64,000 nt of DNA. Source: Ktedonobacteria bacterium. Lineage in GTDB: Bacteria > Chloroflexota > Ktedonobacteria > Ktedonobacterales > JACDGC01. Position numbers and translations under genes: made by a program. The DNA lies in the NCBI GenBank assembly GCA_027459785.1, contig DAIDGU010000057.1:34150-98149 (forward strand). Reading direction: 5' to 3'. Numbering within the stretch: position 1 is the stretch's first letter; each line of letters opens with the position of its first letter. This document shows, one piece after another, positions 1 through 64,000 of this stretch. Under the pieces are notes generated by a model. That model was not told the origin of the DNA. It worked only from the letters and a program-made list of their open reading frames with translations, and made no database searches.

Positions 1-676
1 GCGGCGACGCCATGAACTCGCCGACATTCGCCGCCGTGACGCTGCCACCGTAGAGGATGCGCAGCGCGTCGGCGACCGGCTGACCATACAGTTCGCTGAC
101 CAGCGCGCGGATGAGGGCGATCACGTCTTCGGCGTCCTGGCGGGTGGCAGCGCGGCCCGTGCCGATGGCCCACACCGGCTCATAGGCGACGACGACGCGC
201 CCGATCTGCTCGGCGGGCAGGCCGCCCAGGCTACCGCGCACCTGCGTGGTGATGACGCGCTCCGTCAGATTCGCCTCGCGGTCTGCCAGGTGTTCGCCGA
301 CGCAGACAATGGGCGTCAGATCAGCGTCCAGCGCCACGCGCGTCTTCGTGTTCACCGTCGCGTCCGTCTCGCCATAATAGTGGCGGCGCTCGGAATGGCC
401 GACGATCACCCAGCGGCACAGTTCGGCGATCATGCTGGCCGCGACCTCGCCGGTATACGCGCCGCCGAGTTGATCGCTGAGATTCTGTGCGCCCAGGCCG
501 ATATGCGTACCATAGAGGACGTTGTAGACCGTGGGGATGGCGATGAAGGGCGGGAACAGCACGACTTCGGCACCGGTGACGGCATTCAGCGGATCGCGCA
601 CGATGCCCGCGAATTGTTGTGCCTGGCGCGGGCCAAAGTTCATCTTCCAGTTGCCGGCGGCGATGGGGGTGCGCAT
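1..676 (-). CDS. tpiA: triosephosphate isomerase (C-terminal part runs off the window)
   Basis: Own minus-strand translation from ATG at 676: MRTPIAAGNWKMNFGP...IVGHSERR...AYEPVWAIGTG. Not in the ORF track because no stop lies in the window. Fits gap-pgk-tpi operon order. Confidence 0.9.
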   Translation of the reverse strand, partial: MRTPIAAGNWKMNFGPRQAQQFAGIVRDPLNAVTGAEVVLFPPFIAIPTVYNVLYGTHIGLGAQNLSDQLGGAYTGEVAASMIAELCRWVIVGHSERRHYYGETDATVNTKTRVALDADLTPIVCVGEHLADREANLTERVITTQVRGSLGGLPAEQIGRVVVAYEPVWAIGTGRAATRQDAEDVIALIRALVSELYGQPVADALRILYGGSVTAANVGEFMASP

Positions 677-681
677 GGTGG

Positions 682-1893
682 TCACGCTCCTTTGTCGCGG
701 AGGGCCGCGACGCCTGGGAGGATCTTGCCTTCGAGGAACTCCAGCGACGCGCCGCCGCCGGTGGAAACGTGCGTGACCTTATCCGCCGCGCCGGCCTTTT
801 CGACCGCCGCCGCGCTGTCGCCGCCACCGATGATCACCGTCGCGCCGGCCTGGGTGCGCTGGACGAGCGCCGCGATGACGGAATCCGTCCCTTTGGCGAA
901 GGCCGGCACCTCGGCGACGCCCATCGTGCCGTTGAAAACGACCGTCTGCGCGCCAGCCAGCACAGCGGCGAAGGCGCTGATCGTCTGGGGGCCAATATCC
1001 AGGATGCGCCAGCCATCCGGCACTTGATCGACCGGCACGACCTGGGTATGGACAATGGTCTGCGCATCTTTGGGAAAGGCATCAGCGATGACGGCGTCTA
1101 CCGGCAGCACGAAGCGCACGCCGCGCTGCTGCGCCAGATCCTTGATGCGCCGCGCCTCAGCCAACTTGCCGTCTTCCACCAGCGAATCGCCGACGCGCAG
1201 CCCTTCGGCCTTGAAGAACGTGTTCGCCATGCCCCCGCCGATGAGGATCGCATCGGCCAGGGTGATCAGCCGTTCCAGCACCGCGATCTTATCCGACACT
1301 TTCGCGCCGCCGACGATGGCGACGAGCGGACGCTGGGGCTGTTCGAGCGCCGATCCCAAGAAGTTAAGTTCCTTTTCCATCAGGAAGCCGCTATAAGCCG
1401 GCAGCAGATGCGCCACGCCCTCGGTGGAAGCGTGCGCGCGATGCGCCGTGCCGAAAGCATCATTCACATAGATGTCTCCCAGTTTGGCTAACTGCGCGGC
1501 GAACGCCGGATCATTCTTTTCCTCTTCGGGGTGGAAGCGCACGTTTTCCAGCAGCAACACCTGGCCGGGGCGCAGCGCGTGTGCCAGCCGCTCCACCTCA
1601 GTCCCCACGCAGTCCGGTGCCAGCGGCACAGGTTGGCCCAGCAACTCGCTCAGTCGCGCCGCCACGGGGCGCAACGACTCCTTGGGGTCCGGTCCCTTGG
1701 GTCGCCCCAGGTGCGACATCAGCACCAGCGCCGCGCCGTGGTCCAGTATGTAGCGAATGGTCGGCAGCGCCGCGCGTATACGCATATCATCGGTGATCCG
1801 CCCGTCGCCGTCCAGCGGGACGTTGAAGTCCGCGCGCATCAGCACGCGCTGGCCCGCCAGATCGACATCGCGGATCGTCGCTTTCTCCATCAT
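682..1893 (-). CDS. pgk: phosphoglycerate kinase
   Basis: ORF 682..1968. Likely start is [12 protein letters not shown] at 1893, preceded by a GAAAGG RBS. Typical PGK motifs are present ([13 protein letters not shown]). Confidence 0.95.
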
Positions 1894-1927
1894 CCTCAGC
1901 CTTTCTTTGCTATGGGATGCATCAAAC

Positions 1928-2056
1928 GACGAATCACGGAGGCCACAGAAACTTTGCACGGAAGGCACGGAAAACAGTTGAGGTGGTTAGCAAGCATGAT
2001 CCTCTATCTTCCGTGGTATTCCGTGGACCTCCTCCGTGTTCTCCGTGATTCGTGTC
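1928..2056. repeat. CACGGA-rich long imperfect inverted repeat (family shared with 57953..58166)
   Basis: Left arm GACGAATCACGGAGGCCACAGAAA... pairs with right arm ...CCTCCGTGTTCTCCGTGATTCGTGTC. It fills the pgk-gap spacer and abuts the gap stop codon. Confidence 0.6.
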
Positions 2057-2057
2057 T

Positions 2058-3128
<1,071 letters not shown>

Positions 3129-3205
3129 TCACTCAGGTTGTGTACGTCGTTGTACATGAGAACAGCGATGCTCTCGGTGGCACAACTCGTAGCGTTGCGC
3201 CGGGC

Positions 3206-3234
3206 TTGACCATAGCTGACTGCTACAGTATATC
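3206..3234 (+). promoter_or_regulatory. candidate sigma70-type promoter
   Basis: TTGACC, a 17-nt spacer, then TATATC. Upstream of the GNAT gene. A degenerate copy of the 14-bp palindrome starts 3 nt downstream. Confidence 0.35.
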
Positions 3235-3236
3235 AG

Positions 3237-3250
3237 GTTCCACGTGGTGA
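3237..3250. repeat. degenerate copy of the GTTCCACGTGGAAC palindrome
   Basis: GTTCCACGTGGTGA; the first 11 nt match the consensus. Confidence 0.4.
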
Positions 3251-3449
3251 TGGACAATGCCGGAATCGGACGGCGCGGGCCGAAATATCCGGCGATTCCG
3301 GGCGCGGCGGTGAGCCGTGGCTGGTGGGCATGCAACGATATCCTCGGCAACAGGAGGGCGAGGACAAGTGTGAGCGAGCAAACACACGCGCGCGACACCC
3401 TGATCCTATAATAAGATCACTGTGCAGCAACGGCAGCGCGGCGGACGCG

Positions 3450-4262
3450 ATGAATGACAGCGAAGGGGAAAAGGCAGTGAATCTGACGGCGTTGACCGAA
3501 GCGGTGCTGACCCAACGACGTGAGCGCATGAACGATTCCGGCCCGTCGCTGCGCGGTATCGGGACGGCGCATTTTCAGATCAACGGTGGCACGCTCATTG
3601 TGGGTAGCGCGCAACCACGCGCGAACAAGGCGGAAGAGCTGGTCGAGCGCGTCAACCGCTTCGCGCGGGAACGCTGGCTGGCCGTGCAATGGACCTTCAC
3701 CCACGGGCGCGACGACCTGCAACTTGAGGCCGCGCTCATCCAGCACCAATACTTCGCCCGCGAGACGCTGCGGCTGATGGGCCGCCTCGGCGCACTCATT
3801 GAGGCCGGCCAGCCCGCGCCGGAGATCACCGTCGCGCCCGTCGCCACGTTGCAAGAGATGCAGACCTATGAGCGCATCAGCAGTTGGAGCTTCAACCATC
3901 AGCAGAATCCCACGCTGGACCACGTGTTGGGACGCGGGCGCGAACGCTGGGACGAGCAGCAGGCGCGTTGGTATCAATATTATCTGGGTCGCTGGCGCGG
4001 CGATCCGGTGAGCGGCGCATACGTTTCGCTGTGGGAGCGCGTGCCGACAATCTATGGTGTCGCTACCATCCCCACCGCCCGCCAACACGGCGTCGCCGGC
4101 CATGTGCTGCGCTATCTGGTGCGCGAGACGCTGGCGCTGGGCTTCGCCTGGTCGTGCCTATACGTCGCCCTCGGCAACCCAGCAGAACGCCTTTACCAAA
4201 GCTTGGGCTTCACCGCCCTCCTCGACCAAACGACCTATCAGTGGGGCGATCCGCGCTGGTAA
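3450..4262 (+). CDS. GNAT-family N-acetyltransferase (start uncertain)
   Basis: The C-terminal region ...ARQHGVAGHVLRYLVRETLALGF...NPAERLYQSLGF resembles the GNAT acetyl-CoA binding motif. ORF 3324..4262; internal ATG at 3450. Confidence 0.65.
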   Translation: MNDSEGEKAVNLTALTEAVLTQRRERMNDSGPSLRGIGTAHFQINGGTLIVGSAQPRANKAEELVERVNRFARERWLAVQWTFTHGRDDLQLEAALIQHQYFARETLRLMGRLGALIEAGQPAPEITVAPVATLQEMQTYERISSWSFNHQQNPTLDHVLGRGRERWDEQQARWYQYYLGRWRGDPVSGAYVSLWERVPTIYGVATIPTARQHGVAGHVLRYLVRETLALGFAWSCLYVALGNPAERLYQSLGFTALLDQTTYQWGDPRW

Positions 4263-4321
4263 GACTTATGCGGGGAACTGGTTATGCCACTGCCAGAATG
4301 GCAACAGAAAGAGGGATCGCC

Positions 4322-4729
4322 ATGTCAACCGTCTCACAACCACTGGACATCAGCGTCACACTGCCGCTCGCCTTCGATGCCGCGCTTCAGCGCGTTACCA
4401 CCGCCTTGCAAGCGGAAGGATTCGGCGTCTTAACCACAATCGACGTGCAAGCCACCCTCAAAGCCAAGCTGAACGAAGACGTTGCCCCTTACACGATTCT
4501 GGGTGCCTGCAATCCCAAGTTGGCGCACGAAGCCTTGCTTATCGATCCCCAGGTAGGATTGCTCTTGCCCTGCAATGTCGTCGTCCAGGCCACCGCCGAC
4601 GGTACCCGCGTTGCCGCCATCGATCCCGTGGTGATGTTAGGTGCCGCCCAACAGCCGGCACTCGCAGCGATTGCCCGTGAAGCCCAAGCGCGCATGCAGC
4701 GGGTCATCGCCGCGCTGCGGACCGCCTGA
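4322..4729 (+). CDS. DUF302 domain protein
   Basis: MSTVSQPLDISVTLP...GFGVLTTIDVQATLKAKL...LLPCNVVV, a DUF302-like pattern. RBS AGAGGG upstream. It is the 3' part of track ORF 3884..4729. Confidence 0.7.
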   Translation: MSTVSQPLDISVTLPLAFDAALQRVTTALQAEGFGVLTTIDVQATLKAKLNEDVAPYTILGACNPKLAHEALLIDPQVGLLLPCNVVVQATADGTRVAAIDPVVMLGAAQQPALAAIAREAQARMQRVIAALRTA

Positions 4730-4732
4730 TGT

Positions 4733-5251
4733 TCATTCGACCGCCGTCACGCGCTCGATGCCGGGAATGACATCCAGCGTCACTTGCTGGCCGGCATGGC
4801 AAACCTGCTCGTGCAGGGCGGCGTCGATGGCGAAGGGGCGCAGCGTCCCATTCGGCAGCCGCAAGGTGATGAAGTGGTAGGGATCGCGCGCGACCGGCAC
4901 GATTTCCTGGGGATTGCAGATCGCGGCGTCGATGCGCCCGGACACGCGCTCCGGCGGCTGGTGCGTCGCTTTGAGATACGCGGGCAGGTACGACCACACC
5001 ACGCTCACAAAGAACATAAAAGTCAGCAGAAACACTAAGCCCAGGAAAAAAGCCGTCGAACCCTGGCCGTGCAGCGCGCCTTGCGGCCCATTCAGCAGCG
5101 CGTCGAGGGCGGCAACCACCAGCGCGGTGATGCCGAACATGCTCCCCAGGCGCAAACGCTGCACGGTATAGTCCAGCGGGCGACCCCAGCCCCGAATATT
5201 GCGTCGCACGAGACTACTGATGATCCGGCGGCGCATTGAGTCAGCATACAT
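4733..5251 (-). CDS. hypothetical membrane protein
   Basis: 172-aa ORF with two hydrophobic segments (FGITALVVAALDALL; FFLGLVFLLTFMFFVSVVW). No family recognised. Confidence 0.5.
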   Translation of the reverse strand: MYADSMRRRIISSLVRRNIRGWGRPLDYTVQRLRLGSMFGITALVVAALDALLNGPQGALHGQGSTAFFLGLVFLLTFMFFVSVVWSYLPAYLKATHQPPERVSGRIDAAICNPQEIVPVARDPYHFITLRLPNGTLRPFAIDAALHEQVCHAGQQVTLDVIPGIERVTAVE

Positions 5252-5266
5252 ACAGCATCATCCCCT

Positions 5267-5284
5267 ATGTTCCACGTGGAACAT
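5267..5284. repeat. palindrome copy 1 (ATGTTCCACGTGGAACAT, 18-bp perfect)
   Basis: Exact palindrome between the stop of 5284..6249 and the start (5251) of the downstream minus-strand gene. Confidence 0.95.
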
Positions 5285-6249
5285 TATTGTTGTGCCATCT
5301 GTTCCGCTGATGTGGCCCGCACAGCGGCATACAGATCGTGCGCGGCATGCGCCTCGGCCTCGCGCAACGGCAAGAGCGGCGGACGCGGCTCGCCGCCATA
5401 GCCACGGACCTCGCGCAATGCCGCCTTCAGTCCCGCAACCCCATACGTTGCCGTCACGAACTGGTTCAGCGGAATGATCTGTGCTTGCAGCCGTTGCGCC
5501 GCCACCTCGTGTGCCTGGGCCGCGGCCACTGTCGCCGCGCTGAAACGCCGTTGCCATAGATCATACACGCCGCACGTGAGATCGGGTATGACATTCGCCA
5601 CAGCCGCGATCGCGCCCGTCCCCCCGACGCTGAGCGCCGGCACCAGAAAGCTCCCGCTGCCGGCCAGCACAGCGAAGCCGGGCGGCGTCTCCGCCGCGAT
5701 GCGCGCCATTTTCGCCACCTGGCCACTGCTATCCTTCACGCCGATGATATTGGGGTGCCGCGCCAATTCGATGATCAGTTCCGCGCTCAGATCCAGGTTC
5801 GCGGCGTTGGCCGGCATGTTGTAGATCAGCAGCGGCAGCGGACTGGCGTCGGCAACAGCCAGGAAGTGGGTGCGGAGCGCCGCCGGTGACATCTGCGTGG
5901 GAAACGCGAAGGGCGGCAGCACCACAGCGGCATCCGCGCCCGCCTCGGCGGCGGCCCGACAGCGCGCGATGGTTCCCCGCGTGGCGAAATCCGCCGTCCC
6001 CGCCAGCAACACGCGCCGCGCCGGACCCTGGTTTGTGCCGATAGCTTCCCGCACGGTGCGGATGACGGCCACGCGCTCCACATCGTTCAGATGCATGGCC
6101 TCGCCATTCGACCCCAGCGCCAAAATGCCGGCCAGCGGAAACTCCAACAGCCAGGTAACATGGCGCGTCAGTGTCGGCAGATCCACTTCACCCTGGTCAT
6201 CGAAAAACGTCGGGATGGGGGGAAAGATGCCCCCCGGCAGCGATGTCAT
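5284..6249 (-). CDS. dihydrodipicolinate synthase/N-acetylneuraminate lyase family aldolase
   Basis: LGSNGEAMHL and IIGVKDSSG (Schiff-base Lys context) are typical of the DapA family. Confidence 0.85.
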   Translation of the reverse strand: MTSLPGGIFPPIPTFFDDQGEVDLPTLTRHVTWLLEFPLAGILALGSNGEAMHLNDVERVAVIRTVREAIGTNQGPARRVLLAGTADFATRGTIARCRAAAEAGADAAVVLPPFAFPTQMSPAALRTHFLAVADASPLPLLIYNMPANAANLDLSAELIIELARHPNIIGVKDSSGQVAKMARIAAETPPGFAVLAGSGSFLVPALSVGGTGAIAAVANVIPDLTCGVYDLWQRRFSAATVAAAQAHEVAAQRLQAQIIPLNQFVTATYGVAGLKAALREVRGYGGEPRPPLLPLREAEAHAAHDLYAAVRATSAEQMAQQ

Positions 6250-6267
6250 CAGCGATTATCCTTTCTT

Positions 6268-6394
6268 GGCCCCACCCCCAACCCCTCCCCATCTGCGGAT
6301 GGAGAGGGGAGGACGAGATGGCCCCACCCCCAGCCCCTCCCCATCGGCGGATGGAGAGGGGAGCGCAGACGTGGGGCGGACATTCCTGTCCGCC
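6268..6394. repeat. tandem pair of CCCCTCCCC...GGAGAGGGG REP-like hairpin units plus a GGCGGACATTCCTGTCCGCC hairpin
   Basis: Two ~52-bp units: GGCCCCACCCCCA(A/G)CCCCTCCCCATC(T/G)GCGGATGGAGAGGGGAG. They are followed by an 8-bp-stem, 4-nt-loop hairpin at 6375..6394. Confidence 0.75.
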
Positions 6395-6416
6395 GCCTTC
6401 TGCGCGCTACGACCAT

Positions 6417-7454
6417 TTACGCATGATTAGCGGCGCGACGGAGCGCGCGGATGCGCCGGCGCAACCGGCGCGCGTCCGCCGGCGCGAGCGCCTGGCGCTG
6501 GTCCAGCGCGGCATAGATGCGTGCCAGTCCATCGGCGGCCTCTGCCATGGCAGCGGACCGCTCCGGCGCTGGTTTTTGCAGGCCGTGCGCGGCGATCTCG
6601 TCTCCGATCAGATCATGCCGGAGCGCATCCAGATCGGCGATGCGCGTCAGGTCGGTATGCGCGAGATCGGCCTGCGCCCAGCGTGCGCCAGCCAGATAGG
6701 CACCCGCCAGTTGGGCATCCGCGAGGCGTGCGCCACGCAGGTCCGCGCCTTCCAGGTGGGCGGCATAGAGCGCGGCACCGTCGAGCCAGGCTCCGCGTAG
6801 GCTGGCCTGCCGCAGATCGGCGCTATCGCATTGCGCGCGTTCCAGATGCGCGCCGCGCAGATCGGCCCCGGCCAGGTGCGCCGCGCGCAGATCGGCATCT
6901 TCCAGCCGCGCCCAGGTGAGGCGCGTGCCAACCAATGACGCTTCATGCAGGTCGGCATGTTCCATTTGCGCCGAGGTGAGGTCGGCACCATCAAGCCGCG
7001 CGCCGGTGAGATCAGCTTGCGGCAGCCAACACTGCCCCAGGTTCACCTGATCGAGGTGCGCCCCATTCAGCCGCGCCCCGCGCATACGCGCCATCGCCAG
7101 GTGCGCGCCCGCCGCCTGAACCTCACGCAAATCGGCATCCGTGAAGTGGGCATAGAACAAATCGGCACCATGCAAGTCGGCACCGTACAGCACCGCGCCC
7201 TCGAAGCGCGCGAACCGCATCTGCTGGCCGGCGAGGTCGATATGCGCCAGGTTCGCCCGTTGCAGATCCACGCGCGGGCCGGGAGCGTCGCCCGTCGCCC
7301 AGCCATGCTCCTGCACCAGCCAGGCGACATCGTCGGCAGCCAGCCGCGTCCAGGCATACGGCGGGCGTTCCGCCGCCTCGTTCGCCGCGCGAGCGGCGCG
7401 CAATTCCTGCTGGCGCTCCAAGGAAAGGGTGGTGGGCGGGGCGTCGGCGTTCAT
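6417..7454 (-). CDS. pentapeptide-repeat protein
   Basis: Long run of A(D/N)LxG/A pentapeptides (ADLRGAHLERAQCDSADLRQASLRGAWLDGA...). Confidence 0.85.
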   Translation of the reverse strand: MNADAPPTTLSLERQQELRAARAANEAAERPPYAWTRLAADDVAWLVQEHGWATGDAPGPRVDLQRANLAHIDLAGQQMRFARFEGAVLYGADLHGADLFYAHFTDADLREVQAAGAHLAMARMRGARLNGAHLDQVNLGQCWLPQADLTGARLDGADLTSAQMEHADLHEASLVGTRLTWARLEDADLRAAHLAGADLRGAHLERAQCDSADLRQASLRGAWLDGAALYAAHLEGADLRGARLADAQLAGAYLAGARWAQADLAHTDLTRIADLDALRHDLIGDEIAAHGLQKPAPERSAAMAEAADGLARIYAALDQRQALAPADARRLRRRIRALRRAANHA

Positions 7455-7658
7455 GATATTTCCTTCAGGTGCAGTTGCACACGCTCTCTATCCTAGCGTA
7501 TGTCTGCCCTGTTGGCAAGATGTCCCCTGCCCACCTCCGTTGCCCCGCGATCACGCTCATCACCAACAATACATAGCCCAATGGTCCCCCATATTGTGAG
7601 CAGCTTCGCGCGATTGAGCGGTTGTTCCATTGACTGTAGTAAGCAAACATAGTAGCGC

Positions 7659-7696
7659 AAAAATCCTAGGCCCAGAGCGGCCTCGCAGGGATTTTT
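7659..7696. terminator. terminator-like hairpin flanked by A5 and T5 (bidirectional shape)
   Basis: AAAAATCC...GGCC-N6-GGCC...GGATTTTT. It lies inside a 395-bp lower-GC divergent intergenic region with no convergent genes to terminate. Confidence 0.35.
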
Positions 7697-7849
7697 GTGC
7701 TTGATTTGTAGCTTTTTTAGGCGTAGCCTGGGTTTGTGAGAAGCATGCATGACGAGCATAGGCGTATGCTATACTCGCAATAGAAAAGGGACAACGGAGA
7801 TCCCCTCTAGCGCCTCGTGCGCTAACCAGTTCACACCAAGGAGACTGAC

Positions 7850-8143
7850 ATGGCTTCTGTGACCAAGAACGACCTGATCAAGCGCGTCGTTGCCAAAACA
7901 GGCAAGACGAACAAAGACGTGACCGAGATCATGACCTCCACGCTCGACGCCATCCGTGAGTGCCTGGAAGCCGGTGAAGAGGTCCGCCTGATCAACTTCG
8001 GTGTCTTTTCCGTGAAAAAGAGCGCCGCCCGTCCCGGCGTCAATCCCAAAACGCGCGAGAAGATGGAAGTGCCAGAGAAAATGCGCGTGAAGTTTGCCCC
8101 TGGCAAAGAACTGAACGATGCCGTGGCGAACGTCGAAGGCTGA
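7850..8143 (+). CDS. hup: HU/IHF-family DNA-binding protein
   Basis: MASVTKNDLIKRVVAKTGKTNKDV...FGVFSVKKSAARPGVNPKTREKMEVPEKMRVKFAPGKEL. AAGGAG RBS upstream. Confidence 0.9.
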   Translation: MASVTKNDLIKRVVAKTGKTNKDVTEIMTSTLDAIRECLEAGEEVRLINFGVFSVKKSAARPGVNPKTREKMEVPEKMRVKFAPGKELNDAVANVEG

Positions 8144-8210
8144 TGCTACCATCCAATTCAGCGTTGCGGCCCGTCTCACACCTGGCGTGCGGGGCGGGCT
8201 GTATGTCAAC

Positions 8211-8606
8211 TCAATCGTGATTGCCCAGGTGCTTGCGCACGACATGCAGCAGGATCGTCAAGTTCACCGGCTTGCGCAGCAACACGCCCTCTTCGATGCC
8301 GCTGTCGTGCAGTTCATAGGCCGTCGCGCCGGAAATGAAGATGACGGGCAGGTGCATCGTCTCCGCTTTTTCACGCAAACGATGAAAGATGGCGCTGCCA
8401 TCCGTGCCAGGCATCCGCAGATCTAGCAGCACGAGATCCGGCGGGAAGGCTTCGATGGTTTGTAGGGCGATGGTCCCATCCGTGATGATGCGCACGCGCC
8501 ATGAAGGTTCGCCTTCTAACTCAAGGGCTTCGCGGATCATCACCGCTGAAGGCAGATCGTCCTCGATGATATAAATGACCTTGGTGGCAGTTCTGGTACC
8601 GATCAT
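8211..8606 (-). CDS. single-domain response regulator (CheY-like receiver)
   Basis: IYIIEDD...DLVLLDLRMPGTDG...VIFISG...LRKP. The start at MIGTR (8606) follows a GAGGAGGG RBS. Confidence 0.8.
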   Translation of the reverse strand: MIGTRTATKVIYIIEDDLPSAVMIREALELEGEPSWRVRIITDGTIALQTIEAFPPDLVLLDLRMPGTDGSAIFHRLREKAETMHLPVIFISGATAYELHDSGIEEGVLLRKPVNLTILLHVVRKHLGNHD

Positions 8607-8808
8607 AGGGAAGACCCTCCTCGGCATTACCCGGCGCGGGAGGTTGCTCCTGTGGAGCTTGTGCTATCCCTTATTGTAGCAGACCCACTTCGGCCTATTT
8701 CGTCTCTCTAGGTTGTTGCCAGCCATGCGCAGCGGTCATTTTCCTCGTAATTTCTTTCGTCAGCAAGATGCCGAGAAGGCTAGCCATTAAGTACCAATAC
8801 AAGATAGT

Positions 8809-8822
8809 GTTCCACGTGGAAC
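8809..8822. repeat. palindrome copy 2 (GTTCCACGTGGAAC)
   Basis: Exact 14-mer, intergenic. Confidence 0.95.
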
Positions 8823-8852
8823 GTCCCATACACCTTGTATGCGAGCAGGATA

Positions 8853-8936
8853 GGTAACGGAGAACAGACCTTCCCCATAACCCCGGAGGACAGACATTCT
8901 TGTCTGTCTGGCCCCGATGGCCACCGTCTGTCCCCC
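8853..8936. repeat. GGAGGACAGACATTCNTGTCTGTC-type element (single copy of the family arrayed at 61829..62008)
   Basis: GGTAACGGAGAACAGACCTTCCCCATAACCCCGGAGGACAGACATTCTTGTCTGTCTGGCCCCGATGGCCACCGTCTGTCCCC. It is collinear with the ends of the 61.8-kb array. Confidence 0.75.
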
Positions 8937-8950
8937 CATTCAATATTAGC

Positions 8951-9685
8951 TCAATCGTTGGAGAAGATCTCCAGATTCGAGCCGTGGAAGAAGCGTCCGG
9001 CATCACTGACCAGGAAGGCGACGATCGCGGCCATATCGTCCGGCGTCATGCCGGGGCGCAGGTGCGGTGCGGCGGCGCGTAGCATCGGGGTAGCGACCGC
9101 GCCGGGGCTGACGGCCAGCACGCGGATGCCCAGTGGTTTGCCTTCCACCGCCAGCGCCTCCGTCAAACCAGCCACGCCGAACTTCGAGGCGACATACGCG
9201 CTCAGGCCGGGGAACTTCTCCACGTTCTTCACGCCGGAAAGCGACGAGAAATTGATGATCGTGCCGCCACCATGCGCGGCCATCTGGCGAAACGCCACCT
9301 GGCAACACAGCATCAGCCCACGCAGATTCGTGTTCAGCACGCGATCCCATTCTGCCAGCGGCAGGTCGATGAAAGGGACGTTGACGACGAGGCCGGCAGC
9401 GTTAATCAGGATGGCGCATGGGCCATACGTCGCCGCAACCTGATCGAACACACCCTGCACCTGGGCGGGATCGCTGATATCCGCCGGCAGCGCCAGAGCG
9501 TCGCCACCCGCCGCGTGGATCGCGCCCGCCTCGCGCGCCAGCAGATCTGCCGAGCGCGCCACCAGCGCGACCCGCGCGCCCGCCCCCGCCAGCCGTCGTG
9601 CCACCGCCGCGCCGATGCCCTGGCTCGCGCCCGTCACGATGGCGACACGCCCCACAAGCGCGTGATCTTCTGCTGCCTGGCTCAT
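8951..9685 (-). CDS. short-chain dehydrogenase/reductase (SDR)
   Basis: TGASQGIG cofactor motif and YVASK catalytic YxxxK. ATGA start/stop overlap with the upstream aminotransferase. Confidence 0.85.
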   Translation of the reverse strand: MSQAAEDHALVGRVAIVTGASQGIGAAVARRLAGAGARVALVARSADLLAREAGAIHAAGGDALALPADISDPAQVQGVFDQVAATYGPCAILINAAGLVVNVPFIDLPLAEWDRVLNTNLRGLMLCCQVAFRQMAAHGGGTIINFSSLSGVKNVEKFPGLSAYVASKFGVAGLTEALAVEGKPLGIRVLAVSPGAVATPMLRAAAPHLRPGMTPDDMAAIVAFLVSDAGRFFHGSNLEIFSND

Positions 9686-11106
9686 TCCGCCACCGCTTCC
9701 CAGCCTGGCACGGGGACGATTCCCACGGACAGGCGCACATGGTCATCGTCGTAGCCGAAGGCTGATCCCGGCACACCGGCGATCCCCGTTTGGGCAAAGA
9801 GCGACAAAATACTTTCCCCCGGTGCCAGCCGCGCCCAAACGTAAACCGTGCCGTCATCCTGGGCGTGCGTCTGCGCGAAAAGCGACGTTTGGCGGTTGAG
9901 CGCGTCAAGCTGGCGGATCAGCGCACGCCGGCGCAAGCGATAGAGCGCGCGCAGTTTGGCGCGCAGTTCAGGATGGTCGCGCACCAATTCGTAAAAGGCC
10001 ATAAAGCGCAATTGCCATTCTGCCGGCAACGCTGCCAGCGTGTTCATCCATGCCACGGGCAATCGCTGGGCCAAAGCAGGATCACCGACGGCGACCCAAC
10101 CGAAACGGCTGCCGGTCATCGAAAGGATCTTCGAGAAGCTCCAAAAGGTCATGATTTGCGCCGGATGCGCGTAGTCCGCCAGCGCCTGCACGCGCGCCTG
10201 CTCCACCGCTGGATCGCCGGTGCCGACATACGCCATGTCGGCCAGCAACAGCACGTCCGGGTGGTCCGCCAACACGGCCAGCAACGCGCGCAACTCGTCC
10301 GGCGTGTAGGCGCACGCGGTGGGATTATTGCTGAGCGTGAGGTAGAGCGCCCGCACATCGGGATGCTCGGCCAACGTGGCGGCGAGCTGCGCCGGCGACA
10401 GACGATAGCCGGCCTCCGGCGTGGTGCGCACCGGCACGACCTCCATTCCGATGCTCTGGGCCTGCCACACCATCACGGCATAGCCGGGCGTGGGAAAGAG
10501 CATCCCAGGCCGCACCACATCATGCCATGCGGTCATGCGCAGGCCACGCAAGGTTTTATCGAGCGCATCCAGCGAGCCGATGGCAAGGAGGATCTGGGCG
10601 GGTGGCACCGCCAGCCCCCACTGCGCCACATCCGCGCTGAGCCATGCGCGCAAAACGGGATTGCCCACGCCGCCCAGATCGTACATCTGGAGATCGCTGC
10701 CACGCGCCAGCAGATCTCGTTCGAGCGCCGCCATGCGCTGCCGCAATTCTTGGTAGCGCGCTCCCGTGGCGCGCTGGCCGGCGATCAACTCACCTGGCAG
10801 CGCCACGCCCAGTTCGTCCGCCAAGGTGCGATAATCATACTGGCTATCCTGTTCGACGATACGGCGCAGATCGATATCGCCGATGGTGCGGTTGACGATC
10901 TCCGCGCTGATGAGGTCATCAGGAAAGCCACGCGCGCGACATTCCGCCGTCAAGCCGGTGACGATGCGACTGAGCATCTGAATCGGCTCCCGACTGGCGC
11001 GCAAGGCATCGCCCGCCTGGGCCAGGGCGTCTTGGCGCAGCGCCGCAATCGCCGCCCGCTGGTCCGCTTGCTCTGTAAGTGGCATGAAACCGTCTCCTTT
11101 GCTCAT
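9682..11106 (-). CDS. PLP-dependent aminotransferase (class I/II fold) with a ~130-aa N-terminal extension
   Basis: SFSKILSMTGSRFGW (PLP-Lys context) and LSNNPT. 474 aa. Confidence 0.8.
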   Translation of the reverse strand: MSKGDGFMPLTEQADQRAAIAALRQDALAQAGDALRASREPIQMLSRIVTGLTAECRARGFPDDLISAEIVNRTIGDIDLRRIVEQDSQYDYRTLADELGVALPGELIAGQRATGARYQELRQRMAALERDLLARGSDLQMYDLGGVGNPVLRAWLSADVAQWGLAVPPAQILLAIGSLDALDKTLRGLRMTAWHDVVRPGMLFPTPGYAVMVWQAQSIGMEVVPVRTTPEAGYRLSPAQLAATLAEHPDVRALYLTLSNNPTACAYTPDELRALLAVLADHPDVLLLADMAYVGTGDPAVEQARVQALADYAHPAQIMTFWSFSKILSMTGSRFGWVAVGDPALAQRLPVAWMNTLAALPAEWQLRFMAFYELVRDHPELRAKLRALYRLRRRALIRQLDALNRQTSLFAQTHAQDDGTVYVWARLAPGESILSLFAQTGIAGVPGSAFGYDDDHVRLSVGIVPVPGWEAVAE

Positions 11107-11127
11107 TTCACTCTAACACATTGGGAA

Positions 11128-11143
11128 TGTTCCACGTGGAACA
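11128..11143. repeat. palindrome copy 3 (TGTTCCACGTGGAACA)
   Basis: Exact 16-mer in the divergent region between the aminotransferase (-) and the biotin carboxylase (+). Confidence 0.95.
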
Positions 11144-11212
11144 CTTGCAGTCCGTGCCTTCCAGTGGATACCATGAGAGCGTGCATTCACCATGAGGAGA
11201 ATAGAAGATCCG

Positions 11213-12790
11213 ATGCCGAATCCCCTGGCCGGCGAAACCGCCACGTTCCCGTTCGATACCGTCCTGATCGCTAATCGCGGCGAGATCGCCGTGCGCATTA
11301 TCCGCGCCTGCCGCGACCTGGGGCTGCGCAGTGTGGCCGTGTATAGCGATGCTGACCGGCTGGCGACGCATGTGCGCCTGGCCGATCTGGCCGTCTACAT
11401 CGGTCCCGCCGTCGCCAGTGCCAGCTACCTCAACATCCCACGCATCATCGAGGCGGCCCAACAGACCGGTGCGGGCGCGATCCACCCCGGCTATGGCTTT
11501 CTGTCGGAGAACGCGCACTTCGCGCAGGCGTGTGCGGATGCCGGCATCATCTTCGTCGGCCCGCCGGCGGCAGTGCAGACGGCGCTGGGCGAAAAGACCT
11601 CCGCGCGGCGCATCGCCATCGAGGCCAACGTGCCAATCGCGCCAGGCGTGAACAAAGACATCACGGATGCCGCTGAGGCGCGCACCCTGGCCGAGGAGAT
11701 CGGCTATCCCGTCTTGCTGAAGGCGGCGGCGGGCGGTGGCGGCAAGGGTATCCGCTTCATCTATCAACCGGACGAGATGGAAGCAGCGCTGGGCCAGGCG
11801 CGGGCCGAGGCGCTCGCCGCCTTTGGCGACAGCACCGTCTATCTGGAAAAAGCCATTCATCCCGCGCGGCATATCGAAGTGCAGATCATGGCCGATACAC
11901 ATGGCAACGTCATTCACCTGGGCGAGCGCGAATGCTCGTTGCAGCGCCGCCACCAGAAGCTGGTCGAAGAATCGCCCTCCGTCGCGCTGGACCCCGCCCT
12001 GCGCGCGGCGATCACCGGCGCGGCGGTGCGGCTGGCGCAACGCTGTGGCTATGTCAGCGCCGGCACGGTCGAGTTTTTGTTAGGCCCAAACGGGCAGTTT
12101 TACTTCATGGAAGTCAACACGCGCTTGCAGGTGGAACATCCCGTCACCGAATGGTGTACCGGGCTGGATCTGGTGCGCGAGCAGTTGCGCGTTGCGGCGG
12201 GCTTGCCGCTCACCGTCCAGCAAGAGGATGTCGTCTTTCGCGGCCATGCCATCGAGTGCCGCATCACAGCGGAAGATTCCTACAATCGCTTCCTGCCCGC
12301 GACCGGCACCGTCGCCCATCTGCGCGAACCCAGCGGGCCAGGCGTGCGCGTGGATAGCGCGCTCTATCCCGGCATGGAACTCTCGCTCTTCTACGATTCG
12401 CTGCTGGCTAAACTCATCGTCTGGGGACCAGATCGCGCCACGGCCATCGCGCGCTCCCTGCGCGCCCTGCGGGAATACGTGATCACCGGCACGAAGACGA
12501 CGATCCCTTTCGCCCAATTCGCGCTGGCCCATCCGCGCTTCATCGCCGGCGATCTCTCGCTGGACTTCATCGCCCAGACCTGGGACGCCGCCCTCCAAGA
12601 GTTGCAAGCGCAGCCGGAGATGCCAATAGCGGATGGTGCAACTGCGCCCACGAACGCGAGTGCGCCCGCGCTGGCCGCCGCCCTGCAAGCCGCCGGTGGC
12701 AGCGTCACCTCGGCAACGACCACGAATGGCAACGCGCCCGTCACGTCCGGTAGCCGCTGGCGCGACGCGGGCCGCACCTGGGGACGCTAG
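11213..12790 (+). CDS. accC: biotin carboxylase (acetyl-CoA/acyl-CoA carboxylase subunit) with an Ala-rich C-terminal tail
   Basis: FDTVLIANRGEIAVRIIRACRDLG, GYPVLLKAAAGGGGKGI and EVNTRLQVEHPVTE. AGGAGA sits upstream of the ATG at 11213. No BCCP or carboxyltransferase gene is adjacent. Confidence 0.9.
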   Translation: MPNPLAGETATFPFDTVLIANRGEIAVRIIRACRDLGLRSVAVYSDADRLATHVRLADLAVYIGPAVASASYLNIPRIIEAAQQTGAGAIHPGYGFLSENAHFAQACADAGIIFVGPPAAVQTALGEKTSARRIAIEANVPIAPGVNKDITDAAEARTLAEEIGYPVLLKAAAGGGGKGIRFIYQPDEMEAALGQARAEALAAFGDSTVYLEKAIHPARHIEVQIMADTHGNVIHLGERECSLQRRHQKLVEESPSVALDPALRAAITGAAVRLAQRCGYVSAGTVEFLLGPNGQFYFMEVNTRLQVEHPVTEWCTGLDLVREQLRVAAGLPLTVQQEDVVFRGHAIECRITAEDSYNRFLPATGTVAHLREPSGPGVRVDSALYPGMELSLFYDSLLAKLIVWGPDRATAIARSLRALREYVITGTKTTIPFAQFALAHPRFIAGDLSLDFIAQTWDAALQELQAQPEMPIADGATAPTNASAPALAAALQAAGGSVTSATTTNGNAPVTSGSRWRDAGRTWGR

Positions 12791-13590
12791 TGCCGCTGAG
12801 GGTTGCGATTGCCGCGCCAGGCGATGGCGGTGGCTCCGGCCAGCGCGGGGACGCCCAACACGACCAGCAGCGAAAAAGGCTGCGTGTCGGCATACAGCGA
12901 GCGCACGCCGGGCGGGATGGCGCTGGCGATGGCGCTGAGATCCCAGTTGGGTGAAGGATTACCCACGGCTTGCGGCACCTGGCTGAAGATGCCATGCTCA
13001 TTCGGCAAGAAGTGGAAGGCGGAGAAAGGCCAATAAACGAGGGTCGCTTTGCCGATGATCTCGCTGCGATCCACCGGCCCCCATTCGCGCGAATCTGAGC
13101 TACCGCCCCGGTTATCACCGAGAACGTAGTATTGATTCGCGCCCAATGTGATGCTGCGCGGGCCATAAAAATTATCGAGATCGTTGACATAGGGTTCGTT
13201 AAGGGTCGTGCCGTTGACGCTGACTTTGCCCGCCTCATCGACTTCCACGTGATCGCCGGGGAGGCCGATGATACGTTTGATATAGTTCTTGGTACGGTCG
13301 AGCGGATACTCGAAGACGATGATATCGCCGCGCTGTGGCTGACTGAAATCATAGGTAAGCTTATCCACCAGGACGAACTGACTATTTTGCAGGGTCGGTA
13401 ACATGCTGGTGCCATCGACCTGAAAATCTTGCACGGCGAAACGAATGACCAGAAACATGAGGACGGTCAGCACCAATGTCTCGCCGATATCGATCAGCAA
13501 TTGCCAGGTCGGTGAAAGGCGCGGCTTCTCCTCATAGGCGAAGTCACGTGCGAATTCGTTGCTTGCAGGCGCGATCCCTTTATTGCGCAT
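12787..13590 (-). CDS. lepB: signal peptidase I
   Basis: GTSMLPTL (catalytic Ser), KRIIGLPGD (Lys) and GDNRGGSSDSR boxes. Its stop overlaps the accC stop within CTAG. Confidence 0.85.
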   Translation of the reverse strand: MRNKGIAPASNEFARDFAYEEKPRLSPTWQLLIDIGETLVLTVLMFLVIRFAVQDFQVDGTSMLPTLQNSQFVLVDKLTYDFSQPQRGDIIVFEYPLDRTKNYIKRIIGLPGDHVEVDEAGKVSVNGTTLNEPYVNDLDNFYGPRSITLGANQYYVLGDNRGGSSDSREWGPVDRSEIIGKATLVYWPFSAFHFLPNEHGIFSQVPQAVGNPSPNWDLSAIASAIPPGVRSLYADTQPFSLLVVLGVPALAGATAIAWRGNRNPQRH

Positions 13591-13623
13591 CCGGCCCCAG
13601 CCCCTTCCTCTGCTTACGCTCCA

Positions 13624-14013
13624 TCAGCCAACCGCCACTTTGGGCCTGATAAGCGTCTGCACCCGTTCAGTGATATGGTTCGCGCTATCAACGAAAACCT
13701 TGATCGGCGCGAGGTCACGGATCTCGTCTGCGGTATAGTGTCCATAGCTGATGATAATGACCAAATCGCCTACCGCACCCAGTCGCGCCGCCGCCCCATT
13801 CAGCCCGATGACACCAGAATGGGCCGAGCCGGGAATGACATACGTCTCGAAGCGCCCGCCGGTATTGATATTGACGATCTGCACTTGCTCATAGGGCAAG
13901 AGATCTGCGCTCGCCATCAATTCGGCGTCGATTGTGATGCTGCCCTCATAATTGAGATCAGTTTGAGTCAAGGTCGCCCGGTGGATTTTCGATTTGCACA
14001 TGGTTCGTTGCAT
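13624..14013 (-). CDS. panD: aspartate 1-decarboxylase
   Basis: [29 protein letters not shown], including the Gly-Ser self-cleavage site. Confidence 0.9.
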
Positions 14014-14192
14014 GAAGCGTCTGCTCCTGTAGGAATGATCGGTATAAGGTGTCCTCTGTATCATACGCCTCCGTGGGTGCGGGAAACAAGTGACAGGCAC
14101 CACATCGCGCCGAAAAGGCTATGCCACATGCGGCGACTATGGTACAATGATGGCGACCACGACGGAACATCACCGATACCCTCCATTCCAGG

Positions 14193-16151
14193 TTGCACAT
14201 GCCGCCGGGAGATGAAAGCGAGCGATGGATGCCAGACCAGCCGGTACATCCCATGACGAATCCCTATGGGAATTATGCCCCTGAGCCGACGCCCCAGACA
14301 GTGCGCCGGTATCGCCGTCCCTCGCTCACCGGCTCGCCGAGTGACTCGCTCGTCGGCCCCGACAGCATGCCCATCGAGGTGCAATCGCTCAACATCCCTG
14401 GTACGCTGGGTATCGATGACCAAGCCTCCGCACAGGTACGCGCCTATCGCATGCCGGCCCTGCCGGAAGAGGGACCGGCATCTGCCAAGGTGCGTGCCTA
14501 TCGTAAGGGCCAAATGGCGCTGGCGACCTCCATCATCACCGGCTCGTTCATCATCAGCCGCATCTTAGGCGTGGCACGTACAACCTTCTTCGCCAGCGTC
14601 TTCGGCGCGACCACCGCCGCCAATGCGTACACGTTCGCATTCGTCTTGCCAAACACGGTGTATAACATCGTCGCTGGCGGCGCACTCAGTTCGGCCTTCA
14701 TTCCGATCTTCGCCGACTACTTCATCGAGCGCAACGAGAAAAAGACCGCCTGGCATATCACCAGCGCGGCGCTGAATACTTCTGTCTTCGCATTGGCGAT
14801 ATTCGCGGCCATCGCGGCCTATTTCACGCCACAGCTCGCGCATCTTTACGCGACGGGCCTCTTTCCCGCGCACCCTACGCCAGAACAAGCGCAGGAAGCC
14901 CAACAGGTGATCCTGCTCTCGCGCATCATGCTGATCCAGCCGGTGCTGCTGGGCATCTCGGTGATCACCACCTCCGTGCTGCAAGCGCGCCAACGCTTCC
15001 TGCTGCCCGCGATTGGCTCGGTACTCTACAATGTCGGCCTGATCGGCGGCATCGCGGCGACCGTCATCGACAACAAGTACCATATCTTCGGTGGCAATCT
15101 GGGCATCCTTGGTCCCACGTGGGGCGTGGTCATCGCGGCCTTCTTGCAGCTTGTCATCCAGATCCCCGGCCTGATCACCGGCGGGATGCACTACTCGTTG
15201 ACCTTGGACATTCTGCATCCCGGCGTGCGCCAGATGTATAAGCTGATGGCTCCGCGCTTCGTCAATTCCATCGCGCTCTACGCTTCGACCTTCGTCGTCA
15301 GCGGCCTGATCTCACTGGCCAATTCCGCCGACGCAGCGTATTACGGCTACCAGCAGGCATTCCAGTTGATCTTGCTGCCGATTGGCATCTTCGGCATGGC
15401 GGTGGGCCAGGCGGCCTTCCCGACGCTGGCGACGCTGGTGGTGGCGAAGGATTGGGAGCGCATGCGCCAGATCGTGTTCTCGACGGTGCGTATCATCCTG
15501 TTCCTGGCGATCCCGGCGAGCCTGGGGATGATGGTGCTGGCGGAGCCGATCACACGGCTGCTCTTCGTCCATGGCCAATTCGCTTTGAGCCAGGAATCGC
15601 TGGTCTATGTGCCAATGATCTATTTCGCGCTCGGCATCCCCGGCCTGGCGCTGATCGAGATCCTGGTGCGCTCCTACTATGCCCTGCAAGACTCGCGCAC
15701 GGCGGTCGAAGTGGGCGTGGTCGAGTTGTTTTTCATGATCGGCCTGAGCGTGTTGCTGCTGCAACCACTGGGCGTCGGCGGCGTGGCACTGGCCACCAGC
15801 ATCGGGTCCACCGGCGAAGCCGTGGTGCTGCTGTTACTGTTGCGTCCGCGCCTGGGCTGGTTCTCGTTGCGCCCGCTCTTCAACTTCCTGGCGGGCGTGG
15901 TGGCCGCGAGCCTGGTGGCGACGCTGGCCGCGCTGCTGACGTATACGCTGCTGGAAGTCGCCATCCCCCATTACGAATCGACGACGCTCAATAACCTGGC
16001 GCTGGCAGGCCAACTGACGGCGGCGGCCATCGTTGGCGGCGGCGTCTACTACCTGGGCGCACGCTTTCTGCACATCGACGACACCCTGCCCATCAACCGC
16101 ATCTTTGGCCGCATTCTAGGCAAAGTGGGGCTGCGCAAACGGCTGGCGTAA
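14193..16151 (+). CDS. murJ: lipid II flippase MurJ/MviN (N-terminal extension uncertain; alternative start 14514)
   Basis: Polytopic protein. ...IISRILGVARTTFFASVFG is the typical MurJ N-terminus. The track ORF starts at a TTG 107 codons upstream, in a Pro-rich region. Confidence 0.85.
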   Translation: MHMPPGDESERWMPDQPVHPMTNPYGNYAPEPTPQTVRRYRRPSLTGSPSDSLVGPDSMPIEVQSLNIPGTLGIDDQASAQVRAYRMPALPEEGPASAKVRAYRKGQMALATSIITGSFIISRILGVARTTFFASVFGATTAANAYTFAFVLPNTVYNIVAGGALSSAFIPIFADYFIERNEKKTAWHITSAALNTSVFALAIFAAIAAYFTPQLAHLYATGLFPAHPTPEQAQEAQQVILLSRIMLIQPVLLGISVITTSVLQARQRFLLPAIGSVLYNVGLIGGIAATVIDNKYHIFGGNLGILGPTWGVVIAAFLQLVIQIPGLITGGMHYSLTLDILHPGVRQMYKLMAPRFVNSIALYASTFVVSGLISLANSADAAYYGYQQAFQLILLPIGIFGMAVGQAAFPTLATLVVAKDWERMRQIVFSTVRIILFLAIPASLGMMVLAEPITRLLFVHGQFALSQESLVYVPMIYFALGIPGLALIEILVRSYYALQDSRTAVEVGVVELFFMIGLSVLLLQPLGVGGVALATSIGSTGEAVVLLLLLRPRLGWFSLRPLFNFLAGVVAASLVATLAALLTYTLLEVAIPHYESTTLNNLALAGQLTAAAIVGGGVYYLGARFLHIDDTLPINRIFGRILGKVGLRKRLA

Positions 16152-16298
16152 TGTTTGTTGCATATACAAAATCTTCGCCGTGCTGGCCGGAATCATGCTG
16201 CTGTATTGCGCGTCGCAGATGGTGAATCCCACCCTGTTGCACGTGGAAGAGGTGCCAACTGCACGGCTGGAACCTGTCGTCTGAACCGTCGCTTCGCC

Positions 16299-16327
16299 TT
16301 GCCTCGCATGCCCGCTCGTGCTACAAT
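16299..16327 (+). promoter_or_regulatory. candidate sigma70-type promoter of the CDF gene
   Basis: TTGCCT, a 17-nt spacer, then TACAAT. It lies ~45 nt upstream of the ATG at 16374. Confidence 0.4.
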
Positions 16328-16373
16328 GAAAAGGAAGGGAATATCGAGCCGACAGGGAGCAGAGGAGACGCAC

Positions 16374-17360
16374 ATGACCATCCACCATGAGCAAGGCCAC
16401 AACCATGCCCACGGGATGGCGGGGACCAGGCTGCGTACCGCATTCCTGCTGACCATCCTCATCCTGGTGGTGGAACTTGTCGGCGGCATCGCCTCGCATT
16501 CCCTCGCGTTGCTCTCGGATGCCGGCCATGTGCTGACAGACATCGTCGCGCTGGGCCTGGCCTGGTTCGCCACCGTGCGCGCCGCGAAACCTGCGGATGC
16601 GCGCAACACCTTCGGCTACCACCGGACGGGCATCCTCGCCGCGCTCCTCAACGCCGGCACGCTGATCCTCATCGTCGCGTGGATCGCGTATGAGGCCATC
16701 GGGCGCTTGCGCCATCCCGCCGCCGTGACGCCGTGGATCATGTTCGCGTCCGCCGCCGTGGGCATCGCCGTGAACCTCTTCATCGCGCTGGGCTTGCGCG
16801 CGGAGGGCGGCACGAACCTGAACGTGCGCGCGGCGATGCTGCACGCGCTAGGCGATATCGGCGCATCCGCCGGCGTCATCGTGGGTGGTTTGGTAATCCT
16901 GCTGACTGGCTGGCAATATGCCGACCCGATCATCTCGCTCCTCATCGCGCTCCTGATCGCCAAGGGCGCATGGGATCTGCTGGCGGAGACGGTGGACATC
17001 CTGATGGAAGCGACGCCGCGCGACCTCAACGTGGCGCAACTGGTGCGCGATGTGGTGAAGGTTCCTGGCGTCAACGACGTGCATGACCTGCATATCTGGT
17101 CCATCGCGGGCGGCATGCGGCTGCTCTCCGCGCACGTGCTGGTGGCTGACAATCGCCCCCTCGCCGAATGTGACGCCTTGATTGAACGCATCCACTGCCT
17201 GATGTGCGAACAGTACGGCATCCAGCACACGACGCTGCAACTGGAACGAGCGGGATGCGCGCAAGGTGACCTTTACTGCGCCCTGCCGGAACATGAACAC
17301 GATCACGGCCAGGAACACGCGCACGACCACAACCACGCCCATACAACGGCGGGCCGGTAA
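16374..17360 (+). CDS. cation diffusion facilitator metal efflux protein (CzcD/ZitB-like)
   Basis: His-rich N- and C-termini. HSLALLSDAGHVLTD and HDLHIWS are CDF signatures. Confidence 0.9.
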   Translation: MTIHHEQGHNHAHGMAGTRLRTAFLLTILILVVELVGGIASHSLALLSDAGHVLTDIVALGLAWFATVRAAKPADARNTFGYHRTGILAALLNAGTLILIVAWIAYEAIGRLRHPAAVTPWIMFASAAVGIAVNLFIALGLRAEGGTNLNVRAAMLHALGDIGASAGVIVGGLVILLTGWQYADPIISLLIALLIAKGAWDLLAETVDILMEATPRDLNVAQLVRDVVKVPGVNDVHDLHIWSIAGGMRLLSAHVLVADNRPLAECDALIERIHCLMCEQYGIQHTTLQLERAGCAQGDLYCALPEHEHDHGQEHAHDHNHAHTTAGR

Positions 17361-17397
17361 TCCGCGCTGGCGCTCACGCAGCCGCAATACGGCGACC

Positions 17398-17480
17398 GGC
17401 AACCGATGCGCCTCCCAACGACCAACACGGCTCCTGGCAACCAATGCGGCTCCCGACGACCAACACGGCTCCCGACAACC
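17398..17480. repeat. ~38-bp tandem repeat (about 2.2 copies)
   Basis: GGCAACCGATGCGCCTCCCAACGACCAACACGGCTCCT followed by GGCAACCAATGCGGCTCCCGACGACCAACACGGCTCCC. Confidence 0.6.
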
Positions 17481-17528
17481 CTCGCATCCCGCGCTGTCTG
17501 CTCCGTGATCCTCCATCCTTGTGTAAAG

Positions 17529-17544
17529 TGTTCCACGTGGAACA
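17529..17544. repeat. palindrome copy 4 (TGTTCCACGTGGAACA)
   Basis: Exact 16-mer, ~95 nt upstream of the first M20 peptidase start. Confidence 0.95.
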
Positions 17545-17637
17545 TAGGGCGTGGTACACTGTGCATGGCGTATGATGGCTATCACCCCTCTGGTGGCGCG
17601 TATGCCGCTCGATCACACAGCGATGAGGTAGCAGAGC

Positions 17638-19047
17638 ATGGCCGTTTCATCCCAAACACAGGCCGTTCATGCGTATATCGATCAGCACCGCGACGATTAC
17701 CTGAACGACCTCAAAACTTTTCTGCGCATCCCCAGCATCAGTACCTTGCCCAAGCATAAAAAGGACATGCAGCGGGCGGCGGAGTTCGTTCAGCAACAAC
17801 TGACGGCTGCCCGCATGGAGAACGTGCGGTTGATCGACATGGGCGGTGCGCCGCTCGTCGCCGGCGAATGGCTGCATGCCGCCGGCAAACCGACGATCCT
17901 GATCTATGGGCATTACGACGTGCAACCGGTCGATCCCGAACACCTGTGGGAGTCGAAGCCCTTCGAGCCGACGATCCGCGACGGCAAGATCTATGCGCGC
18001 GGCGCGACGGACGACAAGGGCCAGGTGCTGGCGATGATCGAAGGCGTGAAGGCGCTGATGGCAGCGGCGGGCAAGCTGCCCGTCAACGTGCGCTTTTTGA
18101 TCGAGGGCGAAGAAGAGTACGGTGGCGCGGGCATCGAAAAGTACGTGACCGAGCGCGCGGAGGAGATCCCCTGCGACGCCGTGCTGATCGCCGACACGCA
18201 CATGCTCGGCCCCGGCCTGCCCTCCATCGTCTATGGCACACGCGGCATTCTATTCGCCGAGATCGTGGCGCGGGGCGCGGCCCACGACCTGCATTCCGGC
18301 ACGTATGGTGGCGTCGCGCCGAATCCGCTGCACGCGCTGGCACTGATCATCGCCGGACTGAAAGGCAAGGACGGCGCGATCAAGCTGCCCGGCCTCGAAA
18401 AACTGGCCAAACCGGTGACGGACGAGGAGCGCGGCTGGTGGGCGCAACATCCCGGCTCGGTGGAAGAGCGCTTGCAGCGTGAGATGGGCGTGGGCGTTTT
18501 CCCCGGCGAGCAGGAGTTTGCGCCGACTGAGCGGATGGCGGCGCGGGCGACCTTCGAGGTCCACGGCTTTGTCGGCGGCTTTCAGGACGAAGGCGCGAAG
18601 ACGGTTATTCCGGCGGAGGCCAAGGTGAAAGTGAGCCTGCGCCTGGTGCCGGATCAGACGCCGGACAATGTGCTGCCCCTGCTGCGCAAACAGGTCGCCA
18701 AGCTTACCCCGCCGGGCGTCCAGACCGACGTGCAACTCGTGCATGGTGGCCTGGGCATGGTTGTCGATGTGCATAACCCGTACATCGAGGCGGCCAGCGC
18801 GGCGCTCAGCGAAGAGTATAACCACCCAACGTATTTTCTGCGCGAGGGTGGCTCGATTCCCATCGCGCCGCTTTTCATGGAACGCTTGCACGCGCCCATC
18901 GTTTTCGCTGGCTACGGTCTGGCGGATGAAGGCTTGCACGCGCCCAACGAGCATTTCAACCTTGACAATTTTTATCACGGCATTCACGGCACCGTGCGCT
19001 ATCTAGAACACGTCGCCACTATCAAGGGAGGTCGGCATGGCAAGTGA
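17638..19047 (+). CDS. M20-family dipeptidase/acylase
   Basis: ILIYGHYDVQP, ARGATDDKGQ and FLIEGEEE metal-binding motifs. Confidence 0.85.
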   Translation: MAVSSQTQAVHAYIDQHRDDYLNDLKTFLRIPSISTLPKHKKDMQRAAEFVQQQLTAARMENVRLIDMGGAPLVAGEWLHAAGKPTILIYGHYDVQPVDPEHLWESKPFEPTIRDGKIYARGATDDKGQVLAMIEGVKALMAAAGKLPVNVRFLIEGEEEYGGAGIEKYVTERAEEIPCDAVLIADTHMLGPGLPSIVYGTRGILFAEIVARGAAHDLHSGTYGGVAPNPLHALALIIAGLKGKDGAIKLPGLEKLAKPVTDEERGWWAQHPGSVEERLQREMGVGVFPGEQEFAPTERMAARATFEVHGFVGGFQDEGAKTVIPAEAKVKVSLRLVPDQTPDNVLPLLRKQVAKLTPPGVQTDVQLVHGGLGMVVDVHNPYIEAASAALSEEYNHPTYFLREGGSIPIAPLFMERLHAPIVFAGYGLADEGLHAPNEHFNLDNFYHGIHGTVRYLEHVATIKGGRHGK

Positions 19048-20416
19048 TCTGCACGAGTATATCGACGCGCATCGGGATAACGTCCTGGCGGATTACCAGG
19101 CGATCCTGCGCGTCCCCAGCATCAGCGCGCTCAGCGCATTCGACGGCGACACCCGGCGCGGCGCGGAGGTGGTCGCGCACATGTTGCGCGCCAATCAGCT
19201 CGAACACATCGAGGTCATCCCCTCAGCGGGTGCGCCACTCGTTTATGCCGATTGGCTGCATGCGCCCGGCAAGCCCACTGTCTTGCTCTATGCCCATTAC
19301 GACGTGCAGCCGGTCGATCCCGAAAACGAGTGGGAAACGCCGCCTTTCGAGCCAACGATCAAAGGCGAGTACATCTTTGGGCGCGGCGTGACAGACGACA
19401 AAAGCCAGTTGACGACAACGATCCACGCCGTCGGCGCGCACCTGGCCGCGCGCGGCACGCTGCCGGTGAACGTGCGCTTTTTGATTGAGGGCGAAGAGGA
19501 GTCCAGCGGCGAGGCCATCGAGACATTCGTGCGCGCCAATCCGGAACGGCTGGCGAGCGACATCGTGGTGATCGCGGACGGTGGCATGCCCACGCAGTCC
19601 CAGCCTGCCCTGCACTATAGCTGCCGTGGCCTGCTGTATACCGAGATCGTGGCACGTGGCGCGCAGCGCGACCTGCATTCCGGCGGCTATGGCGGCAACG
19701 CGGCGAACCCACTTTTCGCGCTGGCGCAGATCATCACCGGCCTGAAAGACGCCGACGGCCACATCACCATCCCCGGCCTCTATGAACTGGTGCAGCCACC
19801 AACGCCGGCGGAATTGGCCTCGTGGCGCGACCAGGAGGCGACATTCCTGGAAGATGTGCAGGACGCGACCGGCAATCCGCCCATCGGTGATCCCAGTGCG
19901 ACGCCGCTGGAACGGGCTTGGTCGCAACCGACGCTGGAGGTCCACGGCTTCATCGGCGGCTTTCAGGGCGAAGGATCGAAGACGGTCATCCCGGCGGAAG
20001 CGAAGGTGAAGGTGAGCCTGCGCCTGGTGCCGAACCAAACCCCACAGAACGTGCTGCCGCTGCTGCAAGCGCGCGTGGCCGAACTGACGCCGCCCGGCAT
20101 CACCACCGAGGTTCAGGTGATCGGCGAGGGTATGCCGTTTTTCACCGATCCGTCGTCGCCGGCCTTCACCGCCGTGGCCGCCGCGCTGGCCGAGGAGTTC
20201 GGCGTGCAGCCGTGGCTGGCACGTGGCGGGGGATCGGTCCCGATCTCCGCGACGCTGCAAGAGGTGCTGAAGGCGGACGTGCTGGTGGTCGGCTTCGGGC
20301 TGCCCGGTGACCGCGCCCACGCGGCCAACGAGCGCACCCACCTGCCAACCGTCTATCGCGGCGTCCACGCTTTCGCGCGCATGCTGGATGCCTTCGGCGC
20401 GCAAGCCACCAAGTAA
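19037..20416 (+). CDS. M20-family dipeptidase/acylase (tandem paralogue)
   Basis: LLYAHYDVQP, GRGVTDDKSQ and FLIEGEEE. Overlaps the upstream paralogue by 11 nt. AAGGGAGG RBS. Confidence 0.85.
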   Translation: MASDLHEYIDAHRDNVLADYQAILRVPSISALSAFDGDTRRGAEVVAHMLRANQLEHIEVIPSAGAPLVYADWLHAPGKPTVLLYAHYDVQPVDPENEWETPPFEPTIKGEYIFGRGVTDDKSQLTTTIHAVGAHLAARGTLPVNVRFLIEGEEESSGEAIETFVRANPERLASDIVVIADGGMPTQSQPALHYSCRGLLYTEIVARGAQRDLHSGGYGGNAANPLFALAQIITGLKDADGHITIPGLYELVQPPTPAELASWRDQEATFLEDVQDATGNPPIGDPSATPLERAWSQPTLEVHGFIGGFQGEGSKTVIPAEAKVKVSLRLVPNQTPQNVLPLLQARVAELTPPGITTEVQVIGEGMPFFTDPSSPAFTAVAAALAEEFGVQPWLARGGGSVPISATLQEVLKADVLVVGFGLPGDRAHAANERTHLPTVYRGVHAFARMLDAFGAQATK

Positions 20417-20427
20417 GCCCCGTCAGT

Positions 20428-20464
20428 GTGGGGAAGCAAATAGTTTCCCCACTTCTGCTTTTCG
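20428..20464 (+). terminator. intrinsic terminator candidate
   Basis: GTGGGGAA, a 9-nt loop, TTCCCCAC, then TTCTGCTTTT. It lies 12 nt after the M20 stop. Confidence 0.55.
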
Positions 20465-20488
20465 TGCGATCCGCCCAATCGCCTTTTG

Positions 20489-20525
20489 CCGCCAAGTGAT
20501 ATGCTATCTCTACATCACTTGGCGG
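20489..20525. promoter_or_regulatory. 12-bp perfect inverted repeat abutting the GS-like gene RBS
   Basis: CCGCCAAGTGAT, 13 nt, ATCACTTGGCGG. The right arm runs into GGCGGGAGCGAAAGC-ATG. Confidence 0.4.
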
Positions 20526-20535
20526 GAGCGAAAGC

Positions 20536-21864
20536 ATGGCGGCGCAAGATATGCTGGCGGAAGCAACGACGCGGGGCGTGCGCTTCTGTAACCTGGAATT
20601 CACTGATATCGTGGGGATGGCGAAAGCGGTGACAATTCCCATCGAGGAGTTGCCGGCGTCGCTGGCGGAGGGGCGTTGGTTCGACGGCTCAGCCATCGAG
20701 GGCTTCGCGCGCGAGATCGAGAGCGACATGTACCTGCGGCCCGATCCCGCGACCTTCGCCGTCATCCCGTGGGAAACGACGCGGGCGCGCGTCATCTGCG
20801 ATGTGGTGCAGCCCGACGGCACACCCTTCGCCGGCGACCCCCGCGCGCGGCTGCGCCTGCTGCTGGCACGCGCGGCACGGCAGGGCATGCGCTATGAGGT
20901 CGCGCCGGAGATCGAGTTTTTCCTGCTCCGCCAGCCGACGACCGATCCCCCCCAGGCGATCCCCTTCGACCGAGGCAGCTATTTTGATCTGACGAACGAG
21001 GCGACGGCGCGCGTGTGGCGCGAACTGATGGCTGCGCTGGAAGCGCTGGGCGTGCGGGTGGAATCGAGTCACCACGAGGTCGCCGATGGCCAGCACGAGA
21101 TCGATCTGGCGCTGGATGATGCGCTATCCGCCGCCGATGCGACGATGACCTGTAAGCTAGCGATCAAAGCTGTCGCGGCGCATCATGGACTGACGGCAAC
21201 CTTCATGCCCAAGCCCATCGCCGGCGTCAACGGCTCCGGCATGCATATTCACCAACGGCTGATCGAGATCACCAGTGGGCGCAACGTCTGCGCCGACCCC
21301 GATAACCGCGACTATGGTCTTTCCGAAACGGGCCTCCACTTCATCGCGGGGCTGCTGGACCACGCCCAGGCGATGTCCGCCGTGCTTTCGCCGCTGGTTA
21401 ATTCCTATAAACGCCTGATCCCCACCTATGAAGCGCCGGTGGAACTCACCTGGGGCCACCACAACCAGGATATGTTGGTGCGTGTGCCACGCCTGGCGAC
21501 GCGCCGCCAGAGCGACGTGCAGATCGAGATCCGCAGCCCCGATCCCAGTTGCAATCCCTATCTCGCCTTCACCGTGCTGCTGGCTGCCGGCCTGGACGGC
21601 ATCGATCGCGCGCTGGAATGCCCCGCGCCCGCCGACCGGCGCACCCGCAAGCCGGCGGCACACCGGCGGCGCGAAGCCGTGGGACCACACCTGCCGGAAT
21701 CCCTGGCCGAAGCTCTGACCGCGCTGGAAGGCGATCCCCTACTGCGCGACGCACTCGGCGCCACCATCACCGACGAATTTCTGGACGCGAAATGGCAGGA
21801 ATGGGACGACTATCGCGCTGCAATCAGCGCATGGGAGTTGCGGCGCTATCTGGCGCTATTCTAA
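20536..21864 (+). CDS. glutamine synthetase family protein (type I-like)
   Basis: 442 aa. FDGSAIEGF, HHEVADGQHEID, GSGMHIHQ and NSYKRL motifs. Confidence 0.85.
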   Translation: MAAQDMLAEATTRGVRFCNLEFTDIVGMAKAVTIPIEELPASLAEGRWFDGSAIEGFAREIESDMYLRPDPATFAVIPWETTRARVICDVVQPDGTPFAGDPRARLRLLLARAARQGMRYEVAPEIEFFLLRQPTTDPPQAIPFDRGSYFDLTNEATARVWRELMAALEALGVRVESSHHEVADGQHEIDLALDDALSAADATMTCKLAIKAVAAHHGLTATFMPKPIAGVNGSGMHIHQRLIEITSGRNVCADPDNRDYGLSETGLHFIAGLLDHAQAMSAVLSPLVNSYKRLIPTYEAPVELTWGHHNQDMLVRVPRLATRRQSDVQIEIRSPDPSCNPYLAFTVLLAAGLDGIDRALECPAPADRRTRKPAAHRRREAVGPHLPESLAEALTALEGDPLLRDALGATITDEFLDAKWQEWDDYRAAISAWELRRYLALF

Positions 21865-21968
21865 ATCATCAAGAATATAATGCAACGACATGGCACACAT
21901 CTTGCCTATAAAAGAGGACGAGCGAAGGAGTGCTTCGCCTCACGGTTTGATTCCGAAAGGAGTACGCT

Positions 21969-22262
21969 ATGTTGCATACACTGATTCTTGGTGCCGTTGC
22001 CCTCGCGCCGGGTAACTGGCTAGTTTGGCTCATCGCGGGCGGTCTCGCCGGCTGGATTGCCGGGCGCTTGATGGGTGGCGGCTTCGGCTTCCTCGGTGAT
22101 ATCATCGTGGGGCTGGTCGGTGCTTTCCTGGGTGCCTTCATCGCCGGTTTCTTCATCAGCGCCAGCTATGGCTTCATTGGCACGCTGATCATCGCCGTGA
22201 TCGGTGCGGTCATTCTGACGGCCATCGTCCACGCCTTCCAGAACCGCTCGGCAGCGGTCTAG
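21969..22262 (+). CDS. GlsB/YeaQ/YmgE-family small membrane protein
   Basis: Gly-rich transmembrane pattern GGLAGWIAGRLMGGGFGFLGDIIVGLVGAFLGAFIAG. AAGGAG RBS. Confidence 0.75.
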   Translation: MLHTLILGAVALAPGNWLVWLIAGGLAGWIAGRLMGGGFGFLGDIIVGLVGAFLGAFIAGFFISASYGFIGTLIIAVIGAVILTAIVHAFQNRSAAV

Positions 22263-22284
22263 TTGAACTAGCTCATCATCAAGC

Positions 22285-22330
22285 ACAGCGAGCGCATGCG
22301 ATCATATGATCGTGTGCGCTCGCTGTTTGA
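22285..22330. terminator. hairpin between convergent genes (12-bp perfect stem)
   Basis: ACAGCGAGCGCA, 18 nt (with an inner palindrome CGATCATATGATCG), TGCGCTCGCTGT, then TTGA. Confidence 0.5.
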
Positions 22331-22392
22331 TAGAACCAGGCGGCAGGTGCGAGTGTAATCGTCGGCTCATTCAAAGCTTGCGTCGGGCTACG

Positions 22393-23703
22393 CTAAGCGA
22401 AGGTAGCCGCCAGTTCCGGCAGGCTACGGACGATGCGTGCGCCCTCCCGCAGCAGATCCACATAAGCCGCCGCGCCCGCGCCGTCGGCGTAATCTCGCGC
22501 AGCGACATGGGCAGCTAGTGCGTTGGCTAACGGCGCGTCGCCCGGTTCTGGCAACCCCGGCTCGAAGAGCCACACACGCACGCCCGCGGCATGTGCCTCA
22601 CGTGCCACGTGCAACAAGGCTACATTGCCCGGCCCGATGGGGACAGGACATATAATCGCGCGCCCGGCGTCGCGCAGCGCCAGAAAGGTTGCCGAGCGCC
22701 CCAGGTCGCTCACCGGCGCAAAGGGAGGTTCCGCGATGACTTGCACGGCCAGTTGCTGGGCCAGGGCGTAATCACTGTCGCCGACGTTGAGTACGCCGGC
22801 AGTGAAGGTGATCTGGGCCTCTGCCAGCGCCCGCATCACCAGATCACCCGTGCCACCCCCCGCGATCACGTGCATCGAGACGCTGCCCGCCATCGCTGGC
22901 GCGACCGTTGCGCTGCCTGGCGGCAGCACGCTCAGGTGCTGCGCCCCGCGCAGGATGCCCACGCGCACCGGAATCCCGTAGACGCGCGCCAGCAGGTCGG
23001 GGTCGAGCGTAGTGGAAGGCGGGCCATCGGCGACGATGCCTCGCTGGAAAAGGATCAGGCGCGGGAAGTAGCGCGCCGCCAGGTTCAGATCGTGCAGGGT
23101 CGCCAGCACGGTGATGCCGGTCTCGCGGTTCAATTGCGCGACCAATTCCAGCACCGCGATCTGGTGGCGAATGTCCAGATGGGCCGTCGGCTCGTCGAGC
23201 AACAGCACCTGCGGCGCTTGGGCGAGCGCCATCGCCACCAACACGCGCTGGCGTTCGCCCCCGCTCAGTTCGTTGAACTGCCGCTCCGCCAGGTCGCCCA
23301 CACCCGTCGTCTGGATGGCATCCGCCACGGCGCGGTGATCCTGGTGCGCCAGCATGCCCCAACCCAGCGGCGGCAAATGCGGCGTGCGCCCCATCTCGAT
23401 CATCTGGCGCGCGGTATAGGCGAAGGGCATGGTCAGGTCTTGCGGCACCACCGCCAGCGCCCGTGCAACTTCGCGGCGCGGCAACGTCGCCAGATCGCGC
23501 CCGGCGAACAACACGCGCCCAACCTGGGGGCGCACCACGCCATCCGCCAGCCGCACGAGCGATGTTTTACCCGCGCCGTTCGGCCCCAGCAGCGCCACCA
23601 TCTCGCCGCGCGCCACCGCAAACGACACATCGCGGAACAAAGGCCGCCCAGCCTGATAGCCGAACGTCACGCCCTCAAACGCGAGCAGCGGCGTATCGCT
23701 CAT
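22393..23703 (-). CDS. ABC transporter ATP-binding protein (FepC/BtuD-like) fused to a ~170-aa C-terminal domain of unknown function
   Basis: GPNGAGKT (Walker A), LSGGERQRV (signature) and LLLDEPTAHLD (Walker B). An extra C-terminal region begins VSMHVIAGGGTGDLV... Confidence 0.85.
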   Translation of the reverse strand: MSDTPLLAFEGVTFGYQAGRPLFRDVSFAVARGEMVALLGPNGAGKTSLVRLADGVVRPQVGRVLFAGRDLATLPRREVARALAVVPQDLTMPFAYTARQMIEMGRTPHLPPLGWGMLAHQDHRAVADAIQTTGVGDLAERQFNELSGGERQRVLVAMALAQAPQVLLLDEPTAHLDIRHQIAVLELVAQLNRETGITVLATLHDLNLAARYFPRLILFQRGIVADGPPSTTLDPDLLARVYGIPVRVGILRGAQHLSVLPPGSATVAPAMAGSVSMHVIAGGGTGDLVMRALAEAQITFTAGVLNVGDSDYALAQQLAVQVIAEPPFAPVSDLGRSATFLALRDAGRAIICPVPIGPGNVALLHVAREAHAAGVRVWLFEPGLPEPGDAPLANALAAHVAARDYADGAGAAAYVDLLREGARIVRSLPELAATFA

Positions 23704-23770
23704 CTCTAATTCGTGTCCTTCGTGATCATTTCGTGGCCTTCGTGTTCACCCATCCATCAGGAGATTATCA

Positions 23771-23813
23771 CCCCCTCTCCATCCGCAGATGGGGAGGGGG
23801 CAGGGGGCAGGGT
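23771..23813. repeat. CCCCTCCCC-family REP-like hairpin (inverted orientation)
   Basis: CCCCCTCTCCATCCGCAGATGGGGAGGGGGCAGGGGGCAGGG is the reverse complement of the 6268..6394 unit type. Confidence 0.7.
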
Positions 23814-23840
23814 TCCCGTGCCGCGACGGGATGGGGCCGT

Positions 23841-24533
23841 CTACCCCCCGTTCGCCTTCAGCAGCCCCCGCCGCAGCGCGAAGCGCACCAATTCGGAGCG
23901 GTGGTGCAGGTTCAGCTTCTGCATCAGCCGCGAGCGATAGGTTTCAATCGTCTTGGGGCTGAGGATAAGTTGGTCGGCGATCTCCTGGCTGGAATAGCCT
24001 TCCGCCGTCAGCTTAAGAACCTCGCGCTCACGCTCGCTCAGCTTGCCATATTCATCGCGCTCCTCGTCGGTGTTGCCTTCCAGGTAACGCGAAAGCAAGA
24101 GGCGCGTCGCTGAAGGGTAGAGGAAGACGTTGCCCGCGATGATCGTGCGAATCGCCTCGAAGAGGTCGGAATCCACCCCCTGCTTGAGTACGTAGCCACT
24201 GCCGCCGTCTTCCAGCACCTTGAAAAGATACTCCGCCTCGGCATGCATGGTCAGCGCCAACATCTTGCAAGGCAGTCCCAGGTCGCGGATGCGCCGCATG
24301 GCTTCCAGGCCGTCCATCTTGGGCATGGCGATATCCATGATGATCACGTCGGGCTTGAGGGCTTGCGCACGCTCGATGGCTTCCGCGCCGTCGCCGGCCT
24401 CGCCGACCACGTGCATATCCGGCTGCGCGTCGATCAGCGTGCGCAGGCCCGCGCGCAGGATCGGGTGGTCATCGGCGAGCAAGATGCGAATCGGCAGCGG
24501 TGCGGGTGATGGGTTCGTAGTCGAATGCTCCAT
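23841..24533 (-). CDS. NarL/LuxR-family response regulator
   Basis: Receiver domain (ILLADDHP...DVIIMDIAMPKMDG) plus a C-terminal LuxR HTH (LSEREREVLKLTAEGYSSQEIADQL). Confidence 0.9.
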   Translation of the reverse strand: MEHSTTNPSPAPLPIRILLADDHPILRAGLRTLIDAQPDMHVVGEAGDGAEAIERAQALKPDVIIMDIAMPKMDGLEAMRRIRDLGLPCKMLALTMHAEAEYLFKVLEDGGSGYVLKQGVDSDLFEAIRTIIAGNVFLYPSATRLLLSRYLEGNTDEERDEYGKLSEREREVLKLTAEGYSSQEIADQLILSPKTIETYRSRLMQKLNLHHRSELVRFALRRGLLKANGG

Positions 24534-25626
24534 AATGGGGTTGCTCCAAAGGATTCAACGGGATAGCAGCATGGATGATCGTGCCGCTTCCCGGCTGTGA
24601 GGTAATCGCCAGCGTGCCACCCAGCAGGCGCACACGCTCCTCCATGCCGAAAAGGCCCAGGCCCGGCCCCTCTTTGCGCCGTTCGCTGAGTCGCGTCGCC
24701 CGTAGATCGAAGCCGCAGCCATCGTCCGCGATGCTCAAGTCGATCAGGCCGCCCGTGTGCCGCAGCGTAATACTCACGCTCTGCGCCTCGGCATGTTTGG
24801 CGATGTTCGTCAGCGATTCCTGGACGACCCGATAGACTGCCATCGCGCGGTCCACCGGCAGATCCGGTGCCTCCTCCGGCAGATCGGTCTGGACGGCGAT
24901 GCGCGTGCGCTCGGCGTAATCGCGCGCCAGCGCCCGGAGCGCCGGCAAAAGGCCAAGCTGCTCCAGCGCGGGAGGGCGCAAATCCAGGGCCAGCCGCCGC
25001 ACTTGGTCGATGGCATCCGAGACTGCGGCGCGCAGATCCTGCAAATCACTTTGGACGGCGACGGCCTGGGGCGCTGCCTCGATAATCTTGAGCCGCACCA
25101 GCAGGAAGGTCAGCGCCTGCCCGATCTGGTCGTGCAGTTCGCGGGCAATGCGCGCCCGCTCGTCTTCTTGCGCCCGCAAGACGCCAGCGGAAAGATCCTG
25201 CACGCGATCTTGATACCGTTGCACGTGGTCGAGCATCTCGTTCAGCGTTCCAGCAACGCTGGCGAGGTCAGCATCTGCCAACGGCGAGGCTGGCACGCGC
25301 GCGTTCAGTTCACCACGATCCAGAGCGGCGACGGTGCCACGCAGATCGCGCAGCGGGCGCATGGCCGCGCGCAGCAGCAGCGTATTCAGCGTGATCGTCA
25401 GCGCCACGCCGGTCACGGTGAACGCCAGCGCCAAGGTCGCGCCGCTGCCCTCAAAATGGCCGCCGAAGCGCAAGGTGAGCGCCGTGCCGGCGAAAGCTCC
25501 CAGCGTCACCAACAGCGAATTGGCGATGAGAAGTTTGTAGAACAGTGGGAAGCGCAATAAACGCGCGATGATATCCCGCGCTGTGCGCGCCACCGAAAGG
25601 TGTGATTCAGTCAGCATAGCTTCCAT
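24469..25626 (-). CDS. sensor histidine kinase (2 TM, HAMP, HisKA_3, HATPase)
   Basis: Canonical H-box EDERARIARELHDQIGQ, N-box ESLTNIAKHA and DDGCGF. Overlaps the response regulator start by ~65 nt. The start is taken at MEAML. Confidence 0.85.
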   Translation of the reverse strand: MEAMLTESHLSVARTARDIIARLLRFPLFYKLLIANSLLVTLGAFAGTALTLRFGGHFEGSGATLALAFTVTGVALTITLNTLLLRAAMRPLRDLRGTVAALDRGELNARVPASPLADADLASVAGTLNEMLDHVQRYQDRVQDLSAGVLRAQEDERARIARELHDQIGQALTFLLVRLKIIEAAPQAVAVQSDLQDLRAAVSDAIDQVRRLALDLRPPALEQLGLLPALRALARDYAERTRIAVQTDLPEEAPDLPVDRAMAVYRVVQESLTNIAKHAEAQSVSITLRHTGGLIDLSIADDGCGFDLRATRLSERRKEGPGLGLFGMEERVRLLGGTLAITSQPGSGTIIHAAIPLNPLEQPHYGAFDYEPITRTAADSHLARR

Positions 25627-25824
25627 CGCGTGCGGCAGAGTGTGAGGCCACACGCTCTCAGCTTTATTATACCGCAAACGGCGGGGCTGCTGGCGGTTTC
25701 TGGCAATAGGAAAGAAAAGCAACCGACATATTAATGGCTTACATTGCAGCTTGTATGGTAGACTTTGGTTATCTTCTTGCGCCTGTGATGGCGAACAAAG
25801 CGAACGAGGAGGCATCGCATCGCT

Positions 25825-27336
25825 ATGCGACGTGCGATCATATTAGTCTGTTTGGCGCTACTTGCCGCCGGCTGTGGTTCGTCCAGTGTTGCGGCACCAG
25901 GGGCGACAACGATCACGCCGAATCCCATGACAGGCGCGCAAGATTGGCTGCAATTCGGTGACGACGGCCAGCATTCCGGCGCAAATCCCAACGAGACACA
26001 ATTGAGCCTGAGCAATGTCAGTGGCTTGCATCGCCTGTGGGCCGTAAAGCTGCCGGCGAAGGCAGATTCCACTCCTGTGCTTATTGGCTCAATCAAGGAG
26101 CCGAATGGCAAGCAGGGTGCCGTGATCTACGTCACCACCACGAATGGATCGCTCGTCGCGCTGGATGCCGCGACCGGCGCGCAACTCTGGCAAAAGACGA
26201 CGCAGGGACAGAAGTTGACGAACTCTTCGCCTGCTATCGATCCTAACAAGCAGTACGTCTATAGCTACGGGTTGGATGGCAAGGTGCATAAGTATGCTGC
26301 GACGAACGGCAACGAGGAGACGGGGAATGGCTGGCCACTCACCACGACGTTGATGACGGATGTCGAAAAGGAATCATCGGCGTTGACCATCGCCAACGGG
26401 CGGATCTATGTGACGATGAGCGGCTACAATGGCGATTTCGGCCATTACATCGGCCATGTCGTCTCCATGCCGCTCAGCGGTGGCACACCTGCCGTCTGGA
26501 ATGCGCTGTGCAGCAACAAGCATGAATTGCTGGGCCGGACGCAAGGCCAGGAGAACTATTGTGGTGATCGACAAGCGGGCATTTGGTCGCGGGCCGGCAC
26601 GGTGGCCGATCCCGCCACAGGCAGCGTGTATGTCGTGACGGGCAACGGGCCATACACGGCGAACACCAGCGGCGGCGTGAGTTGGGGCGACAGCGTCATC
26701 GCGCTCAGCGCCGACCTCAGCCATGTCGTCGATTCGTATACGCCGACGAACCATACATTCTTGAATAAGACAGATGTCGATCTCGGCAGCACGTCGCCGG
26801 CACTGTTGCCGCGCATCCCGAACAGCAATACCCCGCTGCTGGCCGTGCAGGGCGGCAAAGACGGCATCTTGCGCTTGTTGAACCGGCAAAACCTCAGCGG
26901 GCAGGGCGGTCCCGGTCACGTGGGCGGCGAGGTCGCCACCACCGGCGTCCCTGGTCCCGGCGGCAAAGATTTGGTGTTTACCCAGCCGACGGTGTGGACC
27001 GATGCATCTGGCACGATCTGGGTCTTTGTCGCGGATAGCCTCGGCACCGCCGGCTATCAGGTGCAGACGGACGGTTCCGGCAAAACGACGCTCCACCAGG
27101 CATGGATCATCAACCAGGGTGGCAACTCAATGGTGATGGCGCATGGCGTGCTGATCTTGCCCACCAACGGCAAGTTGCTGGCGCTCGATCCCCAGTCCGG
27201 CAAGACCGTGTGGGATAGCTCCACCGCAGCAGCCGTCGGCACCATCGGCAGCATTCACTGGGAAAGTCCCATCGTCGTCAATGGCCATATCTATATGACC
27301 GACGAGAGCGGCAATATGTACGCCTACGGTCTATAG
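25825..27336 (+). CDS. PQQ-like beta-propeller repeat lipoprotein
   Basis: Lipobox LLAAGCGSS. Repeated GSLVALDAATGAQLWQ-type blades. GAGGAGG RBS. Confidence 0.75.
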   Translation: MRRAIILVCLALLAAGCGSSSVAAPGATTITPNPMTGAQDWLQFGDDGQHSGANPNETQLSLSNVSGLHRLWAVKLPAKADSTPVLIGSIKEPNGKQGAVIYVTTTNGSLVALDAATGAQLWQKTTQGQKLTNSSPAIDPNKQYVYSYGLDGKVHKYAATNGNEETGNGWPLTTTLMTDVEKESSALTIANGRIYVTMSGYNGDFGHYIGHVVSMPLSGGTPAVWNALCSNKHELLGRTQGQENYCGDRQAGIWSRAGTVADPATGSVYVVTGNGPYTANTSGGVSWGDSVIALSADLSHVVDSYTPTNHTFLNKTDVDLGSTSPALLPRIPNSNTPLLAVQGGKDGILRLLNRQNLSGQGGPGHVGGEVATTGVPGPGGKDLVFTQPTVWTDASGTIWVFVADSLGTAGYQVQTDGSGKTTLHQAWIINQGGNSMVMAHGVLILPTNGKLLALDPQSGKTVWDSSTAAAVGTIGSIHWESPIVVNGHIYMTDESGNMYAYGL

Positions 27337-27352
27337 CGAGGCCGATGAAAGC

Positions 27353-27395
27353 GGAATATCCACGGCAACGATCCAGCGGTGGATATTCCTCTCTT
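27353..27395 (+). terminator. hairpin terminator candidate (11-bp perfect stem)
   Basis: GGAATATCCAC, 15 nt, GTGGATATTCC, then TCTCTT. It lies 17 nt after the stop. Confidence 0.5.
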
Positions 27396-27416
27396 CCCTG
27401 CGCGAGATACAGCGTA

Positions 27417-27432
27417 TGTTCCACGTGGAACA
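27417..27432. repeat. palindrome copy 5 (TGTTCCACGTGGAACA)
   Basis: Exact 16-mer, intergenic. Confidence 0.95.
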
Positions 27433-27592
27433 ACTACCGCTGCTGGTTGCAGCGTCATTTTACCAATATGACGAAAGATTTGCCCTCTCCCCAGAATCCT
27501 CGTGATATGCTATACTGGCGCGGCAAAGAATTTTTGGCAAACACACCGTGGCGCTAGATTTGGCAGTTCAGAGTGAAGGGGTTTTATCAGGC

Positions 27593-29017
27593 ATGCAACG
27601 CTATCCGCTCGTCAGCACACCATTGCCGCCACAGGCCCCGCTGATCTTGCTCTTCGAGCGCAACGACGCCGTCGCGGTGCCGCTCATCCCGCAGTTACGC
27701 ATGGCGGGTTATGACGTGCGCGCCGCACGTATCCCCGTGGAAGTCTTCAGCCTGATGCAGCGCGAGAAGATCGATCTGGTGCTGATCGACCTGGGCAACG
27801 CCGCCGCCAACCGGCGCGAGTTCTGGGTAGGTCTGGATTCCCAGCGGCGCACGCGCACTGTGCATGTGCTGACCTTCCGTTACATGGCGACGGGCGAAAC
27901 AGGCGAGCTGGAAGCGGGCCTGCGCGTGGCGCGGGCGGATGTCGAGATTCAGAGCGCGCAAGGCTTCGGCGCACTGATCGATGCCATACGGGCGCGCGTG
28001 CCAGGGGCCGTGCCGGTGGCGCAGTTCAACGGGCCGCCGCCCGCCACGCCGGCGCTGCCTTTCTCTGGCGCGGGATCCTCCCCCCTCGCGCCACAACGCC
28101 CACCCACAGGGTCGCCCTTTGGCGGCGCTGCGTCAAATCCCCTCGCGCCGCAAGCGCCCGGCGCGCGCAACGGTCAGCCGGCTCGCCCTATGCCCCCCGT
28201 CGAAGATGAGTCTTCGCCCTTCGCCCAGCCCTATAGCAATAATCCTTTCAAAAGTGGGGGACGTGGAACGCCCACGCCGCCAGCCCTCCCGCCGCCAGGG
28301 GCAAAGCCGAGTGTCGCGCCCGCCAACAGCAACGGCAGTGCCGCATGGTCGCCCGCCACACCGCGCCCCGGCAATCGCGTCGGTCTGGGTGGTTCGCTGG
28401 AAGACTTCGCCAGAGGGTTTGCGCCCGCCGGTTCCCCCGCCGCCACCAATGGCCAGCAGCCCGCTGGCAGCGGCAAAACCGTCGATGCCGTCGCCAAACC
28501 CAAACCCGCTATCGACGATGCCTGGACGCCGCCGGATGCCGCACCACCGCGCCGTGGCATCGCTTATCGTGGCTACGAAGATGAGCCGCTGGCACCCGAC
28601 GATCCCCGCATCGAAGAAAATACGTCGGTGGTCCCCGCCGTCGTTTTCGATCAAGCGGAACGCCAGGGCGATGCCCGCACGGAACGGGCGCTGAGTACGA
28701 TCCTGATGGATAGCGCCGTCATGGCCCCCAAGCGCCTCGATGCCCTGCGCGCCGTCCAGCAGACGTTGGCCGCCGTGGGAATGGATTTTTCGCTGGGCGA
28801 CCTGGCCTTGCTCTTCAAGTTCTTGACGCCGGATCAGTTGCTGGCGGCCCTGCTGGTGAGTCGCGGCATCGTCACCGCCGAGGAGATCGCCTCCTTGGGG
28901 CGCATCAAGCAAGAGTTGCTCGCCACGGGCAAGGACTACGATCTGGAAACGCTGCTGGTGATGTTCAACGTGCTACCCCCCGATGAAGTCAAGGCGCTGA
29001 AAGCCGAACTCGGCTAG
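27593..29017 (+). CDS. hypothetical: receiver-like N-domain, long Pro/Ala/Gly-rich linker, C-terminal T2SSE_N (GspE/MshE N-terminal)-like repeats
   Basis: N-terminus: LILLFERND...DLVLIDLGN. The middle ~200 aa are low complexity. C-terminus: LGDLALLFKFLTPDQLLAALLVSRGIVTAEEIASLGRIKQEL. The track ORF starts at a GTG at 27548. Confidence 0.5.
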   Translation: MQRYPLVSTPLPPQAPLILLFERNDAVAVPLIPQLRMAGYDVRAARIPVEVFSLMQREKIDLVLIDLGNAAANRREFWVGLDSQRRTRTVHVLTFRYMATGETGELEAGLRVARADVEIQSAQGFGALIDAIRARVPGAVPVAQFNGPPPATPALPFSGAGSSPLAPQRPPTGSPFGGAASNPLAPQAPGARNGQPARPMPPVEDESSPFAQPYSNNPFKSGGRGTPTPPALPPPGAKPSVAPANSNGSAAWSPATPRPGNRVGLGGSLEDFARGFAPAGSPAATNGQQPAGSGKTVDAVAKPKPAIDDAWTPPDAAPPRRGIAYRGYEDEPLAPDDPRIEENTSVVPAVVFDQAERQGDARTERALSTILMDSAVMAPKRLDALRAVQQTLAAVGMDFSLGDLALLFKFLTPDQLLAALLVSRGIVTAEEIASLGRIKQELLATGKDYDLETLLVMFNVLPPDEVKALKAELG

Positions 29018-29065
29018 CTGCCTATTCTGATGATGGTGACATCCTTCGGCTCGCAGGGGCTATCC

Positions 29066-30175
29066 TCAGTCGATCCCCACAACCTCACGCGCCCCATTCT
29101 CCCAGACGCTGGTCTCCCAGTCGTCGTGGGACTCTGCTGCTGGCAACCAGGGCGGTAGATCGATGAGCAAGAGGTGGCCCAGCGCGGCGACATACGGCTC
29201 GTAGGAACTGCGCAATTCGGCCAGGCGCGCTTCTGCCGTGGCCTCGTCGTGGAAGCGCATACCCACATCGCGCAGTAGCGCGACCAGCGCCTGAAAATCG
29301 GCATGGGGCAGGCGATCCACAGGTTGGACAGGTTTGGTCAAGAAGATCTGGCTGAGATCGACCGAGGCGTGACGAGCGATGGCGAAAGTCAGCCGTGCCG
29401 CCTGCGGCGGCAGTTCGTTCAAGCCGATCATTACCAGGGCGCAGGTGTCCATGATCATCGTGATTGCCGCCAGCCAGGACTGATTCTCATGTTGCGAGCG
29501 AAAATAGGCCAGGAAGGGATAGGAGAGATGGCTTTCCAGCAATTCCGCCGCCCAGCGCTCCCAGTCGCGCAAAAATTGCGTCAGCCCCTCGCGGTCCTGC
29601 TCACAATGGCGACGCAACATCTCCACGGCGGAAGGCGGCGAACCGGCGCGGGCATCCAGCAGCGAGATATTCACTTCGCGGTGCGAGAAGGCTTGGTAGA
29701 GGACCGGCAGATAGCCGATCACCAGCGCCAGCAAGCCGAACCCCGTCGCCGCCTCGATGACGGTGAGGAAGCGCGCCAGCGGCGAGATCGGCGTCACGTC
29801 GCCCAACCCCAGCGTGAAAAACGTTGTCCCGCTCATATACAGTTCGGTGCCGAACGAAACCGGTCCCGTGGTGTTCGCTAAGCGTGAGCCGGCAGACCAC
29901 TGTAACATGGCATAGCCGATGAGCAGCAACATGGTCCACATCCCCAACAAGATGATCAGCGAGAGCGGACCGAATGGGCCAAGGATGCGTTCGCGCGTGC
30001 GCGCCTGATGCACCCGGCGGGCAATGAAGGTGACGGGGAACCACGTGACACGGTAGACTAGGCGCGTCAGACGCACGCGCCGCGAGACACGCCGTGGTAA
30101 CAAGACCGTCTCGAAGGCATCCCACAAGACGGCGAAGATAATGATCAATGCGGCGACGGCGACGAGGAAATGCAT
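29066..30175 (-). CDS. ion-channel family protein (K+ channel-like pore)
   Basis: Pore-like TTFFTLGLGDVTP followed by a transmembrane helix. Start taken at MHFLVAVAALII. Confidence 0.6.
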   Translation of the reverse strand: MHFLVAVAALIIIFAVLWDAFETVLLPRRVSRRVRLTRLVYRVTWFPVTFIARRVHQARTRERILGPFGPLSLIILLGMWTMLLLIGYAMLQWSAGSRLANTTGPVSFGTELYMSGTTFFTLGLGDVTPISPLARFLTVIEAATGFGLLALVIGYLPVLYQAFSHREVNISLLDARAGSPPSAVEMLRRHCEQDREGLTQFLRDWERWAAELLESHLSYPFLAYFRSQHENQSWLAAITMIMDTCALVMIGLNELPPQAARLTFAIARHASVDLSQIFLTKPVQPVDRLPHADFQALVALLRDVGMRFHDEATAEARLAELRSSYEPYVAALGHLLLIDLPPWLPAAESHDDWETSVWENGAREVVGID

Positions 30176-30309
30176 GACTACTCCAATTCTCTCTAGCAAA
30201 CACATCAGCATCTCAGCGATGTGCTATGATCAATTATAGAACACGGGAACATGTTCGCCTGGCGCATGATGCCGCCAACATATAACGCACCAAGCGCGAG
30301 AATAATGAC

Positions 30310-31407
30310 ATGAACCAACAGCTTGTTTTCAGCCGAGGACGCCTCGCGTTGGCCGTCGGTCTCATCGGCCTGATCATCCTGGGCGTGGCACTGATGGCGC
30401 ACAGCGGCAACGCAGCGAACGCGGGTGGGTGTGTCAGCAGCAGTGCCGCCGCGCCCGCGCAACCCCACGGCCCTTTCACCGAATTCACCGCGCCGCATCC
30501 CCAAAGCGATCTGATGTCGCCAGCGATTGATGCCCAGGGCAACATCTGGTTCGGCGAGATGGGTGGCAACCGGCTGGGCGAACTGAATCCCGCGACGCAG
30601 ACGATCACCGAGTGGACGCCACCGCAGGGCAAGAGTGGCATCATGGGCATCCAGGCCGACGCGCACGGCAACATCTGGTACGCCGAACTGAATGGTAATT
30701 ACATCGGGCGCTTCATTCCCGCGACCTGCCAGTTCAGCACCTATCCCCTGCCTGCTGCGGGATCACACCTGGCCGCGCCGAATGGCATTGCCATCGCGCC
30801 GGATGGGACGATCTGGGTGACGCAAGAAGGCAACGACCGCATCGGCGGACTCGATCCGGCGACCGGCAAGCTCAGCGAATACAGCGTCGGCGCAGGCAAT
30901 CTCAACCAGCCGGTGGTCCCCTATGGCATCGCCGCCGCGCCGGACGGCACCATCTGGTTCACCGAACTGGTCGGCAATCACATCGACCGGCTGAATCCCA
31001 AGACCGGCGCGATCCAGCGGCTACCCATCAACTCGTCCCAAGCGGAGGCAAACACCATCGCCATCGGGCCGGATGGCACCGTCTGGTTCACTGAGATGAC
31101 CAACGGGGTGCTGGGACGAATCGATCCGGCGACCAATGCGATCACGACCTATACCGTCCCTACAACGAACGGTCCCACTGCGCAGCTCTACGACGTGGCG
31201 GTGGATGCCCACGGGATCGTCTGGCTGACCAGCAGCGGCGCGAACGCGCTCTTCCGCTTTGATCCCACCACGCAGGGCTGGCAAGCGATCACGCTACCAC
31301 AAGCGCAGAGCGTCCCTTTCGGGCTGACCCTGGGCGCGCACGGTGCCGTGTGGTTCACCGAAGCCAACCCCGCCGCGAACCGGTTGGGCATGTATCAGAG
31401 CAGCTAG
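30310..31407 (+). CDS. Vgb (streptogramin lyase)-family beta-propeller, secreted
   Basis: Repeats of DGxIWFTE..GNxIGRLxPxTG (GNIWFGEMGGNRLGELNPAT, DGTIWFTELVGNHIDRLNPKTG). N-terminal signal/transmembrane segment. Confidence 0.7.
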   Translation: MNQQLVFSRGRLALAVGLIGLIILGVALMAHSGNAANAGGCVSSSAAAPAQPHGPFTEFTAPHPQSDLMSPAIDAQGNIWFGEMGGNRLGELNPATQTITEWTPPQGKSGIMGIQADAHGNIWYAELNGNYIGRFIPATCQFSTYPLPAAGSHLAAPNGIAIAPDGTIWVTQEGNDRIGGLDPATGKLSEYSVGAGNLNQPVVPYGIAAAPDGTIWFTELVGNHIDRLNPKTGAIQRLPINSSQAEANTIAIGPDGTVWFTEMTNGVLGRIDPATNAITTYTVPTTNGPTAQLYDVAVDAHGIVWLTSSGANALFRFDPTTQGWQAITLPQAQSVPFGLTLGAHGAVWFTEANPAANRLGMYQSS

Positions 31408-31410
31408 CAA

Positions 31411-31956
31411 CTATTTCCCCGTGGTTTCATGGGGTGCGGCAACCGGCGCGACATCGTGGTCGGCGAAGTAGAAGCGCCAGTGGCCGGTGCCAGCGATGAA
31501 GGGCTGCATCAGCGCGCGTTCTGCCTGCACGGTGTGCATCAGATCATGCGCGGCCCACTCGTGGAGGAGTTGGCTCAGCGTCACCAGCCCCAGTTCGCTG
31601 TGCCGCGCCGTGCGGGCCAGGTCGGCTGCCGTCACGCTGGCCAGCAGGGGCAGGTTCGCCGCGCGCCGTTGCGCGAATTCCGCTGCGAGCTTCGCGGGCG
31701 TCATCTGCGTATAATCCAACCCCTCGGCATCGGGATCGAACGCAGGGAAGTCCTGGCCGGCCAGCAATGCCCGCACCCGTACCGGCCAGACGAATTGCTC
31801 CACATCCGTCAGATGTCCCAAGCAGTCTACCGCTGACCATTCACCCGGCTGGGGCGTGCGGGTCAGCAAGTCGTCCGGCAGCGTCGCCGTCAGGTTTTGC
31901 CAGCGCGGCGCGGTCGTCGCCAGCACGGCCTGGATCTGTTCGAGTATCGGTGTCAC
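31411..31956 (-). CDS. DinB-superfamily protein
   Basis: LGHLTDVE...HEWAAHDLMHTVQ metal-binding His pattern. A GTG start at 31956 is preceded by AGGAGG. Confidence 0.7.
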   Translation of the reverse strand: MTPILEQIQAVLATTAPRWQNLTATLPDDLLTRTPQPGEWSAVDCLGHLTDVEQFVWPVRVRALLAGQDFPAFDPDAEGLDYTQMTPAKLAAEFAQRRAANLPLLASVTAADLARTARHSELGLVTLSQLLHEWAAHDLMHTVQAERALMQPFIAGTGHWRFYFADHDVAPVAAPHETTGK

Positions 31957-32011
31957 GTGAAAATTCCTCCTGAAGCACATCTTGCTTAATAGCCCTATTA
32001 TCTGTACCACA

Positions 32012-33970
32012 TCACGATACCAACATGATCGGCGAGCCGATCAACGCGGCGGAAACCGTCATCAGCGTCGTGGGCGGCGCATAGGTGCCGTTCCAGGCGA
32101 TCTGCCACTCGCCGCCGGCGTAATCGGGCGGCAGGGTGAGGGTGAGGCGCACCCACTTGCCGTGATAGAGATCGTCGCCGTTCAACGAGGTTTGGATCGC
32201 GGGCATGCCGCTGACCGTGGTCATGCGCGCCCAGGTGGGATATGTGACACTGCCGCCAGCGGCGGGCGGGACGATGCGCAGCGCCACCGCGCCGGCCCCT
32301 AGCCCTGGATTGAAGAGGCCGAGCGCGATTTGGCGGCCCGCGTAAGAGGCGGGGATGTTCGCCAGCGGATACATTTGGGATGAACCACCTTGCAGCATCA
32401 CCGTCGCCGCGTTCCAGGGCGTGATGGTCGCGCCGCCCGTCGCGCAGTCATCGGCGGTCGTCGTCGCATTGCGACAGACCTTGACGGCGTAGCCATGTAC
32501 GCCGTAACCTGCGCTGGTATCGACCGTCAGCCGATAATAAGCGGGGGCGTTCGCGGGGGCGGCGGGGACATTAGAGCCGACGCGCACCCACTGCATGTAA
32601 TCAGGCGGCAATGCAGACTGGCAACCAACCCCATAGGCGATAGGCTGCTGGTAGCTGCTGCCCGCGCCGCTCTGCACGTTCCACGTGCCAGCCGATGGGC
32701 AGCCATGCGCGGCGAGATCATTGGGTGCGGCATCCAATGATGGCAGCGTGGTGATCTGGGTCGGCGGCAACGGCGCGTTCGGCGTGGTATCTGGCGGCGT
32801 GGCGGCGGGCCACAGCGCGGCCAGCGGCACATCGGCGTTGCGCTGATAGAGCAGCGGCACACTGAATAGCGTATAGGCGAGTTGCGGATAGAACGCCGGA
32901 TTATCTGTCATGCCGGTCGAGTAGATATTTTCCGTGGTAAAGAGCTGATCGTTACGGTTCGTGCCAGTATAAACGAAGCGCGGATTCCACACCCACACCG
33001 AATAGCCGCTGCCACCCGCCGGAATGGTGATGAGATAGCTCGCTCCCGTCGGCACTGGTCCCGTGCGCGTCGCCAGGCCGCCAAAACCGCTGGGAATCTG
33101 GTCGGGATTGCCCGGCGTCCCCGGACTACAATTCGGGCCGCTGGCATACTGGGGCGCGTTCGTGCCAATGCTCAGTTGTGAGGTGGTGTAGATGTTGGTG
33201 GCGGCATCAGCATGCAGGGTATCCGCGCCATCGCTCCAGCCCGTCTCGCACTGCACGCTATAGGGATCGCCACGCTCCTTCAACTCATAGGGGCTAGCCA
33301 GCGCCGCGACCTGTTGCCCGATGTTTTCTGGTTTATCACCGAAAGCTCCAGTGCTATCGCCGAGCGCGACCGGCGGCAGGATCTCCGCCGTGGCCGTCGC
33401 CAGCGTCGTCGCGGGCGCAGGATCGATGAGCGCCACCAGTGACACCGGTACATTGATGTGGATGGTCACGGTCAGCGCCGGCACCGGATTCACCTGCGAT
33501 GTGACTGAGATCGCGCTGGCGTCACCGAAGCCGTTCTGCGCGGCGACCTGAAGCGCCTGGCTCGTCGCGTCGCTGCCATCCGGCGCGGGCGTGGCCACCG
33601 TGGGGTATTGTGGGAGATAGGCGACGCCGGCCAGCGCGGCGGCTTCCGCCGCTCGTTCCGCCTGGGCGAACGCGATATAGACGCGCAACCCATCGATCGA
33701 TAACCCGACGAGCATCAGCAGCGTCACCACGCTCAGCGCGAAAAGGACGAGCGCCTGGCCCTTGGCAGCACGGGGAGGCCGAGGATACCAACAGCCACAC
33801 CCTACAAGGCTACGAAACGCACGAAAGGAAACCGGAGACACTAGCCACAACGGGTCCAAGCTTTCGCCGCGCCACGAACACAAGCACGCGCGCCAGCGCG
33901 CCCATACATCGAGCAAGCCGAGTTTTTTGCTTTTGAGATGAAAAGGCGGTGATGATGACATTTGGTTCAT
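32012..33970 (-). CDS. TadG-like pilus assembly/minor pilin protein, large (about 650 aa)
   Basis: KGQALVLFALSVVTLLMLVGLSIDGLRVYIAFAQAERAAEAAALAG is a TadG/Tad_N-type N-terminus. Its ATG overlaps the tadE-like stop (ATGA). The 5' part of track ORF 32012..34504 overlaps the upstream gene and is rejected. Confidence 0.65.
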   Translation of the reverse strand: MNQMSSSPPFHLKSKKLGLLDVWARWRACLCSWRGESLDPLWLVSPVSFRAFRSLVGCGCWYPRPPRAAKGQALVLFALSVVTLLMLVGLSIDGLRVYIAFAQAERAAEAAALAGVAYLPQYPTVATPAPDGSDATSQALQVAAQNGFGDASAISVTSQVNPVPALTVTIHINVPVSLVALIDPAPATTLATATAEILPPVALGDSTGAFGDKPENIGQQVAALASPYELKERGDPYSVQCETGWSDGADTLHADAATNIYTTSQLSIGTNAPQYASGPNCSPGTPGNPDQIPSGFGGLATRTGPVPTGASYLITIPAGGSGYSVWVWNPRFVYTGTNRNDQLFTTENIYSTGMTDNPAFYPQLAYTLFSVPLLYQRNADVPLAALWPAATPPDTTPNAPLPPTQITTLPSLDAAPNDLAAHGCPSAGTWNVQSGAGSSYQQPIAYGVGCQSALPPDYMQWVRVGSNVPAAPANAPAYYRLTVDTSAGYGVHGYAVKVCRNATTTADDCATGGATITPWNAATVMLQGGSSQMYPLANIPASYAGRQIALGLFNPGLGAGAVALRIVPPAAGGSVTYPTWARMTTVSGMPAIQTSLNGDDLYHGKWVRLTLTLPPDYAGGEWQIAWNGTYAPPTTLMTVSAALIGSPIMLVS

Positions 33971-34539
33971 CCTGGGGTGAGCGGTACAACGACATGATCG
34001 ACCACAGAGAGTGAGCCAGTGGCGATCAGTGGCGTTTGCCAGGTGTAGGTGTAGTCGATTTCGACGCCAAGCATGGCAGGCGGCGTAAAAGCAGGGGTGC
34101 GCTGCGCCGGCGACCAATTCATGGCCTGGGCGGGTGGGGCGCTCACCAGGCTCACACAGCCCGGATCGCCGGCATACACATCTGCATAGGCGCTGCCGCC
34201 CAGGCCACCAAGTGGCAATCCATCGCTCCCCGGCTGGTAGATGCTGATGCGCGTGATCGTGAGGCCGGCATATGGGCCGAGGCCGGCAGCAATCGCCCCC
34301 AGCGCATCGCAATCCGCCACCGCCGCATTCCCTGCCGCCGCCGCGCTGAGCGCGCCCTGGCGCGCGGCATATGTCACCGCGAGGTGCGCGTTCAGCAGCG
34401 CTCCCATGTCCACCACCCCGGCGAGCATCACGAAAAGGATGGTCACGAAGAGGACGAACTCGACCAAGCTCTGCCCGCGCCTTTTTCCACTGGGTTTTAT
34501 ACACAAGCGTTCCACGTGGAACATGGTGCCGTGAAACAT
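33967..34539 (-). CDS. TadE-like protein
   Basis: RRGQSLVEFVLFVTILFVMLAGVVDMG is the TadE N-terminal motif. Palindrome copy 6 lies in its first codons. Confidence 0.7.
   Translation of the reverse strand: MFHGTMFHVERLCIKPSGKRRGQSLVEFVLFVTILFVMLAGVVDMGALLNAHLAVTYAARQGALSAAAAGNAAVADCDALGAIAAGLGPYAGLTITRISIYQPGSDGLPLGGLGGSAYADVYAGDPGCVSLVSAPPAQAMNWSPAQRTPAFTPPAMLGVEIDYTYTWQTPLIATGSLSVVDHVVVPLTPG
34509..34522. repeat. palindrome copy 6 (GTTCCACGTGGAAC)
   Basis: Exact 14-mer. It is read as M-F-H-V-E-R at the 5' end of the tadE-like ORF. Confidence 0.95.
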
Positions 34540-34541
34540 CC

Positions 34542-35108
34542 TCAGCCTCCCTCCGGCGCGAGCGGCATTATCGCCGTCGCATTCAGCGTCAGCGTCGCGC
34601 CCGTCGCCCCGATGAACGAGGTCAGCCAGGTATACCGATACGTGATGCGCACGCCCAGGTAGACCGGCGCGGCGACCGTGCTGACACGGCTGGCGACGGG
34701 CCAGGACGGCGACGTGAGAGCGTTGCCCGCCCCATCATAGACATCCTCCGCGCCACCGGTTGGCCCAGCGCCCGTGGCATCGGATTGATAGATAATGATC
34801 TGCGTGATCTGCGCGACGAAAAGCGGCTGCACGATGCGCCGAATCAGCGCCTCCGTCTGCGCATCCGCATTGCCCAGCCGCGTCGCATCCAGCGCCGCCG
34901 TGCGCGCGCCCTGATGAGCGGCAGTGTCATAGAGCGCCGTCGCGCTATAGATCAGTGCTAATTCGATCAACCCGAAAAGCAGTGCCAGAAACAACGGCAG
35001 CACCAGCGCGAACTCGACGAGCGCCTGGCCGTGTCGGGCGGGGATACGTCCCACATGGCGCTGGGACGGCGGGGGCGAGGTGAAGTGCGGGGACGGCGGG
35101 CGCGGCAT
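34542..35108 (-). CDS. TadE-like protein (start uncertain; the ORF is open up to 35468)
   Basis: HGQALVEFALVLPLFLALLFGLIELAL is the TadE motif. The upstream 120 codons are encoded by REP and tandem-repeat DNA. Confidence 0.6.
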   Translation of the reverse strand: MPRPPSPHFTSPPPSQRHVGRIPARHGQALVEFALVLPLFLALLFGLIELALIYSATALYDTAAHQGARTAALDATRLGNADAQTEALIRRIVQPLFVAQITQIIIYQSDATGAGPTGGAEDVYDGAGNALTSPSWPVASRVSTVAAPVYLGVRITYRYTWLTSFIGATGATLTLNATAIMPLAPEGG

Positions 35109-35137
35109 CGGCGGGCGGTTGGCGGTGTGACGGGGAC

Positions 35138-35262
35138 GCGGGCGGTTGAAACCGCGCCGTTGGGGCCATCCGGCCACGAAACCTGCCTGCGCAGGTTCAC
35201 GCCAGTCCGCGAAGGCGGACTTCGTCGCCGCCAGGCGCTTAGGCGCGGTTTCAACCGCCCGC
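35138..35262. repeat. REPIN-like doublet: two REP units in inverted orientation
   Basis: GCGGGCGGTTGAAACCGCGCC...CACGAA-ACCTGC/CTGC/GCAGGT hairpin (35180..35197), then AGTCCGC/GAAG/GCGGACT (35204..35221) ...GGCGCGGTTTCAACCGCCCGC. Confidence 0.75.
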
Positions 35263-35324
35263 GTCCTCGTATCGGCAACCGCCCGCGTCCTCGTATCGGC
35301 AACCGCCCGCGTCCCCGTATCGGC
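35253..35324. repeat. 24-bp tandem repeat x3 (AACCGCCCGCGTCCTCGTATCGGC)
   Basis: Three consecutive units; the third has 1 mismatch. A degenerate CCGCCGCAACCTCCCG x2 follows. Confidence 0.85.
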
Positions 35325-35464
35325 AACCGCCCGCCGCAACCTCCCGCCGCCCGCCGCAACCTCCCGCGTCCCCCGCGCTCCGGCCATTGCCCGCATCCCC
35401 GGTACTCCCACTATTGCCCGCGTCTCCGGTGCTCCTTCCCGTACTACATATCTGCTTGTTATCC

Positions 35465-36394
35465 TCATAGCCGCATCCCCGGTGCGACCGAGTGGATGAT
35501 CTGGGGGATTGATGGCCCCAGTAGCACGATGAAAAGCGGCGGAAAAACGAGGATGACGAGGGGGAACATCATCTTGATCGGCGCTTCGCGGGCGAGGGTT
35601 TCGGCGCGCTGGCGGCGACGCACGCGCATATCAGCGGATTGTTCGTGCAGCACCTGTTCCAGCGGAGCGCCGAGCTGACGACTCTGGTTGATGGTGGCGA
35701 CGAGCGTGTGGATCTCATCCAGCCCCACGCGGTCGGCGAAGTGTTGCAGCGCGTCGCCCAGGTGGACGCCAGCGCGCAATTCCAGCAGCGTGCGCCCCAG
35801 TTCGGCGCGCATCACTGGCGGCGCATGCTCCGTCACGCGCGCCAAGGCGCGCTCCAACGCCATCACCCCTGTGCAAAGCGTCAGCATATCCAGCAGGTCA
35901 GGCAGGGCCGCACGAATGTCGCCCTGGCGTGTCTTGGCTTTGCCGTTCACCCACATCACCGGCAGCATATACGCCGCCGCCGCCGCGCCCACCCCACCCA
36001 ACACCACCTGCACCATACCGCCGCTGGCCACGAGCGCCAACGCGGCGAAACACAGACCAAAACCCACGCCCGCGAAAAAGCGCAACGCCATGAAGGTCGA
36101 GGCGTCTAAATTGCCGCCGAGGTCGGCCCGATTGATCACCCGCTGCATCTTATCCAGCGAGTTGCCGGGTGCCAACCGCCCGATACTTTTGCCCAGGTTA
36201 CTCAACATCGGGCGCACCAGACGTTCAAGCAAGGGACGACGCAATTCATCATCCACCATAACGATCCGCTGGCGCAAAAGGCGATCCAGCCGCTGCTGCA
36301 CGGCGTCGCCGCGCGCCCGCCGTCCCACGCCCACGACTAGCACGATCACGCTGATCCCCGCACAACACGCCGCTACTAGCGAATAGGCTATCAT
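35465..36394 (-). CDS. tadC: Flp pilus assembly protein TadC (T2SS F-family)
   Basis: ALPDLLDMLTLCTGVMALERAL...INQSRQLGAPLEQVL...AREAPIKMMFPLV, a typical TadC pattern. Confidence 0.8.
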   Translation of the reverse strand: MIAYSLVAACCAGISVIVLVVGVGRRARGDAVQQRLDRLLRQRIVMVDDELRRPLLERLVRPMLSNLGKSIGRLAPGNSLDKMQRVINRADLGGNLDASTFMALRFFAGVGFGLCFAALALVASGGMVQVVLGGVGAAAAAYMLPVMWVNGKAKTRQGDIRAALPDLLDMLTLCTGVMALERALARVTEHAPPVMRAELGRTLLELRAGVHLGDALQHFADRVGLDEIHTLVATINQSRQLGAPLEQVLHEQSADMRVRRRQRAETLAREAPIKMMFPLVILVFPPLFIVLLGPSIPQIIHSVAPGMRL

Positions 36395-36482
36395 AAACGA
36401 ATCCTTCCGTTCCCCGTGAAACAGGCGAGTGCCTCAAGAAACATCACACCTGCTATTTCCAATTCAGACCCTTCCCTGCACG

Positions 36483-37445
36483 CTACACGCGGATATCGAC
36501 GACTTTGCGGATGACGACGACGCCGAGCGCGATCATGATGCCCGCCGTCAGGAACATCGTCCAGCCGCACCAGGTCGTCGTCTGAAACACGCCCAGGATG
36601 TAATGGGGATTGAAGACGAGCAGCAAAAGCAAGATGGCGACGGGCATCAGCGCCACGACATAGCCGGAATAACGTTGCTGCGCCGTCAGCGACTTCACCT
36701 CACCTTCCAGGCGTACGCGCTCGCGGATCGTCTCGCTGATGCGTTCGAGCATCTGCACCAGATTGCCGCCGCTCTCAGTCTGGATGGCGATGGCTGTGAC
36801 GAGCAATTGCAGATCGACGCTGGGGACGCGATCCGTCAGGTTCGTCAGCGCCTCTTTGACGCCGGTGCCATAGGTGATCTGCTGCACCACCAATTGCAGT
36901 TCCTTCGAGATCGGCGGCTTGGTCTGGCGCGCGGCCAGGTCCAGCGCCTGAGCGATGGTGCTGCTGCCGGAGCGCAGGGCGCTGGCGATCAGTTGCACCG
37001 CGCCGGGCAGTTGCGCGTCGAAGTCGCGCGCCCGCTTCGCACGGCGGGCGGCAATCCACCATTGCGGCCCCCAAAACGTGCCGGCGACGAGCAGCATGAA
37101 GAGGAAGATGTTATGGAGGACGACGCTCAGAAGGAGGCCCAGGCCCAGCAAGATGGCGACCAGCAGGATGAATTCACCGGCGGTCAGCGGCACGCCCGCG
37201 CGCGAAAGCTGTTCGTCCAACCCCACACGCCCGGCGAAGCGATTGAGCGCGGCGACGAGCTGGCCGGCGTCCTGGCGCGGCAGGGCATCGCGCGCCAACC
37301 CCTGGCGCTGGATCTCGAGCTGGCGCAAGCGATCTGCCACGCGGTTATGCCGGCGCGTCCATTCACGGCTGAGGCCGAAAAGGATGGTGAAGACCGCCAG
37401 CGCGCTCAGCACGCTCACCAGCAGCGGCACCTGACCCGCGCTCAT
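36483..37445 (-). CDS. tadB: Flp pilus assembly protein TadB (T2SS F-family)
   Basis: QLPGAVQLIASALRSGSS...IQTESGGNLVQMLERISETIRER. ATGA overlap with the cpaF stop. Confidence 0.8.
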   Translation of the reverse strand: MSAGQVPLLVSVLSALAVFTILFGLSREWTRRHNRVADRLRQLEIQRQGLARDALPRQDAGQLVAALNRFAGRVGLDEQLSRAGVPLTAGEFILLVAILLGLGLLLSVVLHNIFLFMLLVAGTFWGPQWWIAARRAKRARDFDAQLPGAVQLIASALRSGSSTIAQALDLAARQTKPPISKELQLVVQQITYGTGVKEALTNLTDRVPSVDLQLLVTAIAIQTESGGNLVQMLERISETIRERVRLEGEVKSLTAQQRYSGYVVALMPVAILLLLLVFNPHYILGVFQTTTWCGWTMFLTAGIMIALGVVVIRKVVDIRV

Positions 37446-38842
37446 GGCCGCGCCTCACGGCGAAAGATCGTCGGCGGCACAGGATAACCACGCCGCTCCA
37501 TCTCGTCCAGCAGGCGCGGCACGGTCCCTTTGGCGCGCAATCGACCGTGTACGCGGCCCTGCTCATCCAGTCCGGCGCGCTCGAACTCGAAGATCTCGAC
37601 CACCTCCACACCGTCGCCGTTCGCCCCCGCGCGCAATTCGGCGATGGAAGCGATCTTGCGCGAGCCGTCCTCGAAATGGTTCAGATGCACGATCAGGTTG
37701 ATGGCGCTGAGGATTTGCGCGCGCACGGCGCGGTCCGGCAGATCGATGCCAGCTTGCAATACCAGCATCTCCAGCCGGTTCAGCACGTCCGGCGCGCTAT
37801 TCGCGTGCAGCGTCGTCATCGATCCCTCATGGCCCGTATTCATCGCTTGCAACATGTCCAGCGCCTCGCCGCCACGACACTCGCCGACGATAATACGGTC
37901 GGGCCGCATTCTGAGCGCGTTAGCTACGAGCTGGCGAATCGTCACCTGATGCTTGCCCTCAACACTGGGCGGGCGGCTTTCCATGCGCACCACGTGCGCC
38001 TGCTGCAACTGCAATTCCGCCGCATCCTCGATGGTGATGATGCGCTGCTCCTGGGGGATGAAGACCGACAGAACGTTGAGGATCGTCGTCTTACCGGTGT
38101 TGGTGCCGCCGGAGACGATGATGTTCATCCGCGCCTCCACGCAACGCTGCAAAAAGAGCATCATATCGCGCGAGATCGTGCCGTTGTCGATCAGATCTTG
38201 CGGCTGCAACGCCTTCGCTGCGAACTTCCGGATCGTCAGGATGGGACCGTCGAGCGCGATAGGGCGGATGACGATGTTGACGCGCGACCCATCTTTCAGG
38301 CGAGCATCCACCGTCGGCGTCGTCTCATCCACGCGCCGCCCGATCTGCGAGACGATGCGCTCGATGACGCGCATCAGGTGCGGTTCGTCGTGGAACCGGA
38401 TGTCGGTCTGCATCATCGCGCCGCGCCGCTGGTCAATCCACACGCGGTATGGTCCGTTGACCATGATTTCGGTCACGTTCTCGTCGGCCAACAAGGGTTC
38501 GATGGGACCATAGCCCAGGATGTCGGCCAGGCAACGCGCAATCAGCGCCAGGCGCTCGTTCTTGCTCAGGGGCATCTGCTGCTTCTGCGCCTCAATATCG
38601 ATGATGCGCTGCAAACGCTCTTCCACCTCGCGTCGCATCTGCACCGGTGGCAACTGATCGATCTGGGTCTTGCTCGTCTCCAGGTCCGCCACCAGCAACA
38701 ATTGGATCTTGCGCTGCAAGTCGTAATAGGCCTGTTCGCGCGCGGTGGGACCGGTGCGGCCAGTGCCGCGCAGATCGCCGCTGCCGCTGGGGCGCGGCGT
38801 CGTCGGGTGGGCGGGCATATCAGCATAGCGTCGGGGTGTCAT
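37442..38842 (-). CDS. cpaF: Tad secretion ATPase CpaF/TadA
   Basis: VSGGTNTGKTTILNVL (Walker A), IITIEDAAEL, GHEGSMTTLHANS. GGAGG RBS. Confidence 0.9.
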   Translation of the reverse strand: MTPRRYADMPAHPTTPRPSGSGDLRGTGRTGPTAREQAYYDLQRKIQLLLVADLETSKTQIDQLPPVQMRREVEERLQRIIDIEAQKQQMPLSKNERLALIARCLADILGYGPIEPLLADENVTEIMVNGPYRVWIDQRRGAMMQTDIRFHDEPHLMRVIERIVSQIGRRVDETTPTVDARLKDGSRVNIVIRPIALDGPILTIRKFAAKALQPQDLIDNGTISRDMMLFLQRCVEARMNIIVSGGTNTGKTTILNVLSVFIPQEQRIITIEDAAELQLQQAHVVRMESRPPSVEGKHQVTIRQLVANALRMRPDRIIVGECRGGEALDMLQAMNTGHEGSMTTLHANSAPDVLNRLEMLVLQAGIDLPDRAVRAQILSAINLIVHLNHFEDGSRKIASIAELRAGANGDGVEVVEIFEFERAGLDEQGRVHGRLRAKGTVPRLLDEMERRGYPVPPTIFRREARP

Positions 38843-38860
38843 TCAAGCATGCCTCCTACA

Positions 38861-40066
38861 TCACGCGCGCGGTTTTTTCGTCGCTTGCAAATCTTGATAC
38901 AGCCGCCGCGCCAGGTCGTGCATCGCACGGCTGATGGGCGCACGGCGCGCATAGGTGACGAAAGGGACGCCGCGATTGACGGCCCCGATGACGGTGCGCA
39001 CATCGTCGGGAAACTGCGCGGCGAAGCGCCGCCCCAGCGACTGTTCGACGCGCTTAGGGGCGATCTGATAGCCGCCATCCATACGATTGCCGATCAGCCA
39101 GCAACGGTCGCCAGCGATACCCCGCCGGCGCAAGCCTTCCAGCAAGCCCTTCACACGATTGATGGCAGTGATCTCCGGCGTCGTAACGATCAAGAGGCGG
39201 TCGGCGCTCTCCAGGATCGCTTCATTGGCGTCGGTGAAAGTGGCATCAGTATCTACCACCGTCACATCGCAATGCTCACGCACCTCAACCAGGATCGCAC
39301 GCATCGTCTCGCGCCGGAACTCGCGCGCCACCTCTGGATCATCCGGCGAACGCAAGAGGCGGATGCCTGAATCATGGCGCACAGCGACCGATTGCAACGT
39401 CTCGAAGTCCAGATCTTCAGGATCGCGCAACATGTCGAGGGAGTGGTTGATGTGATCAAGGTTCAGCAAGACGTGGTCATCACCGGCGGCGAGGTTGCCA
39501 TCTACCAGCAGCACCTCTTCGGCACACGCATGCAAGGCCACCGCCAGGTTCGCCGCGATGATGCTGCGCCCAACACCACCCTTCGCGCCACAGACAGCCA
39601 CCAGGTGTTGCCCGCGCGCGGATGTTCCACGTGGAACACTGGGATGCGCGCCCGAACCCCGGCTGGTCCCCGGCAACTGCACCACCCGGCGGATCGCGCG
39701 CAACACGTCGTCGGCGCGCAAGGGCTTCACCAGAAAACCACGCGCCCCCACGTCCAGCGCCTGCTGCATCAGATCCTTGCTATCTTCGACAGACATCAGG
39801 ATGATCTGCGCCGGCACCTCCATGCTGAGGACGTGCGCCGCTGCCAGCCCGTCCATGCCGGGCATGTAGATATCCATGAGGATGATATCCGGCTGGTGCC
39901 GCCGCGCCAGCGCGATGCCCTCCCTGGCATCCGTGGCGATGCCGACGACGCGCAGATCCGCCACGGTGCTGAGCCAGCGGCGCACCGCCTGGGCCGTTTC
40001 GATGAGGTCGTCGATGATGAGGATGCGGATCGGCTGGCCCGCTCCTTCAGGTGAGTGCTGTGCCAT
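38861..40066 (-). CDS. CpaE/TadZ-like ParA/MinD-family ATPase with a canonical N-terminal receiver domain
   Basis: Receiver: ILIIDDL...DIILMDIYMPGMDG...IILMSV...GFLVKP. ATPase: VAVCGAKGGVGRS (deviant Walker A). GGGAGGGG RBS. Confidence 0.8.
   Translation of the reverse strand: MAQHSPEGAGQPIRILIIDDLIETAQAVRRWLSTVADLRVVGIATDAREGIALARRHQPDIILMDIYMPGMDGLAAAHVLSMEVPAQIILMSVEDSKDLMQQALDVGARGFLVKPLRADDVLRAIRRVVQLPGTSRGSGAHPSVPRGTSARGQHLVAVCGAKGGVGRSIIAANLAVALHACAEEVLLVDGNLAAGDDHVLLNLDHINHSLDMLRDPEDLDFETLQSVAVRHDSGIRLLRSPDDPEVAREFRRETMRAILVEVREHCDVTVVDTDATFTDANEAILESADRLLIVTTPEITAINRVKGLLEGLRRRGIAGDRCWLIGNRMDGGYQIAPKRVEQSLGRRFAAQFPDDVRTVIGAVNRGVPFVTYARRAPISRAMHDLARRLYQDLQATKKPRA
39623..39638. repeat. 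palindrome copy 7 (TGTTCCACGTGGAACA)
   Basis: Exact 16-mer inside the cpaE-like CDS. It is read S-V-P-R-G-T-S in the linker between the receiver and ATPase domains. Confidence 0.95.
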
Positions 40067-40249
40067 CCTTGGCCCCTCCCGCCTGTGCAAGCGCAAGAGG
40101 GATGCCAGCCCAAGCATAAGTCCGATAGTCCTTTATCTACCACATGAATTCCGCTCACATCTCACGTATAATAGATGATGTCCAGAGATATGTTGTCTCT
40201 GGCTGTGCATCGTCCTCTTGACATGATCGGAGGAGAAAGGATCTGGACC

Positions 40250-40501
40250 ATGCCCTTGTATCTCGACAAGCACCATCACATCGACGGCCTGACCACCGAT
40301 GGGGTGAAGCAAGCGCATGAAGCTGACCTCGCGATCCAGGAACAGTATGGTGTCACGTATTTGCAGTATTGGTTCAACGAAGAGACTGGCACGGTCTTTT
40401 GTTTGGTAGAGGCACCTAGCAAAGAAGCCGCCGCCACCGTTCACCGTCTCGCTCACGGGTTGGAAGCCGATGAGATCGTCGAAGTGCAGCCAGGAAGCTG
40501 A
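40250..40501 (+). CDS. DUF4242 family protein
   Basis: MPLYLDKHH...VKQAHEADLAIQEQYGVTYLQYWFNEETGTVFCLVEAPSKEAAATVHRLAHG. GGAGGAG RBS. Confidence 0.7.
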   Translation: MPLYLDKHHHIDGLTTDGVKQAHEADLAIQEQYGVTYLQYWFNEETGTVFCLVEAPSKEAAATVHRLAHGLEADEIVEVQPGS

Positions 40502-40679
40502 GCAGATCTGCCACGATAAGCGGCTGGTTCCTTTATAGCGGATCTGGCCGCTTATTGATGATTGGTAACGAATGATCCCTTATCGCACTAGGAAGTGAGG
40601 GCGAGCCGACTTTCAAAGCCGTATGAGGGTTTCTTGGGCTGGACGCAACAGGCGATTAAGCCACAGACTTTATGACCGG

Positions 40680-41879
40680 CTACTGACTACTCAGCACTGG
40701 CTTAAAAAGCTTTTTGTTAGCGGCAGCAACAAAGCTAAAGAATGCTAATAGTGACACTATCAGAGCGATTGTCCAATTATTGCCAAGAAATTGTAGAGCA
40801 AACCCCACGAGGAAAAGACCAGCAGAGTAAGCAAGGAAATCTCCTGACCGCGTAATGCTGGCAACTCTTCCTTGAATATGATGGGGTATTACGCCTGAAA
40901 TATTGCCACAAATAATATAAAAGGCTGGCAGTATGGCGAACAAGAGCGCAGTCACCACCGTTAATAGCGTAATATTGTATGCAAACAAATACAAGGAGAA
41001 CGTTACTGCACAGAGTATATTGGTGATGACGAGCATTGTATAGCGGTCGTATTGGTGCATTACTTTACCGAAGAATGCGGAGCCGAGGATGCCAGCGACG
41101 GCACTAATCGCCAAAACGATACCAATAGTAGTCGCTGAAGCGTGTAAGTCACGCGCGAATACAATCACCAGCAGTGAGAGGGCGGAAGTGGCCAATGCTC
41201 TGGCCCATGAAAGAGCAATGAAAACCCTATACATACGATTATGCCAGAACCATGCACCAGCCTCTTTAAGACCTTTTCGTATGCTCGTTTGCTTTAGGGC
41301 ATCTGGAGCTGATAAGGGAGAATTTATGAGTACTAAGGCTATGACGTTCAAGAAATACGACAGAGAGTCTGTCGCAAAGGAGAAGACAGCTCCAACTGTT
41401 TGATACAAAAAACCGCCGAATGAGGGTCCTACGAGCATTGCGAAGTGCTCAATCATACTATCCTGAGCAACTGCTTGAGGTAATTGCTCATTCGCTACAA
41501 GAAATCTACGGGATGAGAACCTACCAATATTTGCAAATACGAAACACCCGCCCTCAATGCCCATAAGAATAAATAGCTCGACAACTGTAAGCCGATGGAG
41601 GAATAGGCCAATGGCGAGCATTGCAAAGCCACTCCCCGCATTCCCAGCGAGCATTATGTTTCGTCTATTCCATTTATCGAGAATGTAGCCTGCGGGTATA
41701 GCTAAGAGCACATAGGTCACTCCTCGCATTGCAACAACCGAACCGGCAATTGCTGATGAGCCGGTCAGTGATAGGATAACGAGCGGCATAGCAATGCCCG
41801 AGATTTCTGTACCCATCCATGAGAGGCCTTGTCCGGCCCACATTAGCATGTAGTTACGCTGTTTCCAGAGTGGTTGCAT
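40680..41879 (-). CDS. MFS transporter (AT-rich, likely foreign)
   Basis: ~12 hydrophobic segments. The start is taken at MQPLWKQRNYMLMWAGQ. A hand count of 40741..40800 gives 22/60 G+C. Confidence 0.8.
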   Translation of the reverse strand: MQPLWKQRNYMLMWAGQGLSWMGTEISGIAMPLVILSLTGSSAIAGSVVAMRGVTYVLLAIPAGYILDKWNRRNIMLAGNAGSGFAMLAIGLFLHRLTVVELFILMGIEGGCFVFANIGRFSSRRFLVANEQLPQAVAQDSMIEHFAMLVGPSFGGFLYQTVGAVFSFATDSLSYFLNVIALVLINSPLSAPDALKQTSIRKGLKEAGAWFWHNRMYRVFIALSWARALATSALSLLVIVFARDLHASATTIGIVLAISAVAGILGSAFFGKVMHQYDRYTMLVITNILCAVTFSLYLFAYNITLLTVVTALLFAILPAFYIICGNISGVIPHHIQGRVASITRSGDFLAYSAGLFLVGFALQFLGNNWTIALIVSLLAFFSFVAAANKKLFKPVLSSQ

Positions 41880-42216
41880 AGAGTGATAATAACACACAAA
41901 TGACTGCTGTTGTATGGCCCCCATATTGCAACCGCCATTGCAGCGCATTCGATACAGTCAGATAACCAATCGTCGGTGGGTTATGAAGCGCGCTCGGCTA
42001 GTGCGATTCGCCCGGCATCATCTAAGGGAAGGTTGCGTTATATAGATCGGGAATAGCCGTCGTCGTGAGAACGGTGGCGAAGGAACGTGCCTCGACTTTC
42101 AATGTTGCGATAGTTAAAATAGGAAGCATGGCTCACCTCTTTGCCTCAGCGACATTCAATGTCTCCATGCTATGCCATAACTCACCACTCTGTCAAACTA
42201 TTCTGCTTTCATCTCA

Positions 42217-43014
42217 TCACGGCGGGGTGAAGCCGAAGTGGCTGATGATCCAGCCGGTGTCGATGGGCTGGGTGGTGACAAGGCCGTTATCACCCGGCTT
42301 GCGCAGAACGAGATCCAGCTTGGCGGTTTCGACGAGCAGCTTGAGTACCAGCGCGTCCTGGTGGGTGACGGCGACATAGAGCATACCACCGCTGATCATA
42401 TAGATGGTGAGGTTTTGCAGCGTCTCCTGCGCCACCTGGCAGCCGCCACGTACCGTCGGCCCCTGCACGCACTCCGTCGCCAGGATGTCCACGTGGTCGC
42501 CCTCTTGCGCGCCGATCTGCATGCCGGGCGCGCTACCCAGCGGCAGCGCCACCAACACGTCGCCGGCAGGCAGACCTGCCGGATCATGGTTCGTGAGGCT
42601 GTGCGCTGGGCCAGAACCCAGCGCGGTCATGCGCCCGTCGTTGCGCCGCAAGATGTCGCCAGCGTAGAACGGCGCAGTGATGATCTGATTGCTCAGCGCC
42701 GTGTTCAGGTCGCTCTGATTGGTGAAGGTGAAAGCGTCGGCGGGAACATCGCTCGCTGGCAGATGTTCCACGTGGAACACATCACCGATGCGCGCATAGC
42801 CGTTACCGCTCTGCGCGAGGGAAAGGACGATGCCGGCGTTCAAAGGCTGGGCCGCCACCACGACAGCCACCCCCTGACCACCGCTGCCCGCACCGGTATT
42901 ATTGGTAGTCAGAAAGAGTACCAGCACCGCCGTGATGAGCGCCAGGACGATGCCGAGGATGATGAGCGGCGTGCCGCCGCCGGATGTGCGTGGACGTTGC
43001 GTGGGCGCAGCCAT
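42217..43014 (-). CDS. cpaB: Flp pilus assembly protein CpaB/RcpC
   Basis: N-terminal transmembrane segment (PLIILGIVLALITAVLVLFL) followed by a SAF-like region. GGAGGAGG RBS before the ATG at 43014. Position is immediately after flp. Confidence 0.7.
   Translation of the reverse strand: MAAPTQRPRTSGGGTPLIILGIVLALITAVLVLFLTTNNTGAGSGGQGVAVVVAAQPLNAGIVLSLAQSGNGYARIGDVFHVEHLPASDVPADAFTFTNQSDLNTALSNQIITAPFYAGDILRRNDGRMTALGSGPAHSLTNHDPAGLPAGDVLVALPLGSAPGMQIGAQEGDHVDILATECVQGPTVRGGCQVAQETLQNLTIYMISGGMLYVAVTHQDALVLKLLVETAKLDLVLRKPGDNGLVTTQPIDTGWIISHFGFTPP
42764..42779. repeat. palindrome copy 8 (TGTTCCACGTGGAACA)
   Basis: Exact 16-mer inside the cpaB CDS, read D-V-F-H-V-E-H-L. Confidence 0.95.
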
Positions 43015-43101
43015 AACAAAAAAGCCTCCTCCATGAGTCCCGGTGGGAATCATTCCCTTGCTGCTGGGATCGAGCGCAAGCAGCATACCTGAAACGCTGC
43101 G

Positions 43102-43254
43102 TTACGTGCCTTTAAGGGTGGTCACGATGCTGGTGATGGCGGGCAACAGCACGATGATAATGCCGATCGCCACGACAGCGACCAGCGCGATAATCAGGGC
43201 ATATTCCACCAGCCCCAATGGGCGACGGTCGTCTTGCGGGGGTTGATTCGTCAT
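43102..43254 (-). CDS. flp: Flp/Fap-family pilin (50 aa; not in the ORF track)
   Basis: Own translation: MTNQPPQDDRRPLGLVEYALIIALVAVVAIGIIIVLLPAITSIVTTLKGT. It has the G-x-x-EY motif plus a hydrophobic helix. GGAGG lies 9 nt upstream. Confidence 0.75.
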   Translation of the reverse strand: MTNQPPQDDRRPLGLVEYALIIALVAVVAIGIIIVLLPAITSIVTTLKGT

Positions 43255-43343
43255 GCTTGCTGCCTCCGTGTGCGTTGCTACGTACCGCTATTGTAGCAGA
43301 AATTGCCCGGCGTACGCCACGGGAGACAGCCCCGCCAGCAGCC

Positions 43344-44588
43344 CTAGCGCGCTTCGTTCACGATGTAGTCCAGCCGCGTGCCGTGGCCGGGGGCGCTCTT
43401 GATGCCGAGGATCGCCCCGATCAGATCGACCTCGATGCACAACTGGCCCAGACCGGAATGAAAGCCTTGCCGCGCCCGTTCCATCACAGGATCGACCGCG
43501 AAGCCCACGCCGTCATCTTCCACCGAGAGGATCACCGTGTCGGGCTGGTAGGTGAGCGCGACCTGGATGTGCCGCGCCTGGCTGTGGCGCAGCGCGTTAC
43601 GCACGGCCTCGCGCGCCGCGCGGAAGAGCGCGCGTTCGATGGCGACATGGCAGCGCCGTTCGCGCCCACTCAGGCGCACGCCCAAGGGCGCGCCGCGCGT
43701 CTCAATCAGGTCGTGCAGGTAGCGTTGCAGCGTGCCAGCCAGGCCCAATTCGCTCAGCATCATCGGCTCTAGCTCGAAGATGAGCATATCCGCCTCGCGC
43801 AATGCCTCGTTCAGTCGGTTCTTCAGATCGCCAACGACATGCTGCGCGTGCGCCGGATCGCTCTTGAAGGCTGCCTCGCAGAACTCCGCTTGCAGCACAG
43901 CATCCGATAACGCGAAGCGCACGCGCTCGTCGATGCTGCGCGCCACGCTGTGGCGCTCATATTCGCGCGCGGCCAGCAGCGCCTCTTGATCCACCAGTTG
44001 CGCCGAAGTCACCGGCTGTGGTCCGGCATTCAATTCGTTGGATTCCGCGAAGTCGGCTGAAAGGGCCAGGCGCGCGGGCAGCAACGGCGCGGAATAGGGC
44101 GGCGGTTCGCGCAGGAACGCGGCATCGGCCATCGCCTGCAAGGCGAAATCCAGCGCGCCCAGGCAACGGCGGTCGTGGTCGGCTTCCGTGCGCAGATAGT
44201 CGCACACCTCGCGCGTGCCGACATACGCCAGTTCGGCCTGCGCCCACTCCTGGTAGGCTTTGACGATGGCCTGGCGGCTGTGCTGGCTGAGATCCTGCTC
44301 GATAGCGCGCAGGGCCGCTGTCGCGTGCGTGCGCCGTTCCGCTTGGCCGCTCATCAGCCGCTCGGATTCGGTCAGGTTGCCGGCGATCTCGTGGAGGTGT
44401 GCTTGCAGGCGGCGACACTCGTCATTCAGCCGCGCCCGCGCGGCGTCTAACGTGGCGCTCTGGGCAAAATCAGGTTCATCGTCGGGGCGAAACTCGTCGT
44501 CCAATGGCCCCAATTCGCCGCTGTCAGGGACAGGGCGATGCTGGATTTGGCTGCTGGAACGATCGGCGAAATCGGCGGTGATGGGCAT
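43344..44588 (-). CDS. cytoplasmic HisKA_3-type histidine-kinase-like protein with a degenerate H-box
   Basis: N-box AVRNALRHSQA, DDGVGF and GHGTRL are present. The H-box reads EYERHSVARSIDERV where ...ARELHD... is expected. No transmembrane segments. Confidence 0.7.
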   Translation of the reverse strand: MPITADFADRSSSQIQHRPVPDSGELGPLDDEFRPDDEPDFAQSATLDAARARLNDECRRLQAHLHEIAGNLTESERLMSGQAERRTHATAALRAIEQDLSQHSRQAIVKAYQEWAQAELAYVGTREVCDYLRTEADHDRRCLGALDFALQAMADAAFLREPPPYSAPLLPARLALSADFAESNELNAGPQPVTSAQLVDQEALLAAREYERHSVARSIDERVRFALSDAVLQAEFCEAAFKSDPAHAQHVVGDLKNRLNEALREADMLIFELEPMMLSELGLAGTLQRYLHDLIETRGAPLGVRLSGRERRCHVAIERALFRAAREAVRNALRHSQARHIQVALTYQPDTVILSVEDDGVGFAVDPVMERARQGFHSGLGQLCIEVDLIGAILGIKSAPGHGTRLDYIVNEAR

Positions 44589-44614
44589 CCGTGCCACCTT
44601 CCCTTCCAGGGACT

Positions 44615-44677
44615 GCGGGCGATTGAAATCGCGCCTAAGGGCTACGCCACGAAGTCCACCTGCGTGGACTGGGGATC
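44615..44677. repeat. REP unit (GCGGGCGATTGAAATCGCGCC...AGTCCAC/CTGC/GTGGACT)
   Basis: Same architecture as 54524.. and 35138... Lies between the response regulator stop and the kinase-like start. Confidence 0.75.
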
Positions 44678-44684
44678 GACAGGG

Positions 44685-45377
44685 CTAAGCGTCGTCGGTG
44701 TGGATCTTGATCCAGCCGTGGCGGAGCGCGTGGACGACAGCAGCCGTGCGGTCATTCACGTTGAGTTTTTTCAGGATCGACGTGATGTGATTCTTGACGG
44801 TCTGATCGCTGATCTTGAGCGACTTGGCGATCTCTTTGTTGCTGTTGCCACGTGAAATGTAATCCAGGATCTCGACCTCACGGGTGGAGAGCGGCGTATA
44901 GAGCGGCGTCACCTCCGGCTCATCCTCGGTCGCCATCTCGCGGAAGACGCGCAACACGCGCGAGGCCACGTGTGGGCGCGAAAGGACGTTATCGTTGATG
45001 AGGAAGATGCCCTGGCTGACGTTCGAGATCGCCTTCACCAAGTCTTCGGCCTCAATGTCTTTCAGCAGATAGGCCGCCGCGCCGACTTTGATACTCTGGA
45101 ACAATTGTTCTTCGTCTTCTTGTTCGGTGAGCATGATGATGGCGACCTGCGGGGAGAAGTGGCGCAATTGTCGGGCCAGTTCCAGGGAATTCCCGCTGAG
45201 CAGATAAGCATCGACCAGGATGACATCCGGCGTTTGGGTGCGCGCCAATTCCAGCCCTTGGGTCGCGTCCGCGCTTTCAGCGATGAGGGTACAGTTGCCG
45301 GATTGCTCCATCGCCCAGCGCACGCCAGCGCGAAACAGCGGATGTTCATCGATGATCATGATGCGAATGGTTTCCAT
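44685..45377 (-). CDS. NarL/LuxR-family response regulator
   Basis: IMIIDEHP...DVILVDAYL...IIMLT...YLLK receiver, plus the LuxR HTH LSTREVEILDYISRGNSNKEIAKSL. Confidence 0.9.
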   Translation of the reverse strand: METIRIMIIDEHPLFRAGVRWAMEQSGNCTLIAESADATQGLELARTQTPDVILVDAYLLSGNSLELARQLRHFSPQVAIIMLTEQEDEEQLFQSIKVGAAAYLLKDIEAEDLVKAISNVSQGIFLINDNVLSRPHVASRVLRVFREMATEDEPEVTPLYTPLSTREVEILDYISRGNSNKEIAKSLKISDQTVKNHITSILKKLNVNDRTAAVVHALRHGWIKIHTDDA

Positions 45378-45640
45378 GCAGCGGATCTCCCTTGTGGCGC
45401 TTCTCAGTGGGTGGACTTTTGTACGTCATAGTATACCCGATGCGCACAAGAACGCCTAGCCCCCAATTTTTGATAGCCCAGATAGGCTATCTATGCCTGA
45501 ATGGATGGCAGAGATTGGGACCGAGGCGACGATAACGCTAGCCCATCCGGGGAGGCGATCGCGTAAAACAAGATCGGTTGGTGAGCGAGGGCAACCAGCA
45601 GGGCAAATCGACTAAGAACAATGCGATCCGGCAGGCGAGG

Positions 45641-46333
45641 GCCGGCTGGCGGGTAAACCCGCGCCTTCGATCACCAAGCCTCCCTACGGAGGCTGGAGGT
45701 CGGCGGGGACGATCACAGAGATGAGGATGAATCTGAGGGGGAGTTTGGCGATGGCGGTTCGGTTACGTCGTCTCGTTCCATGATTTTCCAGTGGGCGCAG
45801 GTGCCGAGCGTGTGGTGATGGGCTTCCTGATTGCGGATGTAGTCTTGCACATTGGGCAAACGATGTTCGCCGACGCTGAACGCACCATAGCCGCCCTGCC
45901 ATTTGAAGAGATCGACGCCGGGGCGGGCGACGATGGCGTGGGCGGAGGAGCCTTTGATCTCGCCGATCAGTTTGGCGAGCGGAACGGTCGCGGGCAGCCG
46001 AACCAGCAGGTGCATATGATCCTCCACACCGCCTAACCCCAGCGGGTGCGCCCCGAACTCCTCGCATTTCGCCAATATCAACCGATACACATCGCCTCGA
46101 ATGTCTTTCGTCAACAATGGCAACCGATCCCAGGTCGCCCACACATAATGCACGAAGACATGCACGTTTGCTCCCCGCCTCGCCGCTGCCCTCCCGCGCT
46201 CTTATCCTCAACGAGGAAACACTTTCATCGCTTCAACTATACAATATACAACATTCGCGCCCTGATCGCCTCTCTCGCCCTCCAGCCTCCGCAGGGAGGC
46301 TTCGTGATCGAAAGCGTGGGTTTACCCGCCGGC
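45641..46333 (-). mobile_element. RAYT unit: IS200-like Y1 transposase flanked by inverted REP hairpins
   Basis: The 52-nt core at 45648..45699 matches the reverse complement of 46279..46330 at 48/52 positions. Each contains an AGCCTCC/N4/GGAGGCT hairpin. Confidence 0.8.
45713..46165 (-). CDS. REP-associated tyrosine transposase (IS200/IS605 TnpA-like, Y1 HUH)
   Basis: MHVFVHYVWATWDRLPLL..., HUH motif VEDHMHLLV, and a C-terminal Tyr context VQDYIRNQ. Confidence 0.85.
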   Translation of the reverse strand: MHVFVHYVWATWDRLPLLTKDIRGDVYRLILAKCEEFGAHPLGLGGVEDHMHLLVRLPATVPLAKLIGEIKGSSAHAIVARPGVDLFKWQGGYGAFSVGEHRLPNVQDYIRNQEAHHHTLGTCAHWKIMERDDVTEPPSPNSPSDSSSSL

Positions 46334-46431
46334 TGGGCTGGGCGTCCCATGCGATCACGCTATTCTCGCTCACGTGGCGGACAGGAATGTCCACCCCACG
46401 AAAAAGATATGATCAACAACGTCATGGAATA

Positions 46432-46992
46432 TCACTCCACCGCCCGCTTCAGCCACACGGCCATCTCGCCGTCGGGATACGCAGCGTTGGCATAGAGCGA
46501 GAGGTCGAGGCCGTCGAGCGTGAAGCCCAGTGCGCGATAGAAGCGGATGGCGGGTACGTTGGTCGTCTGGGTCTCGCACACGACGGTGCGCAGCGCCAGC
46601 TCGCGCGCGCGGGCAAGTACAGCATTCATCAAACGGCGACCGATGCCCTGGCCGCGAGATGCTGGGGTGATGTGGAACTCCCACACGTTCAAGCTGCCGT
46701 TCCACTGCTGCGGCTCCGTGACCGCGATGCCCACACAGGCCGAGCCGTCAAACGCCCCAAAGGCATGCCCTGCCGCCGCCAGCGCGGCATAGCGGCGCTG
46801 TGCCTCGTCATCCAGCAACGCGCCGTACTCCTTGGTGTACGGCTGCGCCAGCGGCGTCAGGCGCAGCTCAAAGACCGTCAGGGCATCGGTCTCCGTTCGG
46901 CTGGCGTGATAGACGGCATCGGTCGTATATCCCGTGATGAGTCGCCGCAACAAGCCTCCGTCAAGTTGCGTGATAGGCTGGATAATGAGCAT
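46432..46992 (-). CDS. GNAT N-acetyltransferase (streptothricin-acetyltransferase-like)
   Basis: WEFHITPASRGQGIGRRLMNAVLARA...NVPAIRFYRALGFTLDGLDLSLY. Confidence 0.75.
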   Translation of the reverse strand: MLIIQPITQLDGGLLRRLITGYTTDAVYHASRTETDALTVFELRLTPLAQPYTKEYGALLDDEAQRRYAALAAAGHAFGAFDGSACVGIAVTEPQQWNGSLNVWEFHITPASRGQGIGRRLMNAVLARARELALRTVVCETQTTNVPAIRFYRALGFTLDGLDLSLYANAAYPDGEMAVWLKRAVE

Positions 46993-47010
46993 TTTCTTTA
47001 TGCCCTGTTG

Positions 47011-47922
47011 CTATGCCCCATACTCTTTCAGCATGGTGCGGATCTCGCCGGCGACCTTGAGTGCCTCGTCCATCGGGCGCTGCCACAGGTTGCGGCCAAA
47101 GATGACGCCGGTGCCGCCAGCGGCCATGCCGTGGCGCGCTTTTTCGACGACATCGCTTTCACCCAGCTTCTCGCCGCCGGAAAAGATCACCAGCGTCTTG
47201 CCGGCGGACTGCACGATCTGCGCCAGCGCGTCGGCGGGGGTGAACTGCGTCGTGTTATACGGCGCGGGGGCGGCTTTGTCTTTGTCGGGATTGAACTTCG
47301 GCACGTTGACCTTCACCACGTCCGCGCCCAGTTCGGCGGCCACGCGGGCAGCGTAGTCGATGGCATAGAAGCTGTCGCGCCCGCCCTTGGCTTCAATGGC
47401 TTCGCCGCGCGGGTAGGCCCACACGATGATCGGCATGCCAAACTTCTCGGCGTCTTCGCGTACCTTGGCGAATTGGATGAAGTCGGCTTCTTGCTGCGGC
47501 GAACCGATATAGAGCGTATAGCCCACGGCGTCCGCGCCCAGGCGCACGGCGTCTTCGACGCTGGCGATGCAAGGCGAGAGCGGCGTTTTATCCGAGGGGA
47601 TCTCCGTCTTGCCGTTGAGCTTCAGCACCAGCGGCACCTGGCCGGCATATTTCGCCATATATTTGCTGGCGATGCCGATCTGGAAGACGATGCCTGAAAA
47701 ACCGCCCTCTTTAGCGAGGCGCAATTGGAAGTCGGGATCTTTGGCGGGGGGATTGGAGAAAAAGTCGCGTGGGCCATGCTCCAAGCCCTGGTCGATGGGC
47801 AGGAACATCAAGGTGCCATTGGCGGGGCCAGCACCGTACAGCAGCCGATGCAAGCGCGCCCGCTTGCCAATGCTCAGGTCCATGTCTGCGAGCGTCACGC
47901 GCCGCACTTGCGTCATTGCCAT
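47011..47922 (-). CDS. fbaB: class I fructose-bisphosphate aldolase (DhnA/FbaB, archaeal type)
   Basis: LPIDQGLEHGP, LVLKLNGKT, GADAVGYTLYIGS, VWAYPRG, VKVNVP and GVIFGRNLWQR match the DhnA family pattern. Confidence 0.85.
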   Translation of the reverse strand: MAMTQVRRVTLADMDLSIGKRARLHRLLYGAGPANGTLMFLPIDQGLEHGPRDFFSNPPAKDPDFQLRLAKEGGFSGIVFQIGIASKYMAKYAGQVPLVLKLNGKTEIPSDKTPLSPCIASVEDAVRLGADAVGYTLYIGSPQQEADFIQFAKVREDAEKFGMPIIVWAYPRGEAIEAKGGRDSFYAIDYAARVAAELGADVVKVNVPKFNPDKDKAAPAPYNTTQFTPADALAQIVQSAGKTLVIFSGGEKLGESDVVEKARHGMAAGGTGVIFGRNLWQRPMDEALKVAGEIRTMLKEYGA

Positions 47923-48486
47923 GAGAGATCGTCCTCCTCAGAGTTAGAACGACGAAACAAGAAGCGCGGCGTGCCAGCGTCGCATGTTCCTCAGTTTGCC
48001 GGCTACATCCCCGCCGGCGGTGGCCCCGACCCAACACGCGCGACGGATTCAGCATCCGCGCGACGGCGTTGGGCAGGCTGGTCCACGCGCCGCCGCCGCG
48101 TGCGCCCACGTGCCACGCCACTCCGGGAAGCAGGACGACACGCCTATGGAACACACAACCTCGCACATGCCGCGCCAGGCATGACATGCCGGACGAGAAA
48201 ACCTTCCCGCCCACCTGGGGCGACCGGCGAGTGCAACGCGAAACTTCGGGTGCCAGGGTCACGGCCCTGGGCAAATTTGCGACATGGCAGCGCCACATCT
48301 GCTCACAGCATACAACGCGCACGGTCCCAACGGCAAAACACCCGAATAATACGCCTAAATCGCTTGAAATAACCTTAGCGAAACTGCTGGCGGCGGACGC
48401 CGGCGCGCACCACTTGCTGCCGACACTGCCCCTTGCACCGAAAAGCGAGATCACGGCGGTAGGCGGCTGAGCGGCGTTCCACATCT

Positions 48487-48813
48487 CCACAAAGTTATCC
48501 ACACGTTTGCGGGGGGGGACTTCCTGGCCGGCGTCTTCGCGCGTGGGACATGGCACATTGCAGCACGCTTTAGCCACCCAGCGGGATATCCGCCGCGATG
48601 GCGACCTCGCGGAATTGGCCGGCGCGCAACCCGCCGGGTAAAAGCTGCTTGCCGACGGCGTGCAGCCGCGCCCGCCGCGCTGCCAGGTCCAGCGCGGGAT
48701 CGGTCACGCCGGGATCGGGAACCACCCACGGCGCGACAGCCAGCAGTTCACCCGTCATCTTTTGCCCCGTTACGGTGTGGATAAAGCCGGAGTTACCCAC
48801 AAAGTTATCCACA
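48487..48813. promoter_or_regulatory. three perfect DnaA boxes, including a 17-bp exact direct repeat
   Basis: TTATCCACA at 48495..48503 and 48805..48813; TGTGGATAA at 48776..48784. CCACAAAGTTATCCACA is repeated exactly at 48487 and 48797. Confidence 0.6.
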
Positions 48814-49757
48814 TCGCGGGGGCTGGTCGCGCTCTTATGTGTGATGCTAGATTGACCGTCGAACGTCACATCGAAGAAGTTGCCCGTCTGCATGGCACAG
48901 ACGTTCGCCTGGATATGCGGATAGTCGTTTTGGACGCTGCCCAGCACGGCGTTAAGCCATTCCTGCGGCTGCCAGTCGCACGTCTGGGAGGGCGCGGGCC
49001 AGAGTTGGTCGTTGGCGTCGGGCTGCACGACGACCTGCGCGCCGTGCGTGTCCAAATGGCGCAGGTACGCCGGCGTGAAGGCATCCAGGCTGATGGCGAC
49101 GCCGATGCGTCCGGCGGGCGTCGTGATGACGCGCACATCCTCCAACCGCCCGGCGGTGATATCAAGCGTGTCGCGTTCACTTGGCGTGGGGAAAACTTTG
49201 TTGATACGGTGGATAACTCCCGCTGGCGTCGCCACCAGGGCAGTGTTATACACCGTGGGGCCGGCGGGCAGATAGATCACATTCCCACCGGATGGTTCCC
49301 GGCGGAGCGGGTGCGTGACGCGGGCGCGCGTCACCAGGGGGGCAGCGGTGCCGGCGACGATGGTGGCATGGTAACGGGCCGCCAGGCGCGGCAGGGCGGT
49401 CGCCAGCGGGCGATAGAGCGCGTCGGTACGCGCCAGCAGCAGGGCGCGCGGCAGCGTGATCCCTGGCCAACGCCGGCGCAACGCCAGGATCTCCGGCAAG
49501 TAAGCCGCACCCAGCGCCGCCAGGGCGCGTTGCACCGTCGGTTGCCGCCGCGCCGGCGCGGCCCGCAAGCCCAGCAGCACACCTGGCAGCCCCAGCAGTT
49601 CGCCCAGCACGATCAGGTTTGGGCGATCAGAGACGAGGTGCGGCGCGGCCAGCCCGACGATGCGCGTGATCTCCGCCTGGGCGCTGGCATCATCGCGCCA
49701 CGCCGCCACGTTCAGGCGATTGCCGACGGCCACCGCGCGTACCACCTGTTCGCCCAT
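48570..49757 (-). CDS. carbon-nitrogen hydrolase (nitrilase-superfamily)-like protein
   Basis: LIVLGELLG (Glu), RINKVFP (Lys), GRIGVAISLDAF (Ser where the catalytic Cys is expected). GGATGGAGGGGG RBS before the ATG at 49757. Confidence 0.55.
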   Translation of the reverse strand: MGEQVVRAVAVGNRLNVAAWRDDASAQAEITRIVGLAAPHLVSDRPNLIVLGELLGLPGVLLGLRAAPARRQPTVQRALAALGAAYLPEILALRRRWPGITLPRALLLARTDALYRPLATALPRLAARYHATIVAGTAAPLVTRARVTHPLRREPSGGNVIYLPAGPTVYNTALVATPAGVIHRINKVFPTPSERDTLDITAGRLEDVRVITTPAGRIGVAISLDAFTPAYLRHLDTHGAQVVVQPDANDQLWPAPSQTCDWQPQEWLNAVLGSVQNDYPHIQANVCAMQTGNFFDVTFDGQSSITHKSATSPRDVDNFVGNSGFIHTVTGQKMTGELLAVAPWVVPDPGVTDPALDLAARRARLHAVGKQLLPGGLRAGQFREVAIAADIPLGG

Positions 49758-49885
49758 CGCGCCCCCTCCATCCTTCCCCTGCGTCTGCATACTGCGCTGA
49801 TCATACCACGCCTAGCGCGGGCGTTGTATGATGAGAGATATCATGAAAATGGCGCGCGAACGCTGCGCGCCGGGGAGCGCGACCA

Positions 49886-50599
49886 ATGATCACCTTCGAG
49901 GATGTCACGCGGCTGTTTCTGCACGCCGCCGAAACCACCGGCATCACCACCCACCCCGATAGCTGGCTGAATGTCGAGACGCTGGAACGCGAGTTCGAGA
50001 GCATCTGCCATCTGGGGCCGTGCGAGGAAGCCGAAGACAAGGCGACCTGTGGCGTCTCCTTCAGTTGGAGTCCGTTGGATACCGCCCTCTCGCTGGATGG
50101 GCCGCAAGGCGTGTGCGATTTCTTCCACGATCCCAACGACACGTGTCCGCACCTGCACACGGAAGATGTGCCGCCGCTCGCACTGGATCTCGCCTACACC
50201 GTCGCGCTGAATAACATCCCGCTGGATCGGTTGGATCTGCAACCATTAGTGCGCATCCTGAAATATCGCGCGTCGGAAAACTCCAGCCGTGCCATCGAGA
50301 CGCGCCCCAGCATCGGCGTGATCTATGGCGAAAACGGTCCTGAAGCCGAAAGCGTGACCTTACAGCAACACGTCGAGCTGCCCCTGTGGAATCCCGAATT
50401 GCTGGGTGCCTTCCGCGATACCATCGAGCGCCAGCGCGGAGCCAGCCACCACGGGCGCAAACATTTTCGCTGGCAGGACGACGACGACGAGACCGGCCAG
50501 GAAGACTGGCTGCCGCCATTGATGGAAGCGGTCGTGGCCGACATCGAACACGTCCTGACCGCGCTGGATGACCTCTCGCTCACCCCCTTCACGCGCTAG
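49886..50599 (+). CDS. hypothetical protein (237 aa, acidic, several Cys/His)
   Basis: ATG-initiated ORF with GC3-rich codon usage. No family recognised. Confidence 0.5.
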   Translation: MITFEDVTRLFLHAAETTGITTHPDSWLNVETLEREFESICHLGPCEEAEDKATCGVSFSWSPLDTALSLDGPQGVCDFFHDPNDTCPHLHTEDVPPLALDLAYTVALNNIPLDRLDLQPLVRILKYRASENSSRAIETRPSIGVIYGENGPEAESVTLQQHVELPLWNPELLGAFRDTIERQRGASHHGRKHFRWQDDDDETGQEDWLPPLMEAVVADIEHVLTALDDLSLTPFTR

Positions 50600-50612
50600 C
50601 ACCGTCCACAGT

Positions 50613-50640
50613 CCCCTCCCCTGCCGCAAAGAGGGAGGGG
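50613..50640 (+). terminator. hairpin after the stop (CCCCTCCC / GGGAGGGG, 12-nt loop)
   Basis: 8-bp perfect G/C stem 14 nt after the stop. No U-tract. Related in sequence to the CCCCTCCCC repeat family. Confidence 0.4.
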
Positions 50641-50838
50641 GAGATAAACATCGTCCTTTGCTTGAAAGCTTAGGCAGAACAATGAACCCTGTATTAATGC
50701 CGCCGCTCAACTTGGCTATACGGTGTTAGCCTTCATGATCACATGTTATCGGCCAGGAGGACCAAAGCACGCCGCAAAGTGGTCGGCTGATTTTAAATCT
50801 CGGCGACCGTAAACTAGGTACGTAATGGAGGATACAGT

Positions 50839-51084
50839 ATGCAGCCTAAAGGGTCTTGTCCACGCTGTGGGATCGGCATGTTAGCACCAGAAGTGGTTGA
50901 AGAGACTTTAATTGTAGGACCAAATGCCGTACAAGTCACGGTCGAAGCCGACGTCTGCTCGTACTGTGGCGAACGTTGGTTTGCTCCCCCGGCAATTGCC
51001 ACCATCGATGTTGCTATCCAGCATTTGCGTACTGGTGATCTCTCGCACCTAAACCACATCGGCGAGGTGTATAAAGCTTCCTAA
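50839..51084 (+). CDS. YgiT-type zinc-finger protein (MqsA-like antitoxin N-domain type)
   Basis: CPRCG...N31...CSYCGERWF. TGGAGGA RBS. Lies in a lower-GC patch. Confidence 0.65.
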   Translation: MQPKGSCPRCGIGMLAPEVVEETLIVGPNAVQVTVEADVCSYCGERWFAPPAIATIDVAIQHLRTGDLSHLNHIGEVYKAS

Positions 51085-51353
51085 ATATAGGGCGTCACCG
51101 CTCTTGCACCATCATCTTGGCTGGCAATTAGAATTGGCGTCCACGATCCCACCCCTGCTAGCACGGCAAAAAGTCGCGCTCGGCAACGGTTTACTTTTCG
51201 GCGAAAGATATCCACGTTTCCCCAGCCCCTACGTATTACTAAAGATCTTTATTCTAAATAGATAGAAGATAGTCGTCGTCGTAATAGGGCCGTGGACGGT
51301 GTGGACATCTCGCCCGCCCCCAGGCGCAGCCAGGCATGGTGCATGCTCTAGTA

Positions 51354-51609
51354 TGTGGATAGGGTGTGGTTGGCATGCGGGCAGGATGTGGAGGCGCGTG
51401 GATATCTTCTGCGTCAGCGATCAGTTATGCCCCACTCATCCACAGTCGTCCCCAACGGGTCCACACCTTCTCCGCATATCCCCAATGGCTTCCACATGTG
51501 GATAACTGATTGTGGATAGCGTGGATGATCGCTCTCCCCAGGGCATCCACAATCCGCCAACCACTTCTCTACCCTTTGTCCACGCACTTTTCCACAATCA
51601 TGTGGATAA
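51354..51609. promoter_or_regulatory. dense DnaA-box cluster (candidate oriC or DnaA-titration locus)
   Basis: Perfect TGTGGATAA at 51497 and 51601. One-mismatch boxes at 51354, 51436, 51511 and 51588, plus several two-mismatch boxes. AT-rich tract at 51227..51275. Confidence 0.6.
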
Positions 51610-51646
51610 CTTTGCTGGCGGACAGGAATGGTCGCTCTACGCACTT

Positions 51647-52474
51647 TTAATGGAAGCTGAGGACGAGCGAGCGCACGACCAGCCCCCAGCCATCCACCAG
51701 CACGAAGAGCAGCAGCTTGAAAGGCAAGGAGACGATGGTGGGCGAGAGCATCATCATGCCGACCGACATCAGCGATGTGGAAACGACCAGATCGATGACG
51801 ATGAAGGGCAGCAGGATCAAGAAGCCCATCTGAAACGCCGTCTTGATCTCGCTGAGGATGAAGGCGGGAATCAGCACATACGTTGGCACGTCGGCTTGAG
51901 TGCGCGGTGCTGGCATCTTCGCCAGGTAAACGAAGAGCGAGAGGTCTTTTTCGCGTGTCTGACGGAACATGAAGGCGCGTAGCGGCACCTGGGCGCGGTC
52001 CAGCGCGACTTGCTGCGAGATCTTGCCCTGCGAGTAGGGGGTGAGCGCGGTAGCATTGATCTGTTGCCAGGTGGGGGCCATGACGAACACCGTCAGGAAA
52101 AGCGCCAGCCCGACGATCACCTGATTCGGCGGCACCTGCTGCGCGCCCAGGCCGGAGCGCAGAAACGACAGCACGATCAGGATGCGCGTGAAGCCGGTCA
52201 GCATCATGATCAGCGAGGGTGCCAGGCTGAGGATGGTGATGAGCGCCAGCACCTCCAGCGGCACGCTGGTATCATTGGCTGAGGTGGTTGGCGGGGTGGT
52301 AACGTTCCCCGCCGGCGCGGTGGTCGTCGTGCCGGTCGGCCCGTTCACCGTGATCTGCAAGCCGGGTGTGCCGCTACCCGTCGTCGGCGCGGCGTCCAGC
52401 GAGCAGCCACCGAAAATCAAGGCCAGGGCAAAAATCCCCAGGCACAGCCAGCGTTGTCGTCTGATCCGTCGCAT
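51647..52474 (-). CDS. fliP: FliP/SctR-family type III export-gate protein, solitary
   Basis: [94 protein letters not shown]. Lipobox-like FGGC. GGAGGG RBS. Confidence 0.85.
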
Positions 52475-52782
52475 CGTGTCGTCCCTCCGCCATCATTGTC
52501 CCTTTCAGGTGTACTCCATCGCTGGCGATTTCTAGAGGGGCAAAGGTCACGAAGCGGGTGGGATGAAGGGCGGGATTCTTTTCAGAGGGACTATCGCACA
52601 AGTGGACTTGTGTACTCTCAAGAGATATCCTGGCTGCGCCGATGAACATGGGTACAACGGCGAAGGCAGCCGATGGCACGAGCGCCACACGTGTCGGTTG
52701 GCCAGCCCGCGCCGCGCGCACGATGCGCCAGACATCTAAACGCGCGGCGTGCCGCGCGGCCTTGAAAGGGGCGACGTGCAGT

Positions 52783-53085
52783 ATGCCCATGCCTTTACCG
52801 GTGCCTGATCCATCTGATGAGGATTGCGTTTGGGATAGTGCCTTTGACTTCGACGACGAGGCGGATGATCCGGTCGATCTGCTCCTGCCCGTCGATACGC
52901 CCCTGGCCGACCAACTGGCGCTGGACGACCTCTTCGACCAGGGTTTTACGTGGGAGGAGGGTTTGCGATTGTTGATTCTGCGCGAACACCTTTATGACGT
53001 GCCGGAAATGCGTGAGCGTGTCACCGGTGATCCCCATCTGCACTTCCTGCGCTGGCTGTATGATCGGGGGGTGTATTCGAGCTAG
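52783..53085 (+). CDS. hypothetical small acidic protein (100 aa)
   Basis: MPMPLPVPDPSDEDCVWDSAFDFDDEADD... GAAAGGGG upstream. The 5' part of the track ORF (from 52642) looks non-coding. Confidence 0.45.
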   Translation: MPMPLPVPDPSDEDCVWDSAFDFDDEADDPVDLLLPVDTPLADQLALDDLFDQGFTWEEGLRLLILREHLYDVPEMRERVTGDPHLHFLRWLYDRGVYSS

Positions 53086-53204
53086 GGCATGCCGGACGAG
53101 GTACGCCAGCAAACCGGCGACGCCGCCGGCACGCGCATCTGCCGGAAAGGCTGCACAGATCATGCTATGCTGGTGGAAGAACACGGATGAGCGAGGTGGT
53201 GGCG

Positions 53205-53891
53205 ATGAGTTTACTGACGAAGCGCGATATCATGAGCGTGATTGCGACGGGGGCGCTGGCCTTCACGCCGGAACTGGACGCCTTTCAGCTTCAGCCGCAC
53301 GCGGTGGATCTGCGGCTGGGCTTCACCTTTTTGGTGGCGCGGCGCTGGATCTTTAATCAGCTGGGGCGCATCGCCTTGCGGTCGGATCAGTTGGAAAGCG
53401 GCGCGGCGCTCTATGACACGATTGAGTTGGAACAAGGCCAGGTCTTCGATCTGTTGCCGGGTGAGGGCGTACTCGTCTCCACGCTGGAGGTGATCCGCAT
53501 GCCGGACGATCTGGTGGGGCAGATGTATCCGCGCTCGTCGGTGAACCGGCGCGGCCTGGCGGTGGACCTGAGCGGCATCATCGACGCCGGCTATGAGGGC
53601 AACTTGATCATCCCCGTGCGCAACAATGATCGCAGCGCGGTGGTGCGCCTCTATCCCGGCGAACGCTTCTGCCAGATCACCTTCACAGCACTTACGGGAC
53701 CGGTGGAGGTGCGTCGGAGTCGCTATCACCGCCGCGACATCGCCACGGGCGTGTTGCCGGAGCAAAACCAGGATGAGGTGCAATTGGTGCGCGCGGGTGA
53801 CATCACCGCGCTGAAGGCGCGCTACGGCATGACGCAGCCCCACCCCCCGGCCCCCTCCCCCGATGGAGAGGGGGAAAAGAACGGGAGTTAG
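53205..53891 (+). CDS. dCTP deaminase/dUTPase-superfamily protein (atypical)
   Basis: [18 protein letters not shown] and [11 protein letters not shown] match the family. The C-terminal 20 aa are encoded by a REP-like repeat. GAGGTGG RBS. Confidence 0.7.
53837..53873. repeat. CCCCTCCCC-family REP-like unit inside the 3' end of the dcd-like ORF
   Basis: CCCCACCCCCCGGCCCCCTCCCCCGATGGAGAGGGGG, translated ...[13 protein letters not shown]... Confidence 0.65.
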
Positions 53892-54367
53892 CCGATGCGG
53901 CAGCTGGCGATGCCATGCTTCTCGTAGTAACGCTGGTGATATTCCTCGGCGCGATAGAACGTCGGGGTGGGAGCGATCTGCGTTACAATCGGCTTGGTAT
54001 AAATATGCGCGGCTTCCAGGTGCGCCTTGGATGCCAGCGCCGTCGCCTGCTGCTGCGGCGTGTGATAGAAGATGACGGAGCGATATTGATCGCCGACATC
54101 CGGCCCCTGGCGATTGAGTTGGGTGGGATCATGGTTTTCCCAGAAGACGTTCAATAGCTGTTCGTAGCTGACCTGTTGGGGATCGAATTCGACCTCCACG
54201 ACCTCGGCATGGCCGGTGGTGTGGCCGCACACATCGCGGTAAGACGGGTCGGTGGTGGTGCCGCCGGCGAAGCCGACTTGCGTGGCCACGACGCCCGGTA
54301 CCTGGCGAAAAGCCGCCTCCACATGCCAAAAACAGCCCGCGCCAAATGTTGCTTTTTCGGTTGCCAT
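53888..54367 (-). CDS. msrA: peptide methionine (S)-sulfoxide reductase
   Basis: [15 protein letters not shown] active-site motif and [12 protein letters not shown]. Confidence 0.9.
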
Positions 54368-54523
54368 CGGTTGTACTGCTCCTTTACTAATCATACAGGA
54401 TGCCCTGCATACATTCTAGGATACAGTCGCGCAACCGGAAAGGATGTTACAAGGGATGGCGGGCGGGTGGGTGATGCGAGGGGGGACGGGGGACACGATA
54501 TATGGGGAACGGCGGGCGGGGAC

Positions 54524-54618
54524 GGCGGGCGGTTGAAACCGCGCCTAAGGGCGTGCCGCCACGAAGTCCACCTGCGTGGACTAGGATCCAAGCCTGCGAC
54601 GGCGGGTTTCGTGGTCGC
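54524..54618. repeat. REP unit (GGCGGGCGGTTGAAACCGCGCCTAAGGGC...AGTCCAC/CTGC/GTGGACT) with an extension
   Basis: The hairpin is identical to that of 44615..44677. A G-rich run precedes it. Confidence 0.75.
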
Positions 54619-54716
54619 ATAGCTCCATCGGCGCGCACATTGGTTTCAATCAATACCGCCCGCGTCTCCTGTGCATATTACCAGCTATAGTGTTGGCGCG
54701 AGGAACATGGATCGAG

Positions 54717-55031
54717 CTAGTGGCTGTGGGTATATTCGCTGGTCTGGTGCTGGCTGCCGTTCGCCTGGTAGTGCGGCGCTTGATAGGTGTTGGGTGAGGA
54801 GGGGTAGCCGCTGGTGCTGCGGGACTGGAGCTGTTCGGCATAGTCGCCGACGAACTGACGGGCGTTGTTGAAGACGGTGCCGAGGGCTTCGGCGCGCTGG
54901 CCGATGAATGTGCCGAACTGGCCCAATTGCTCACGGCCATCTTCGCGGGAGGCCATGACGGCCACGCCGACGCCGGCGGCGAGCGCGAGCAGCGCGGGGA
55001 TCCGGCGGATGAACGAGCGACGCTTCTGCAT
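54717..55031 (-). CDS. YtxH-like small membrane-anchored protein
   Basis: N-terminal transmembrane segment IPALLALAAGVGVAVMA followed by a helical region. Family call is weak. Confidence 0.45.
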   Translation of the reverse strand: MQKRRSFIRRIPALLALAAGVGVAVMASREDGREQLGQFGTFIGQRAEALGTVFNNARQFVGDYAEQLQSRSTSGYPSSPNTYQAPHYQANGSQHQTSEYTHSH

Positions 55032-55384
55032 AAGCGGAAAGGTTCCTTTCGCGGACGAAAATCAGGGGTGCGCCGCCACGCTTCTGGGGCATTTGCTGTG
55101 CCGCGCGACGGTACATCAGGAGTATGCCGCACGCGACCGGCGCTTGCGAAGGGCGGATCGTCCCCCATGTGCGGTCCCATCGGCCCGCGCCTTGATCGTA
55201 GGCTGGATCGCTTGCCGGATGTCCTGTTCAGCGAGCATCGTGGGTCGCATAAGACAGACGAAAACCGACTTGACCATCATCCTTTTGCTGCTGTGAACAG
55301 TAGTAAAAAGGGATGGGCGCTCCCGCGCGTCCGCGTGATATAATCTTGGCAGAGTGTCGTTGCCAACAAGGGGAACCAGCGATT

Positions 55385-56062
55385 ATGCAGACAGATTTAG
55401 GAACGAGCCTGGATGAAGGGCAGAACGCCGCAGAGATTTTACGCACCGCGCAACAGCCGGATGCCGAATTGCCGAAGGGCTGGACGGTTATCCCGCTCAA
55501 CCTGGCTACCGTGCGGCGCAACCTGCTTGGCTGGGTCGGTGGCGCGCTAGTCGGCTATGGCTTGTTCGCGCTGCTTTACCTGGCGGTGCGCGACGTGCTG
55601 ACGCCGCTCTCGCTATCGGGTTTGATCCTGGCGATCCTCGCCTTCATTGGTCTCGGCAGCACCTGGTTGGTTATCAAATACGTCCGCCTTTATGTTGGCC
55701 GCGCCCATCAGATCATCGTCATGACACCAGAGTTGTATGTGCAACAGCGTGGCGCAAACATCGTCAGCGTGCCGATGATCGACATCGAGCATATCACCCT
55801 GCGCGGTGTCTTTGGCGGCGATGCGTCGTATACGCAGATCGACGAACGCAACGTGAGCCACGCCGTCTTGGGTCTGGGCCAGATGCTGGGTGGTTCCCAG
55901 TCGCGTCGCGCCCGCCGCACGCCGGATTCCCTGGCCTTCGTCGATACGCGCAGCGCCAAACCTATCACCATCGCGGAAGATAATAGCTTCGCCGATCTGC
56001 CGGTGCTCGAAGAGTTACTGCGCACGTATGTCGATAACGCCCGTCGCGCCCGTAAGAACTGA
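55385..56062 (+). CDS. hypothetical membrane protein (2 TM plus a C-terminal domain; possibly bacterial PH-like)
   Basis: Two hydrophobic helices (WVGGALVGYGLFALLYL; LILAILAFIGLGSTWLV). Start at MQTDLG. Confidence 0.5.
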   Translation: MQTDLGTSLDEGQNAAEILRTAQQPDAELPKGWTVIPLNLATVRRNLLGWVGGALVGYGLFALLYLAVRDVLTPLSLSGLILAILAFIGLGSTWLVIKYVRLYVGRAHQIIVMTPELYVQQRGANIVSVPMIDIEHITLRGVFGGDASYTQIDERNVSHAVLGLGQMLGGSQSRRARRTPDSLAFVDTRSAKPITIAEDNSFADLPVLEELLRTYVDNARRARKN

Positions 56063-56173
56063 TCGGTTCCTTCGCCCTCGCTGCTGGCACGCGGCCCGAA
56101 CCGATCAGCGCACGGTGGGACGGTCGCGTGCTATTTTCGGTCAGCTACAGCAGAGAAGGAGCGATCTATCCTT

Positions 56174-57952
56174 ATGATCCGCGCTACCATCCAACGCATG
56201 ATCACCGCCGCCATCGCGGCGTTACACGAGCGGGGCGAATTCGCTCTGCCGGAGGCCGGCTTGCCCCTGGTGGAGATCGAGCGGCCCCAGCAAGCGCAGC
56301 ACGGCGATTACGCCACCACCATCGCGCTCAAACTGGCGCGGCCCCCGCAGTCGCGCGCCATCGCCGCGCAGATCGCCGCGTACCTGAACGAGACCGCGCC
56401 CCTCGTGCCGGCCTATGATCTCGTCGAGGCGGTCACGACGGCGGGGCCAGGCTTCATCAACGTGCGCCTGAAGCCGGAGTGGTTGCTGCGCCAGGCGCGT
56501 GCGCTCATCGAGGCCGGACCGGACGTGGGCGCGGTGGACGTGGGGCGCGGCAGCAGCATCAACCTCGAATTCGTCAGCGCCAATCCTACCGGGCCGGTCC
56601 ACATCGGCAACGGGCGCGGCGGCTTCATCGGCGACACGCTGGGCAACGTGCTGCGTGCTGCCGGTTACGCCGTCACCAAGGAATACTATTTCAACGACGC
56701 CGGCGCGCAGATCCAGAAGTTGGGCGGCTCGATTGAATATTACATGCGCCTGGCGCTGGGCCAGCCCGCCACGAAGCCGTTGGGGGCCGACGGCAAAGAA
56801 GAAGGCTATTTCGATAGCGAGGGCGACCCCGACGACACGTTCTATCAGGGTGTCGCGCGGCTGGTGCTGGCTGAAACCAACCAGGGCGCGGAGGTGCTGG
56901 ACCTGCCGGTGGACGCGCGCACGGCGGTGATCGGCAAACGCGCGGCACAGCATATCATCCAGAACATTCGCGCGACGATGCAGCGCCTGAACATCCAGTT
57001 CGACGTGTGGTTCAACGAAGCGTCGCTGGTGACGACCGGCGAGGTGCTGGCGGGCATCGAGACGTTGCGCGACGGCGGCTATCTCTTCCCGCAGGACGGC
57101 GCGACATGGATGGAGACGACCCGCTTCGGCGACGACAAAGACCGTGTCTTGATCAAATCCGATGGCGAGCGCACCTATGCTGCTTCGGACGTGGCCTATA
57201 TCCGCAACAAGCTCAATCGCGGTTTCGACCGCCTGATCTACGTGCTGGGGGCGGATCATCATGGCTACGTGGGGCGGCTGAAGGCGATGGCACAGATGTT
57301 TGGCTACACCGCCGACAAGGCGCATGTGTTGATCTATCAGCACGTGAACCTGAAGGTCGATGGCAAGTCGGAGCGGATGAGCAAGCGGCGCGGCAACGTC
57401 ATCACCCTCGACGACCTGGCCGACCTCGTCGGGCCAGACGTGATGCGCTTCTTCTACCTGATGCGCTCCGCCGATACGCACCTGGACTTCGATCTGGGCC
57501 TGGCGATGAAGCAGGGCGAGGAGAATCCGGGCTTGTCGGTGCAATATGGGCATGCGCGCGTGGCGGGCGTGCTGCGCAAAGCGGTGGAAGCCGGCTTCCA
57601 TCCTGAAAGCGAGGCGCTGAGCGCCGATCTGGCTGTGCTGACCAACGATCCGCCGGAGCAGCTCGCCGCCGAACTCGCTCTCATCCGCGAATTGCTGAAG
57701 CTGGAAGAGATCATCGAGCGCATCGCGCTTTCCCTGGAGCCGCATCACCTGACGAAATATGGTATGGATGTGGCGGCAGCCTTCCACGTCTTCTATGATC
57801 GCTGTCCGATGCTGCGCGCCGAGAGCGCCGAGGTGCGCAACGCTCGTTTCGCGCTGACGCTGGCCGCGCGCACGGTGCTGGCGCGCGTGCTCACCCTGCT
57901 GGGGATGGCCGCGCCGGACCGCATGGAGCGCGCCACCGACACAAGCGAATAA
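56174..57952 (+). CDS. argS: arginine--tRNA ligase
   Basis: SANPTGPVHIGNGRG (HIGH region) and a MSKRRGN (KMSK-like) motif. 592 aa. Confidence 0.95.
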   Translation: MIRATIQRMITAAIAALHERGEFALPEAGLPLVEIERPQQAQHGDYATTIALKLARPPQSRAIAAQIAAYLNETAPLVPAYDLVEAVTTAGPGFINVRLKPEWLLRQARALIEAGPDVGAVDVGRGSSINLEFVSANPTGPVHIGNGRGGFIGDTLGNVLRAAGYAVTKEYYFNDAGAQIQKLGGSIEYYMRLALGQPATKPLGADGKEEGYFDSEGDPDDTFYQGVARLVLAETNQGAEVLDLPVDARTAVIGKRAAQHIIQNIRATMQRLNIQFDVWFNEASLVTTGEVLAGIETLRDGGYLFPQDGATWMETTRFGDDKDRVLIKSDGERTYAASDVAYIRNKLNRGFDRLIYVLGADHHGYVGRLKAMAQMFGYTADKAHVLIYQHVNLKVDGKSERMSKRRGNVITLDDLADLVGPDVMRFFYLMRSADTHLDFDLGLAMKQGEENPGLSVQYGHARVAGVLRKAVEAGFHPESEALSADLAVLTNDPPEQLAAELALIRELLKLEEIIERIALSLEPHHLTKYGMDVAAAFHVFYDRCPMLRAESAEVRNARFALTLAARTVLARVLTLLGMAAPDRMERATDTSE

Positions 57953-58166
57953 AAAAGGACGAAGGGACGGGAACACGGAGGCCACGGAAAATATGCACGG
58001 AGGCCACGGAAGGAGGTGAGGCGGAACGCGAGTTGACACGAAATGCCCGCGAAATGACGCGATGTATACGCTTGCAATCATCTCGCGTTATTTCGTGTTC
58101 CGTCTCTCTTTTCTTCCTGTGTCTTCCGGGCAAGTTTCCGTGTTTTCCGTGTTCCCGTCTTTCTTT
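57953..58166. repeat. CACGGA-rich long imperfect inverted repeat (~215 bp)
   Basis: AAAGGACGAAGGGACGGGAACACGGAGGCCACGGAAA... pairs with ...TTTCCGTGTTTTCCGTGTTCCCGTCTTTCTTT. It shares CACGGAGGCCACNGAAA with 1928..2056. Confidence 0.65.
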
Positions 58167-58183
58167 AATGGGAGGGCTGAGCG

Positions 58184-58957
58184 ATGTTGCTGGCGATCGA
58201 TGTGAGCAATACGGGCATTAAGCTGGGGCTGTTTGAGGGGCGCGCGATGCGCGCCCGCTGGCGCGTGGCGACGGTCCGCGAGAAGACCGCCGACGAATAT
58301 GCCATGCTGCTGCTGGCGCTGTGCCAGAGCAAGGGCATCGCGTTGGACGCGATCGATGATGTGATCATCTCCAGCGTGGTGCCGCCGCTGACGCCCGTCA
58401 TGCAGCAGATGGCGCAGGGCTACCTGGGGCGCACGGCGCTCATCGTGGATCATCGCTCGCCGCTCGGCGTGGGACTGCTGACGGATAACCCGTGGGAGAC
58501 GGGGACGGACCGCATCCTGAGCGTGTTGGCGGCGAAAGAGATCTACAGTGTGCCGGCAGTGATCATCCAGTTCGGCACGGCGACGAGCTTCGACTGCGCC
58601 TCGCCGGAAGGCGACTTCCTCGGCGGGGTCATCGCGCCGGGGCTGGGCATCGCGGCGGAAGCGCTGGCACGCGCGGCCTCGCGGCTCTATCAGGTGGAAT
58701 GGACCGCGCCGCCGACGGTGCTGGGCAAGAACACCAGCCACACGATGCGTTCTGGCATTGTGTATGGTCATGCGGCGATGGTCGAGGGCATTGTGGCGCG
58801 GCTACGCCGCGAGATGCCGGGCGGCGAACGGGCCACGATCATCGCGCATGGTGGCCTGGCGGATGTCGTCGCCAGCGCCACGGATATCATCGACGTGCGC
58901 GCCCCCAACCTGCTGCTGGAAGGCTTGCAGCGGGCCTACGAACGTCTGCGTGGCTAG
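58184..58957 (+). CDS. coaX: type III pantothenate kinase
   Basis: MLLAIDVSNTGIKLGLF, GTDRI and FGTATSFD motifs. Confidence 0.9.
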   Translation: MLLAIDVSNTGIKLGLFEGRAMRARWRVATVREKTADEYAMLLLALCQSKGIALDAIDDVIISSVVPPLTPVMQQMAQGYLGRTALIVDHRSPLGVGLLTDNPWETGTDRILSVLAAKEIYSVPAVIIQFGTATSFDCASPEGDFLGGVIAPGLGIAAEALARAASRLYQVEWTAPPTVLGKNTSHTMRSGIVYGHAAMVEGIVARLRREMPGGERATIIAHGGLADVVASATDIIDVRAPNLLLEGLQRAYERLRG

Positions 58958-59108
58958 CCCGCGCCAAATAGGCTAACGCTATTGACCCTACTGCTATCGT
59001 ATATAGAGAGTGATCGATGGCTACGATGATTGTTTGCGTAGCAGAGGTTTTGGGAGCTATATTGGATGTACTCACGGGCAGGACGGTAGCGAACGGCAGA
59101 GGTGGAGT

Positions 59109-60386
59109 ATGGCGAAATATCACTGGCTGTTGCCCATGATGAAGGCGTTGATCATCGTCATCACCACTGTTGGGGCGACGCTGGCGACGCTCACGTTCGG
59201 CGCGACGCCGGCGCTGCATGCCGTCCGCCCGGTGCAGACGCCATCTACGCCGGCCTTTCCGGCGGATACAACCACAGGTATCCATCTGGGGTTGCCTTTC
59301 AATTACGCCATCGCACCCTCCGATGAGGTCGCGCCGGTGGATTACGTCTTCGGCTCGAATTATCCCCAGACGCCCAGCACCGTCTATAACACGTTTTATC
59401 AGCCATTTCAACGTGATGGCGACGCTACCCATTCGCTCACATGGTGGCAGACGCAGCATCCCGACTGGATCGCGTATCAGTGCGACCAGCAGACGCCGGC
59501 CTATGAATTTGGCGATAAGAACATGCCGCTGGATATCGCCAATCCAGCGGTACTGGCTTATCTGTTGCAAACAGCAATCATCCCTGCCATCAACAAAGGC
59601 TATCCGAGCATCGCCTTTGATAATGTCGGCCTCGACAACAGCGCGCAGCGTTGCGGGGTGTGGCAGCAACAGAGCGACGGCACTCGCGCCTGGCACCAGG
59701 AATACAGTGGCCAGTATCATGATCCCGCTTATGCGCAGACGGTGCTTGCCTGGGCAAAATATATGCGCCAGCAGATCGATACGTATGTGCAACAGCACGG
59801 GCTGTCGCGCGTCACTATCACGATGAATCTGAGTGAAGATTATGAGCATCCTGAAGATTTCGCTCTCCTCGCGCCCTATTTTGACATCGACTACAATGAG
59901 GCTGGCTTCACGAATTGGGGCAATGGGCCGGTGACGGGTGCTGACTGGCTGACGCTGGCGCAGGAAGTGCAGACGCTGGACGCGGCGGGCAAAGCGGTCA
60001 TTCTAAACGGCGAGGAGCCGCAAGCCACCAGTGCGATCACCACGGCACAGATCCAATGGATTCTCGCAAACTACTTGCTCGTCAAAGGCCACCATACGTA
60101 CACCTATATCTCAGGTATGATCAATAGTGGGAAGCAGCAAGACTACGGACGCCTGATCCTGTTCCCGGAATATTATGCGCCGGTCGGCGCGCCGCTGGCA
60201 CCGATGCAGGCCGACGGTGGTGTGTATCAGCGCGCGTATGCGCATGGCCTGGTGTTCGTCAATCCTTCCGCCACCACGACCTATACGGTGCAGTTGCCCA
60301 GTGCCTTTTATACCGATCTTTACGGTCAGGTGTACCAGGGATCGCTGACGCTGACCCCGGCCTCCGGCATCATCCTGTTGGGCTGA
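59109..60386 (+). CDS. secreted hypothetical protein, possibly a glycoside-hydrolase-like TIM barrel
   Basis: Signal/transmembrane segment MKALIIVITTVGATLATLTFGA. The motif KGYPSIAFDNVGLDN is reminiscent of GH114-like proteins. Weak call. Confidence 0.5.
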   Translation: MAKYHWLLPMMKALIIVITTVGATLATLTFGATPALHAVRPVQTPSTPAFPADTTTGIHLGLPFNYAIAPSDEVAPVDYVFGSNYPQTPSTVYNTFYQPFQRDGDATHSLTWWQTQHPDWIAYQCDQQTPAYEFGDKNMPLDIANPAVLAYLLQTAIIPAINKGYPSIAFDNVGLDNSAQRCGVWQQQSDGTRAWHQEYSGQYHDPAYAQTVLAWAKYMRQQIDTYVQQHGLSRVTITMNLSEDYEHPEDFALLAPYFDIDYNEAGFTNWGNGPVTGADWLTLAQEVQTLDAAGKAVILNGEEPQATSAITTAQIQWILANYLLVKGHHTYTYISGMINSGKQQDYGRLILFPEYYAPVGAPLAPMQADGGVYQRAYAHGLVFVNPSATTTYTVQLPSAFYTDLYGQVYQGSLTLTPASGIILLG

Positions 60387-60392
60387 GCTTTT

Positions 60393-60602
60393 TTATTGGT
60401 CGTCATCCGCGCCCGGCTCCGGCAACTGCGCCCAGAGGGTGTTGCTGGCTGGCATGACATTGATTGCACTGACGACGGGCCTGCCGGTCACGGCTTCGCT
60501 GGCTTCACGGGCGGCTTTGGCTGCGCGTGCGGCGATGTCGATATCACGGGCAATCTCTTCGCGCCCGTGCGAATCATGGATCTGATGCTCTTCCGTGGCC
60601 AA
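60393..60602 (-). CDS. hypothetical small protein (69 aa)
   Basis: ATG ORF with GC3-rich codons, convergent with the upstream gene. No family recognised. Confidence 0.35.
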   Translation of the reverse strand: MATEEHQIHDSHGREEIARDIDIAARAAKAAREASEAVTGRPVVSAINVMPASNTLWAQLPEPGADDDQ

Positions 60603-60897
60603 CGCCGATGAAAGTCCGGTGCTCGCTACACCGACGATGAACAGCTATGCTCGCTTTGAAAAGCAATTCACTCTTTCGTTGCTAGAAGTGAATTGCTCAT
60701 CCTGTCTGAGTTCCCTTTGATGAAAGCCCCTGCGGATGAGTTGAATAAAATAAATCGTGGCTCTCCGTCCTTTAAATCAAAGACAATGTATCTTGCTTGG
60801 CATCTGCTGATGTGAGATAAGCAATTGGCAATACTCAACTAAAAGATAGTAGTACCAATTCCACCCGGAAGGATGGAGACCCTAAATTATTCGCACA

Positions 60898-60926
60898 TTG
60901 AGGGGGGGATGCATTCCTGCTATAAT
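60898..60926 (+). promoter_or_regulatory. near-consensus sigma70-type promoter
   Basis: TTGAGG, a 17-nt spacer, then TATAAT. It lies in an AT-rich spacer upstream of the PHP gene. Confidence 0.5.
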
Positions 60927-61025
60927 CAGGGCAAAGGGACCAGATGGGATGTCGCCCCGGTAACTCGCGCACACCACATCCGCTGGCGCGAACCGGCAGA
61001 TAGCGACCAGAAAGAGAAACACTTC

Positions 61026-61802
61026 GTGTCTGATACATCGACAACGCCGCACATCGCCCCGTCCCCCGCTGCCACGCCGGAAGGCTGGTCGCGCGCGGAT
61101 CTGCACATTCACACCAATCTGGGCGACGGCACCGCCGGCCCGCGTCGCGTGGTGGAAGAAGCCGCCCGGCGCGGGCTGCGCGTCATCGCCGTCACGGATC
61201 ACGACCACCTGGACGGTGCCAAGCGCGTCGCGGACATCCTGGCCGCCGAGCAACTGCCCATCGATCTCATCATGGGATCAGAGGTGACGACGCGTAGCGG
61301 CCATTTCATCGGCCTCTTCCTGGAAAAGCGCATCAAGGCCGGCAAGTCGGTGGAATATGCCATCGATGCCATCAAGGAGCAGGGGGGCTTGTGCATCGCG
61401 CCGCATCCGCTGGGCTGGCTCGTCCCCAGCCTGAGCCGCCGCAAGATCGAGGATCTGCTCAATCGCGGCTTCGCCATCGACGGCATCGAACTGTATAATC
61501 CCTCGCCGGCCAACGCCTCGGAGCGTACTAAGGTCGCCGCGCTGAACCAACAGTGGGGTTTCGCCGCCGTCGGCAGCAGCGACGCGCACTTCTGGCAACA
61601 TATCGGCGCGGGCTACACGCTCTTCCCCGGCAGCACCGCCGCCGACCTGCGCCGCGCCATCGAGGAGCGCCAGACGCGCCAGGGCGGCCAGGAGGCCAAG
61701 CCCACGCCGTTGCCCATCCCCGCCTATGTCGCCCAGTGCGCCTGGAGCTGGTTCGTCGATCCGCCGCGCCGCACCCTGCGCGCCTGGCGCGACCCGGTGT
61801 AA
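61026..61802 (+). CDS. PHP-domain metal-dependent phosphoesterase
   Basis: ADLHIHTNLGDG, VTDHDH, APHP and SSDAH His/Asp motifs. A GTG start at 61026 lies downstream of the promoter; the track ORF starts at 60873. Confidence 0.75.
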   Translation: MSDTSTTPHIAPSPAATPEGWSRADLHIHTNLGDGTAGPRRVVEEAARRGLRVIAVTDHDHLDGAKRVADILAAEQLPIDLIMGSEVTTRSGHFIGLFLEKRIKAGKSVEYAIDAIKEQGGLCIAPHPLGWLVPSLSRRKIEDLLNRGFAIDGIELYNPSPANASERTKVAALNQQWGFAAVGSSDAHFWQHIGAGYTLFPGSTAADLRRAIEERQTRQGGQEAKPTPLPIPAYVAQCAWSWFVDPPRRTLRAWRDPV

Positions 61803-61828
61803 TCGGCCCTTGTTGGATAATCAATATG

Positions 61829-62008
61829 GGTAACGGAGGACAGACATTCCCCATAACTCTGGAGGATAAACATTCCTGTCTGTCACCCGATCACCTGGAG
61901 GACAGACATTCCTGTCTGTCACCCTTCCCCGGAGGACAAACATTCTCCCTCACCCCGGAGGACAAACATTCCTGTCTGTCCGGCCTTGATGACCACCGTC
62001 TGTCCCCG
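61829..62008. repeat. array of five GGAGGA(C/T)A(G/A)ACATTC(C/T)... units (25-36 bp), several with a GACAGAC/ATTCCT/GTCTGTC hairpin
   Basis: Units begin at about 61836, 61861, 61897, 61931 and 61957. The outer ends are collinear with the single element at 8853..8936. Confidence 0.8.
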
Positions 62009-62285
62009 CAACGGGTATACCTCGTCCTAGCCCGGAGGGGTTCCTTTTCCGAGCCGGGGGGTTTAACCCCCGGTGTGCTGGCGATGATGTGATCGGCCCC
62101 CGGTGTGCCGGCGACGATGGGAACGCTGCCCCCGACGGGGTATATCCGCCTTATTTTGTAAAACGGCATAATCGCGCCCATACACTGCCATGCGTGGGCC
62201 GGACATTCCTGTCCGCCGTGTTGGCCGGCCATGTGCGGACAAGCGTTGCCAGATAGGTGATTGGTATCCGGAGGAGGTAATTACC

Positions 62286-63107
62286 ATGCCCAATGCGACG
62301 ATCAACGGCATCACCATGCATTATGCGGATTACGGGCCGGCGACGGGGCTGCCGGTGATCTTGCTGCATGCGTTCCCCACGCGGGGCGATCTGTGGGCGG
62401 GTCAAGCTCAGGCGCTGGCGACGGAGATCGGCAGCCGCGTGATCGTGCCGGATCTGCGTGGCTTCGGCGCGACGGACGCGCCCGCCGGGCCGTATCCGAT
62501 GGACCTGCTGGCGCGCGACGTGTTGGCGCTGGCGGATCTCCTGAACTTGCCGCGTTTCGTCTTGGGTGGCATGTCGATGGGCGGCTATATCGCCTTCGCC
62601 GTGGTCCGCCTGGCCGGCGACCGCCTGCGTGGCTTGATCCTAGCTGATACGCGCGCCGGGGCCGATAGCGACGATGGCCGTGCCGGGCGCGAGTCCGTGG
62701 CGCAACTGGCGGAGCGCGAGGGATCTGCTGCCGTGGCTGAACTGATGGTGCCACGCCTGCTTTCCGGCGCGGGTACGATGAATCCCGACCTATCCCGCAC
62801 CGTGCGCGGCTGGATCTCGGCGAACCAGCCGCAAGGCATCGCGGGAGCGACACGCGGGATGGCCCTCCGGCCCGACTCGACCGAACTGCTGGGCCGGATC
62901 GCCTGCCCCACGCTGGTCATCTGTGGCGACCTGGATACGACGACCCCCATCCACGAGGCGCGGGCTATGTTCGAGGCGCTCCCCGCCGCCACCCTGGAAG
63001 TCATGGTCAACGCCGCTCACCTGAGCAATCTGGAAGCGCCCGACGCCTTCAATATGACGCTGATACATTTCGTGCGCGGCCTGGAACAGGCGACTCCTGC
63101 CGGGTGA
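62286..63107 (+). CDS. alpha/beta-fold hydrolase
   Basis: LLHAFP, the nucleophile elbow GGMSMGG and a C-terminal His context NAAHLSN. GGAGGAGG RBS. Confidence 0.85.
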   Translation: MPNATINGITMHYADYGPATGLPVILLHAFPTRGDLWAGQAQALATEIGSRVIVPDLRGFGATDAPAGPYPMDLLARDVLALADLLNLPRFVLGGMSMGGYIAFAVVRLAGDRLRGLILADTRAGADSDDGRAGRESVAQLAEREGSAAVAELMVPRLLSGAGTMNPDLSRTVRGWISANQPQGIAGATRGMALRPDSTELLGRIACPTLVICGDLDTTTPIHEARAMFEALPAATLEVMVNAAHLSNLEAPDAFNMTLIHFVRGLEQATPAG

Positions 63108-63272
63108 TGCCCAGGACGGGTGATCACAACCGTACTAGCTACCGCATCCATGCTCGCCATCCACTCCCCCGATAAGTGTTCTTTCTAGGACTTTCTGCCC
63201 GTTCCTCTTGCAGAGCAGGCACATCTGCGCTAGGATACAAGCCAGCCTCGTTGAGCAGGAGCAGGGAATCGT

Positions 63273-64000
63273 ATGGATTTGCAGGATTTGGGTGCGTGGG
63301 ATAGCCGGCTGGTGCGTGGTATGGCGCTGCCGGGCATCGCGCCGGAGACCGGAGATGCGCTGGTGACGGCGCTGGGGGCGCTGGGGTGCGAAGCGGAATA
63401 CGGCATCGATCTGCTGCACAGCAACGCGACATTGCCGCGCCCGACGCAGTCCCAGGGCGACCATTGGCTGCGCCAGTGTTACGGGCTGTGCCAGCGCCTC
63501 ATTCGTCTGTCGGCGGAATATGAGGTGGCGGCGCAAAGCTACCTGACCGCGCTGGAACGCCTGGATGGGCAGGTAGCCGTCCTGCCGACGGCACAGGCGG
63601 GGGCGAGCCGCGATTCCTGGTCGGCGCAATTCGATGCCACGCCGGACGTGTGGTGGCCGGAACGCGGCGACATCGCGCTGGCTGGCGAGCCGTGGGACTT
63701 CTGGCTGCGGCGGGCGGGATATTCTTATCGCCACGTCGTCACCGTCGGGCTGACGGAACACCTAGAAGCCCTCAGCGATGCGCTGCATCTGGTATTGCAT
63801 GCGCTGCACACCCTGCCACCGGGCGGCGTGCTGACGCATGCTTCGCTGGCCCTGGGCTTGCACATGCTTTCCGCCACCTTCGAAGGCGACCTGATCCCCC
63901 ATCACATGCTGGATATCGACGACCGGCATGTGGGCCTGCTGACGGGCATCGCGGCCATCGCCCGGCTACAGACTGGCTCCGCCAGCCTGCCCACCGATAT
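63273..64000 (+). CDS. hypothetical protein (open to the window end; not in the ORF track)
   Basis: Own translation: MDLQDLGAWDSRLVRGMALPGIAPETGDALV... It runs 242 codons without a stop, with GC3-rich codons. GAGCAGGAG upstream. Preferred over antisense track ORF 63135..63761. Confidence 0.5.
   Translation, partial: MDLQDLGAWDSRLVRGMALPGIAPETGDALVTALGALGCEAEYGIDLLHSNATLPRPTQSQGDHWLRQCYGLCQRLIRLSAEYEVAAQSYLTALERLDGQVAVLPTAQAGASRDSWSAQFDATPDVWWPERGDIALAGEPWDFWLRRAGYSYRHVVTVGLTEHLEALSDALHLVLHALHTLPPGGVLTHASLALGLHMLSATFEGDLIPHHMLDIDDRHVGLLTGIAAIARLQTGSASLPTD

Follow-up and report, generated by a model that had tools for sequence, protein, structure and literature searches.

The sequence analysed here, referred to as the window, is a stretch of 64,000 nt from a Ktedonobacteria bacterium of the Chloroflexota (contig DAIDGU010000057.1). 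In the window, tadC, which encodes a T2SSF platform protein (35465-36394, minus strand; Pfam PF00482), lies immediately upstream of a TadE-like ORF (34542-35468, minus strand; 308 aa) that is open throughout. A paralogous TadE gene (33967-34539) directly follows this ORF. The ATG at 35466-35468 (minus strand) overlaps the tadC TGA as ATGA, occupies the ancestral tadE start position, and is the probable start. Its Shine-Dalgarno-like duplex has an energy of -5.7 kcal/mol, equal to those of tadB and tadC. The Pfam TadE domain (PF07811, E = 2.8e-13) covers residues 147-189 only (34902-35030), and the pseudopilin body (34542-35030, minus strand) begins at the cleavage motif G147|QALVE152F. GQALVEFA is invariant in 12 aligned sequences, including G147 (position -1) and E152 (position +5). 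The region from the ATG to the codon before Gly147 (35031-35468, minus strand) is a repeat-derived extension of 146 codons, which is absent from all 50 homologs found. A preliminary description of this DNA had noted that the ORF stays open through the repeats and overlaps the tadC stop, and both points are confirmed. The 357-bp gap that it gave between tadC and the TadE motif presupposes a start at 35108; counted from ATG 35468, the Gly codon of the cleavage motif lies 438 nt away. The extension has no stop in the TadE frame, compared with four and three stops in the other two sense frames. Its GC1/GC2/GC3 values are flat (0.71/0.69/0.73, compared with 0.65/0.52/0.80 in the TadE body); composition therefore gives coding no support, and codon-position GC does not separate translated junk from an untranslated spacer. 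Among the genes of the window, none was identified as coding for a prepilin peptidase.

The core of the extension is a REPIN-like doublet (35130-35270), in which units A and B are arranged tail to tail with their heads outward. Unit A (35133-35201, plus strand; 66.1 bits with the covariance model R1) has the opposite orientation to the tad coding strand. It consists of the head GGCGGTTGAAACCGCGCC, the middle hairpin GGCC-atcc-GGCC, and the tail AACCTGC-ctgc-GCAGGTT, and shows three hairpins in the ssDNA fold. Unit B (35200-35267, minus strand; 72.6 bits) is on the tad coding strand and has the tail AGTCCGC-cttc-GCGGACT. The outer arms of the doublet (35130-35158 and 35242-35270) are 29 nt long and 97% complementary, and the ssDNA fold, a long hairpin, has an energy of -63.8 kcal/mol (z = -9.3), in agreement with the doublet proposed in the preliminary description. 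Next to the doublet, Tandem Repeats Finder detects 3.5 copies of a 24-nt repeat with 98% matches (35252-35334), which had been described before as three copies, and in addition degenerate head-derived copies with periods of 20 (35327-35367, 2 copies) and 27 (35363-35435, 2.7 copies). Each 24-nt copy comprises the 5' flank and first arm of the unit head (GACGCGGGCGGTTG on the coding strand), then 10 nt; on the coding strand the array is translated as RAVADT repeated. The cores of the period-20 and period-27 units, GCGGGAGGTTG and GCGGGCAAT, are similar to GCGGGCGGTTG. All these repeats derive from the 5' end of the unit itself, which they copy in part. On the opposite side of the doublet, partial head copies (CAACCGCCCGC... 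on the coding strand; 35060-35132) mirror the 24-nt array, so that the whole insert is an imperfect large palindrome; the arms 35111-35148 and 35357-35394 are 76% complementary. The predicted RNA fold of the insert has an energy of -263 kcal/mol (z = -5.9). A promoter and terminator scan found no promoter-like or terminator-like site inside the insert, and the readings of an own promoter or a terminator were therefore dropped.

To place the insert, we compared the tadC-tadE junction among relatives. In five repeat-free orthologous operons (L003/L004, L120/L121, L122, L123/L124, and L125/L126), tadC and tadE overlap by 1-4 nt, and TadE has 170-181 aa. In the complete alleles that carry the insert, the distance from start to Gly is 438 nt in the window, 264 nt in L207, 309 nt in L208, and 348 nt in L001, with 0/4/3, 0/2/4, 0/2/4, and 0/3/1 stops in frames 0/1/2, respectively. 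All four lengths are multiples of three, and the TadE frame alone is stop-free, the other sense frames having 1-4 stops. Two partial alleles (L210 and L002) are likewise in frame and stop-free, L002 being open to the contig end; the contigs of L209, L210, and L211 end at the repeat or ahead of it and therefore give partial alleles or none. The distance from the ATG to the head is 150 nt in L210, 54 nt in L207 and L208, and 210 nt in the window. The start of L207, ATG AGG CAC (M-R-H), resembles the ancestral V-K-H, as in L003 (GTG AAG CAT), and RPRRG-like residues remain adjacent to the Gly. L001 belongs to a more distant lineage, in which the head is read in another frame. Any in-frame ATG, GTG, or TTG of L001 is at least 56 codons away from the cleavage Gly, and a long leader is therefore unavoidable there. 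Among other TadE homologs of 210-320 aa, a search for N-terminal repeats returned mostly C-terminal extensions, and a repeat-derived leader is present only in P0009 (L001). After dinucleotide shuffling, frame 0 is open by chance at frequencies of 0.054, 0.17, 0.15, and 0.19 in the four complete alleles, and an allele is in frame by chance once in three per independent length state; the alleles of the window, L207, L208, L210, and L002 share one ancestral insertion and are thus not fully independent, and the 24- and 27-nt tandem units keep the frame automatically. The comparison favours the extension. Since the insert is in frame and stop-free in every related strain recovered, its translation is probable and would give a very long leader that can be discarded.

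The repeat unit belongs to a dispersed family. With R1, which was built from 56 units and run with filters off, seven units are found in the window. Apart from units A and B, a single unit with a compensated head (GCGATT/AATCGC) at 44610-44674 (plus strand; 70.6 bits) sits between a response-regulator gene and a histidine-kinase gene, as the neighbours are identified by Pfam. An intact unit at 54520-54586 (plus strand; 72.8 bits) has a degenerate, inverted seventh unit beside it (54587-54668, minus strand; 24.4 bits), which makes 54520-54668 a second doublet, and a 13-nt head stutter is present at this doublet (54505-54532). The last two units flank a gene for a Y1 protein (45640-45698, plus strand, 50.6 bits; 46280-46338, minus strand, 40.3 bits), and both are outside the R1 training set. 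The unit is ~60-70 nt long and has a head hairpin of conserved sequence, a small middle hairpin that varies, and a tail hairpin of 7 bp that covaries; its single-stranded linkers are conserved. The layout previously given for the units at 35138, 35204 (inverted), 44615, and 54524 and for the RAYT flanks, with its head, spacer, and stem, is present in all its elements. It needs to be extended, as the head itself forms a hairpin (GCGGT-TGAA-ACCGC) and a third, small hairpin lies between head and tail. On direct reading, the tail stems vary and are all perfectly complementary, as had been listed: AACCTGC/GCAGGTT, AGTCCGC/GCGGACT, AGTCCAC/GTGGACT (twice), and AGCCTCC/GGAGGCT (twice). Other genomes contain over 100 additional units, and the family is carried by complete genomes, for example CP126532.1, Nostoc piscinale CENA21. 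The unit occurs in Chloroflexota, Cyanobacteria, Armatimonadota, and Gemmatimonadota (Longimicrobium), and an 18-nt head is identical across these four phyla. A literature search by sequence with four sub-strings of the unit head returned no paper. A match to CRISPR-DR28 (23 bits vs a cut-off of 35 bits) was rejected as a by-product of the palindrome.

The Y1/HUH gene (45713-46165, minus strand) and the two inverted units around it form a REPtron-like module (45640-46338, minus strand). The gene product of 150 aa matches Pfam Y1_Tnp (PF01797, E = 1e-19) and has the motifs DHMH, KWQ, and YIRNQEAHH, with the Tyr motif at Y109. The family consensus of the last motif is YIxNQxxHH, and the motifs are conserved in 29 homologs. 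The arms around the gene are 74 nt long and 84% complementary. We tested the association of gene and repeat on 80 loci chosen solely by similarity to the Y1 protein. Among the 40 closest relatives, 27 have a plus unit within 250 nt upstream and a minus unit within 250 nt downstream. Any unit within 1 kb is found in 35 of these 40, compared with 3 of the 40 more distant loci. The associated Y1 protein has diverged to ~45% identity while the unit head is unchanged across at least four phyla. A tblastn search with the Y1 protein against 119 loci (115 head-pattern matches and four tad loci) gave no hit, which fits a rare gene with many repeats and is uninformative on the association; the window has one copy of the gene. 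By analogy with known REP-RAYT modules, we infer that the product of this Y1/HUH gene may mobilise the family or at least maintain it.

The resemblance to REP/REPIN-RAYT systems, or REPtrons, of Proteobacteria, such as REP/BIME with TnpA_REP in E. coli and the REPINs of Pseudomonas fluorescens (PMC3116915, PMC3337134, PMC8266576), extends to the short, dispersed palindromic units, the inverted doublets that form long hairpins, the Y1/HUH gene between inverted units, and the unit clusters and tandem arrays adjoining the gene. The REP/REPIN reading of the preliminary description therefore holds in its main features, namely the dispersed units, the inverted doublets, and a Pfam Y1_Tnp gene between inverted units. 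However, the unit here folds into two or three separate hairpins instead of a single imperfect palindrome, and the 5' GTAG or CGTC tag (the criterion of PMC3733652) is absent from the consensus of 56 units. In addition, the 18-nt head is the same in four phyla, whereas classical REPs vary between species, and the Y1 protein has the IS200-like Y---Q--HH, not the Y---NP of RAYTs (the criterion of PMC6006769). With IS200/IS605 elements, the gene shares the Y1_Tnp transposase domain with HuH and Tyr motifs, but its flanks are inverted repeats, not distinct left and right subterminal hairpins, and multiple near-identical copies are absent (one in the window and none in 119 other loci). The Y1 protein also resembles subclass 1.2 of TnpA_Y1, to which it is assigned here by the published motif and not by the authors' profile; it agrees with this subclass in DH[IVM]H, WQ, Y---Q--HH, a length of ~148-150 aa, and presence in Cyanobacteria (PMC6006769). 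Subclass 1.2 is listed without REP and without IS200-type terminal structures (Quentin et al. 2018, PMC6006769), whereas 27 of the 40 closest relatives here are flanked by inverted, genome-dispersed units. In the literature from 2018 onward on REPtron, TnpAY1, and TnpAREP, we found no repeats described for subclass 1.2.

The tail hairpin shows what selection acts on. Among 56 units, five of seven tail pairs show double-sided changes and no pair shows single-sided changes alone; the first unit set admitted only stems with perfect Watson-Crick pairing, so that its percentage paired is too high, and the counts were therefore redone on covariance-model matches that tolerate mismatches. Among 119 units, 95.9% of the cells are paired, and there are 233 double-sided changes, compared with 57±10 in shuffles (0/500 shuffles reach the observed number) and at most 26 when the partners are slid. 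The proposal that tail covariation reflects selection on structure, made on a few copies in the preliminary description, is upheld by these far larger samples, and compensatory changes are in clear excess. In accordance, the variable pair of the head, left free in the search pattern, is G/C (51) or A/T (9) in true units, with one T/T in a unit that is probably a chance match (L050); chance matches to the head pattern show all combinations of this pair. G·T wobbles are about as rare as A·C mismatches (22 vs 17, and 31 vs 19, of ~1,600 to 2,000 cells), which points to DNA hairpins rather than RNA, and the structural signal resembles that of selection on hairpins in DNA more than that of selection on RNA. 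Three covarying hairpins and conserved single-stranded linkers would also be expected if the units were structured RNA genes or cis-regulatory RNA motifs, with selection on transcripts and not on mobile DNA. We regard this as the least probable of the alternatives considered here, and a very remote one, as G·U pairs are no commoner than A·C mismatches, both orientations occur, as doublets and as inverted flanks of the Y1/HUH gene, and copies lie within an ORF and in varied contexts. Furthermore, no Rfam 15 family matches the window at the gathering score; the permissive matches are generic miRNA-type long hairpins, which we rejected as by-products of the palindrome.

For the insert itself, the reading that we consider probable from the sequence comparison is translation from ATG 35468, which would give an expanded leader for removal by prepilin peptidase. 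A competing reading takes the insert as an untranslated spacer. TadE would then start at GTG 35054, ATG 35108 being the less likely choice, and the doublet would act only on the mRNA, in the manner of classical REPs within operons, its stable structure blocking 3'-5' decay or uncoupling tadABC from the pseudopilin genes; the very stable RNA fold of the insert fits such a role. The GTG (35052-35054, minus strand) is located 8 codons before Gly147 and aligns with the starts of the orthologs, and in homologs the start lies 8-10 residues ahead of GQALVEF. A possible start codon at the ancestral leader length, an in-frame GTG or ATG located 5-8 codons upstream of the Gly, is kept in the window, L002, L207, and L208, and metagenome annotation calls short genes of 167-170 aa in the last three. 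However, the internal start candidates in the window have no Shine-Dalgarno pairing (+0.7 kcal/mol for GTG 35054, and +1.9 kcal/mol), and they would be buried in the large structure unless ribosomes come from upstream; ATG 35108, which in addition has no counterpart in the orthologs, was rejected as a start. The open frame would be, on the spacer reading, a by-product of the G+C-rich repeat composition, and indeed 16% of all 146-codon stretches in the six frames of this window are stop-free, and the extension is without coding-type GC3. Against this, six alleles have lengths that are multiples of three and are stop-free in exactly the TadE frame, L001 offers no start codon near the Gly, and the insert is without terminator-like or promoter-like sites. 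We therefore consider an untranslated spacer unlikely, although it deserves serious consideration. The preliminary description had offered either a long N-terminal extension or a start at about 35108; the strain comparison favours the former, and the short-start candidate is GTG 35054. It is far less likely that the insertion knocked out this copy of tadE and that the second TadE gene compensates, the open frame being a short-lived accident. The paralog does directly adjoin, but the two paralogs are conserved as neighbours in every relative, the TadE body shares 88% identity with its closest ortholog and retains each of the 42 invariant columns of the 12-sequence alignment, and stops and frameshifts are absent in five lineages diverged by many indels.

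Building on the anatomy of the unit, the covariation, the association of gene and repeat, the ancestral overlap, and the conservation of frame and stop-free reading across alleles, we propose the following mechanism for translation as a long leader. The ssDNA-cutting Y1/HUH protein would mobilise or maintain the unit family in REPtron fashion. Only copies that fold in ssDNA would be recognised and copied, so that selection would act at the level of the element, not of RNA, and the hairpins would stay complementary. In the ancestral state, the tadC stop overlapped the tadE start, and TadE had a leader of ~9-10 residues. The doublet would have inserted within the stretch coding for this leader, and its outer ends would have spawned the tandem partial heads of 24, 20, and 27 nt, giving a fast-changing minisatellite. 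Ribosomes would reinitiate at the ATG overlapping the tadC stop. As only in-frame, stop-free variants of the insert would still deliver TadE, the insert would be translated as an arginine-rich leader of 146 residues. The leader would stay cytoplasmic, prepilin peptidase would cut after Gly147 (G|QALVE), and a normal mature pseudopilin would be left. We know of no precedent for a 146-residue prepilin leader. The earlier suggestion that the repeats were exapted is too strong. The extension has neither coding-type composition nor sequence conservation, and tolerated, translated, and discarded is therefore the better description.

In the Tad system, TadE and TadF are minor pilins, and class III leaders are of variable length, hydrophilic, end in Gly or Ala, are cytoplasmic, and are removed by prepilin peptidase (PMC10191384). 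Like the class III signal peptides of Tad minor pilins that are processed by TadV (PMC10191384), the protein here combines a Pfam TadE domain with Gly at -1 and Glu at +5, and has a hydrophobic helix preceded by a leader that is hydrophilic and positively charged; unlike them, its predicted leader and those of its relatives have 88-146 residues, compared with ~9-20 in repeat-free orthologs. Rickettsia palindromic elements and intragenic MITEs (reviewed in PMC10969869) are likewise palindromic mobile repeats that lie in frame in a coding gene and add a peptide to its product, as the insert here is predicted to do. However, the insert here lies in a leader that is normally cleaved, so that the mature protein would be unchanged, and is accompanied by a length-variable minisatellite. 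Stable hairpins between two genes of one operon are also formed by intra-operonic REPs of E. coli, such as that of malE-malF, which modulate mRNA decay or translation. The junction here, in contrast, had no intergenic space, and the element appears, from its frame, to be read by ribosomes.

A practical consequence, if this reading holds, is that gene callers will alternate between 167-aa and 308-aa versions of the same pseudopilin, and that peptides encoded by the repeats (AVETAPK, KSAFADW, and GFNRPRP, for instance) will enter protein databases as contaminants. Most characterised REP-RAYT systems are from Proteobacteria, and rapid co-evolution of the units with their enzyme is the prevailing view. 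Tentatively, and as a combination to which we give somewhat less than an even chance, the three-hairpin REP family may be the missing partner of subclass 1.2, the REPIN and minisatellite may form the longest prepilin leader, and the stutter may mark a nick or stall. If so, subclass 1.2 would represent a second, independent path from an IS200-type transposase to a REP-associated enzyme, and the recurrent stutter of 5' flank and first head arm would mark the site of the enzyme nick and of a copying stall. The family would then be a tractable system for asking what a domesticated ssDNA enzyme reads, with a sequence-fixed and a shape-only hairpin to compare. The leader of 88-146 residues would be the longest known for a prepilin, its frame being selected because the leader is discarded. 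The tad junction would be a natural experiment in which a selfish repeat survives in an operon without intergenic space: the repeat would sit in a discarded protein segment, and only in-frame, stop-free variants would persist. Cleavable leaders would thus be safe harbours for mobile repeats in tightly coupled operons.

The tad cluster of the window lies on the minus strand and comprises a Flp pilin ORF (43102-43254), a cpaE-like gene (38861-40117), tadA (37442-38842), tadB (36483-37445), tadC (35465-36394), a TadE-like ORF of 308 codons (34542-35468), a second TadE gene (33967-34539), and a TadG-like gene inside 32012-34504. The ATG of the TadE-like ORF overlaps the TGA of tadC as ATGA, and its Pfam TadE domain is limited to residues 147-189. 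Between the tadC stop and the TadE domain, a plus-strand repeat unit (35133-35201) and a minus-strand unit (35200-35267) form a tail-to-tail doublet, the outer arms of which are 97% complementary. The doublet adjoins tandem repeats with periods of 24 nt (35252-35334; 3.5 copies, 98% matches), 20 nt (35327-35367), and 27 nt (35363-35435). On the coding strand, all of these tandem units open with a copy of the repeat unit's own 5' flank plus the first arm of its head, either GACGCGGGCGGTTG or a degenerate version of it, and partial head copies in mirror image occupy 35060-35132 on the opposite side of the doublet. The whole block of ~410 nt therefore forms a large, imperfect palindrome, with a predicted RNA fold of -263 kcal/mol (z = -5.9).

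Two further features of the cluster were observed. A block at ~40130-42200, with a 422-aa multi-pass membrane ORF (40680-41948) and a G+C content that by eye appears below that of its surroundings, splits the cluster between a cpaB-like gene (42217-43086) and the cpaE-like gene, and may be an insertion. The 830-codon ORF 32012-34504(-), which contains the TadG-like domain (Pfam Tad, residues 249-294), overlaps the second TadE gene; its orthologs are 586-610 aa long, and its long N-terminal extension is probably spurious.

The repeat unit consists of a head, GC-n-GGCGGTTGAAACCGCGCC, which is a 5-6 bp hairpin in its own right; a short middle hairpin in Chloroflexi-type copies, such as GGCC-n3-4-GGCC or GGCGGC-tcgc-GCCGCC; and a CAC(G/A)AA linker followed by a 7-bp stem with a C-T-N-C loop. 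No Rfam family matches it. A covariance model trained on 56 units detects seven in the window: four canonical, one degenerate (54587-54668, the partner of unit 54520-54586), and two flanking the Y1 gene at 45713-46165 (50.6 and 40.3 bits, both outside the training set). Unit 44610-44674 occupies most of the 87-nt spacer (44598-44684) that separates a response-regulator gene (44685-45377) from its histidine-kinase gene (43344-44597), a further intra-operon insertion, adjoining the Y1 module.

The hairpins covary. A scan for the head in one genome per species, with one head base pair left free, gave at least 115 matching stretches. Among the matches listed, a perfect hairpin (at least 6 bp, 4-nt loop) lies downstream in 61 of 132 and upstream in only 8 of 132. 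The free pair in the 61 hairpin-bearing matches listed is G/C in 51, A/T in nine, and T/T in one (L050), which is probably a chance match; the listed matches lacking a downstream hairpin show all combinations. In the 56-unit alignment, five of seven tail pairs have both-sided changes and none of the seven has one-sided changes. Because that set had been pre-filtered for perfect stems, the count was redone on 119 covariance-model matches in which stem mismatches were tolerated. Here, 95.9% of cells are paired, and double-sided changes number 233, compared with 57±10 in shuffles (0 of 500 attain 233) and at most 26 when the partners are slid by 1-3 columns. An RNA selected on a single strand should accept G·U far more readily than A·C. 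In these units, the counts of G·T pairs (22 and 31) and of A·C mismatches (17 and 19) are similarly low, which points to hairpins in DNA rather than RNA, with either strand possibly folding.

The tandem repeats are no separate element; they reiterate the 5' flank of the unit together with the first arm of its head. Similar stutters occur at 54505-54532 of the window (13 nt, two copies) and beside the Y1 gene of locus L130 (18 nt, five copies, and 19 nt, three copies; ~800-900 and 1590-1650); stutter-like arrays are also found in L131, L149, and L069, and single extra copies lie ~31 nt off, as in L069. An extra copy of the unit's own 5' 12-mer is present within 100 nt upstream of 24 of 259 units, compared with 7.6 expected. 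In close strains, stutter copies number none (L207), several (L210), or about eight (window), and the head-derived array is a fast minisatellite. We speculate that the stutter marks a site at the head hairpin where an enzyme nicks and stalls; more simply, it may reflect slippage at the hairpin.

The Y1 gene, 45713-46165(-), encodes a 150-aa protein that matches Pfam Y1_Tnp (E = 1e-19) and carries the motifs DHMH, KWQ, and YIRNQEAHH. The gene is bracketed by two inverted arms of 74 nt with 84% complementarity. Homologs of the protein, from Nostoc, Nodularia, Brasilonema, Ktedonobacterales, and Oscillochloris, share WxTWDRLP, GGVEDHVH, KWQGGYGA, and YIxNQxxHH. To relate gene and repeat, 80 metagenomic loci were picked solely by Y1-protein similarity and then searched with the repeat model. 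Of the 40 closest relatives, 35 carry a unit no more than 1 kb away. In 27 of these 35, units lie on both sides at a distance of at most 250 nt, plus upstream and minus downstream, and their heads point outward like those in the window; only three of the 40 more distant relatives have any unit. Thus, gene and repeat are linked in REPtron fashion. Cyanobacteria and Chloroflexota carry both, and among the matches listed the repeat additionally occurs in Armatimonadota and Longimicrobium. In several metagenomic loci, whole units or doublets are reiterated in tandem over long stretches directly upstream of the Y1 gene, with periods of ~105-150 nt (L148 498-976, L144 85-566, L143 387-953, L158 268-856, and L154 37-836); these arrays look like BIME clusters.

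The arrangement of units and Y1 gene is that of a REP/REPIN-RAYT system, but the protein lacks the Y---NP motif and the unit lacks the GTAG/CGTC tag of the classical systems. The protein instead carries the signature of TnpA_Y1 subclass 1.2 (Y---Q--HH, DH[IV]H, WQ, ~148 aa), described by Quentin et al. as IS200-like, of low copy number, and without REPs (PMC6006769), the last of which is contradicted by the flanking repeats. No published description of a link between this subclass and the repeat was found in the literature searched.

The window contains other palindromic repeats. The perfect 16-nt palindrome TGTTCCACGTGGAACA has nine copies with at most two mismatches, compared with 0 expected (starting at 5268, 8808, 11128, 16235, 17529, 27417, 34508, 39623, and 42764). 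Several lie just 5' of gene starts, and the copy at 34508-34523 encodes MFHVE, the first residues of the second TadE gene, and is kept in orthologous loci L003, L120, L122, L207, and L002. The sequence may serve as an operator or promoter element, or may be a palindrome that is highly iterated. A second hairpin family, GGACAGACATTCNTGTCTGTC, has four copies at 8858-8938 and 61834-62010, three of them within a tandem array of 36-nt period (61859-61980), and a third family, CCCCTCCCCATCNGCGGATGGAGAGGGG, occurs in both orientations (6275-6309, 6327-6361, 23765-23806, and 53839-53873).

Each of the 50 homologs of the 308-aa ORF matches only a C-terminal part of it, amounting to ~16-64% of its length (mostly 51-57%). 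TadE homologs are typically 170-190 aa long and start 8-10 residues (at most ~20) ahead of GQALVEF. In five repeat-free orthologous operons (L003/L004, L120/L121, L122, L123/L124, and L125/L126; 58-70% TadE identity with the window), the end of tadC (309-311 aa) overlaps the tadE start by 1-4 nt. Judged from these sequences, the ancestral junction lacked a spacer, and the ancestral leader was ~9-10 residues long. Alleles with the insert come from the window, from four near relatives (L207, L208, and L210, with TadC at least 90% identical, and L002, with TadE 88% identical), and from L001, which at 58% TadE identity is more remote than the repeat-free lineages. In L001, the forward unit begins 6 nt past the GTG, the inverted unit lies at 5251-5336, and the head is read as WRLKPRL, a different frame from AVETAPK; together with its distance, this indicates an independent or heavily remodelled insertion. 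The L207 codons after the tadC overlap, ATG AGG CAC, are similar to the ancestral GTG AAG CAT, and RPRRG-like residues still adjoin the cleavage Gly, which places the repeat within the leader-coding part of tadE rather than in an intergenic region. In another lineage, the 229-aa TadE homolog P0018 has a leader (VIGGVETARRERR...) with a GGVETA stretch resembling a degraded head in frame, which may be the remnant of a similar insertion.

Comparison of the alleles suggests that the insert is probably translated as a long leader. The stretch between the start codon that overlaps the end of tadC and the cleavage-motif Gly codon measures 438, 264, 309, and 348 nt in the complete alleles of the window, L207, L208, and L001, respectively, and its length is a multiple of three in all four. 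None has a stop in the TadE frame; the other two sense frames contain 4 and 3, 2 and 4, 2 and 4, and 3 and 1. From ATG to first head, the distance is 54 nt (L207, L208), 150 nt (L210), or 210 nt (window), and the alleles differ by at least seven length changes (45, 156, 21, 39, 96, 54, and 3 nt), each again a multiple of three. L002 is open up to the contig end, with both heads in the window's reading frame. By dinucleotide shuffling, the TadE frame would be stop-free by chance with probabilities of 0.054, 0.17, 0.15, and 0.19 (window, L207, L208, and L001). Leaving out the window because it had been flagged for its open frame, the joint chance is ~1e-3 with three independent length states (L207 and L208 counted once for stops), or a few per thousand if only L207/L208 and L001 are independent.

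The alternative, a short leader starting at GTG 35054, is in our view less likely, but several observations speak for it. The extension is not conserved in sequence and lacks coding-type composition (GC1/2/3 0.71/0.69/0.73, compared with 0.65/0.52/0.80 in the TadE body), close alleles retain a candidate start (GTG or ATG) at the position of the ancestral leader, and the genes annotated are the short ones. In addition, the close alleles share ancestry, and units of 24 and 27 nt preserve the frame automatically. Against the short leader stand the in-frame, stop-free alleles and the start sites themselves: GTG 35054 and the other internal candidate, ATG 35108, show no Shine-Dalgarno pairing (+0.7 and +1.9 kcal/mol), whereas ATG 35468 has the upstream GGGG(A/G) context of the ancestral start and a duplex of -5.7 kcal/mol, equal to the tadB and tadC values. 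Unless ribosomes come in from upstream, the large predicted RNA structure would bury these internal starts, and in L001 the start codon nearest to the Gly is at least 56 codons away. Prepilin leaders are hydrophilic, length-variable, cytoplasmic, and cut after a terminal Gly (PMC10191384), here G147 with Glu at +5; therefore, a long leader is topologically acceptable.

Rickettsia palindromic elements provide a precedent for an in-frame palindromic element inside a gene (PMC10969869), but the insert here sits in a leader that would be discarded. This location, together with the comparative evidence for frame selection, is what is new here.

Follow-up and report, generated by a model that had tools for sequence, protein, structure and literature searches.

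How can a histidine kinase-like protein act on its response regulator when the residue that should accept the phosphate is an aspartate? The question is raised by a two-component pair of a Ktedonobacteria contig, analyzed here as part of a stretch of 64,000 nucleotides (the window). An earlier note on this DNA had read Asp for His in the H-box of the kinase-like protein and had connected the pair with the neighboring pilin gene. Features of the locus are listed in Table 1.

A HisKA_3-type protein with an acidic residue in the H-box

The open reading frames and the kinase motifs quoted in the earlier note (AVRNALRHSQA, DDGVGF, GHGTRL and EYERHSVARSIDERVRF) are all present on the minus strand. 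The true start of the kinase-like gene is probably the ATG at 44588 (MPITADF...) rather than the GTG at 44597, since it is preceded at 5 nt by the Shine-Dalgarno sequence AAGGTGG and all orthologues start with MP. Pfam recognizes the ATP-binding (CA) domain as HATPase_c (residues 321-409, E 1.9e-9), and a phmmer-type sequence comparison matches it to the CA domain of VraS (E 1.5e-9). The HisKA_3 (PF07730) match is sub-threshold, with 12.7 bits against a Pfam cut-off of 24 bits (E 0.2; residues 214-279 on profile positions 1-66), and the match to the DegS N-terminal domain (PF05384) is weak, with 15.1 bits against a cut-off of 27.6 bits (E 0.016). A search of NCBIfam returned generic NarL-class kinase models alone, all far below their cut-offs, and no curated family. 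Comparison of the family profile with a canonical profile in hhalign gives HisKA_3 homology with a probability of 100% and an E-value of 8e-55, and in the family profile residues 59-138 align with the N-terminal domain of canonical DegS-like kinases, relatives that carry PF05384. One orthologue bears the name DegS in its source annotation.

The AlphaFold2 model of the protein has an N-terminal hairpin of two helices (45-101 and 108-161, pLDDT about 90), in line with the long coiled-coil-like N-terminus proposed previously, followed by a DHp domain with helices 204-246, 248-276 and 279-301. DesK structures are the best Foldseek matches of this model, and the DivL structure 4q20 is also matched. 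The model has a HisKA_3 kinase fold. The claim that transmembrane segments are absent also holds: the top Kyte-Doolittle 19-residue window scores 1.52 and lies within the CA domain. The protein is predicted to be cytoplasmic, and its gene is intact.

Table 1 Features of the two-component pair and the neighboring pilus genes, in window positions
Feature	Position	Strand	Basis or remark
Palindrome ATAGCC-N6-GGCTAT, candidate operator, ~95 bp upstream of the regulator gene	45473..45490		uniqueness and recurrence
NarL/LuxR-type response regulator, 230 aa, receiver and GerE HTH	44685..45377	-	Pfam
DegS-like gene, predicted pseudo-histidine kinase	43344..44597	-	ORF of 417 aa from GTG 44597; 414 aa from ATG 44588
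N-terminal helical hairpin (coiled coil), residues 45-161	44115..44465	-	homologous to DegS-type input domain
DHp (HisKA_3-like) domain, residues 204-301, degenerate H-box AREYERHSVARSIDERVRF	43695..43988	-	AlphaFold2 helices and alignments
Codon GAC, Asp223, phospho-accepting His position	43929..43931	-	three independent alignments
ATP-binding (CA, HATPase_c) domain, residues 302-414	43356..43694	-	N-box, G1 and G2 intact
TTTCTGCTACAAT, extended -10-like element (TGnTACAAT) between kinase-like gene and flp	43290..43302	-	conservation
flp prepilin gene, 50 aa, G/LVEYALIIALVAV motif	43102..43254	-	alignment; weak Pfam Flp_Fap
cpaB/rcpC-like gene	42217..43086	-	NCBIfam pilus_cpaB E 7e-6, below cut-off; weak Pfam RcpC, SAF
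Receiver and ParA (CpaE/TadZ-like)	38861-40117	-	Pfam Response_reg and ParA
CpaF	37442-38842	-	Pfam T2SSE
TadB	36483-37445	-	Pfam T2SSF
TadC	35465-36394	-	Pfam T2SSF
TadE-like	34542-35468	-	Pfam TadE
TadG-like	32012-34504	-	Pfam Tad
Canonical kinase paralogue with ELHD	24469-25815	-	HisKA_3 E 1.5e-15

Each of three independent alignments puts Asp223 where the phospho-His would be expected. In phmmer, YERHSVARSIDERV of the kinase-like protein is paired with EERQRIARDLHDTL of DesK, where the phospho-accepting residue is H188; in hmmalign, the column of Asp223 holds His in 227 of 266 homologues; and hhalign pairs the family motif ARxiDeRV with the canonical AReIHDgp. The profile alignment puts no His of this protein at the acceptor position, so the substitution stands, and the canonical ELHD paralogue to which the earlier note had compared it does exist in the window.

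The family to which the protein belongs has 28 members, which are cluster representatives sharing 23-93% identity. Position 223 is Asp in 20 of them, Glu in six, and Ser and His in one each, and the codons found there among orthologues are GAT, GAC, GAG, GAA, CAC or AGC. All members with an acidic residue are full-length open reading frames with strongly conserved domains. The GAC codon of the window protein is a single nucleotide away from CAC (His), as would fit an error in sequencing, a mutation confined to the strain or a pseudogene in decay. This reading is refuted by the comparison of orthologues and can practically be dismissed, as an acidic residue recurs in 26 independent cluster representatives, through different codons, in full-length frames with conserved domains. 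ELHD occurs in none of the orthologues. The one distant member with a His, P0018, has LHERLGA as its H-box (LHER in place of ELHD), likewise without DxxxQ. In a neighbor-joining tree without bootstrap support, P0018 and the Ser member nest inside the Asp/Glu clade, so that the His of P0018 may be secondary rather than ancestral.

The window H-box reads IDERVRF, compared with IHDGPAQ in outgroup kinases. Its His+1 residue is Glu224 and its His+5 residue Phe228, and the DxxxQ motif is therefore gone from the window protein; among the 28 members, His+5 is Gln in three and His+1 is Asp in three. A sister clade in which His is replaced by Gln retains DxxxQ. The nearby His of ERH (H216), put forward in the earlier note as a possible substitute acceptor, can be rejected: it is kept in 16 of the 28 members and is Arg, Gln, Ser or Glu in the other 12, and no His within the DHp domain is conserved in the family. 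In the CA domain, the window protein has an N-box with N334 and H338, a G1 box D361-x-G363-x-G365 and a G2 box G382-L-G384, and N334, D361, G363, G365 and G382 are invariant in 28/28 members. Conservation along the 28 proteins is highest in the DHp and CA domains, where the top residue has a mean frequency of 0.64 and 0.65, respectively. Invariant candidate Ser/Tyr residues are S26, in an N-terminal SGxLGP motif, Y293 and S401. This pattern of conservation indicates purifying selection on the kinase-like protein.

The partner regulator and the pilus locus

The partner regulator matches Response_reg (E 8e-22) and GerE (E 5e-21) in Pfam and is 77-92% identical over ten loci, with an essentially invariant HTH. 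The earlier note had described its receiver as canonical, which is true of D10, E11, D56, T84 and K106, all invariant across the loci, but not of their surroundings. In the window regulator DD2 is Glu, D+4 is Leu (not Pro), D+8 is Ser (not Gly) and T+1 is Glu, and the atypical pattern at D+4, D+8 and T+1 is fixed in 10/10 family loci. Regulators paired with the family have DE-HP, no Pro at D+4 and an acidic T+1, whereas orthologous regulators at canonical-kinase loci have DD-HP, MP, Gly at D+8 and Ala at T+1. The residues of the receiver loops change together with the kind of kinase that partners the regulator. A change of DD to DE, loss of the D+4 Pro and an acidic T+1 are reported to be typical of pseudo-receivers or phosphorylation-independent receivers (PMC12632262). 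The invariance of D56, T84 and K106 argues that the regulator is still phosphorylated by something.

The H-box of the closest canonical relatives of the kinase-like protein is of the DegS type (REIHDGPAQ), and these relatives also have the DegS domain of Pfam. Related loci hold an extra canonical DegS-like kinase (HK1) just upstream of the orthologous regulator, so that HK1 and a protein of the type described here (HK2) flank the same regulator; the two are 43% identical over DHp and CA. The related loci look like earlier stages: two canonical kinases, then one kinase and a Gln copy that keeps the phosphatase motif. No HK1-type gene is present in the ten family loci, and tblastn of the window gave the two known kinases only.

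On the minus strand, the genes follow each other in the order regulator, kinase-like gene, flp, cpaB, cpaE/tadZ, cpaF, tadB, tadC and tadE. As proposed, the kinase-like gene is directly upstream of flp, which begins 89 nt downstream of it and encodes the prepilin motif G/LVEYALI; the flp orthologue of locus L091 has a precomputed Flp_Fap match. The position of the cpaB/rcpC-like gene is conserved across loci. The Flp motif and the set of Pfam matches identify the locus as a predicted Tad/Flp (type IVc) pilus locus, in which the CpaB match is weak. The regulator gene directly precedes the kinase-like gene at every family locus, and Asp/Glu members adjoin flp directly, with tad genes next in most loci. 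The order regulator-kinase-flp is found in 8/8 Asp/Glu loci with readable downstream sequence, two of them without adjacent tad machinery. All family members are probably of a single lineage (Ktedonobacterales and related Chloroflexota, with Ktedonobacterales as the name given by one source), so shared descent may account for part of this conservation of gene order. A profile-derived scan of species-representative genomes with generic patterns gave ordinary HisKA_3 kinases, with no close family member among the matches listed.

Within the element upstream of flp, TnTGCTACAAT is invariant in 8/8 aligned intergenic regions, and its flanks are unalignable. The flp promoter looks like a self-sufficient extended -10 promoter. 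The palindrome upstream of the regulator gene occurs once in the 64-kb window, compared with 0.02 occurrences expected by chance. The regulator gene of L004/5, L006/7 and L090 is likewise preceded by this palindrome, and L001 and L003 have a version with one mismatch. It does not occur near flp/tad with up to two mismatches allowed, and the sequence therefore gives no sign of regulator binding at the flp promoter. A consensus promoter and terminator scan of positions 42900-45800 gave nothing useful. Of the earlier suggestion that the pair regulates tad, what stands is the conserved gene order of the 8/8 Asp/Glu loci; a regulator site at the flp promoter was not found.

Possible modes of action

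The kinase-like protein is predicted to be a pseudo-histidine kinase in the sense of Collins & Childers (as cited in PMC12632262), with the fold kept, the His and the phosphatase motif missing and a regulator as its partner, and its family is small and apparently undescribed. We propose, at about an even chance, that it acts on its partner through docking and that its acidic residue is a natural "phosphomimetic". The pseudo-kinase or scaffold reading of the earlier note is in this respect supported by Asp/Glu in 26/28 members, by the intact and conserved gene and by the retained pairing with the regulator. Both His-to-Asp phosphotransfer and the canonical phosphatase reaction would be out of reach of such a protein. 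The carboxylate of Asp/Glu223 would instead mimic phospho-His, like that of the engineered DesK H188E, and bias the DHp domain toward a "phosphotransfer-like" receiver-binding state. Docking may be gated by the N-terminal coiled coil together with ATP/ADP occupancy of the CA domain, and the surroundings of the regulator active site would have co-evolved away from the canonical pattern. The regulator would control its own promoter, through the candidate palindrome, and, directly or indirectly, expression of flp/tad. The phosphomimetic substitution H188E of DesK traps DesR in the phosphotransfer complex (PMC5231405), and DesK in the phosphotransfer state is able to activate the DesR variants D54A and D54N with no phosphorylation involved (PMC4251995). 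We favor docking that would activate the regulator or stabilize its active state over sequestration. Asp and Glu are both tolerated at position 223 despite their differing side-chain reach, and two members have Ser or His there, which counts against the docking model. The search at the flp promoter, which gave no operator of the regulator type, and the invariance of D56, T84 and K106 in the regulator also speak against it. The ATP pocket, being invariant, suggests that ATP is used in catalysis, which pure docking does not need.

Other readings account for some of these features. The protein could be a phosphatase-only sensor, comparable to NarX and DesK variants without His, for a regulator that receives its phosphate from acetyl phosphate or a different kinase. 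HisKA_3 phosphatase activity does not need the His (PMC12632262), the Asp, Thr and Lys of the regulator are retained, relatives encode a further canonical kinase ahead of the regulator gene, and the sister clade with Gln for His and an intact DxxxQ has the design expected of a phosphatase-only sensor. However, the Gln of DxxxQ acts in the phosphatase activity of HisKA_3 proteins (PMC5231405), and this catalytic residue is Phe in the window protein and rare in the family, as is the His+1 Asp; the strict preference for Asp/Glu at the His position would also be left without a reason. This weakens the phosphatase interpretation offered in the earlier note, which we regard as unlikely. That the protein works with a different kinase, as the same note also suggested, is plausible from the sequence comparisons. 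In one form of this idea it would be an ATP-donating or modulating partner of an HK1 encoded elsewhere, feeding or throttling regulator phosphorylation through a heterodimer or through its CA domain, which would phosphorylate the His of HK1 in trans. The ATP-binding motifs, invariant in 28/28 members, and the related loci with HK1 and HK2 around one regulator agree with such a role, but HK1 genes are missing from the ten family loci and the 64-kb window, and histidine-kinase dimers are usually homodimer-specific, making an HK1 partnership rather improbable.

The intact ATP pocket and the invariant candidate acceptors S26, Y293 and S401 would equally suit a repurposed Ser/Thr/Tyr kinase, like SpoIIAB/RsbW, mitochondrial PDK/BCKDK or plant phytochromes, whose target might be the protein itself, the regulator or the CpaE/TadZ receiver. 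Ser phosphorylation of the input domain controls B. subtilis DegS itself (PMC3033389). NCBIfam gives a weak similarity to SpoIIAB (E 0.004), but this reflects the generic GHKL fold. With no known substrate and the conserved carboxylate at the His position left unexplained, a kinase of this type is in our judgment very unlikely. Another idea is that the CA domain converts Asp/Glu223 into an acyl phosphate, from which Asp56 of the regulator would be phosphorylated. A carboxylate occurs in 26/28 members alongside an invariant ATP site, the phospho-acceptor pocket of the regulator is kept, and receivers accept phosphate from small acyl phosphates. On the other hand, we know of no histidine kinase that uses such a relay, the reach of Asp and Glu differs, the His+1 acid/base residue is variable and variants with Ser and His exist. 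The Glu at T+1 of the regulator should also hinder access to its Asp (PMC12632262). We consider a carboxylate relay highly improbable.

Comparison with known systems and implications

The window protein resembles DegS of the Bacillus subtilis DegS-DegU system in being soluble, in its order of N-terminal helical, DHp and CA domains and in having a NarL/LuxR-type partner. It differs in that the H-box His is Asp/Glu and HDGPAQ has become DERVRF, so that the phospho-acceptor and the phosphatase Gln are both gone, and in the order of the locus, regulator then kinase, in front of flp. DesK H188E has the same fold and a carboxylate at the same position, but was made in the laboratory from a membrane thermosensor and still has D189 and Q193, whereas the substitution in the window family is natural and ancient and accompanied by the loss of DxxxQ. 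DivL of Caulobacter crescentus is likewise a kinase fold without a phospho-acceptor His, retained under selection, that binds a response regulator via its DHp surface (PMC4211667, PMC5361649). DivL belongs to the HisKA family, however, has Tyr for His and PAS domains, signals to CckA, and is an alphaproteobacterial protein unlinked to a gene for a DNA-binding partner or to pilus genes. PsmA of Streptomyces likewise has neither the His of the H-box, in place of which S. venezuelae has Glu and S. coelicolor Asp, nor the phosphatase motif, and is conserved within one lineage of mycelial bacteria; its residue at the His position varies between Glu, Asp, Gln, Val and Tyr (PMC12963549), whereas that of the window family is almost always acidic. 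PsmA is a HisKA-type hybrid with unconserved ATP-binding motifs that acts on DivIVA at the polarisome, in contrast to the invariant ATP site of the window family. For pilus control, the comparison is with Pseudomonas aeruginosa, where PprA is a functional kinase; we know of no sequence orthology between PprA-PprB and the window pair, and control of flp is demonstrated for PprB, but is a prediction for the window pair. PprA-PprB is a sensor-regulator pair beside tad/flp and is thought to control it (PMC3510237, PMC6821963).

Pseudo-histidine kinases are a recognized class of which very few have been studied. Only about 0.3% of HisKA_3 domains are without the His (PMC12632262), and proteins of the window type score below the Pfam threshold and thus escape such counts. 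Unusual in this family is that the acidic replacement is the one used in the laboratory to mimic phospho-His, and that an invariant ATP pocket is combined with a DHp domain that has lost its two catalytic motifs, along with a matching change in the regulator. Should the mechanism prove ordinary, that of a phosphatase or an inert scaffold, the value of the finding would lie mainly in annotation, as these proteins should not be called functional histidine kinases. If a carboxylate relay were true, it would be a two-component relay with a carboxylate instead of histidine. Together with the related loci, the family may offer a natural series for the passage of a two-component pair from phosphotransfer to binding-based signaling. 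It would also provide a first handle on the regulation of Tad pili in Ktedonobacteria, mycelial Chloroflexota with an almost unknown cell biology.

Loss of the phospho-acceptor histidine across the family

All the motifs that the earlier note had quoted for the kinase-like gene are present in the window ORF, and its claim that Asp stands in place of the phospho-acceptor His is borne out, Asp223 (codon GAC) being so placed by three independent alignments. Asp223 is aligned to H188 of DesK by phmmer, falls in a column that is His in 227 of 266 retrieved homologues with hmmalign, and lies in the segment 'ARxiDeRVr' that hhalign sets opposite 'AReIHDgpaQ' when the family profile is compared with the canonical-kinase profile (probability 100%, E 8e-55). 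Pfam detects HATPase_c (E 1.9e-9), a HisKA_3 match of 12.7 bits, below the cut-off of 24, and a weak match of the N-terminus to the DegS domain. The AlphaFold2 model (mean pLDDT 74.9) predicts a helical hairpin, a disordered linker, the helices of the dimerisation and phosphotransfer (DHp) domain and an alpha/beta ATP-binding (CA) domain. Its closest structural relative is DesK, followed by VraS, DivL and HK853. No transmembrane segment is found in the protein, as hydrophobicity is below that level all along the sequence.

A word-indexed search yielded 18 full-length relatives with 36–93% identity, none of which has a precomputed HisKA_3 match, and a wide gap (E 1e-58 to 2e-20) separates them from ordinary HisKA_3 kinases. 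An exhaustive profile search added eight representatives of 50% clusters and two distant members. Position 223 is Asp in 20 of these 28 members, Glu in six, Ser in one and His in one, with the codons GAT, GAC, GAG, GAA, AGC and CAC. A sequencing error or a pseudogene is refuted as the cause of Asp223, the acidic residue being a family-wide trait. The 'ERH' histidine, H216, is His in 16/28 and Arg, Gln, Ser or Glu in the rest, and no conserved His occurs anywhere in the DHp domain among the 28 members. The residue at His+1, counted from the phospho-acceptor position, is Glu in 19 and Asp in three. At His+5, HisKA_3 phosphatases use a Gln to bring the hydrolytic water into position (PMC5231405); this Gln is found in three of the 28, and the window protein has Phe. 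The ATP-binding residues N334, D361, G363, G365 and G382 are invariant (28/28), and conservation within the protein is highest in the DHp and CA domains. The family has therefore dispensed with the two catalytic determinants of DHp, yet it retains its nucleotide pocket and the helices by which a receiver is normally contacted.

The N-terminal 'SGxLGP' motif (residues 26–31) contains a Ser26 that is invariant in all 28 members, within a region otherwise weakly conserved and predicted to be disordered. Since phosphorylation of Ser in the input domain is described as regulating B. subtilis DegS (PMC3033389), Ser26 could by analogy be a phosphorylation or docking site. The gene itself likely starts at ATG 44588 rather than at GTG 44597, because every kinase-like orthologue begins with 'MP' and AAGGTGG lies at proper spacing 5' of this ATG; residue numbers nevertheless refer to the 417-aa ORF that begins at the GTG.

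Features of the window locus, its proteins and related loci
Feature	Position	Strand	Remark
NarL/LuxR-type response regulator gene	45377..44685	minus	230 aa
Kinase-like gene	44597..43344	minus	ORF from GTG 44597
flp	43254..43102	minus	50 aa; prepilin motif G/LVEYALI
cpaB-like gene	43086..42217	minus	
MFS transporter gene	41948..40680	minus	low-GC, inserted
Receiver-ParA gene (CpaE/TadZ-like)	40117..38861	minus	
cpaF, tadB, tadC, tadE-like, tadG-like	onward to 32012	minus	
IS200/Y1-type transposase gene	45713-46165	minus	
GNAT acetyltransferase gene	46432-46992	minus	
DeoC/DhnA-type aldolase gene	47011-47922		
Palindrome ATAGCC-N6-GGCTAT	45473-45490		
TnTGCTACAAT	43290-43302	minus	kinase-like/flp gap
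'SGxLGP' motif	44505-44522	minus	
Asp223 codon	43929-43931		GAC
Helical hairpin	residues 45-161 of kinase-like protein		AlphaFold2
Disordered linker	residues 161-201 of kinase-like protein		AlphaFold2
DHp helices	residues 204-301 of kinase-like protein		AlphaFold2
CA domain, alpha/beta	residues 305-414 of kinase-like protein		AlphaFold2
HATPase_c	residues 321-409 of kinase-like protein		Pfam
Receiver/helix-turn-helix linker	residues 124-165 of regulator		
MglA-like GTPase gene	L006 5194-5778; L091 3233-3817; L002 4045-4629		
HK2 gene with His to Gln (P0158)	L094 3236-4336		

The partner regulator and its linkage to flp

The regulator is 77–92% identical across loci, compared with 27–61% for the kinase-like partners of the same loci; its helix-turn-helix domain hardly varies, and D10, E11, D56, T84 and K106 do not vary at all. 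Each of the 10 family regulators has 'DEHP', 'D(A/S)YLx(S/T)G' and an acidic residue at T+1; Pro at D+4 and Gly at D+8 are missing from them all. Orthologues from loci that contain an additional upstream kinase gene (HK1), and unrelated paralogues, carry 'DDHP', 'DxxMPxxDG' and a non-acidic T+1, which is Ala in the former and Met in the latter. Loss of the D+4 Pro, a T+1 that is not small and added acidic residues in these loops are described as hallmarks of pseudo-receivers, and in BldM phosphorylation is believed to be impeded by a bulky T+1 (PMC12632262). The two proteins of the pair thus seem to have departed from canonical phosphotransfer together. The linker between receiver and helix-turn-helix is unusually long and almost invariant ('FLINDNVLSRPHVASRVLRxFREMAxEEEPE..PLYTPLS').

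In 8/8 Asp/Glu members with readable downstream sequence (the window, L001, L003, L004/5, L006/7, L008, L089 and L091), the regulator gene is followed by the kinase-like gene and then by flp. Among these members kinase identity to the window protein is as low as ~31%, and the genes upstream of the trio vary from locus to locus. The trio stands alone in L003 and is followed only by cpaB in L089, the remaining tad machinery not being adjacent in either, which argues for a functional linkage rather than one that is just inherited. No flp lies downstream of the kinase-like gene in L002 (the His member), L090 (the Ser member) or L092, a contig of 2.3 kb that carries a distant Asp member.

The spacer that separates the kinase-like gene from flp cannot be aligned apart from TnTGCTACAAT, which is invariant across all eight aligned loci and looks like an extended -10 promoter element dedicated to flp. 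About 95 bp 5' of the regulator gene there is a perfect palindrome, ATAGCC-N6-GGCTAT, which occurs nowhere else in the window (chance expectation 0.02). At least five other loci also have it ahead of their regulator gene: the sequence is identical in L004/5, L006/7 and L090 and has a single mismatch in L001 and L003. A conserved block, 'CTTGTGC..ATC.GGTATACT', comes after it. The palindrome is a candidate autoregulatory operator. It was not found near flp or the tad genes, so that only gene order suggests that the regulator controls flp.

Within the tad cluster, the MFS gene has a GC content of ~49%, against ~62–65% around it. The corresponding cpaB–cpaE gap holds a DUF4145 gene in L001 and is empty in L004, L006 and L091, and is a variable insertion point. 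The CpaE/TadZ-like ParA ATPase has an N-terminal receiver (Pfam Response_reg, 77 bits) that is fully canonical in appearance, with DD36/37, D81 in 'LMDIYMPGMDG', S109 and K131-P; because of this, the window tad locus has a second, apparently phosphorylatable receiver, and no canonical kinase. Upstream, the transposase and acetyltransferase genes separate the regulator gene from the aldolase gene, which in L091 and L002 lies immediately 5' of the regulator gene. Three related loci encode, 5' of the regulator gene, a 194-aa MglA-like small GTPase ('MPLINMSKREI.CKIVYYG.GLSGKTT'), which adjoins a methionyl-tRNA synthetase gene in L006 and L091; tblastn found no copy in the window.

Related loci and ancestry

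In a neighbour-joining tree without bootstrap, the family is monophyletic and sister to a small clade in which His is replaced by Gln and DxxxQ is kept; canonical DegS-like kinases with 'IHDGPAQ' form the outgroup. The lone His and Ser members pair together within the Asp/Glu clade of this tree, so the ancestral state of the family looks acidic. The sister clade includes P0157 and P0158, and its combination of Gln for His with an intact DxxxQ is the design that would be expected of a phosphatase-only sensor.

The gene order in L093 is HK1, regulator, HK2 (the kinase gene downstream of the regulator gene), a PMT_2-family gene, flp, cpaB and cpaE, with both kinases canonical and DegS-like. In L094 it is a canonical HK1, regulator, the HK2 encoding P0158, which has Gln for His, and two flp genes. 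The regulators of these loci are orthologues of the window regulator, judging from 53–55% identity over the full length, including the unusual linker, compared with only 31% for the in-window paralogue; the linker itself is still recognisable in both. The HK1 gene is absent from all 10 loci of the Asp/Glu family.

Mode of action

Pseudo-histidine kinases are already recognised as a class, with DivL and PsmA as examples, and 0.3% of HisKA_3 domains (56/16,025) are reported to lack the His (PMC12632262). In PsmA the His position can be Glu, Asp, Gln, Val or Tyr and the ATP site is degenerate (PMC12963549), whereas the present family has nearly only Asp or Glu and an invariant ATP site. Four features set the family apart from characterised pseudokinases: its DegS/HisKA_3 class, its conserved acidic substitution at the His position, its intact ATP site and a DNA-binding partner that co-varies with it. 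An incomplete literature search found no published work on this family or on Tad pilus regulation in Chloroflexota.

The analysis shows a family that lacks the His and the phosphatase motif, has a conserved ATP site and conserved docking helices, and is consistently paired with the regulator and flp. We infer that the kinase-like protein is a pseudo-histidine kinase working by docking, although docking alone leaves the invariance of the ATP pocket as the main unexplained fact. That pocket would have a use if the protein were the partner of an HK1 encoded elsewhere, as suggested also by the related loci carrying HK1, yet we consider this improbable. A sensor acting solely as a phosphatase is unlikely, and is weakened by the missing Gln at His+5. 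A kinase for Ser, Thr or Tyr is very unlikely, and still less likely is a relay through an acyl-phosphate on Asp/Glu223, for which there is no known precedent.

The residue at position 223 is almost exclusively Asp or Glu, which suggests that negative charge matters there. In DesK, H188E mimics phospho-His and holds the receiver fast within the phosphotransfer complex (PMC5231405), and DesK in a phosphotransfer-like state activates the D54A and D54N variants of DesR with no phosphorylation involved (PMC4251995). Because of the acidic bias and these precedents, we favour a role for Asp/Glu223 as a natural phosphomimetic, through which the kinase-like protein would hold or activate the regulator; its DegS-type coiled coil and the binding of nucleotide would gate this action.

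Follow-up and report, generated by a model that had tools for sequence, protein, structure and literature searches.

The question raised by this locus is what kind of enzyme is encoded by a short Y1 HUH endonuclease gene that lies between inverted hairpin repeats. REP/REPIN-RAYT is the best-known case of a transposase retained by its host over very long periods, and the gene had been read in an earlier note as a REP-associated tyrosine transposase (RAYT) flanked by its own REP hairpins. Here the locus in the window (the whole 64-kb stretch of DNA that was analysed) is interpreted, with a probability of about 0.6, as a REPtron-like unit around an IS200-proximal Y1 HUH endonuclease (TnpAY1 subclass 1.2) and not around a canonical RAYT. 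The layout is called REPtron-like because the gene lies between inverted hairpin repeats and the same repeat superfamily exists without the gene. Most likely, the gene encodes a low-copy Y1 enzyme with the flanking hairpins as its putative ssDNA substrates, accompanied by REPIN-like derivatives. The features are listed in Table 1.

Table 1. Y1 gene, flanking modules and gene-less modules in the window (R1, covariance model of the module, built from gene flanks only)
Feature	Position	Strand	Description
Tail-to-tail doublet, sister type	35138..35262	35138-35199 (+), 35202-35262 (-)	R1 57.7 and 62.2 bits
Single module	44615..44672	+	GCGGGCGATTGAAATCGCGCC .. CCACGAA GTCCAC-CTGC-GTGGAC; R1 55.3 bits
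Inverted-repeat arm, 3' side of gene	45642..45715	+	Module 45645-45696; R1 66.8 bits, E 1.9e-13
HP1 of 3'-side arm	45648-45665	+	GGCGGG-TAAA-CCCGC-G-CC
HP2 of 3'-side arm	45677-45694	+	AGCCTCC-CTAC-GGAGGCT; faces gene
Y1 HUH endonuclease gene	45713..46165	-	150 aa, GTG start; Y1_Tnp match, family motifs
Inverted-repeat arm, 5' side of gene	46263..46336	-	Module 46282-46333; R1 63.4 bits, E 1.1e-12
HP2 of 5'-side arm	46284-46301	-	AGCCTCC-CTGC-GGAGGCT; faces gene, 98 nt ahead of GTG start
HP1 of 5'-side arm	46313-46330	-	GGCGGG-TAAA-CCCAC, one stem mismatch
Module + degenerate inverted partner	54525..54663	54525-54584 (+), 54589-54663 (-)	R1 63.2 / 20.9 bits

The gene product carried the motifs HYVWATW, DHMH and YIRNQ, in agreement with the earlier description of a 150-aa Y1 protein. 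Y1_Tnp was the only domain returned by the Pfam search, at 71.3 bits and with profile positions 7-121 (of 121) covered. The active site was mapped to H50/H52 (HuH, in DHMH), W89-Q90 (WQ, in KWQ) and the tyrosine motif Y109-IRN-Q113-EA-H116-H117. In an alignment of 30 homologues the invariant columns included D49, H50, H52, W89, Q90, Y109, Q113 and H117, all of which were present in the window protein, and the tail was short and not conserved. The family's usual ATG is replaced by AGG (46178-46180) in the window gene, and the start lies 5 codons downstream. The AF2 model (pLDDT 84.7) was matched by Foldseek to the fold of IS608, ISDra2 and Sulfolobus TnpA (E about 1e-7) and to E. coli RAYT 4er8 (E 5e-6, rmsd 2.8, the low rmsd probably reflecting the monomer model); since both sides were matched, fold was dropped as an arbiter between IS200 and RAYT. 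The protein thus has intact catalytic motifs and the expected fold. On one side the neighbouring gene (44685-45377) encodes a LuxR-type response regulator, and on the other (46432-46992) a GNAT acetyltransferase; no tnpB was found beside the Y1 gene, as the earlier note had stated, or elsewhere in the 64-kb window. A Logan contig (L001, 98.5% identical) diverges past the response-regulator gene and is uninformative on selection, because its Y1 gene has just 2 codon differences. The window protein itself had no entry on record.

The gene is bracketed by a single inverted pair of 74-nt arms (84% complementary, 547 nt apart), the longest inverted repeat of the 64-kb window. Alignment of the 52-nt core (45648-45699) with the reverse complement of 46279-46330 gave 4 mismatches, i.e. 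the 48/52 reported before. The hairpin AGCCTCC-N4-GGAGGCT, said to occur once per flank, was found at exactly these 2 sites in the window (chance expectation, 0.02), and the 27-mer GGCGGGTAAACCCGCGCCTTCGATCAC likewise at 2 sites at <=2 mismatches (chance expectation, 0.00). The gene therefore lies between inverted hairpin repeats and not between IS200-type ends, and in this respect too the earlier note was correct. It had overlooked a second hairpin in each flank, HP1 (GGCGGG-TAAA-CCCGC), on the gene-distal side. Each flank is thus a bipartite module of HP1, linker and HP2, with HP2 toward the gene and HP1 distal on both sides. HP1 has the form GGCG-NN-TAAA-N'N'-CGCGCC, and HP2 consists of a 7-bp stem with a CTNC loop. 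The linker of the 3'-side arm is TTCGATCACCA, and the Y1 stop codon abuts this arm. A GT[AG]G foot was absent from HP1: the forward strand has GCN before HP1 and an invariant T after it, the opposite-strand foot reads NNNA, and the HP2 loop, read on the opposite strand, is the sole place with GTAG or GCAG. The idea that HP1 has a GTAG-like foot on its opposite strand was rejected, the G being part of the stem and the bases ahead of it variable. The motif GGGGWSAS was absent from both arms.

The same layout was found in homologues. Inverted modules were present at the Y1 gene in 11/11 homologue groups examined (Chloroflexota and cyanobacteria, at least two phyla), and HP1-linker-HP2 flanks were identified in L002, L006, L007, L091, L093, L099, L122, L123, L127 and L128, HP2 being always gene-proximal. 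L127, L128 and L123 had been left out of R1 building. R1 matched modules on both sides and in the expected orientation in L127 and L128 (E 1e-6 to 3e-8), and those of L123 with E 2e-12 and 3e-8; in L122 the downstream modules scored E 1.7e-6 and 8e-5 and the upstream one weakly (18.1 bits, E 0.02). Across loci 13-98 nt separate HP2 from the start codon, and the downstream module adjoins or overlaps the stop codon; the inverted repeat is longer than the module core (74 nt at the window gene, 170 nt in L002). Two Acidobacteriota loci (L024, L089), in which an HP1-like 20-mer stands in a conserved but different context, were set aside as unrelated. The linker type tracks the protein clade in the homologue comparison; such agreement is equally expected from simple linkage.

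Protein homology was the sole route to a set of 14 flank modules, in which 99.4% of cells were paired and 6/12 pairs had changed on both sides (33 such cells) with zero one-sided changes; 0/500 shuffles were as good, and slid controls were 25-41% paired. When 96 distinct modules were considered, 97.2% of cells were paired and 10/12 pairs were compensatory. No G-U pair occurred in the 168 cells of the 14 modules, and about 20 G-U/U-G against 142 double changes occurred in the 96. The stems show strict Watson-Crick covariation, and the near-absence of G-U agrees better with DNA, or with folding being required of both strands, than with a single RNA. For modules folded alone, the gain over shuffled GC-rich sequence was small (z -0.4 to -2.8); owing to these weak z-scores, thermodynamic support for single modules was dropped, and covariation, not energy, is taken as the evidence.

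The protein was compared with the known classes of Y1 enzymes. The RAYT model NCBIfam NF047646 scored 19.6 bits (E 6.6e-4), below its 80-bit cut-off, and the IS200 model NF033573 scored 56.4 bits, just over its 55-bit cut-off. The tyrosine motif of RAYT/TnpAREP (class 2) is Y---NP (PMC6006769 Table 1), whereas the window protein has Y---Q--HH (YIRNQEAHH), and NP was absent among the 30 homologues; E. coli RAYT was not retrieved by sequence search with the Y1 protein. On its sequence the protein is placed in TnpAY1 subclass 1.2, as a sister of the true IS200 transposases and not as a canonical RAYT. Subclass 1.2 was described with DH[IV]H, WQ, Y---Q--HH, about 148 aa and a short core, mostly in Cyanobacteria and Bacteroidetes, and with 'no' for REP (Quentin, Siguier, Chandler & Fichant 2018, PMC6006769). 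The window protein resembles it in DHMH (DHVH in most homologues), WQ, YIRNQEAHH (consensus, YIKNQKEHH), size (150 aa), a probably low copy number (one copy in the 64-kb window), a gene without tnpB, and cyanobacterial relatives. It differs in that inverted two-hairpin flanks occur on every member examined here, and in that many members are Chloroflexota (Ktedonobacterales, Chloroflexia), where modules are also dispersed as singlets and tail-to-tail doublets. The description of the subclass is thereby extended, 'no REP' being a reported and non-defining property. We infer an equivalence between subclass 1.2 and a counterpart in the grouping of Bertels et al. 2017 (PMC5581495), in which Group 3 lacks both duplicates and plasmid copies and has abundant 16-mers at its flanks.

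With the RAYT/TnpAREP systems of Proteobacteria (E. coli YafM, 4ER8; Pseudomonas groups 2 and 3) the locus shares an HUH-Y1 gene, single-copy in the 64-kb window, that lies between inverted hairpin repeats, repeats of the same superfamily dispersed between genes, frequently in inverted doublets able to form a long hairpin, a repeat type specific to the protein clade, and the fold (4er8). The HP1 core GCGGGTAAACCCGC also forms the core of the P. putida REP consensus (PMC11585281), and a literature search for the module sequences returned P. putida REP only. The module nevertheless differs from REP, a single palindrome, in being bipartite (two different hairpins and a linker), and the protein sequence is nearer to true IS200 transposases. 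Of the RAYT identification, therefore, the REPtron-like organisation stands, and the assignment of the protein does not (score far below the RAYT cut-off, Y---Q--HH, hairpin without a GT[AG]G foot). In TIRYT/TIRtron a Y1 gene lies between terminal inverted repeats (Di Nocera et al. 2013, PMC3733652), and, as here, the flanking repeats are in some hosts members of a moderately abundant family arranged as dimers. However, TIRYTs mostly belong to subclass 2.1, are longer, and have a C-terminal HTH, Y---NP and GGGGWSAS in the terminal repeats, none of which is found here.

Four strong gene-less modules were detected at three intergenic sites of the window. The doublet at 35138..35262 sits between T2SSF-like and TadE-like genes; its arms are 97% complementary, and as ssDNA it is predicted to form one long hairpin (-66.7 kcal/mol, z -10.2). 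The single module, whose HP1 contains a compensated A-T pair, lies between the response-regulator gene and a histidine-kinase gene, 1 kb from the Y1 gene. The third site is bounded by msrA and an unnamed ORF (E 0.004 for the degenerate partner; folding z -5.7 for the pair). These dispersed modules are of a sister type with the linker CTAAGGGC, whereas the gene's own flank type (TTCGATCAC linker) had 0 extra copies in the 64-kb window, nor were further copies of the 52-mer found there. The window's remaining repeat families, TGTTCCACGTGGAACA, CCCCTCCCC..GGAGAGGGG and GGACAGACATTCCTGTC, did not match the module model. The earlier suggestion that the gene supplies a candidate enzyme for the REP families of this window is reasonable for one family and is not supported for the others. 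Within the window the gene's own type is confined to the gene; the sister type may have its cognate in a different Y1 paralogue, flanked by CTAAGGGC-type modules.

In other genomes, the exact flank HP1 occurred singly on 9, 5, 5 and 3 contigs of four Ktedonobacterales bins, in differing upstream contexts and with no Y1 gene nearby, and own-type modules (TTCGATCAC linker) without a Y1 gene were found on about 9 metagenome contigs. Adjacent module pairs, roughly 15-17, were all '+ then -' (tail-to-tail), which is the geometry around the Y1 gene, and 0 were head-to-head. The dispersed copies match the gene flanks in both hairpins, both loops, order and flanking motifs (R1 55-84 bits), and on one contig (L071) a doublet stands 6 kb from a Y1 gene that has a flank module. 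No dispersed copies were found in four 20-kb loci of other hosts, though flanks were present; because of this, the modules in those lineages may be private terminal repeats. No stretch with both flank arms was found in the species-genome collection. Viral contigs gave 4 single matches.

The whole unit here (modules and gene) is 695 bp long, which matches IS200 in size. It could be an autonomous IS of IS200 size with unusual inverted hairpin ends, the doublets being MITEs and the gene rarely mobile, a reading that we regard as unlikely. It gains from the barely passed IS200 profile and from the resemblance to IS200/IS605 TnpA (subclass 1.1; IS608, ISDra2, Salmonella IS200), which are true transposases and the closest solved relatives in sequence and fold and share Y---Q with HUH, about 150 aa, a unit of about 700 bp and hairpins near both ends. 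Different homologue groups, moreover, lie in unrelated genomic contexts, the Y1 unit interrupts an ABC-transporter operon in L128, and gene and module are partially duplicated locally in L127. The copy number argues against it. Two copies of the Y1 unit were not seen in any locus or contig set examined, and one and the same context was found in the contigs listed for P0014 (10 of 24), P0066 (6 of 7) and P0003 (4 of 5). No second Y1 gene was found in the 64-kb window, where a tblastn match at 29820-29930 (E 0.019) was dismissed as spurious, lying inside a seemingly unrelated gene. IS200/IS605 elements, in contrast, are multicopy with near-identical copies and often tnpB, none of which was seen in the DNA examined here. 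Their ends act on one strand and do not form inverted repeats (PMC8266576), whereas the arms here are inverted copies over 74 nt.

Two further readings separate the modules from the enzyme. That the modules are independent host repeats (for mRNA stability, termination or protein binding), into whose doublet centres a Y1 element inserts, would explain why gene-less doublets share the geometry of the gene flanks, and a precedent is ISPpu9, present in P. putida in seven copies inserted into REP sequences (PMC8450116). We consider it highly improbable: the distances of HP2 from the start codon and of the stop codon from the downstream module leave no space for separate IS ends, the layout recurs in every homologue group examined, even in hosts without dispersed copies in 20 kb, the inverted repeat exceeds the module core, and a multicopy Y1 gene was not seen. 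Least probable of all is that the flanking modules serve Y1 expression only, as RNA hairpins of the 5' leader and 3' end, and that the dispersed copies are unrelated look-alikes. In most loci HP2 closely precedes the ribosome-binding site (13-50 nt) and for this reason is probably within the mRNA leader, and control of IS200 by a leader hairpin is known (PMC3733652). Yet the dispersed copies share the full module anatomy and score highly on a model built from flanks only, the stem changes are nearly all Watson-Crick with very few G-U, no Rfam family was matched in the whole 64-kb window, and a promoter/terminator consensus scan of 45300-46700 gave no site.

IS608 TnpA and E. coli/Marinomonas TnpAREP recognise hairpins, cleave nearby and rejoin strands. 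For the preferred reading, a REPtron-like unit around a subclass 1.2 enzyme, a similar pathway is proposed. The Y1 enzyme would recognise the hairpins in single-stranded DNA, e.g. the lagging-strand template, binding and strand choice being postulated by analogy. It would then cut at a putative position beside the hairpins via a 5'-phosphotyrosine at Y109, with the metal on H50, H52 and Q113, and would rejoin the strands as these enzymes do. Natural tandem Y1-Y1 fusions occur in the Y1 family of the window protein, which suggests dimeric action like that of IS200/IS605 TnpA. The gene-less doublets and singles would be non-autonomous flank derivatives (REPIN/MITE-like), presumably mobilised or copied in trans, with the gene keeping a fixed place in each lineage; those of the window would be served by the window gene or by an unseen paralogue with flanks of the sister type. 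A wider proposal is put forward tentatively: subclass 1.2 Y1 proteins and the bipartite module may constitute an undescribed REPIN/RAYT-like replicator system, shared by the whole subclass in both Chloroflexota and Cyanobacteria, that arose from IS200 separately from, or as a surviving intermediate to, canonical RAYTs.

Subclass 1.2, catalogued as REP-free, carries the full REPtron anatomy at the window locus and its relatives, and in Chloroflexota it is also accompanied by a proliferated family of gene-less doublets. Genes of this kind are labelled "IS200/IS605 family transposase" or "RayT" in annotation, both of which are inaccurate, and the modules form an unrecognised repeat class that breaks Ktedonobacterales genome assemblies. 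Bertels et al. 2017 cautiously proposed that RAYTs may have their nearest relative in one of the IS200 groups (PMC5581495). If the wider proposal is true, the locus would be a living link from an insertion sequence to a domesticated REP system; its substrate would have two hairpins, and its enzyme might be a dimer like that of IS608. The locus and its relatives thus offer a system for asking whether the RAYT-type active site came later than REP association, what purpose a two-hairpin substrate serves, and whether or not a dimer acts on both arms.

The 150-aa Y1 product described in the earlier note (MHVFVHYVWATWDRLPLL...VEDHMHLLV...FKWQGGYGAF...YIRNQEAHHH) was matched by the Pfam profile Y1_Tnp at 71.3 bits over nearly the full profile, with DHMH and YIRNQ both present. 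The catalytic residues were inspected in an alignment of 30 homologues, in which the HUH pair, WQ, and the Tyr and Gln columns were invariant (WxTWDRLP, G46, D49-H50-x-H52, G72-x-S74, F87-x-W89-Q90-G91-x-Y93-x-A95, Y109, Q113, and H117) and H116 was conserved in more than 90%. The homologues begin with MR(G/R)AN, five codons upstream of the start of the window gene, where positions 46166-46180 (minus strand) read R-R-G-A-N in frame with AGG in place of the ATG of homologue P0003. The family's usual start codon seems to have been lost, and translation would probably start at the GTG at 46165, just after GGGGAG.

The NCBIfam IS200 model was barely passed (56.4 bits, cut-off 55), and the NCBIfam RAYT model fell far short of its cut-off (19.6 bits, cut-off 80). 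By sequence, only IS200-type transposases of Deinococcus and Sulfolobus were found as solved relatives (E ~4e-5), and the E. coli RAYT was not recovered in this search. An AF2 model (pLDDT 84.7) matched IS608, ISDra2, and Sulfolobus TnpA at E ~1e-7 and RAYT 4er8 at E 5e-6 (rmsd 2.8 Å), matches that show the shared HUH-Y1 fold and nothing beyond. TnpAY1 subclass 1.2 carries HuH, WQ, and Y---Q--HH in ~148 aa, and class 2 RAYTs carry the tyrosine motif Y---NP (PMC6006769, Table 1); judged by its motifs, the window protein is a member of subclass 1.2. This subclass lies near IS200 yet lacks IS properties, has a low copy number, occurs mainly in Cyanobacteria and Bacteroidetes, and is tabulated as 'REP: no' (PMC6006769). 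We infer that it is probably the same group as 'RAYT-like IS200 Group 3' of Bertels et al. 2017, whose members are neither duplicated nor found on plasmids and are flanked by abundant 16-mers (PMC5581495). The proposal of a canonical RAYT was not borne out, since the family model failed, the tyrosine motif is not Y---NP, and the hairpins lack a GT[AG]G foot. A profile search gave 468 clusters (50% identity) at E <=1e-30. Tandem Y1-Y1 fusions occur naturally in the subclass (P0121, P0122, P0124, and ~25 others, 270-320 aa); in P0121 and P0122, one HUH His of domain 1 is gone, its Tyr is kept, and domain 2 is intact, the arrangement to be expected if an IS608-like dimer with active sites in trans were joined into one chain.

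The two arms around the gene constitute the longest inverted repeat in the 64-kb window. Alignment reproduced the 52-nt core reported to match at 48/52 positions, and the AGCCTCC-N4-GGAGGCT hairpin reported in each flank has exactly 2 occurrences in 64 kb (0.02 expected), as has the 27-mer GGCGGGTAAACCCGCGCCTTCGATCAC (0.00 expected). Each arm is a bipartite module composed of a first hairpin (HP1, GGCGGG-TAAA-CCCGC(G)CC), a linker (TTCGATCAC[C/G]A), and a second hairpin (HP2, AGCCTCC-CT[A/G]C-GGAGGCT) that faces the gene in both arms. The neighbouring genes encode a LuxR-type response regulator and a GNAT acetyltransferase, and tnpB is absent among them, as had been claimed. The HP1 core GCGGGTAAACCCGC (45650-45663) recurs unchanged as the core of the 35-bp P. 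putida REP consensus (..TTCGCGGGtaaaCCCGCtCCtaC..), a canonical RAYT substrate (PMC11585281); this identity could be convergence or a common recognition solution.

Positions of the Y1 gene, its modules, and other repeats in the window
Feature	Position	Strand	Remarks
Y1 ORF	45713-46165	minus	GTG start, 150 aa
Arms of Y1 gene	45642-45715 and 46263-46336	inverted pair	74 nt, 84% complementary
Gene-less doublet	35138-35199 with 35202-35262	+ and -	R1 match; intergenic T2SSF / TadE
Gene-less single module	44615-44672	+	R1 match; intergenic response regulator / histidine kinase
Gene-less module	54525-54584	+	R1 match; intergenic msrA / ORF
Degenerate partner of 54525-54584	54589-54663	-	R1, 20.9 bits
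Four tandem 24-nt units (CAACCGCCCGCGTCCTCGTATCGG)	35228-35347		Adjoining gene-less doublet
Palindrome TGTTCCACGTGGAACA	5268, 8808, 11128, 17529, 27417, 34508, 39623, 42764		Perfect, 16 bp; 0.01 copies expected by chance
Hairpin family CCCCTCCCCATC-NGCG-GATGGAGAGGGG	6275-6361, 23765-23813, 53832-53875		Four copies, two in tandem
Family around GGACAGACATTCCTGTC	6370-6394, 46376-46400, 8858-8938, 61834-62010, 62197-62213		46376-46400: 40 nt outside right Y1 arm, 96% complementary to 6370-6394

Homologue loci were chosen by protein identity, and upstream DNA was aligned with reverse-complemented downstream DNA; the HP1-linker-HP2 architecture was recovered at every locus so aligned. HP1 is identical to that of the window in L002 (71% identity to the window protein; linker TTCGATCTG; HP2 AGCCTGC/GCAGGCT on one arm and AGGCTCC/GGAGCCT on the other), and reads GGCGGC-TAAA-GCCGC in L006 (67%; linker TTCGATAGC; HP2 AGCCTGC-CTTC-GCAGGCT), GGCGGT-TAAA-ACCGC in L007 (50%; long linker; HP2 ACCTGC-CTGC-GCAGGT), GGCGAC-TAAA-GTCGC in L091 (46%), and GGCGAA-TAAA-TTCGC in L093 (47%), the same architecture being present in L099 (43%) and L123 (45%). 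The stems were tested with 14 flank modules from seven loci, none picked for structure: 99.4% of cells were paired, and two-sided change was found in 6/12 pairs (33 such cells, zero one-sided). No shuffle control equalled this pairing, and slid controls were 25-41% paired.

A covariance model (R1) was built from these 14 modules and applied to loci outside the training set. Modules were detected at the expected place and orientation in Brasilonema L127 and the high-GC contig L128 (E 1e-6 to 3e-8), and downstream of the Nostoc piscinale L122 gene (E 1.7e-6 and 8e-5), where the upstream copy was weak (18 bits, E 0.02). The layout was present in 11/11 homologue groups, which span two or more phyla, and also in the half that can be seen of L071; this Chloroflexia contig of 1 Mb has a Y1 gene, a flank module, and a doublet (two adjacent inverted modules) 6 kb off. 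Linkers are common to the window protein, P0002, and P0003 (67-71% identity; CTTCGAT), to P0014 and P0113 (66%; CTGAAsGGCC), and to P0066 and P0095 (86%; CTGGAkGGCC); linker type tracks protein clade, a pattern also expected from linkage alone. In L127 (9764-9994) the module is doubled upstream of the Y1 gene with a fragment encoding YVWATWDRLPLITPDI between copies, which indicates local partial duplication of the gene start plus module. Two Ktedonobacterales Y1 loci carry tandem CAGAGTCACG / CTCTGTGTGACT repeats outside the modules, mutually inverted across the two sides (L091 at 141-200 and 900-955; L094/L095 downstream of ~1912). In L122 (7643-12587) and L127 (6301-13019), the Y1 gene lies within a DNA-phosphorothioation (dnd) cluster, between PAPS_reduct (dndC-like) and SMC/AAA_23 (dndD-like) genes, and the gene for Chloroflexi P0014 (L011) adjoins a 1030-aa SMC_N/AAA_23 gene.

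R1 with filters off gave six strong matches in the whole window (55-67 bits), including the two Y1 flanks; all gene-less sites (3/3) were intergenic. The gene-less copies are of a sister type (HP1 GGCGGT-TGAA-ACCGC, linker CTAAGGGC..CCACGAA), whose HP1 aligns with that of the flanks without gaps, the two departing from each other at a single compensated pair (G-C to T-A) and one loop base; within the window, the module with the flanks' own linker occurs at the Y1 gene only. When the exact flank HP1 was scanned in public genomes (one genome per species), single copies were found in four Ktedonobacterales bins (on 9, 5, 5, and 3 contigs) and also on contigs of several Chloroflexia bins, with upstream contexts that differ from one another and, in most, CCRCRAAG, HP2, and a CTGGGA tail after HP1; the Y1 gene was absent from the DNA fetched around these copies. 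Metagenomes scanned for HP1 together with the TTCGAT linker of the flanks yielded ~9 genuine own-type modules on contigs without a Y1 gene, which was absent from the 430-1300 nt on the HP2 side. Across 56 loci, R1 found 98 modules, with ~15-17 adjacent pairs '+ then -' (tail-to-tail, HP2 inside) and 0 head-to-head. In 96 distinct modules, 97.2% of cells were paired, with compensatory change in 10/12 pairs and 142 double changes vs ~20 G-U or U-G cells, in a model-fitted alignment that leans to the model; the scarcity of G-T pairs fits hairpins obliged to form as DNA or on either strand. Folded as single-stranded DNA, the window doublets form one long hairpin (z -10.2 and -5.7), as do REPINs (REP doublets).

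The 3' half of HP1 forms the beginning of the 24-nt unit adjoining the gene-less doublet, as though the array arose from the module. Similarity of Logan contig L001 (98.5% identical) to the window ends ~30 nt from the single module (L001 1500-2506, window 44560-44704), where the response-regulator gene stops, with mismatches clustered just before, and a Flp-like gene replaces the histidine kinase; the break could be a recombination boundary beside the module or an assembly chimera. In the genome bin JAJPIU01 ('Proteobacteria bacterium Centralia_MAG_377'; L052, L053, L059, and L081), four contigs hold at least nine typical modules between them; if this is not a case of wrong labelling or contamination, the family extends past Chloroflexota. 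The TGTTCCACGTGGAACA palindrome is unrelated to the Y1 modules and could either be bound by a regulator or represent a further dispersed repeat, and R1 does not match the CCCCTCCCCATC-NGCG-GATGGAGAGGGG family.

The best-supported reading is that the Y1 locus is a REPtron-like unit, a Y1 gene between inverted hairpin repeats. The RAYT-type organisation proposed earlier stood as regards the inverted hairpin flanks and gene-less copies, but the protein lies outside the RAYT family: the unit works like RAYT/REPIN systems, yet is not a family member. An autonomous IS that seldom moves, with the doublets as its MITEs, is unlikely. Many identical IS copies were not found: each examined protein had one genomic context among the contigs listed (for P0014, 10 of 24), which argues against an active multicopy IS. 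That the element targets doublets already present is very improbable; tail-to-tail doublets do have the geometry of the arms around the gene. Across loci, 13-98 nt separate HP2 from the start codon, and at the other end the Y1 stop codon touches or runs into the downstream module, with no space for separate element ends. That the hairpins serve Y1 gene expression only is scarcely credible; modules also occur on contigs without the gene.

On the model of IS608/ISDra2 TnpA and of the TnpAREP enzymes from E. coli and Marinomonas (PMC8266576), the enzyme of the REPtron-like unit would recognise HP1 and/or HP2 in single-stranded DNA, cut near the hairpin through a 5'-phosphotyrosine on Y109 with the metal held by H50, H52, and Q113, and rejoin the strands. 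Gene-less doublets and singlets would be non-autonomous derivatives of the Y1 flanks; the site and strand of cleavage, the roles assigned to the two hairpins, and mobilisation in trans are likewise putative.

A literature search found no paper describing the bipartite module repeats, and the abundant flanking 16-mers of Bertels et al. partly anticipate the finding. In four 20-kb loci of other hosts, flanks were present and dispersed copies absent, and module proliferation is therefore lineage-specific, a possible reason for the tabulation of subclass 1.2 without REPs. REPtron anatomy throughout subclass 1.2, and a two-hairpin bipartite repeat that has proliferated in Chloroflexota, both appear to be new.
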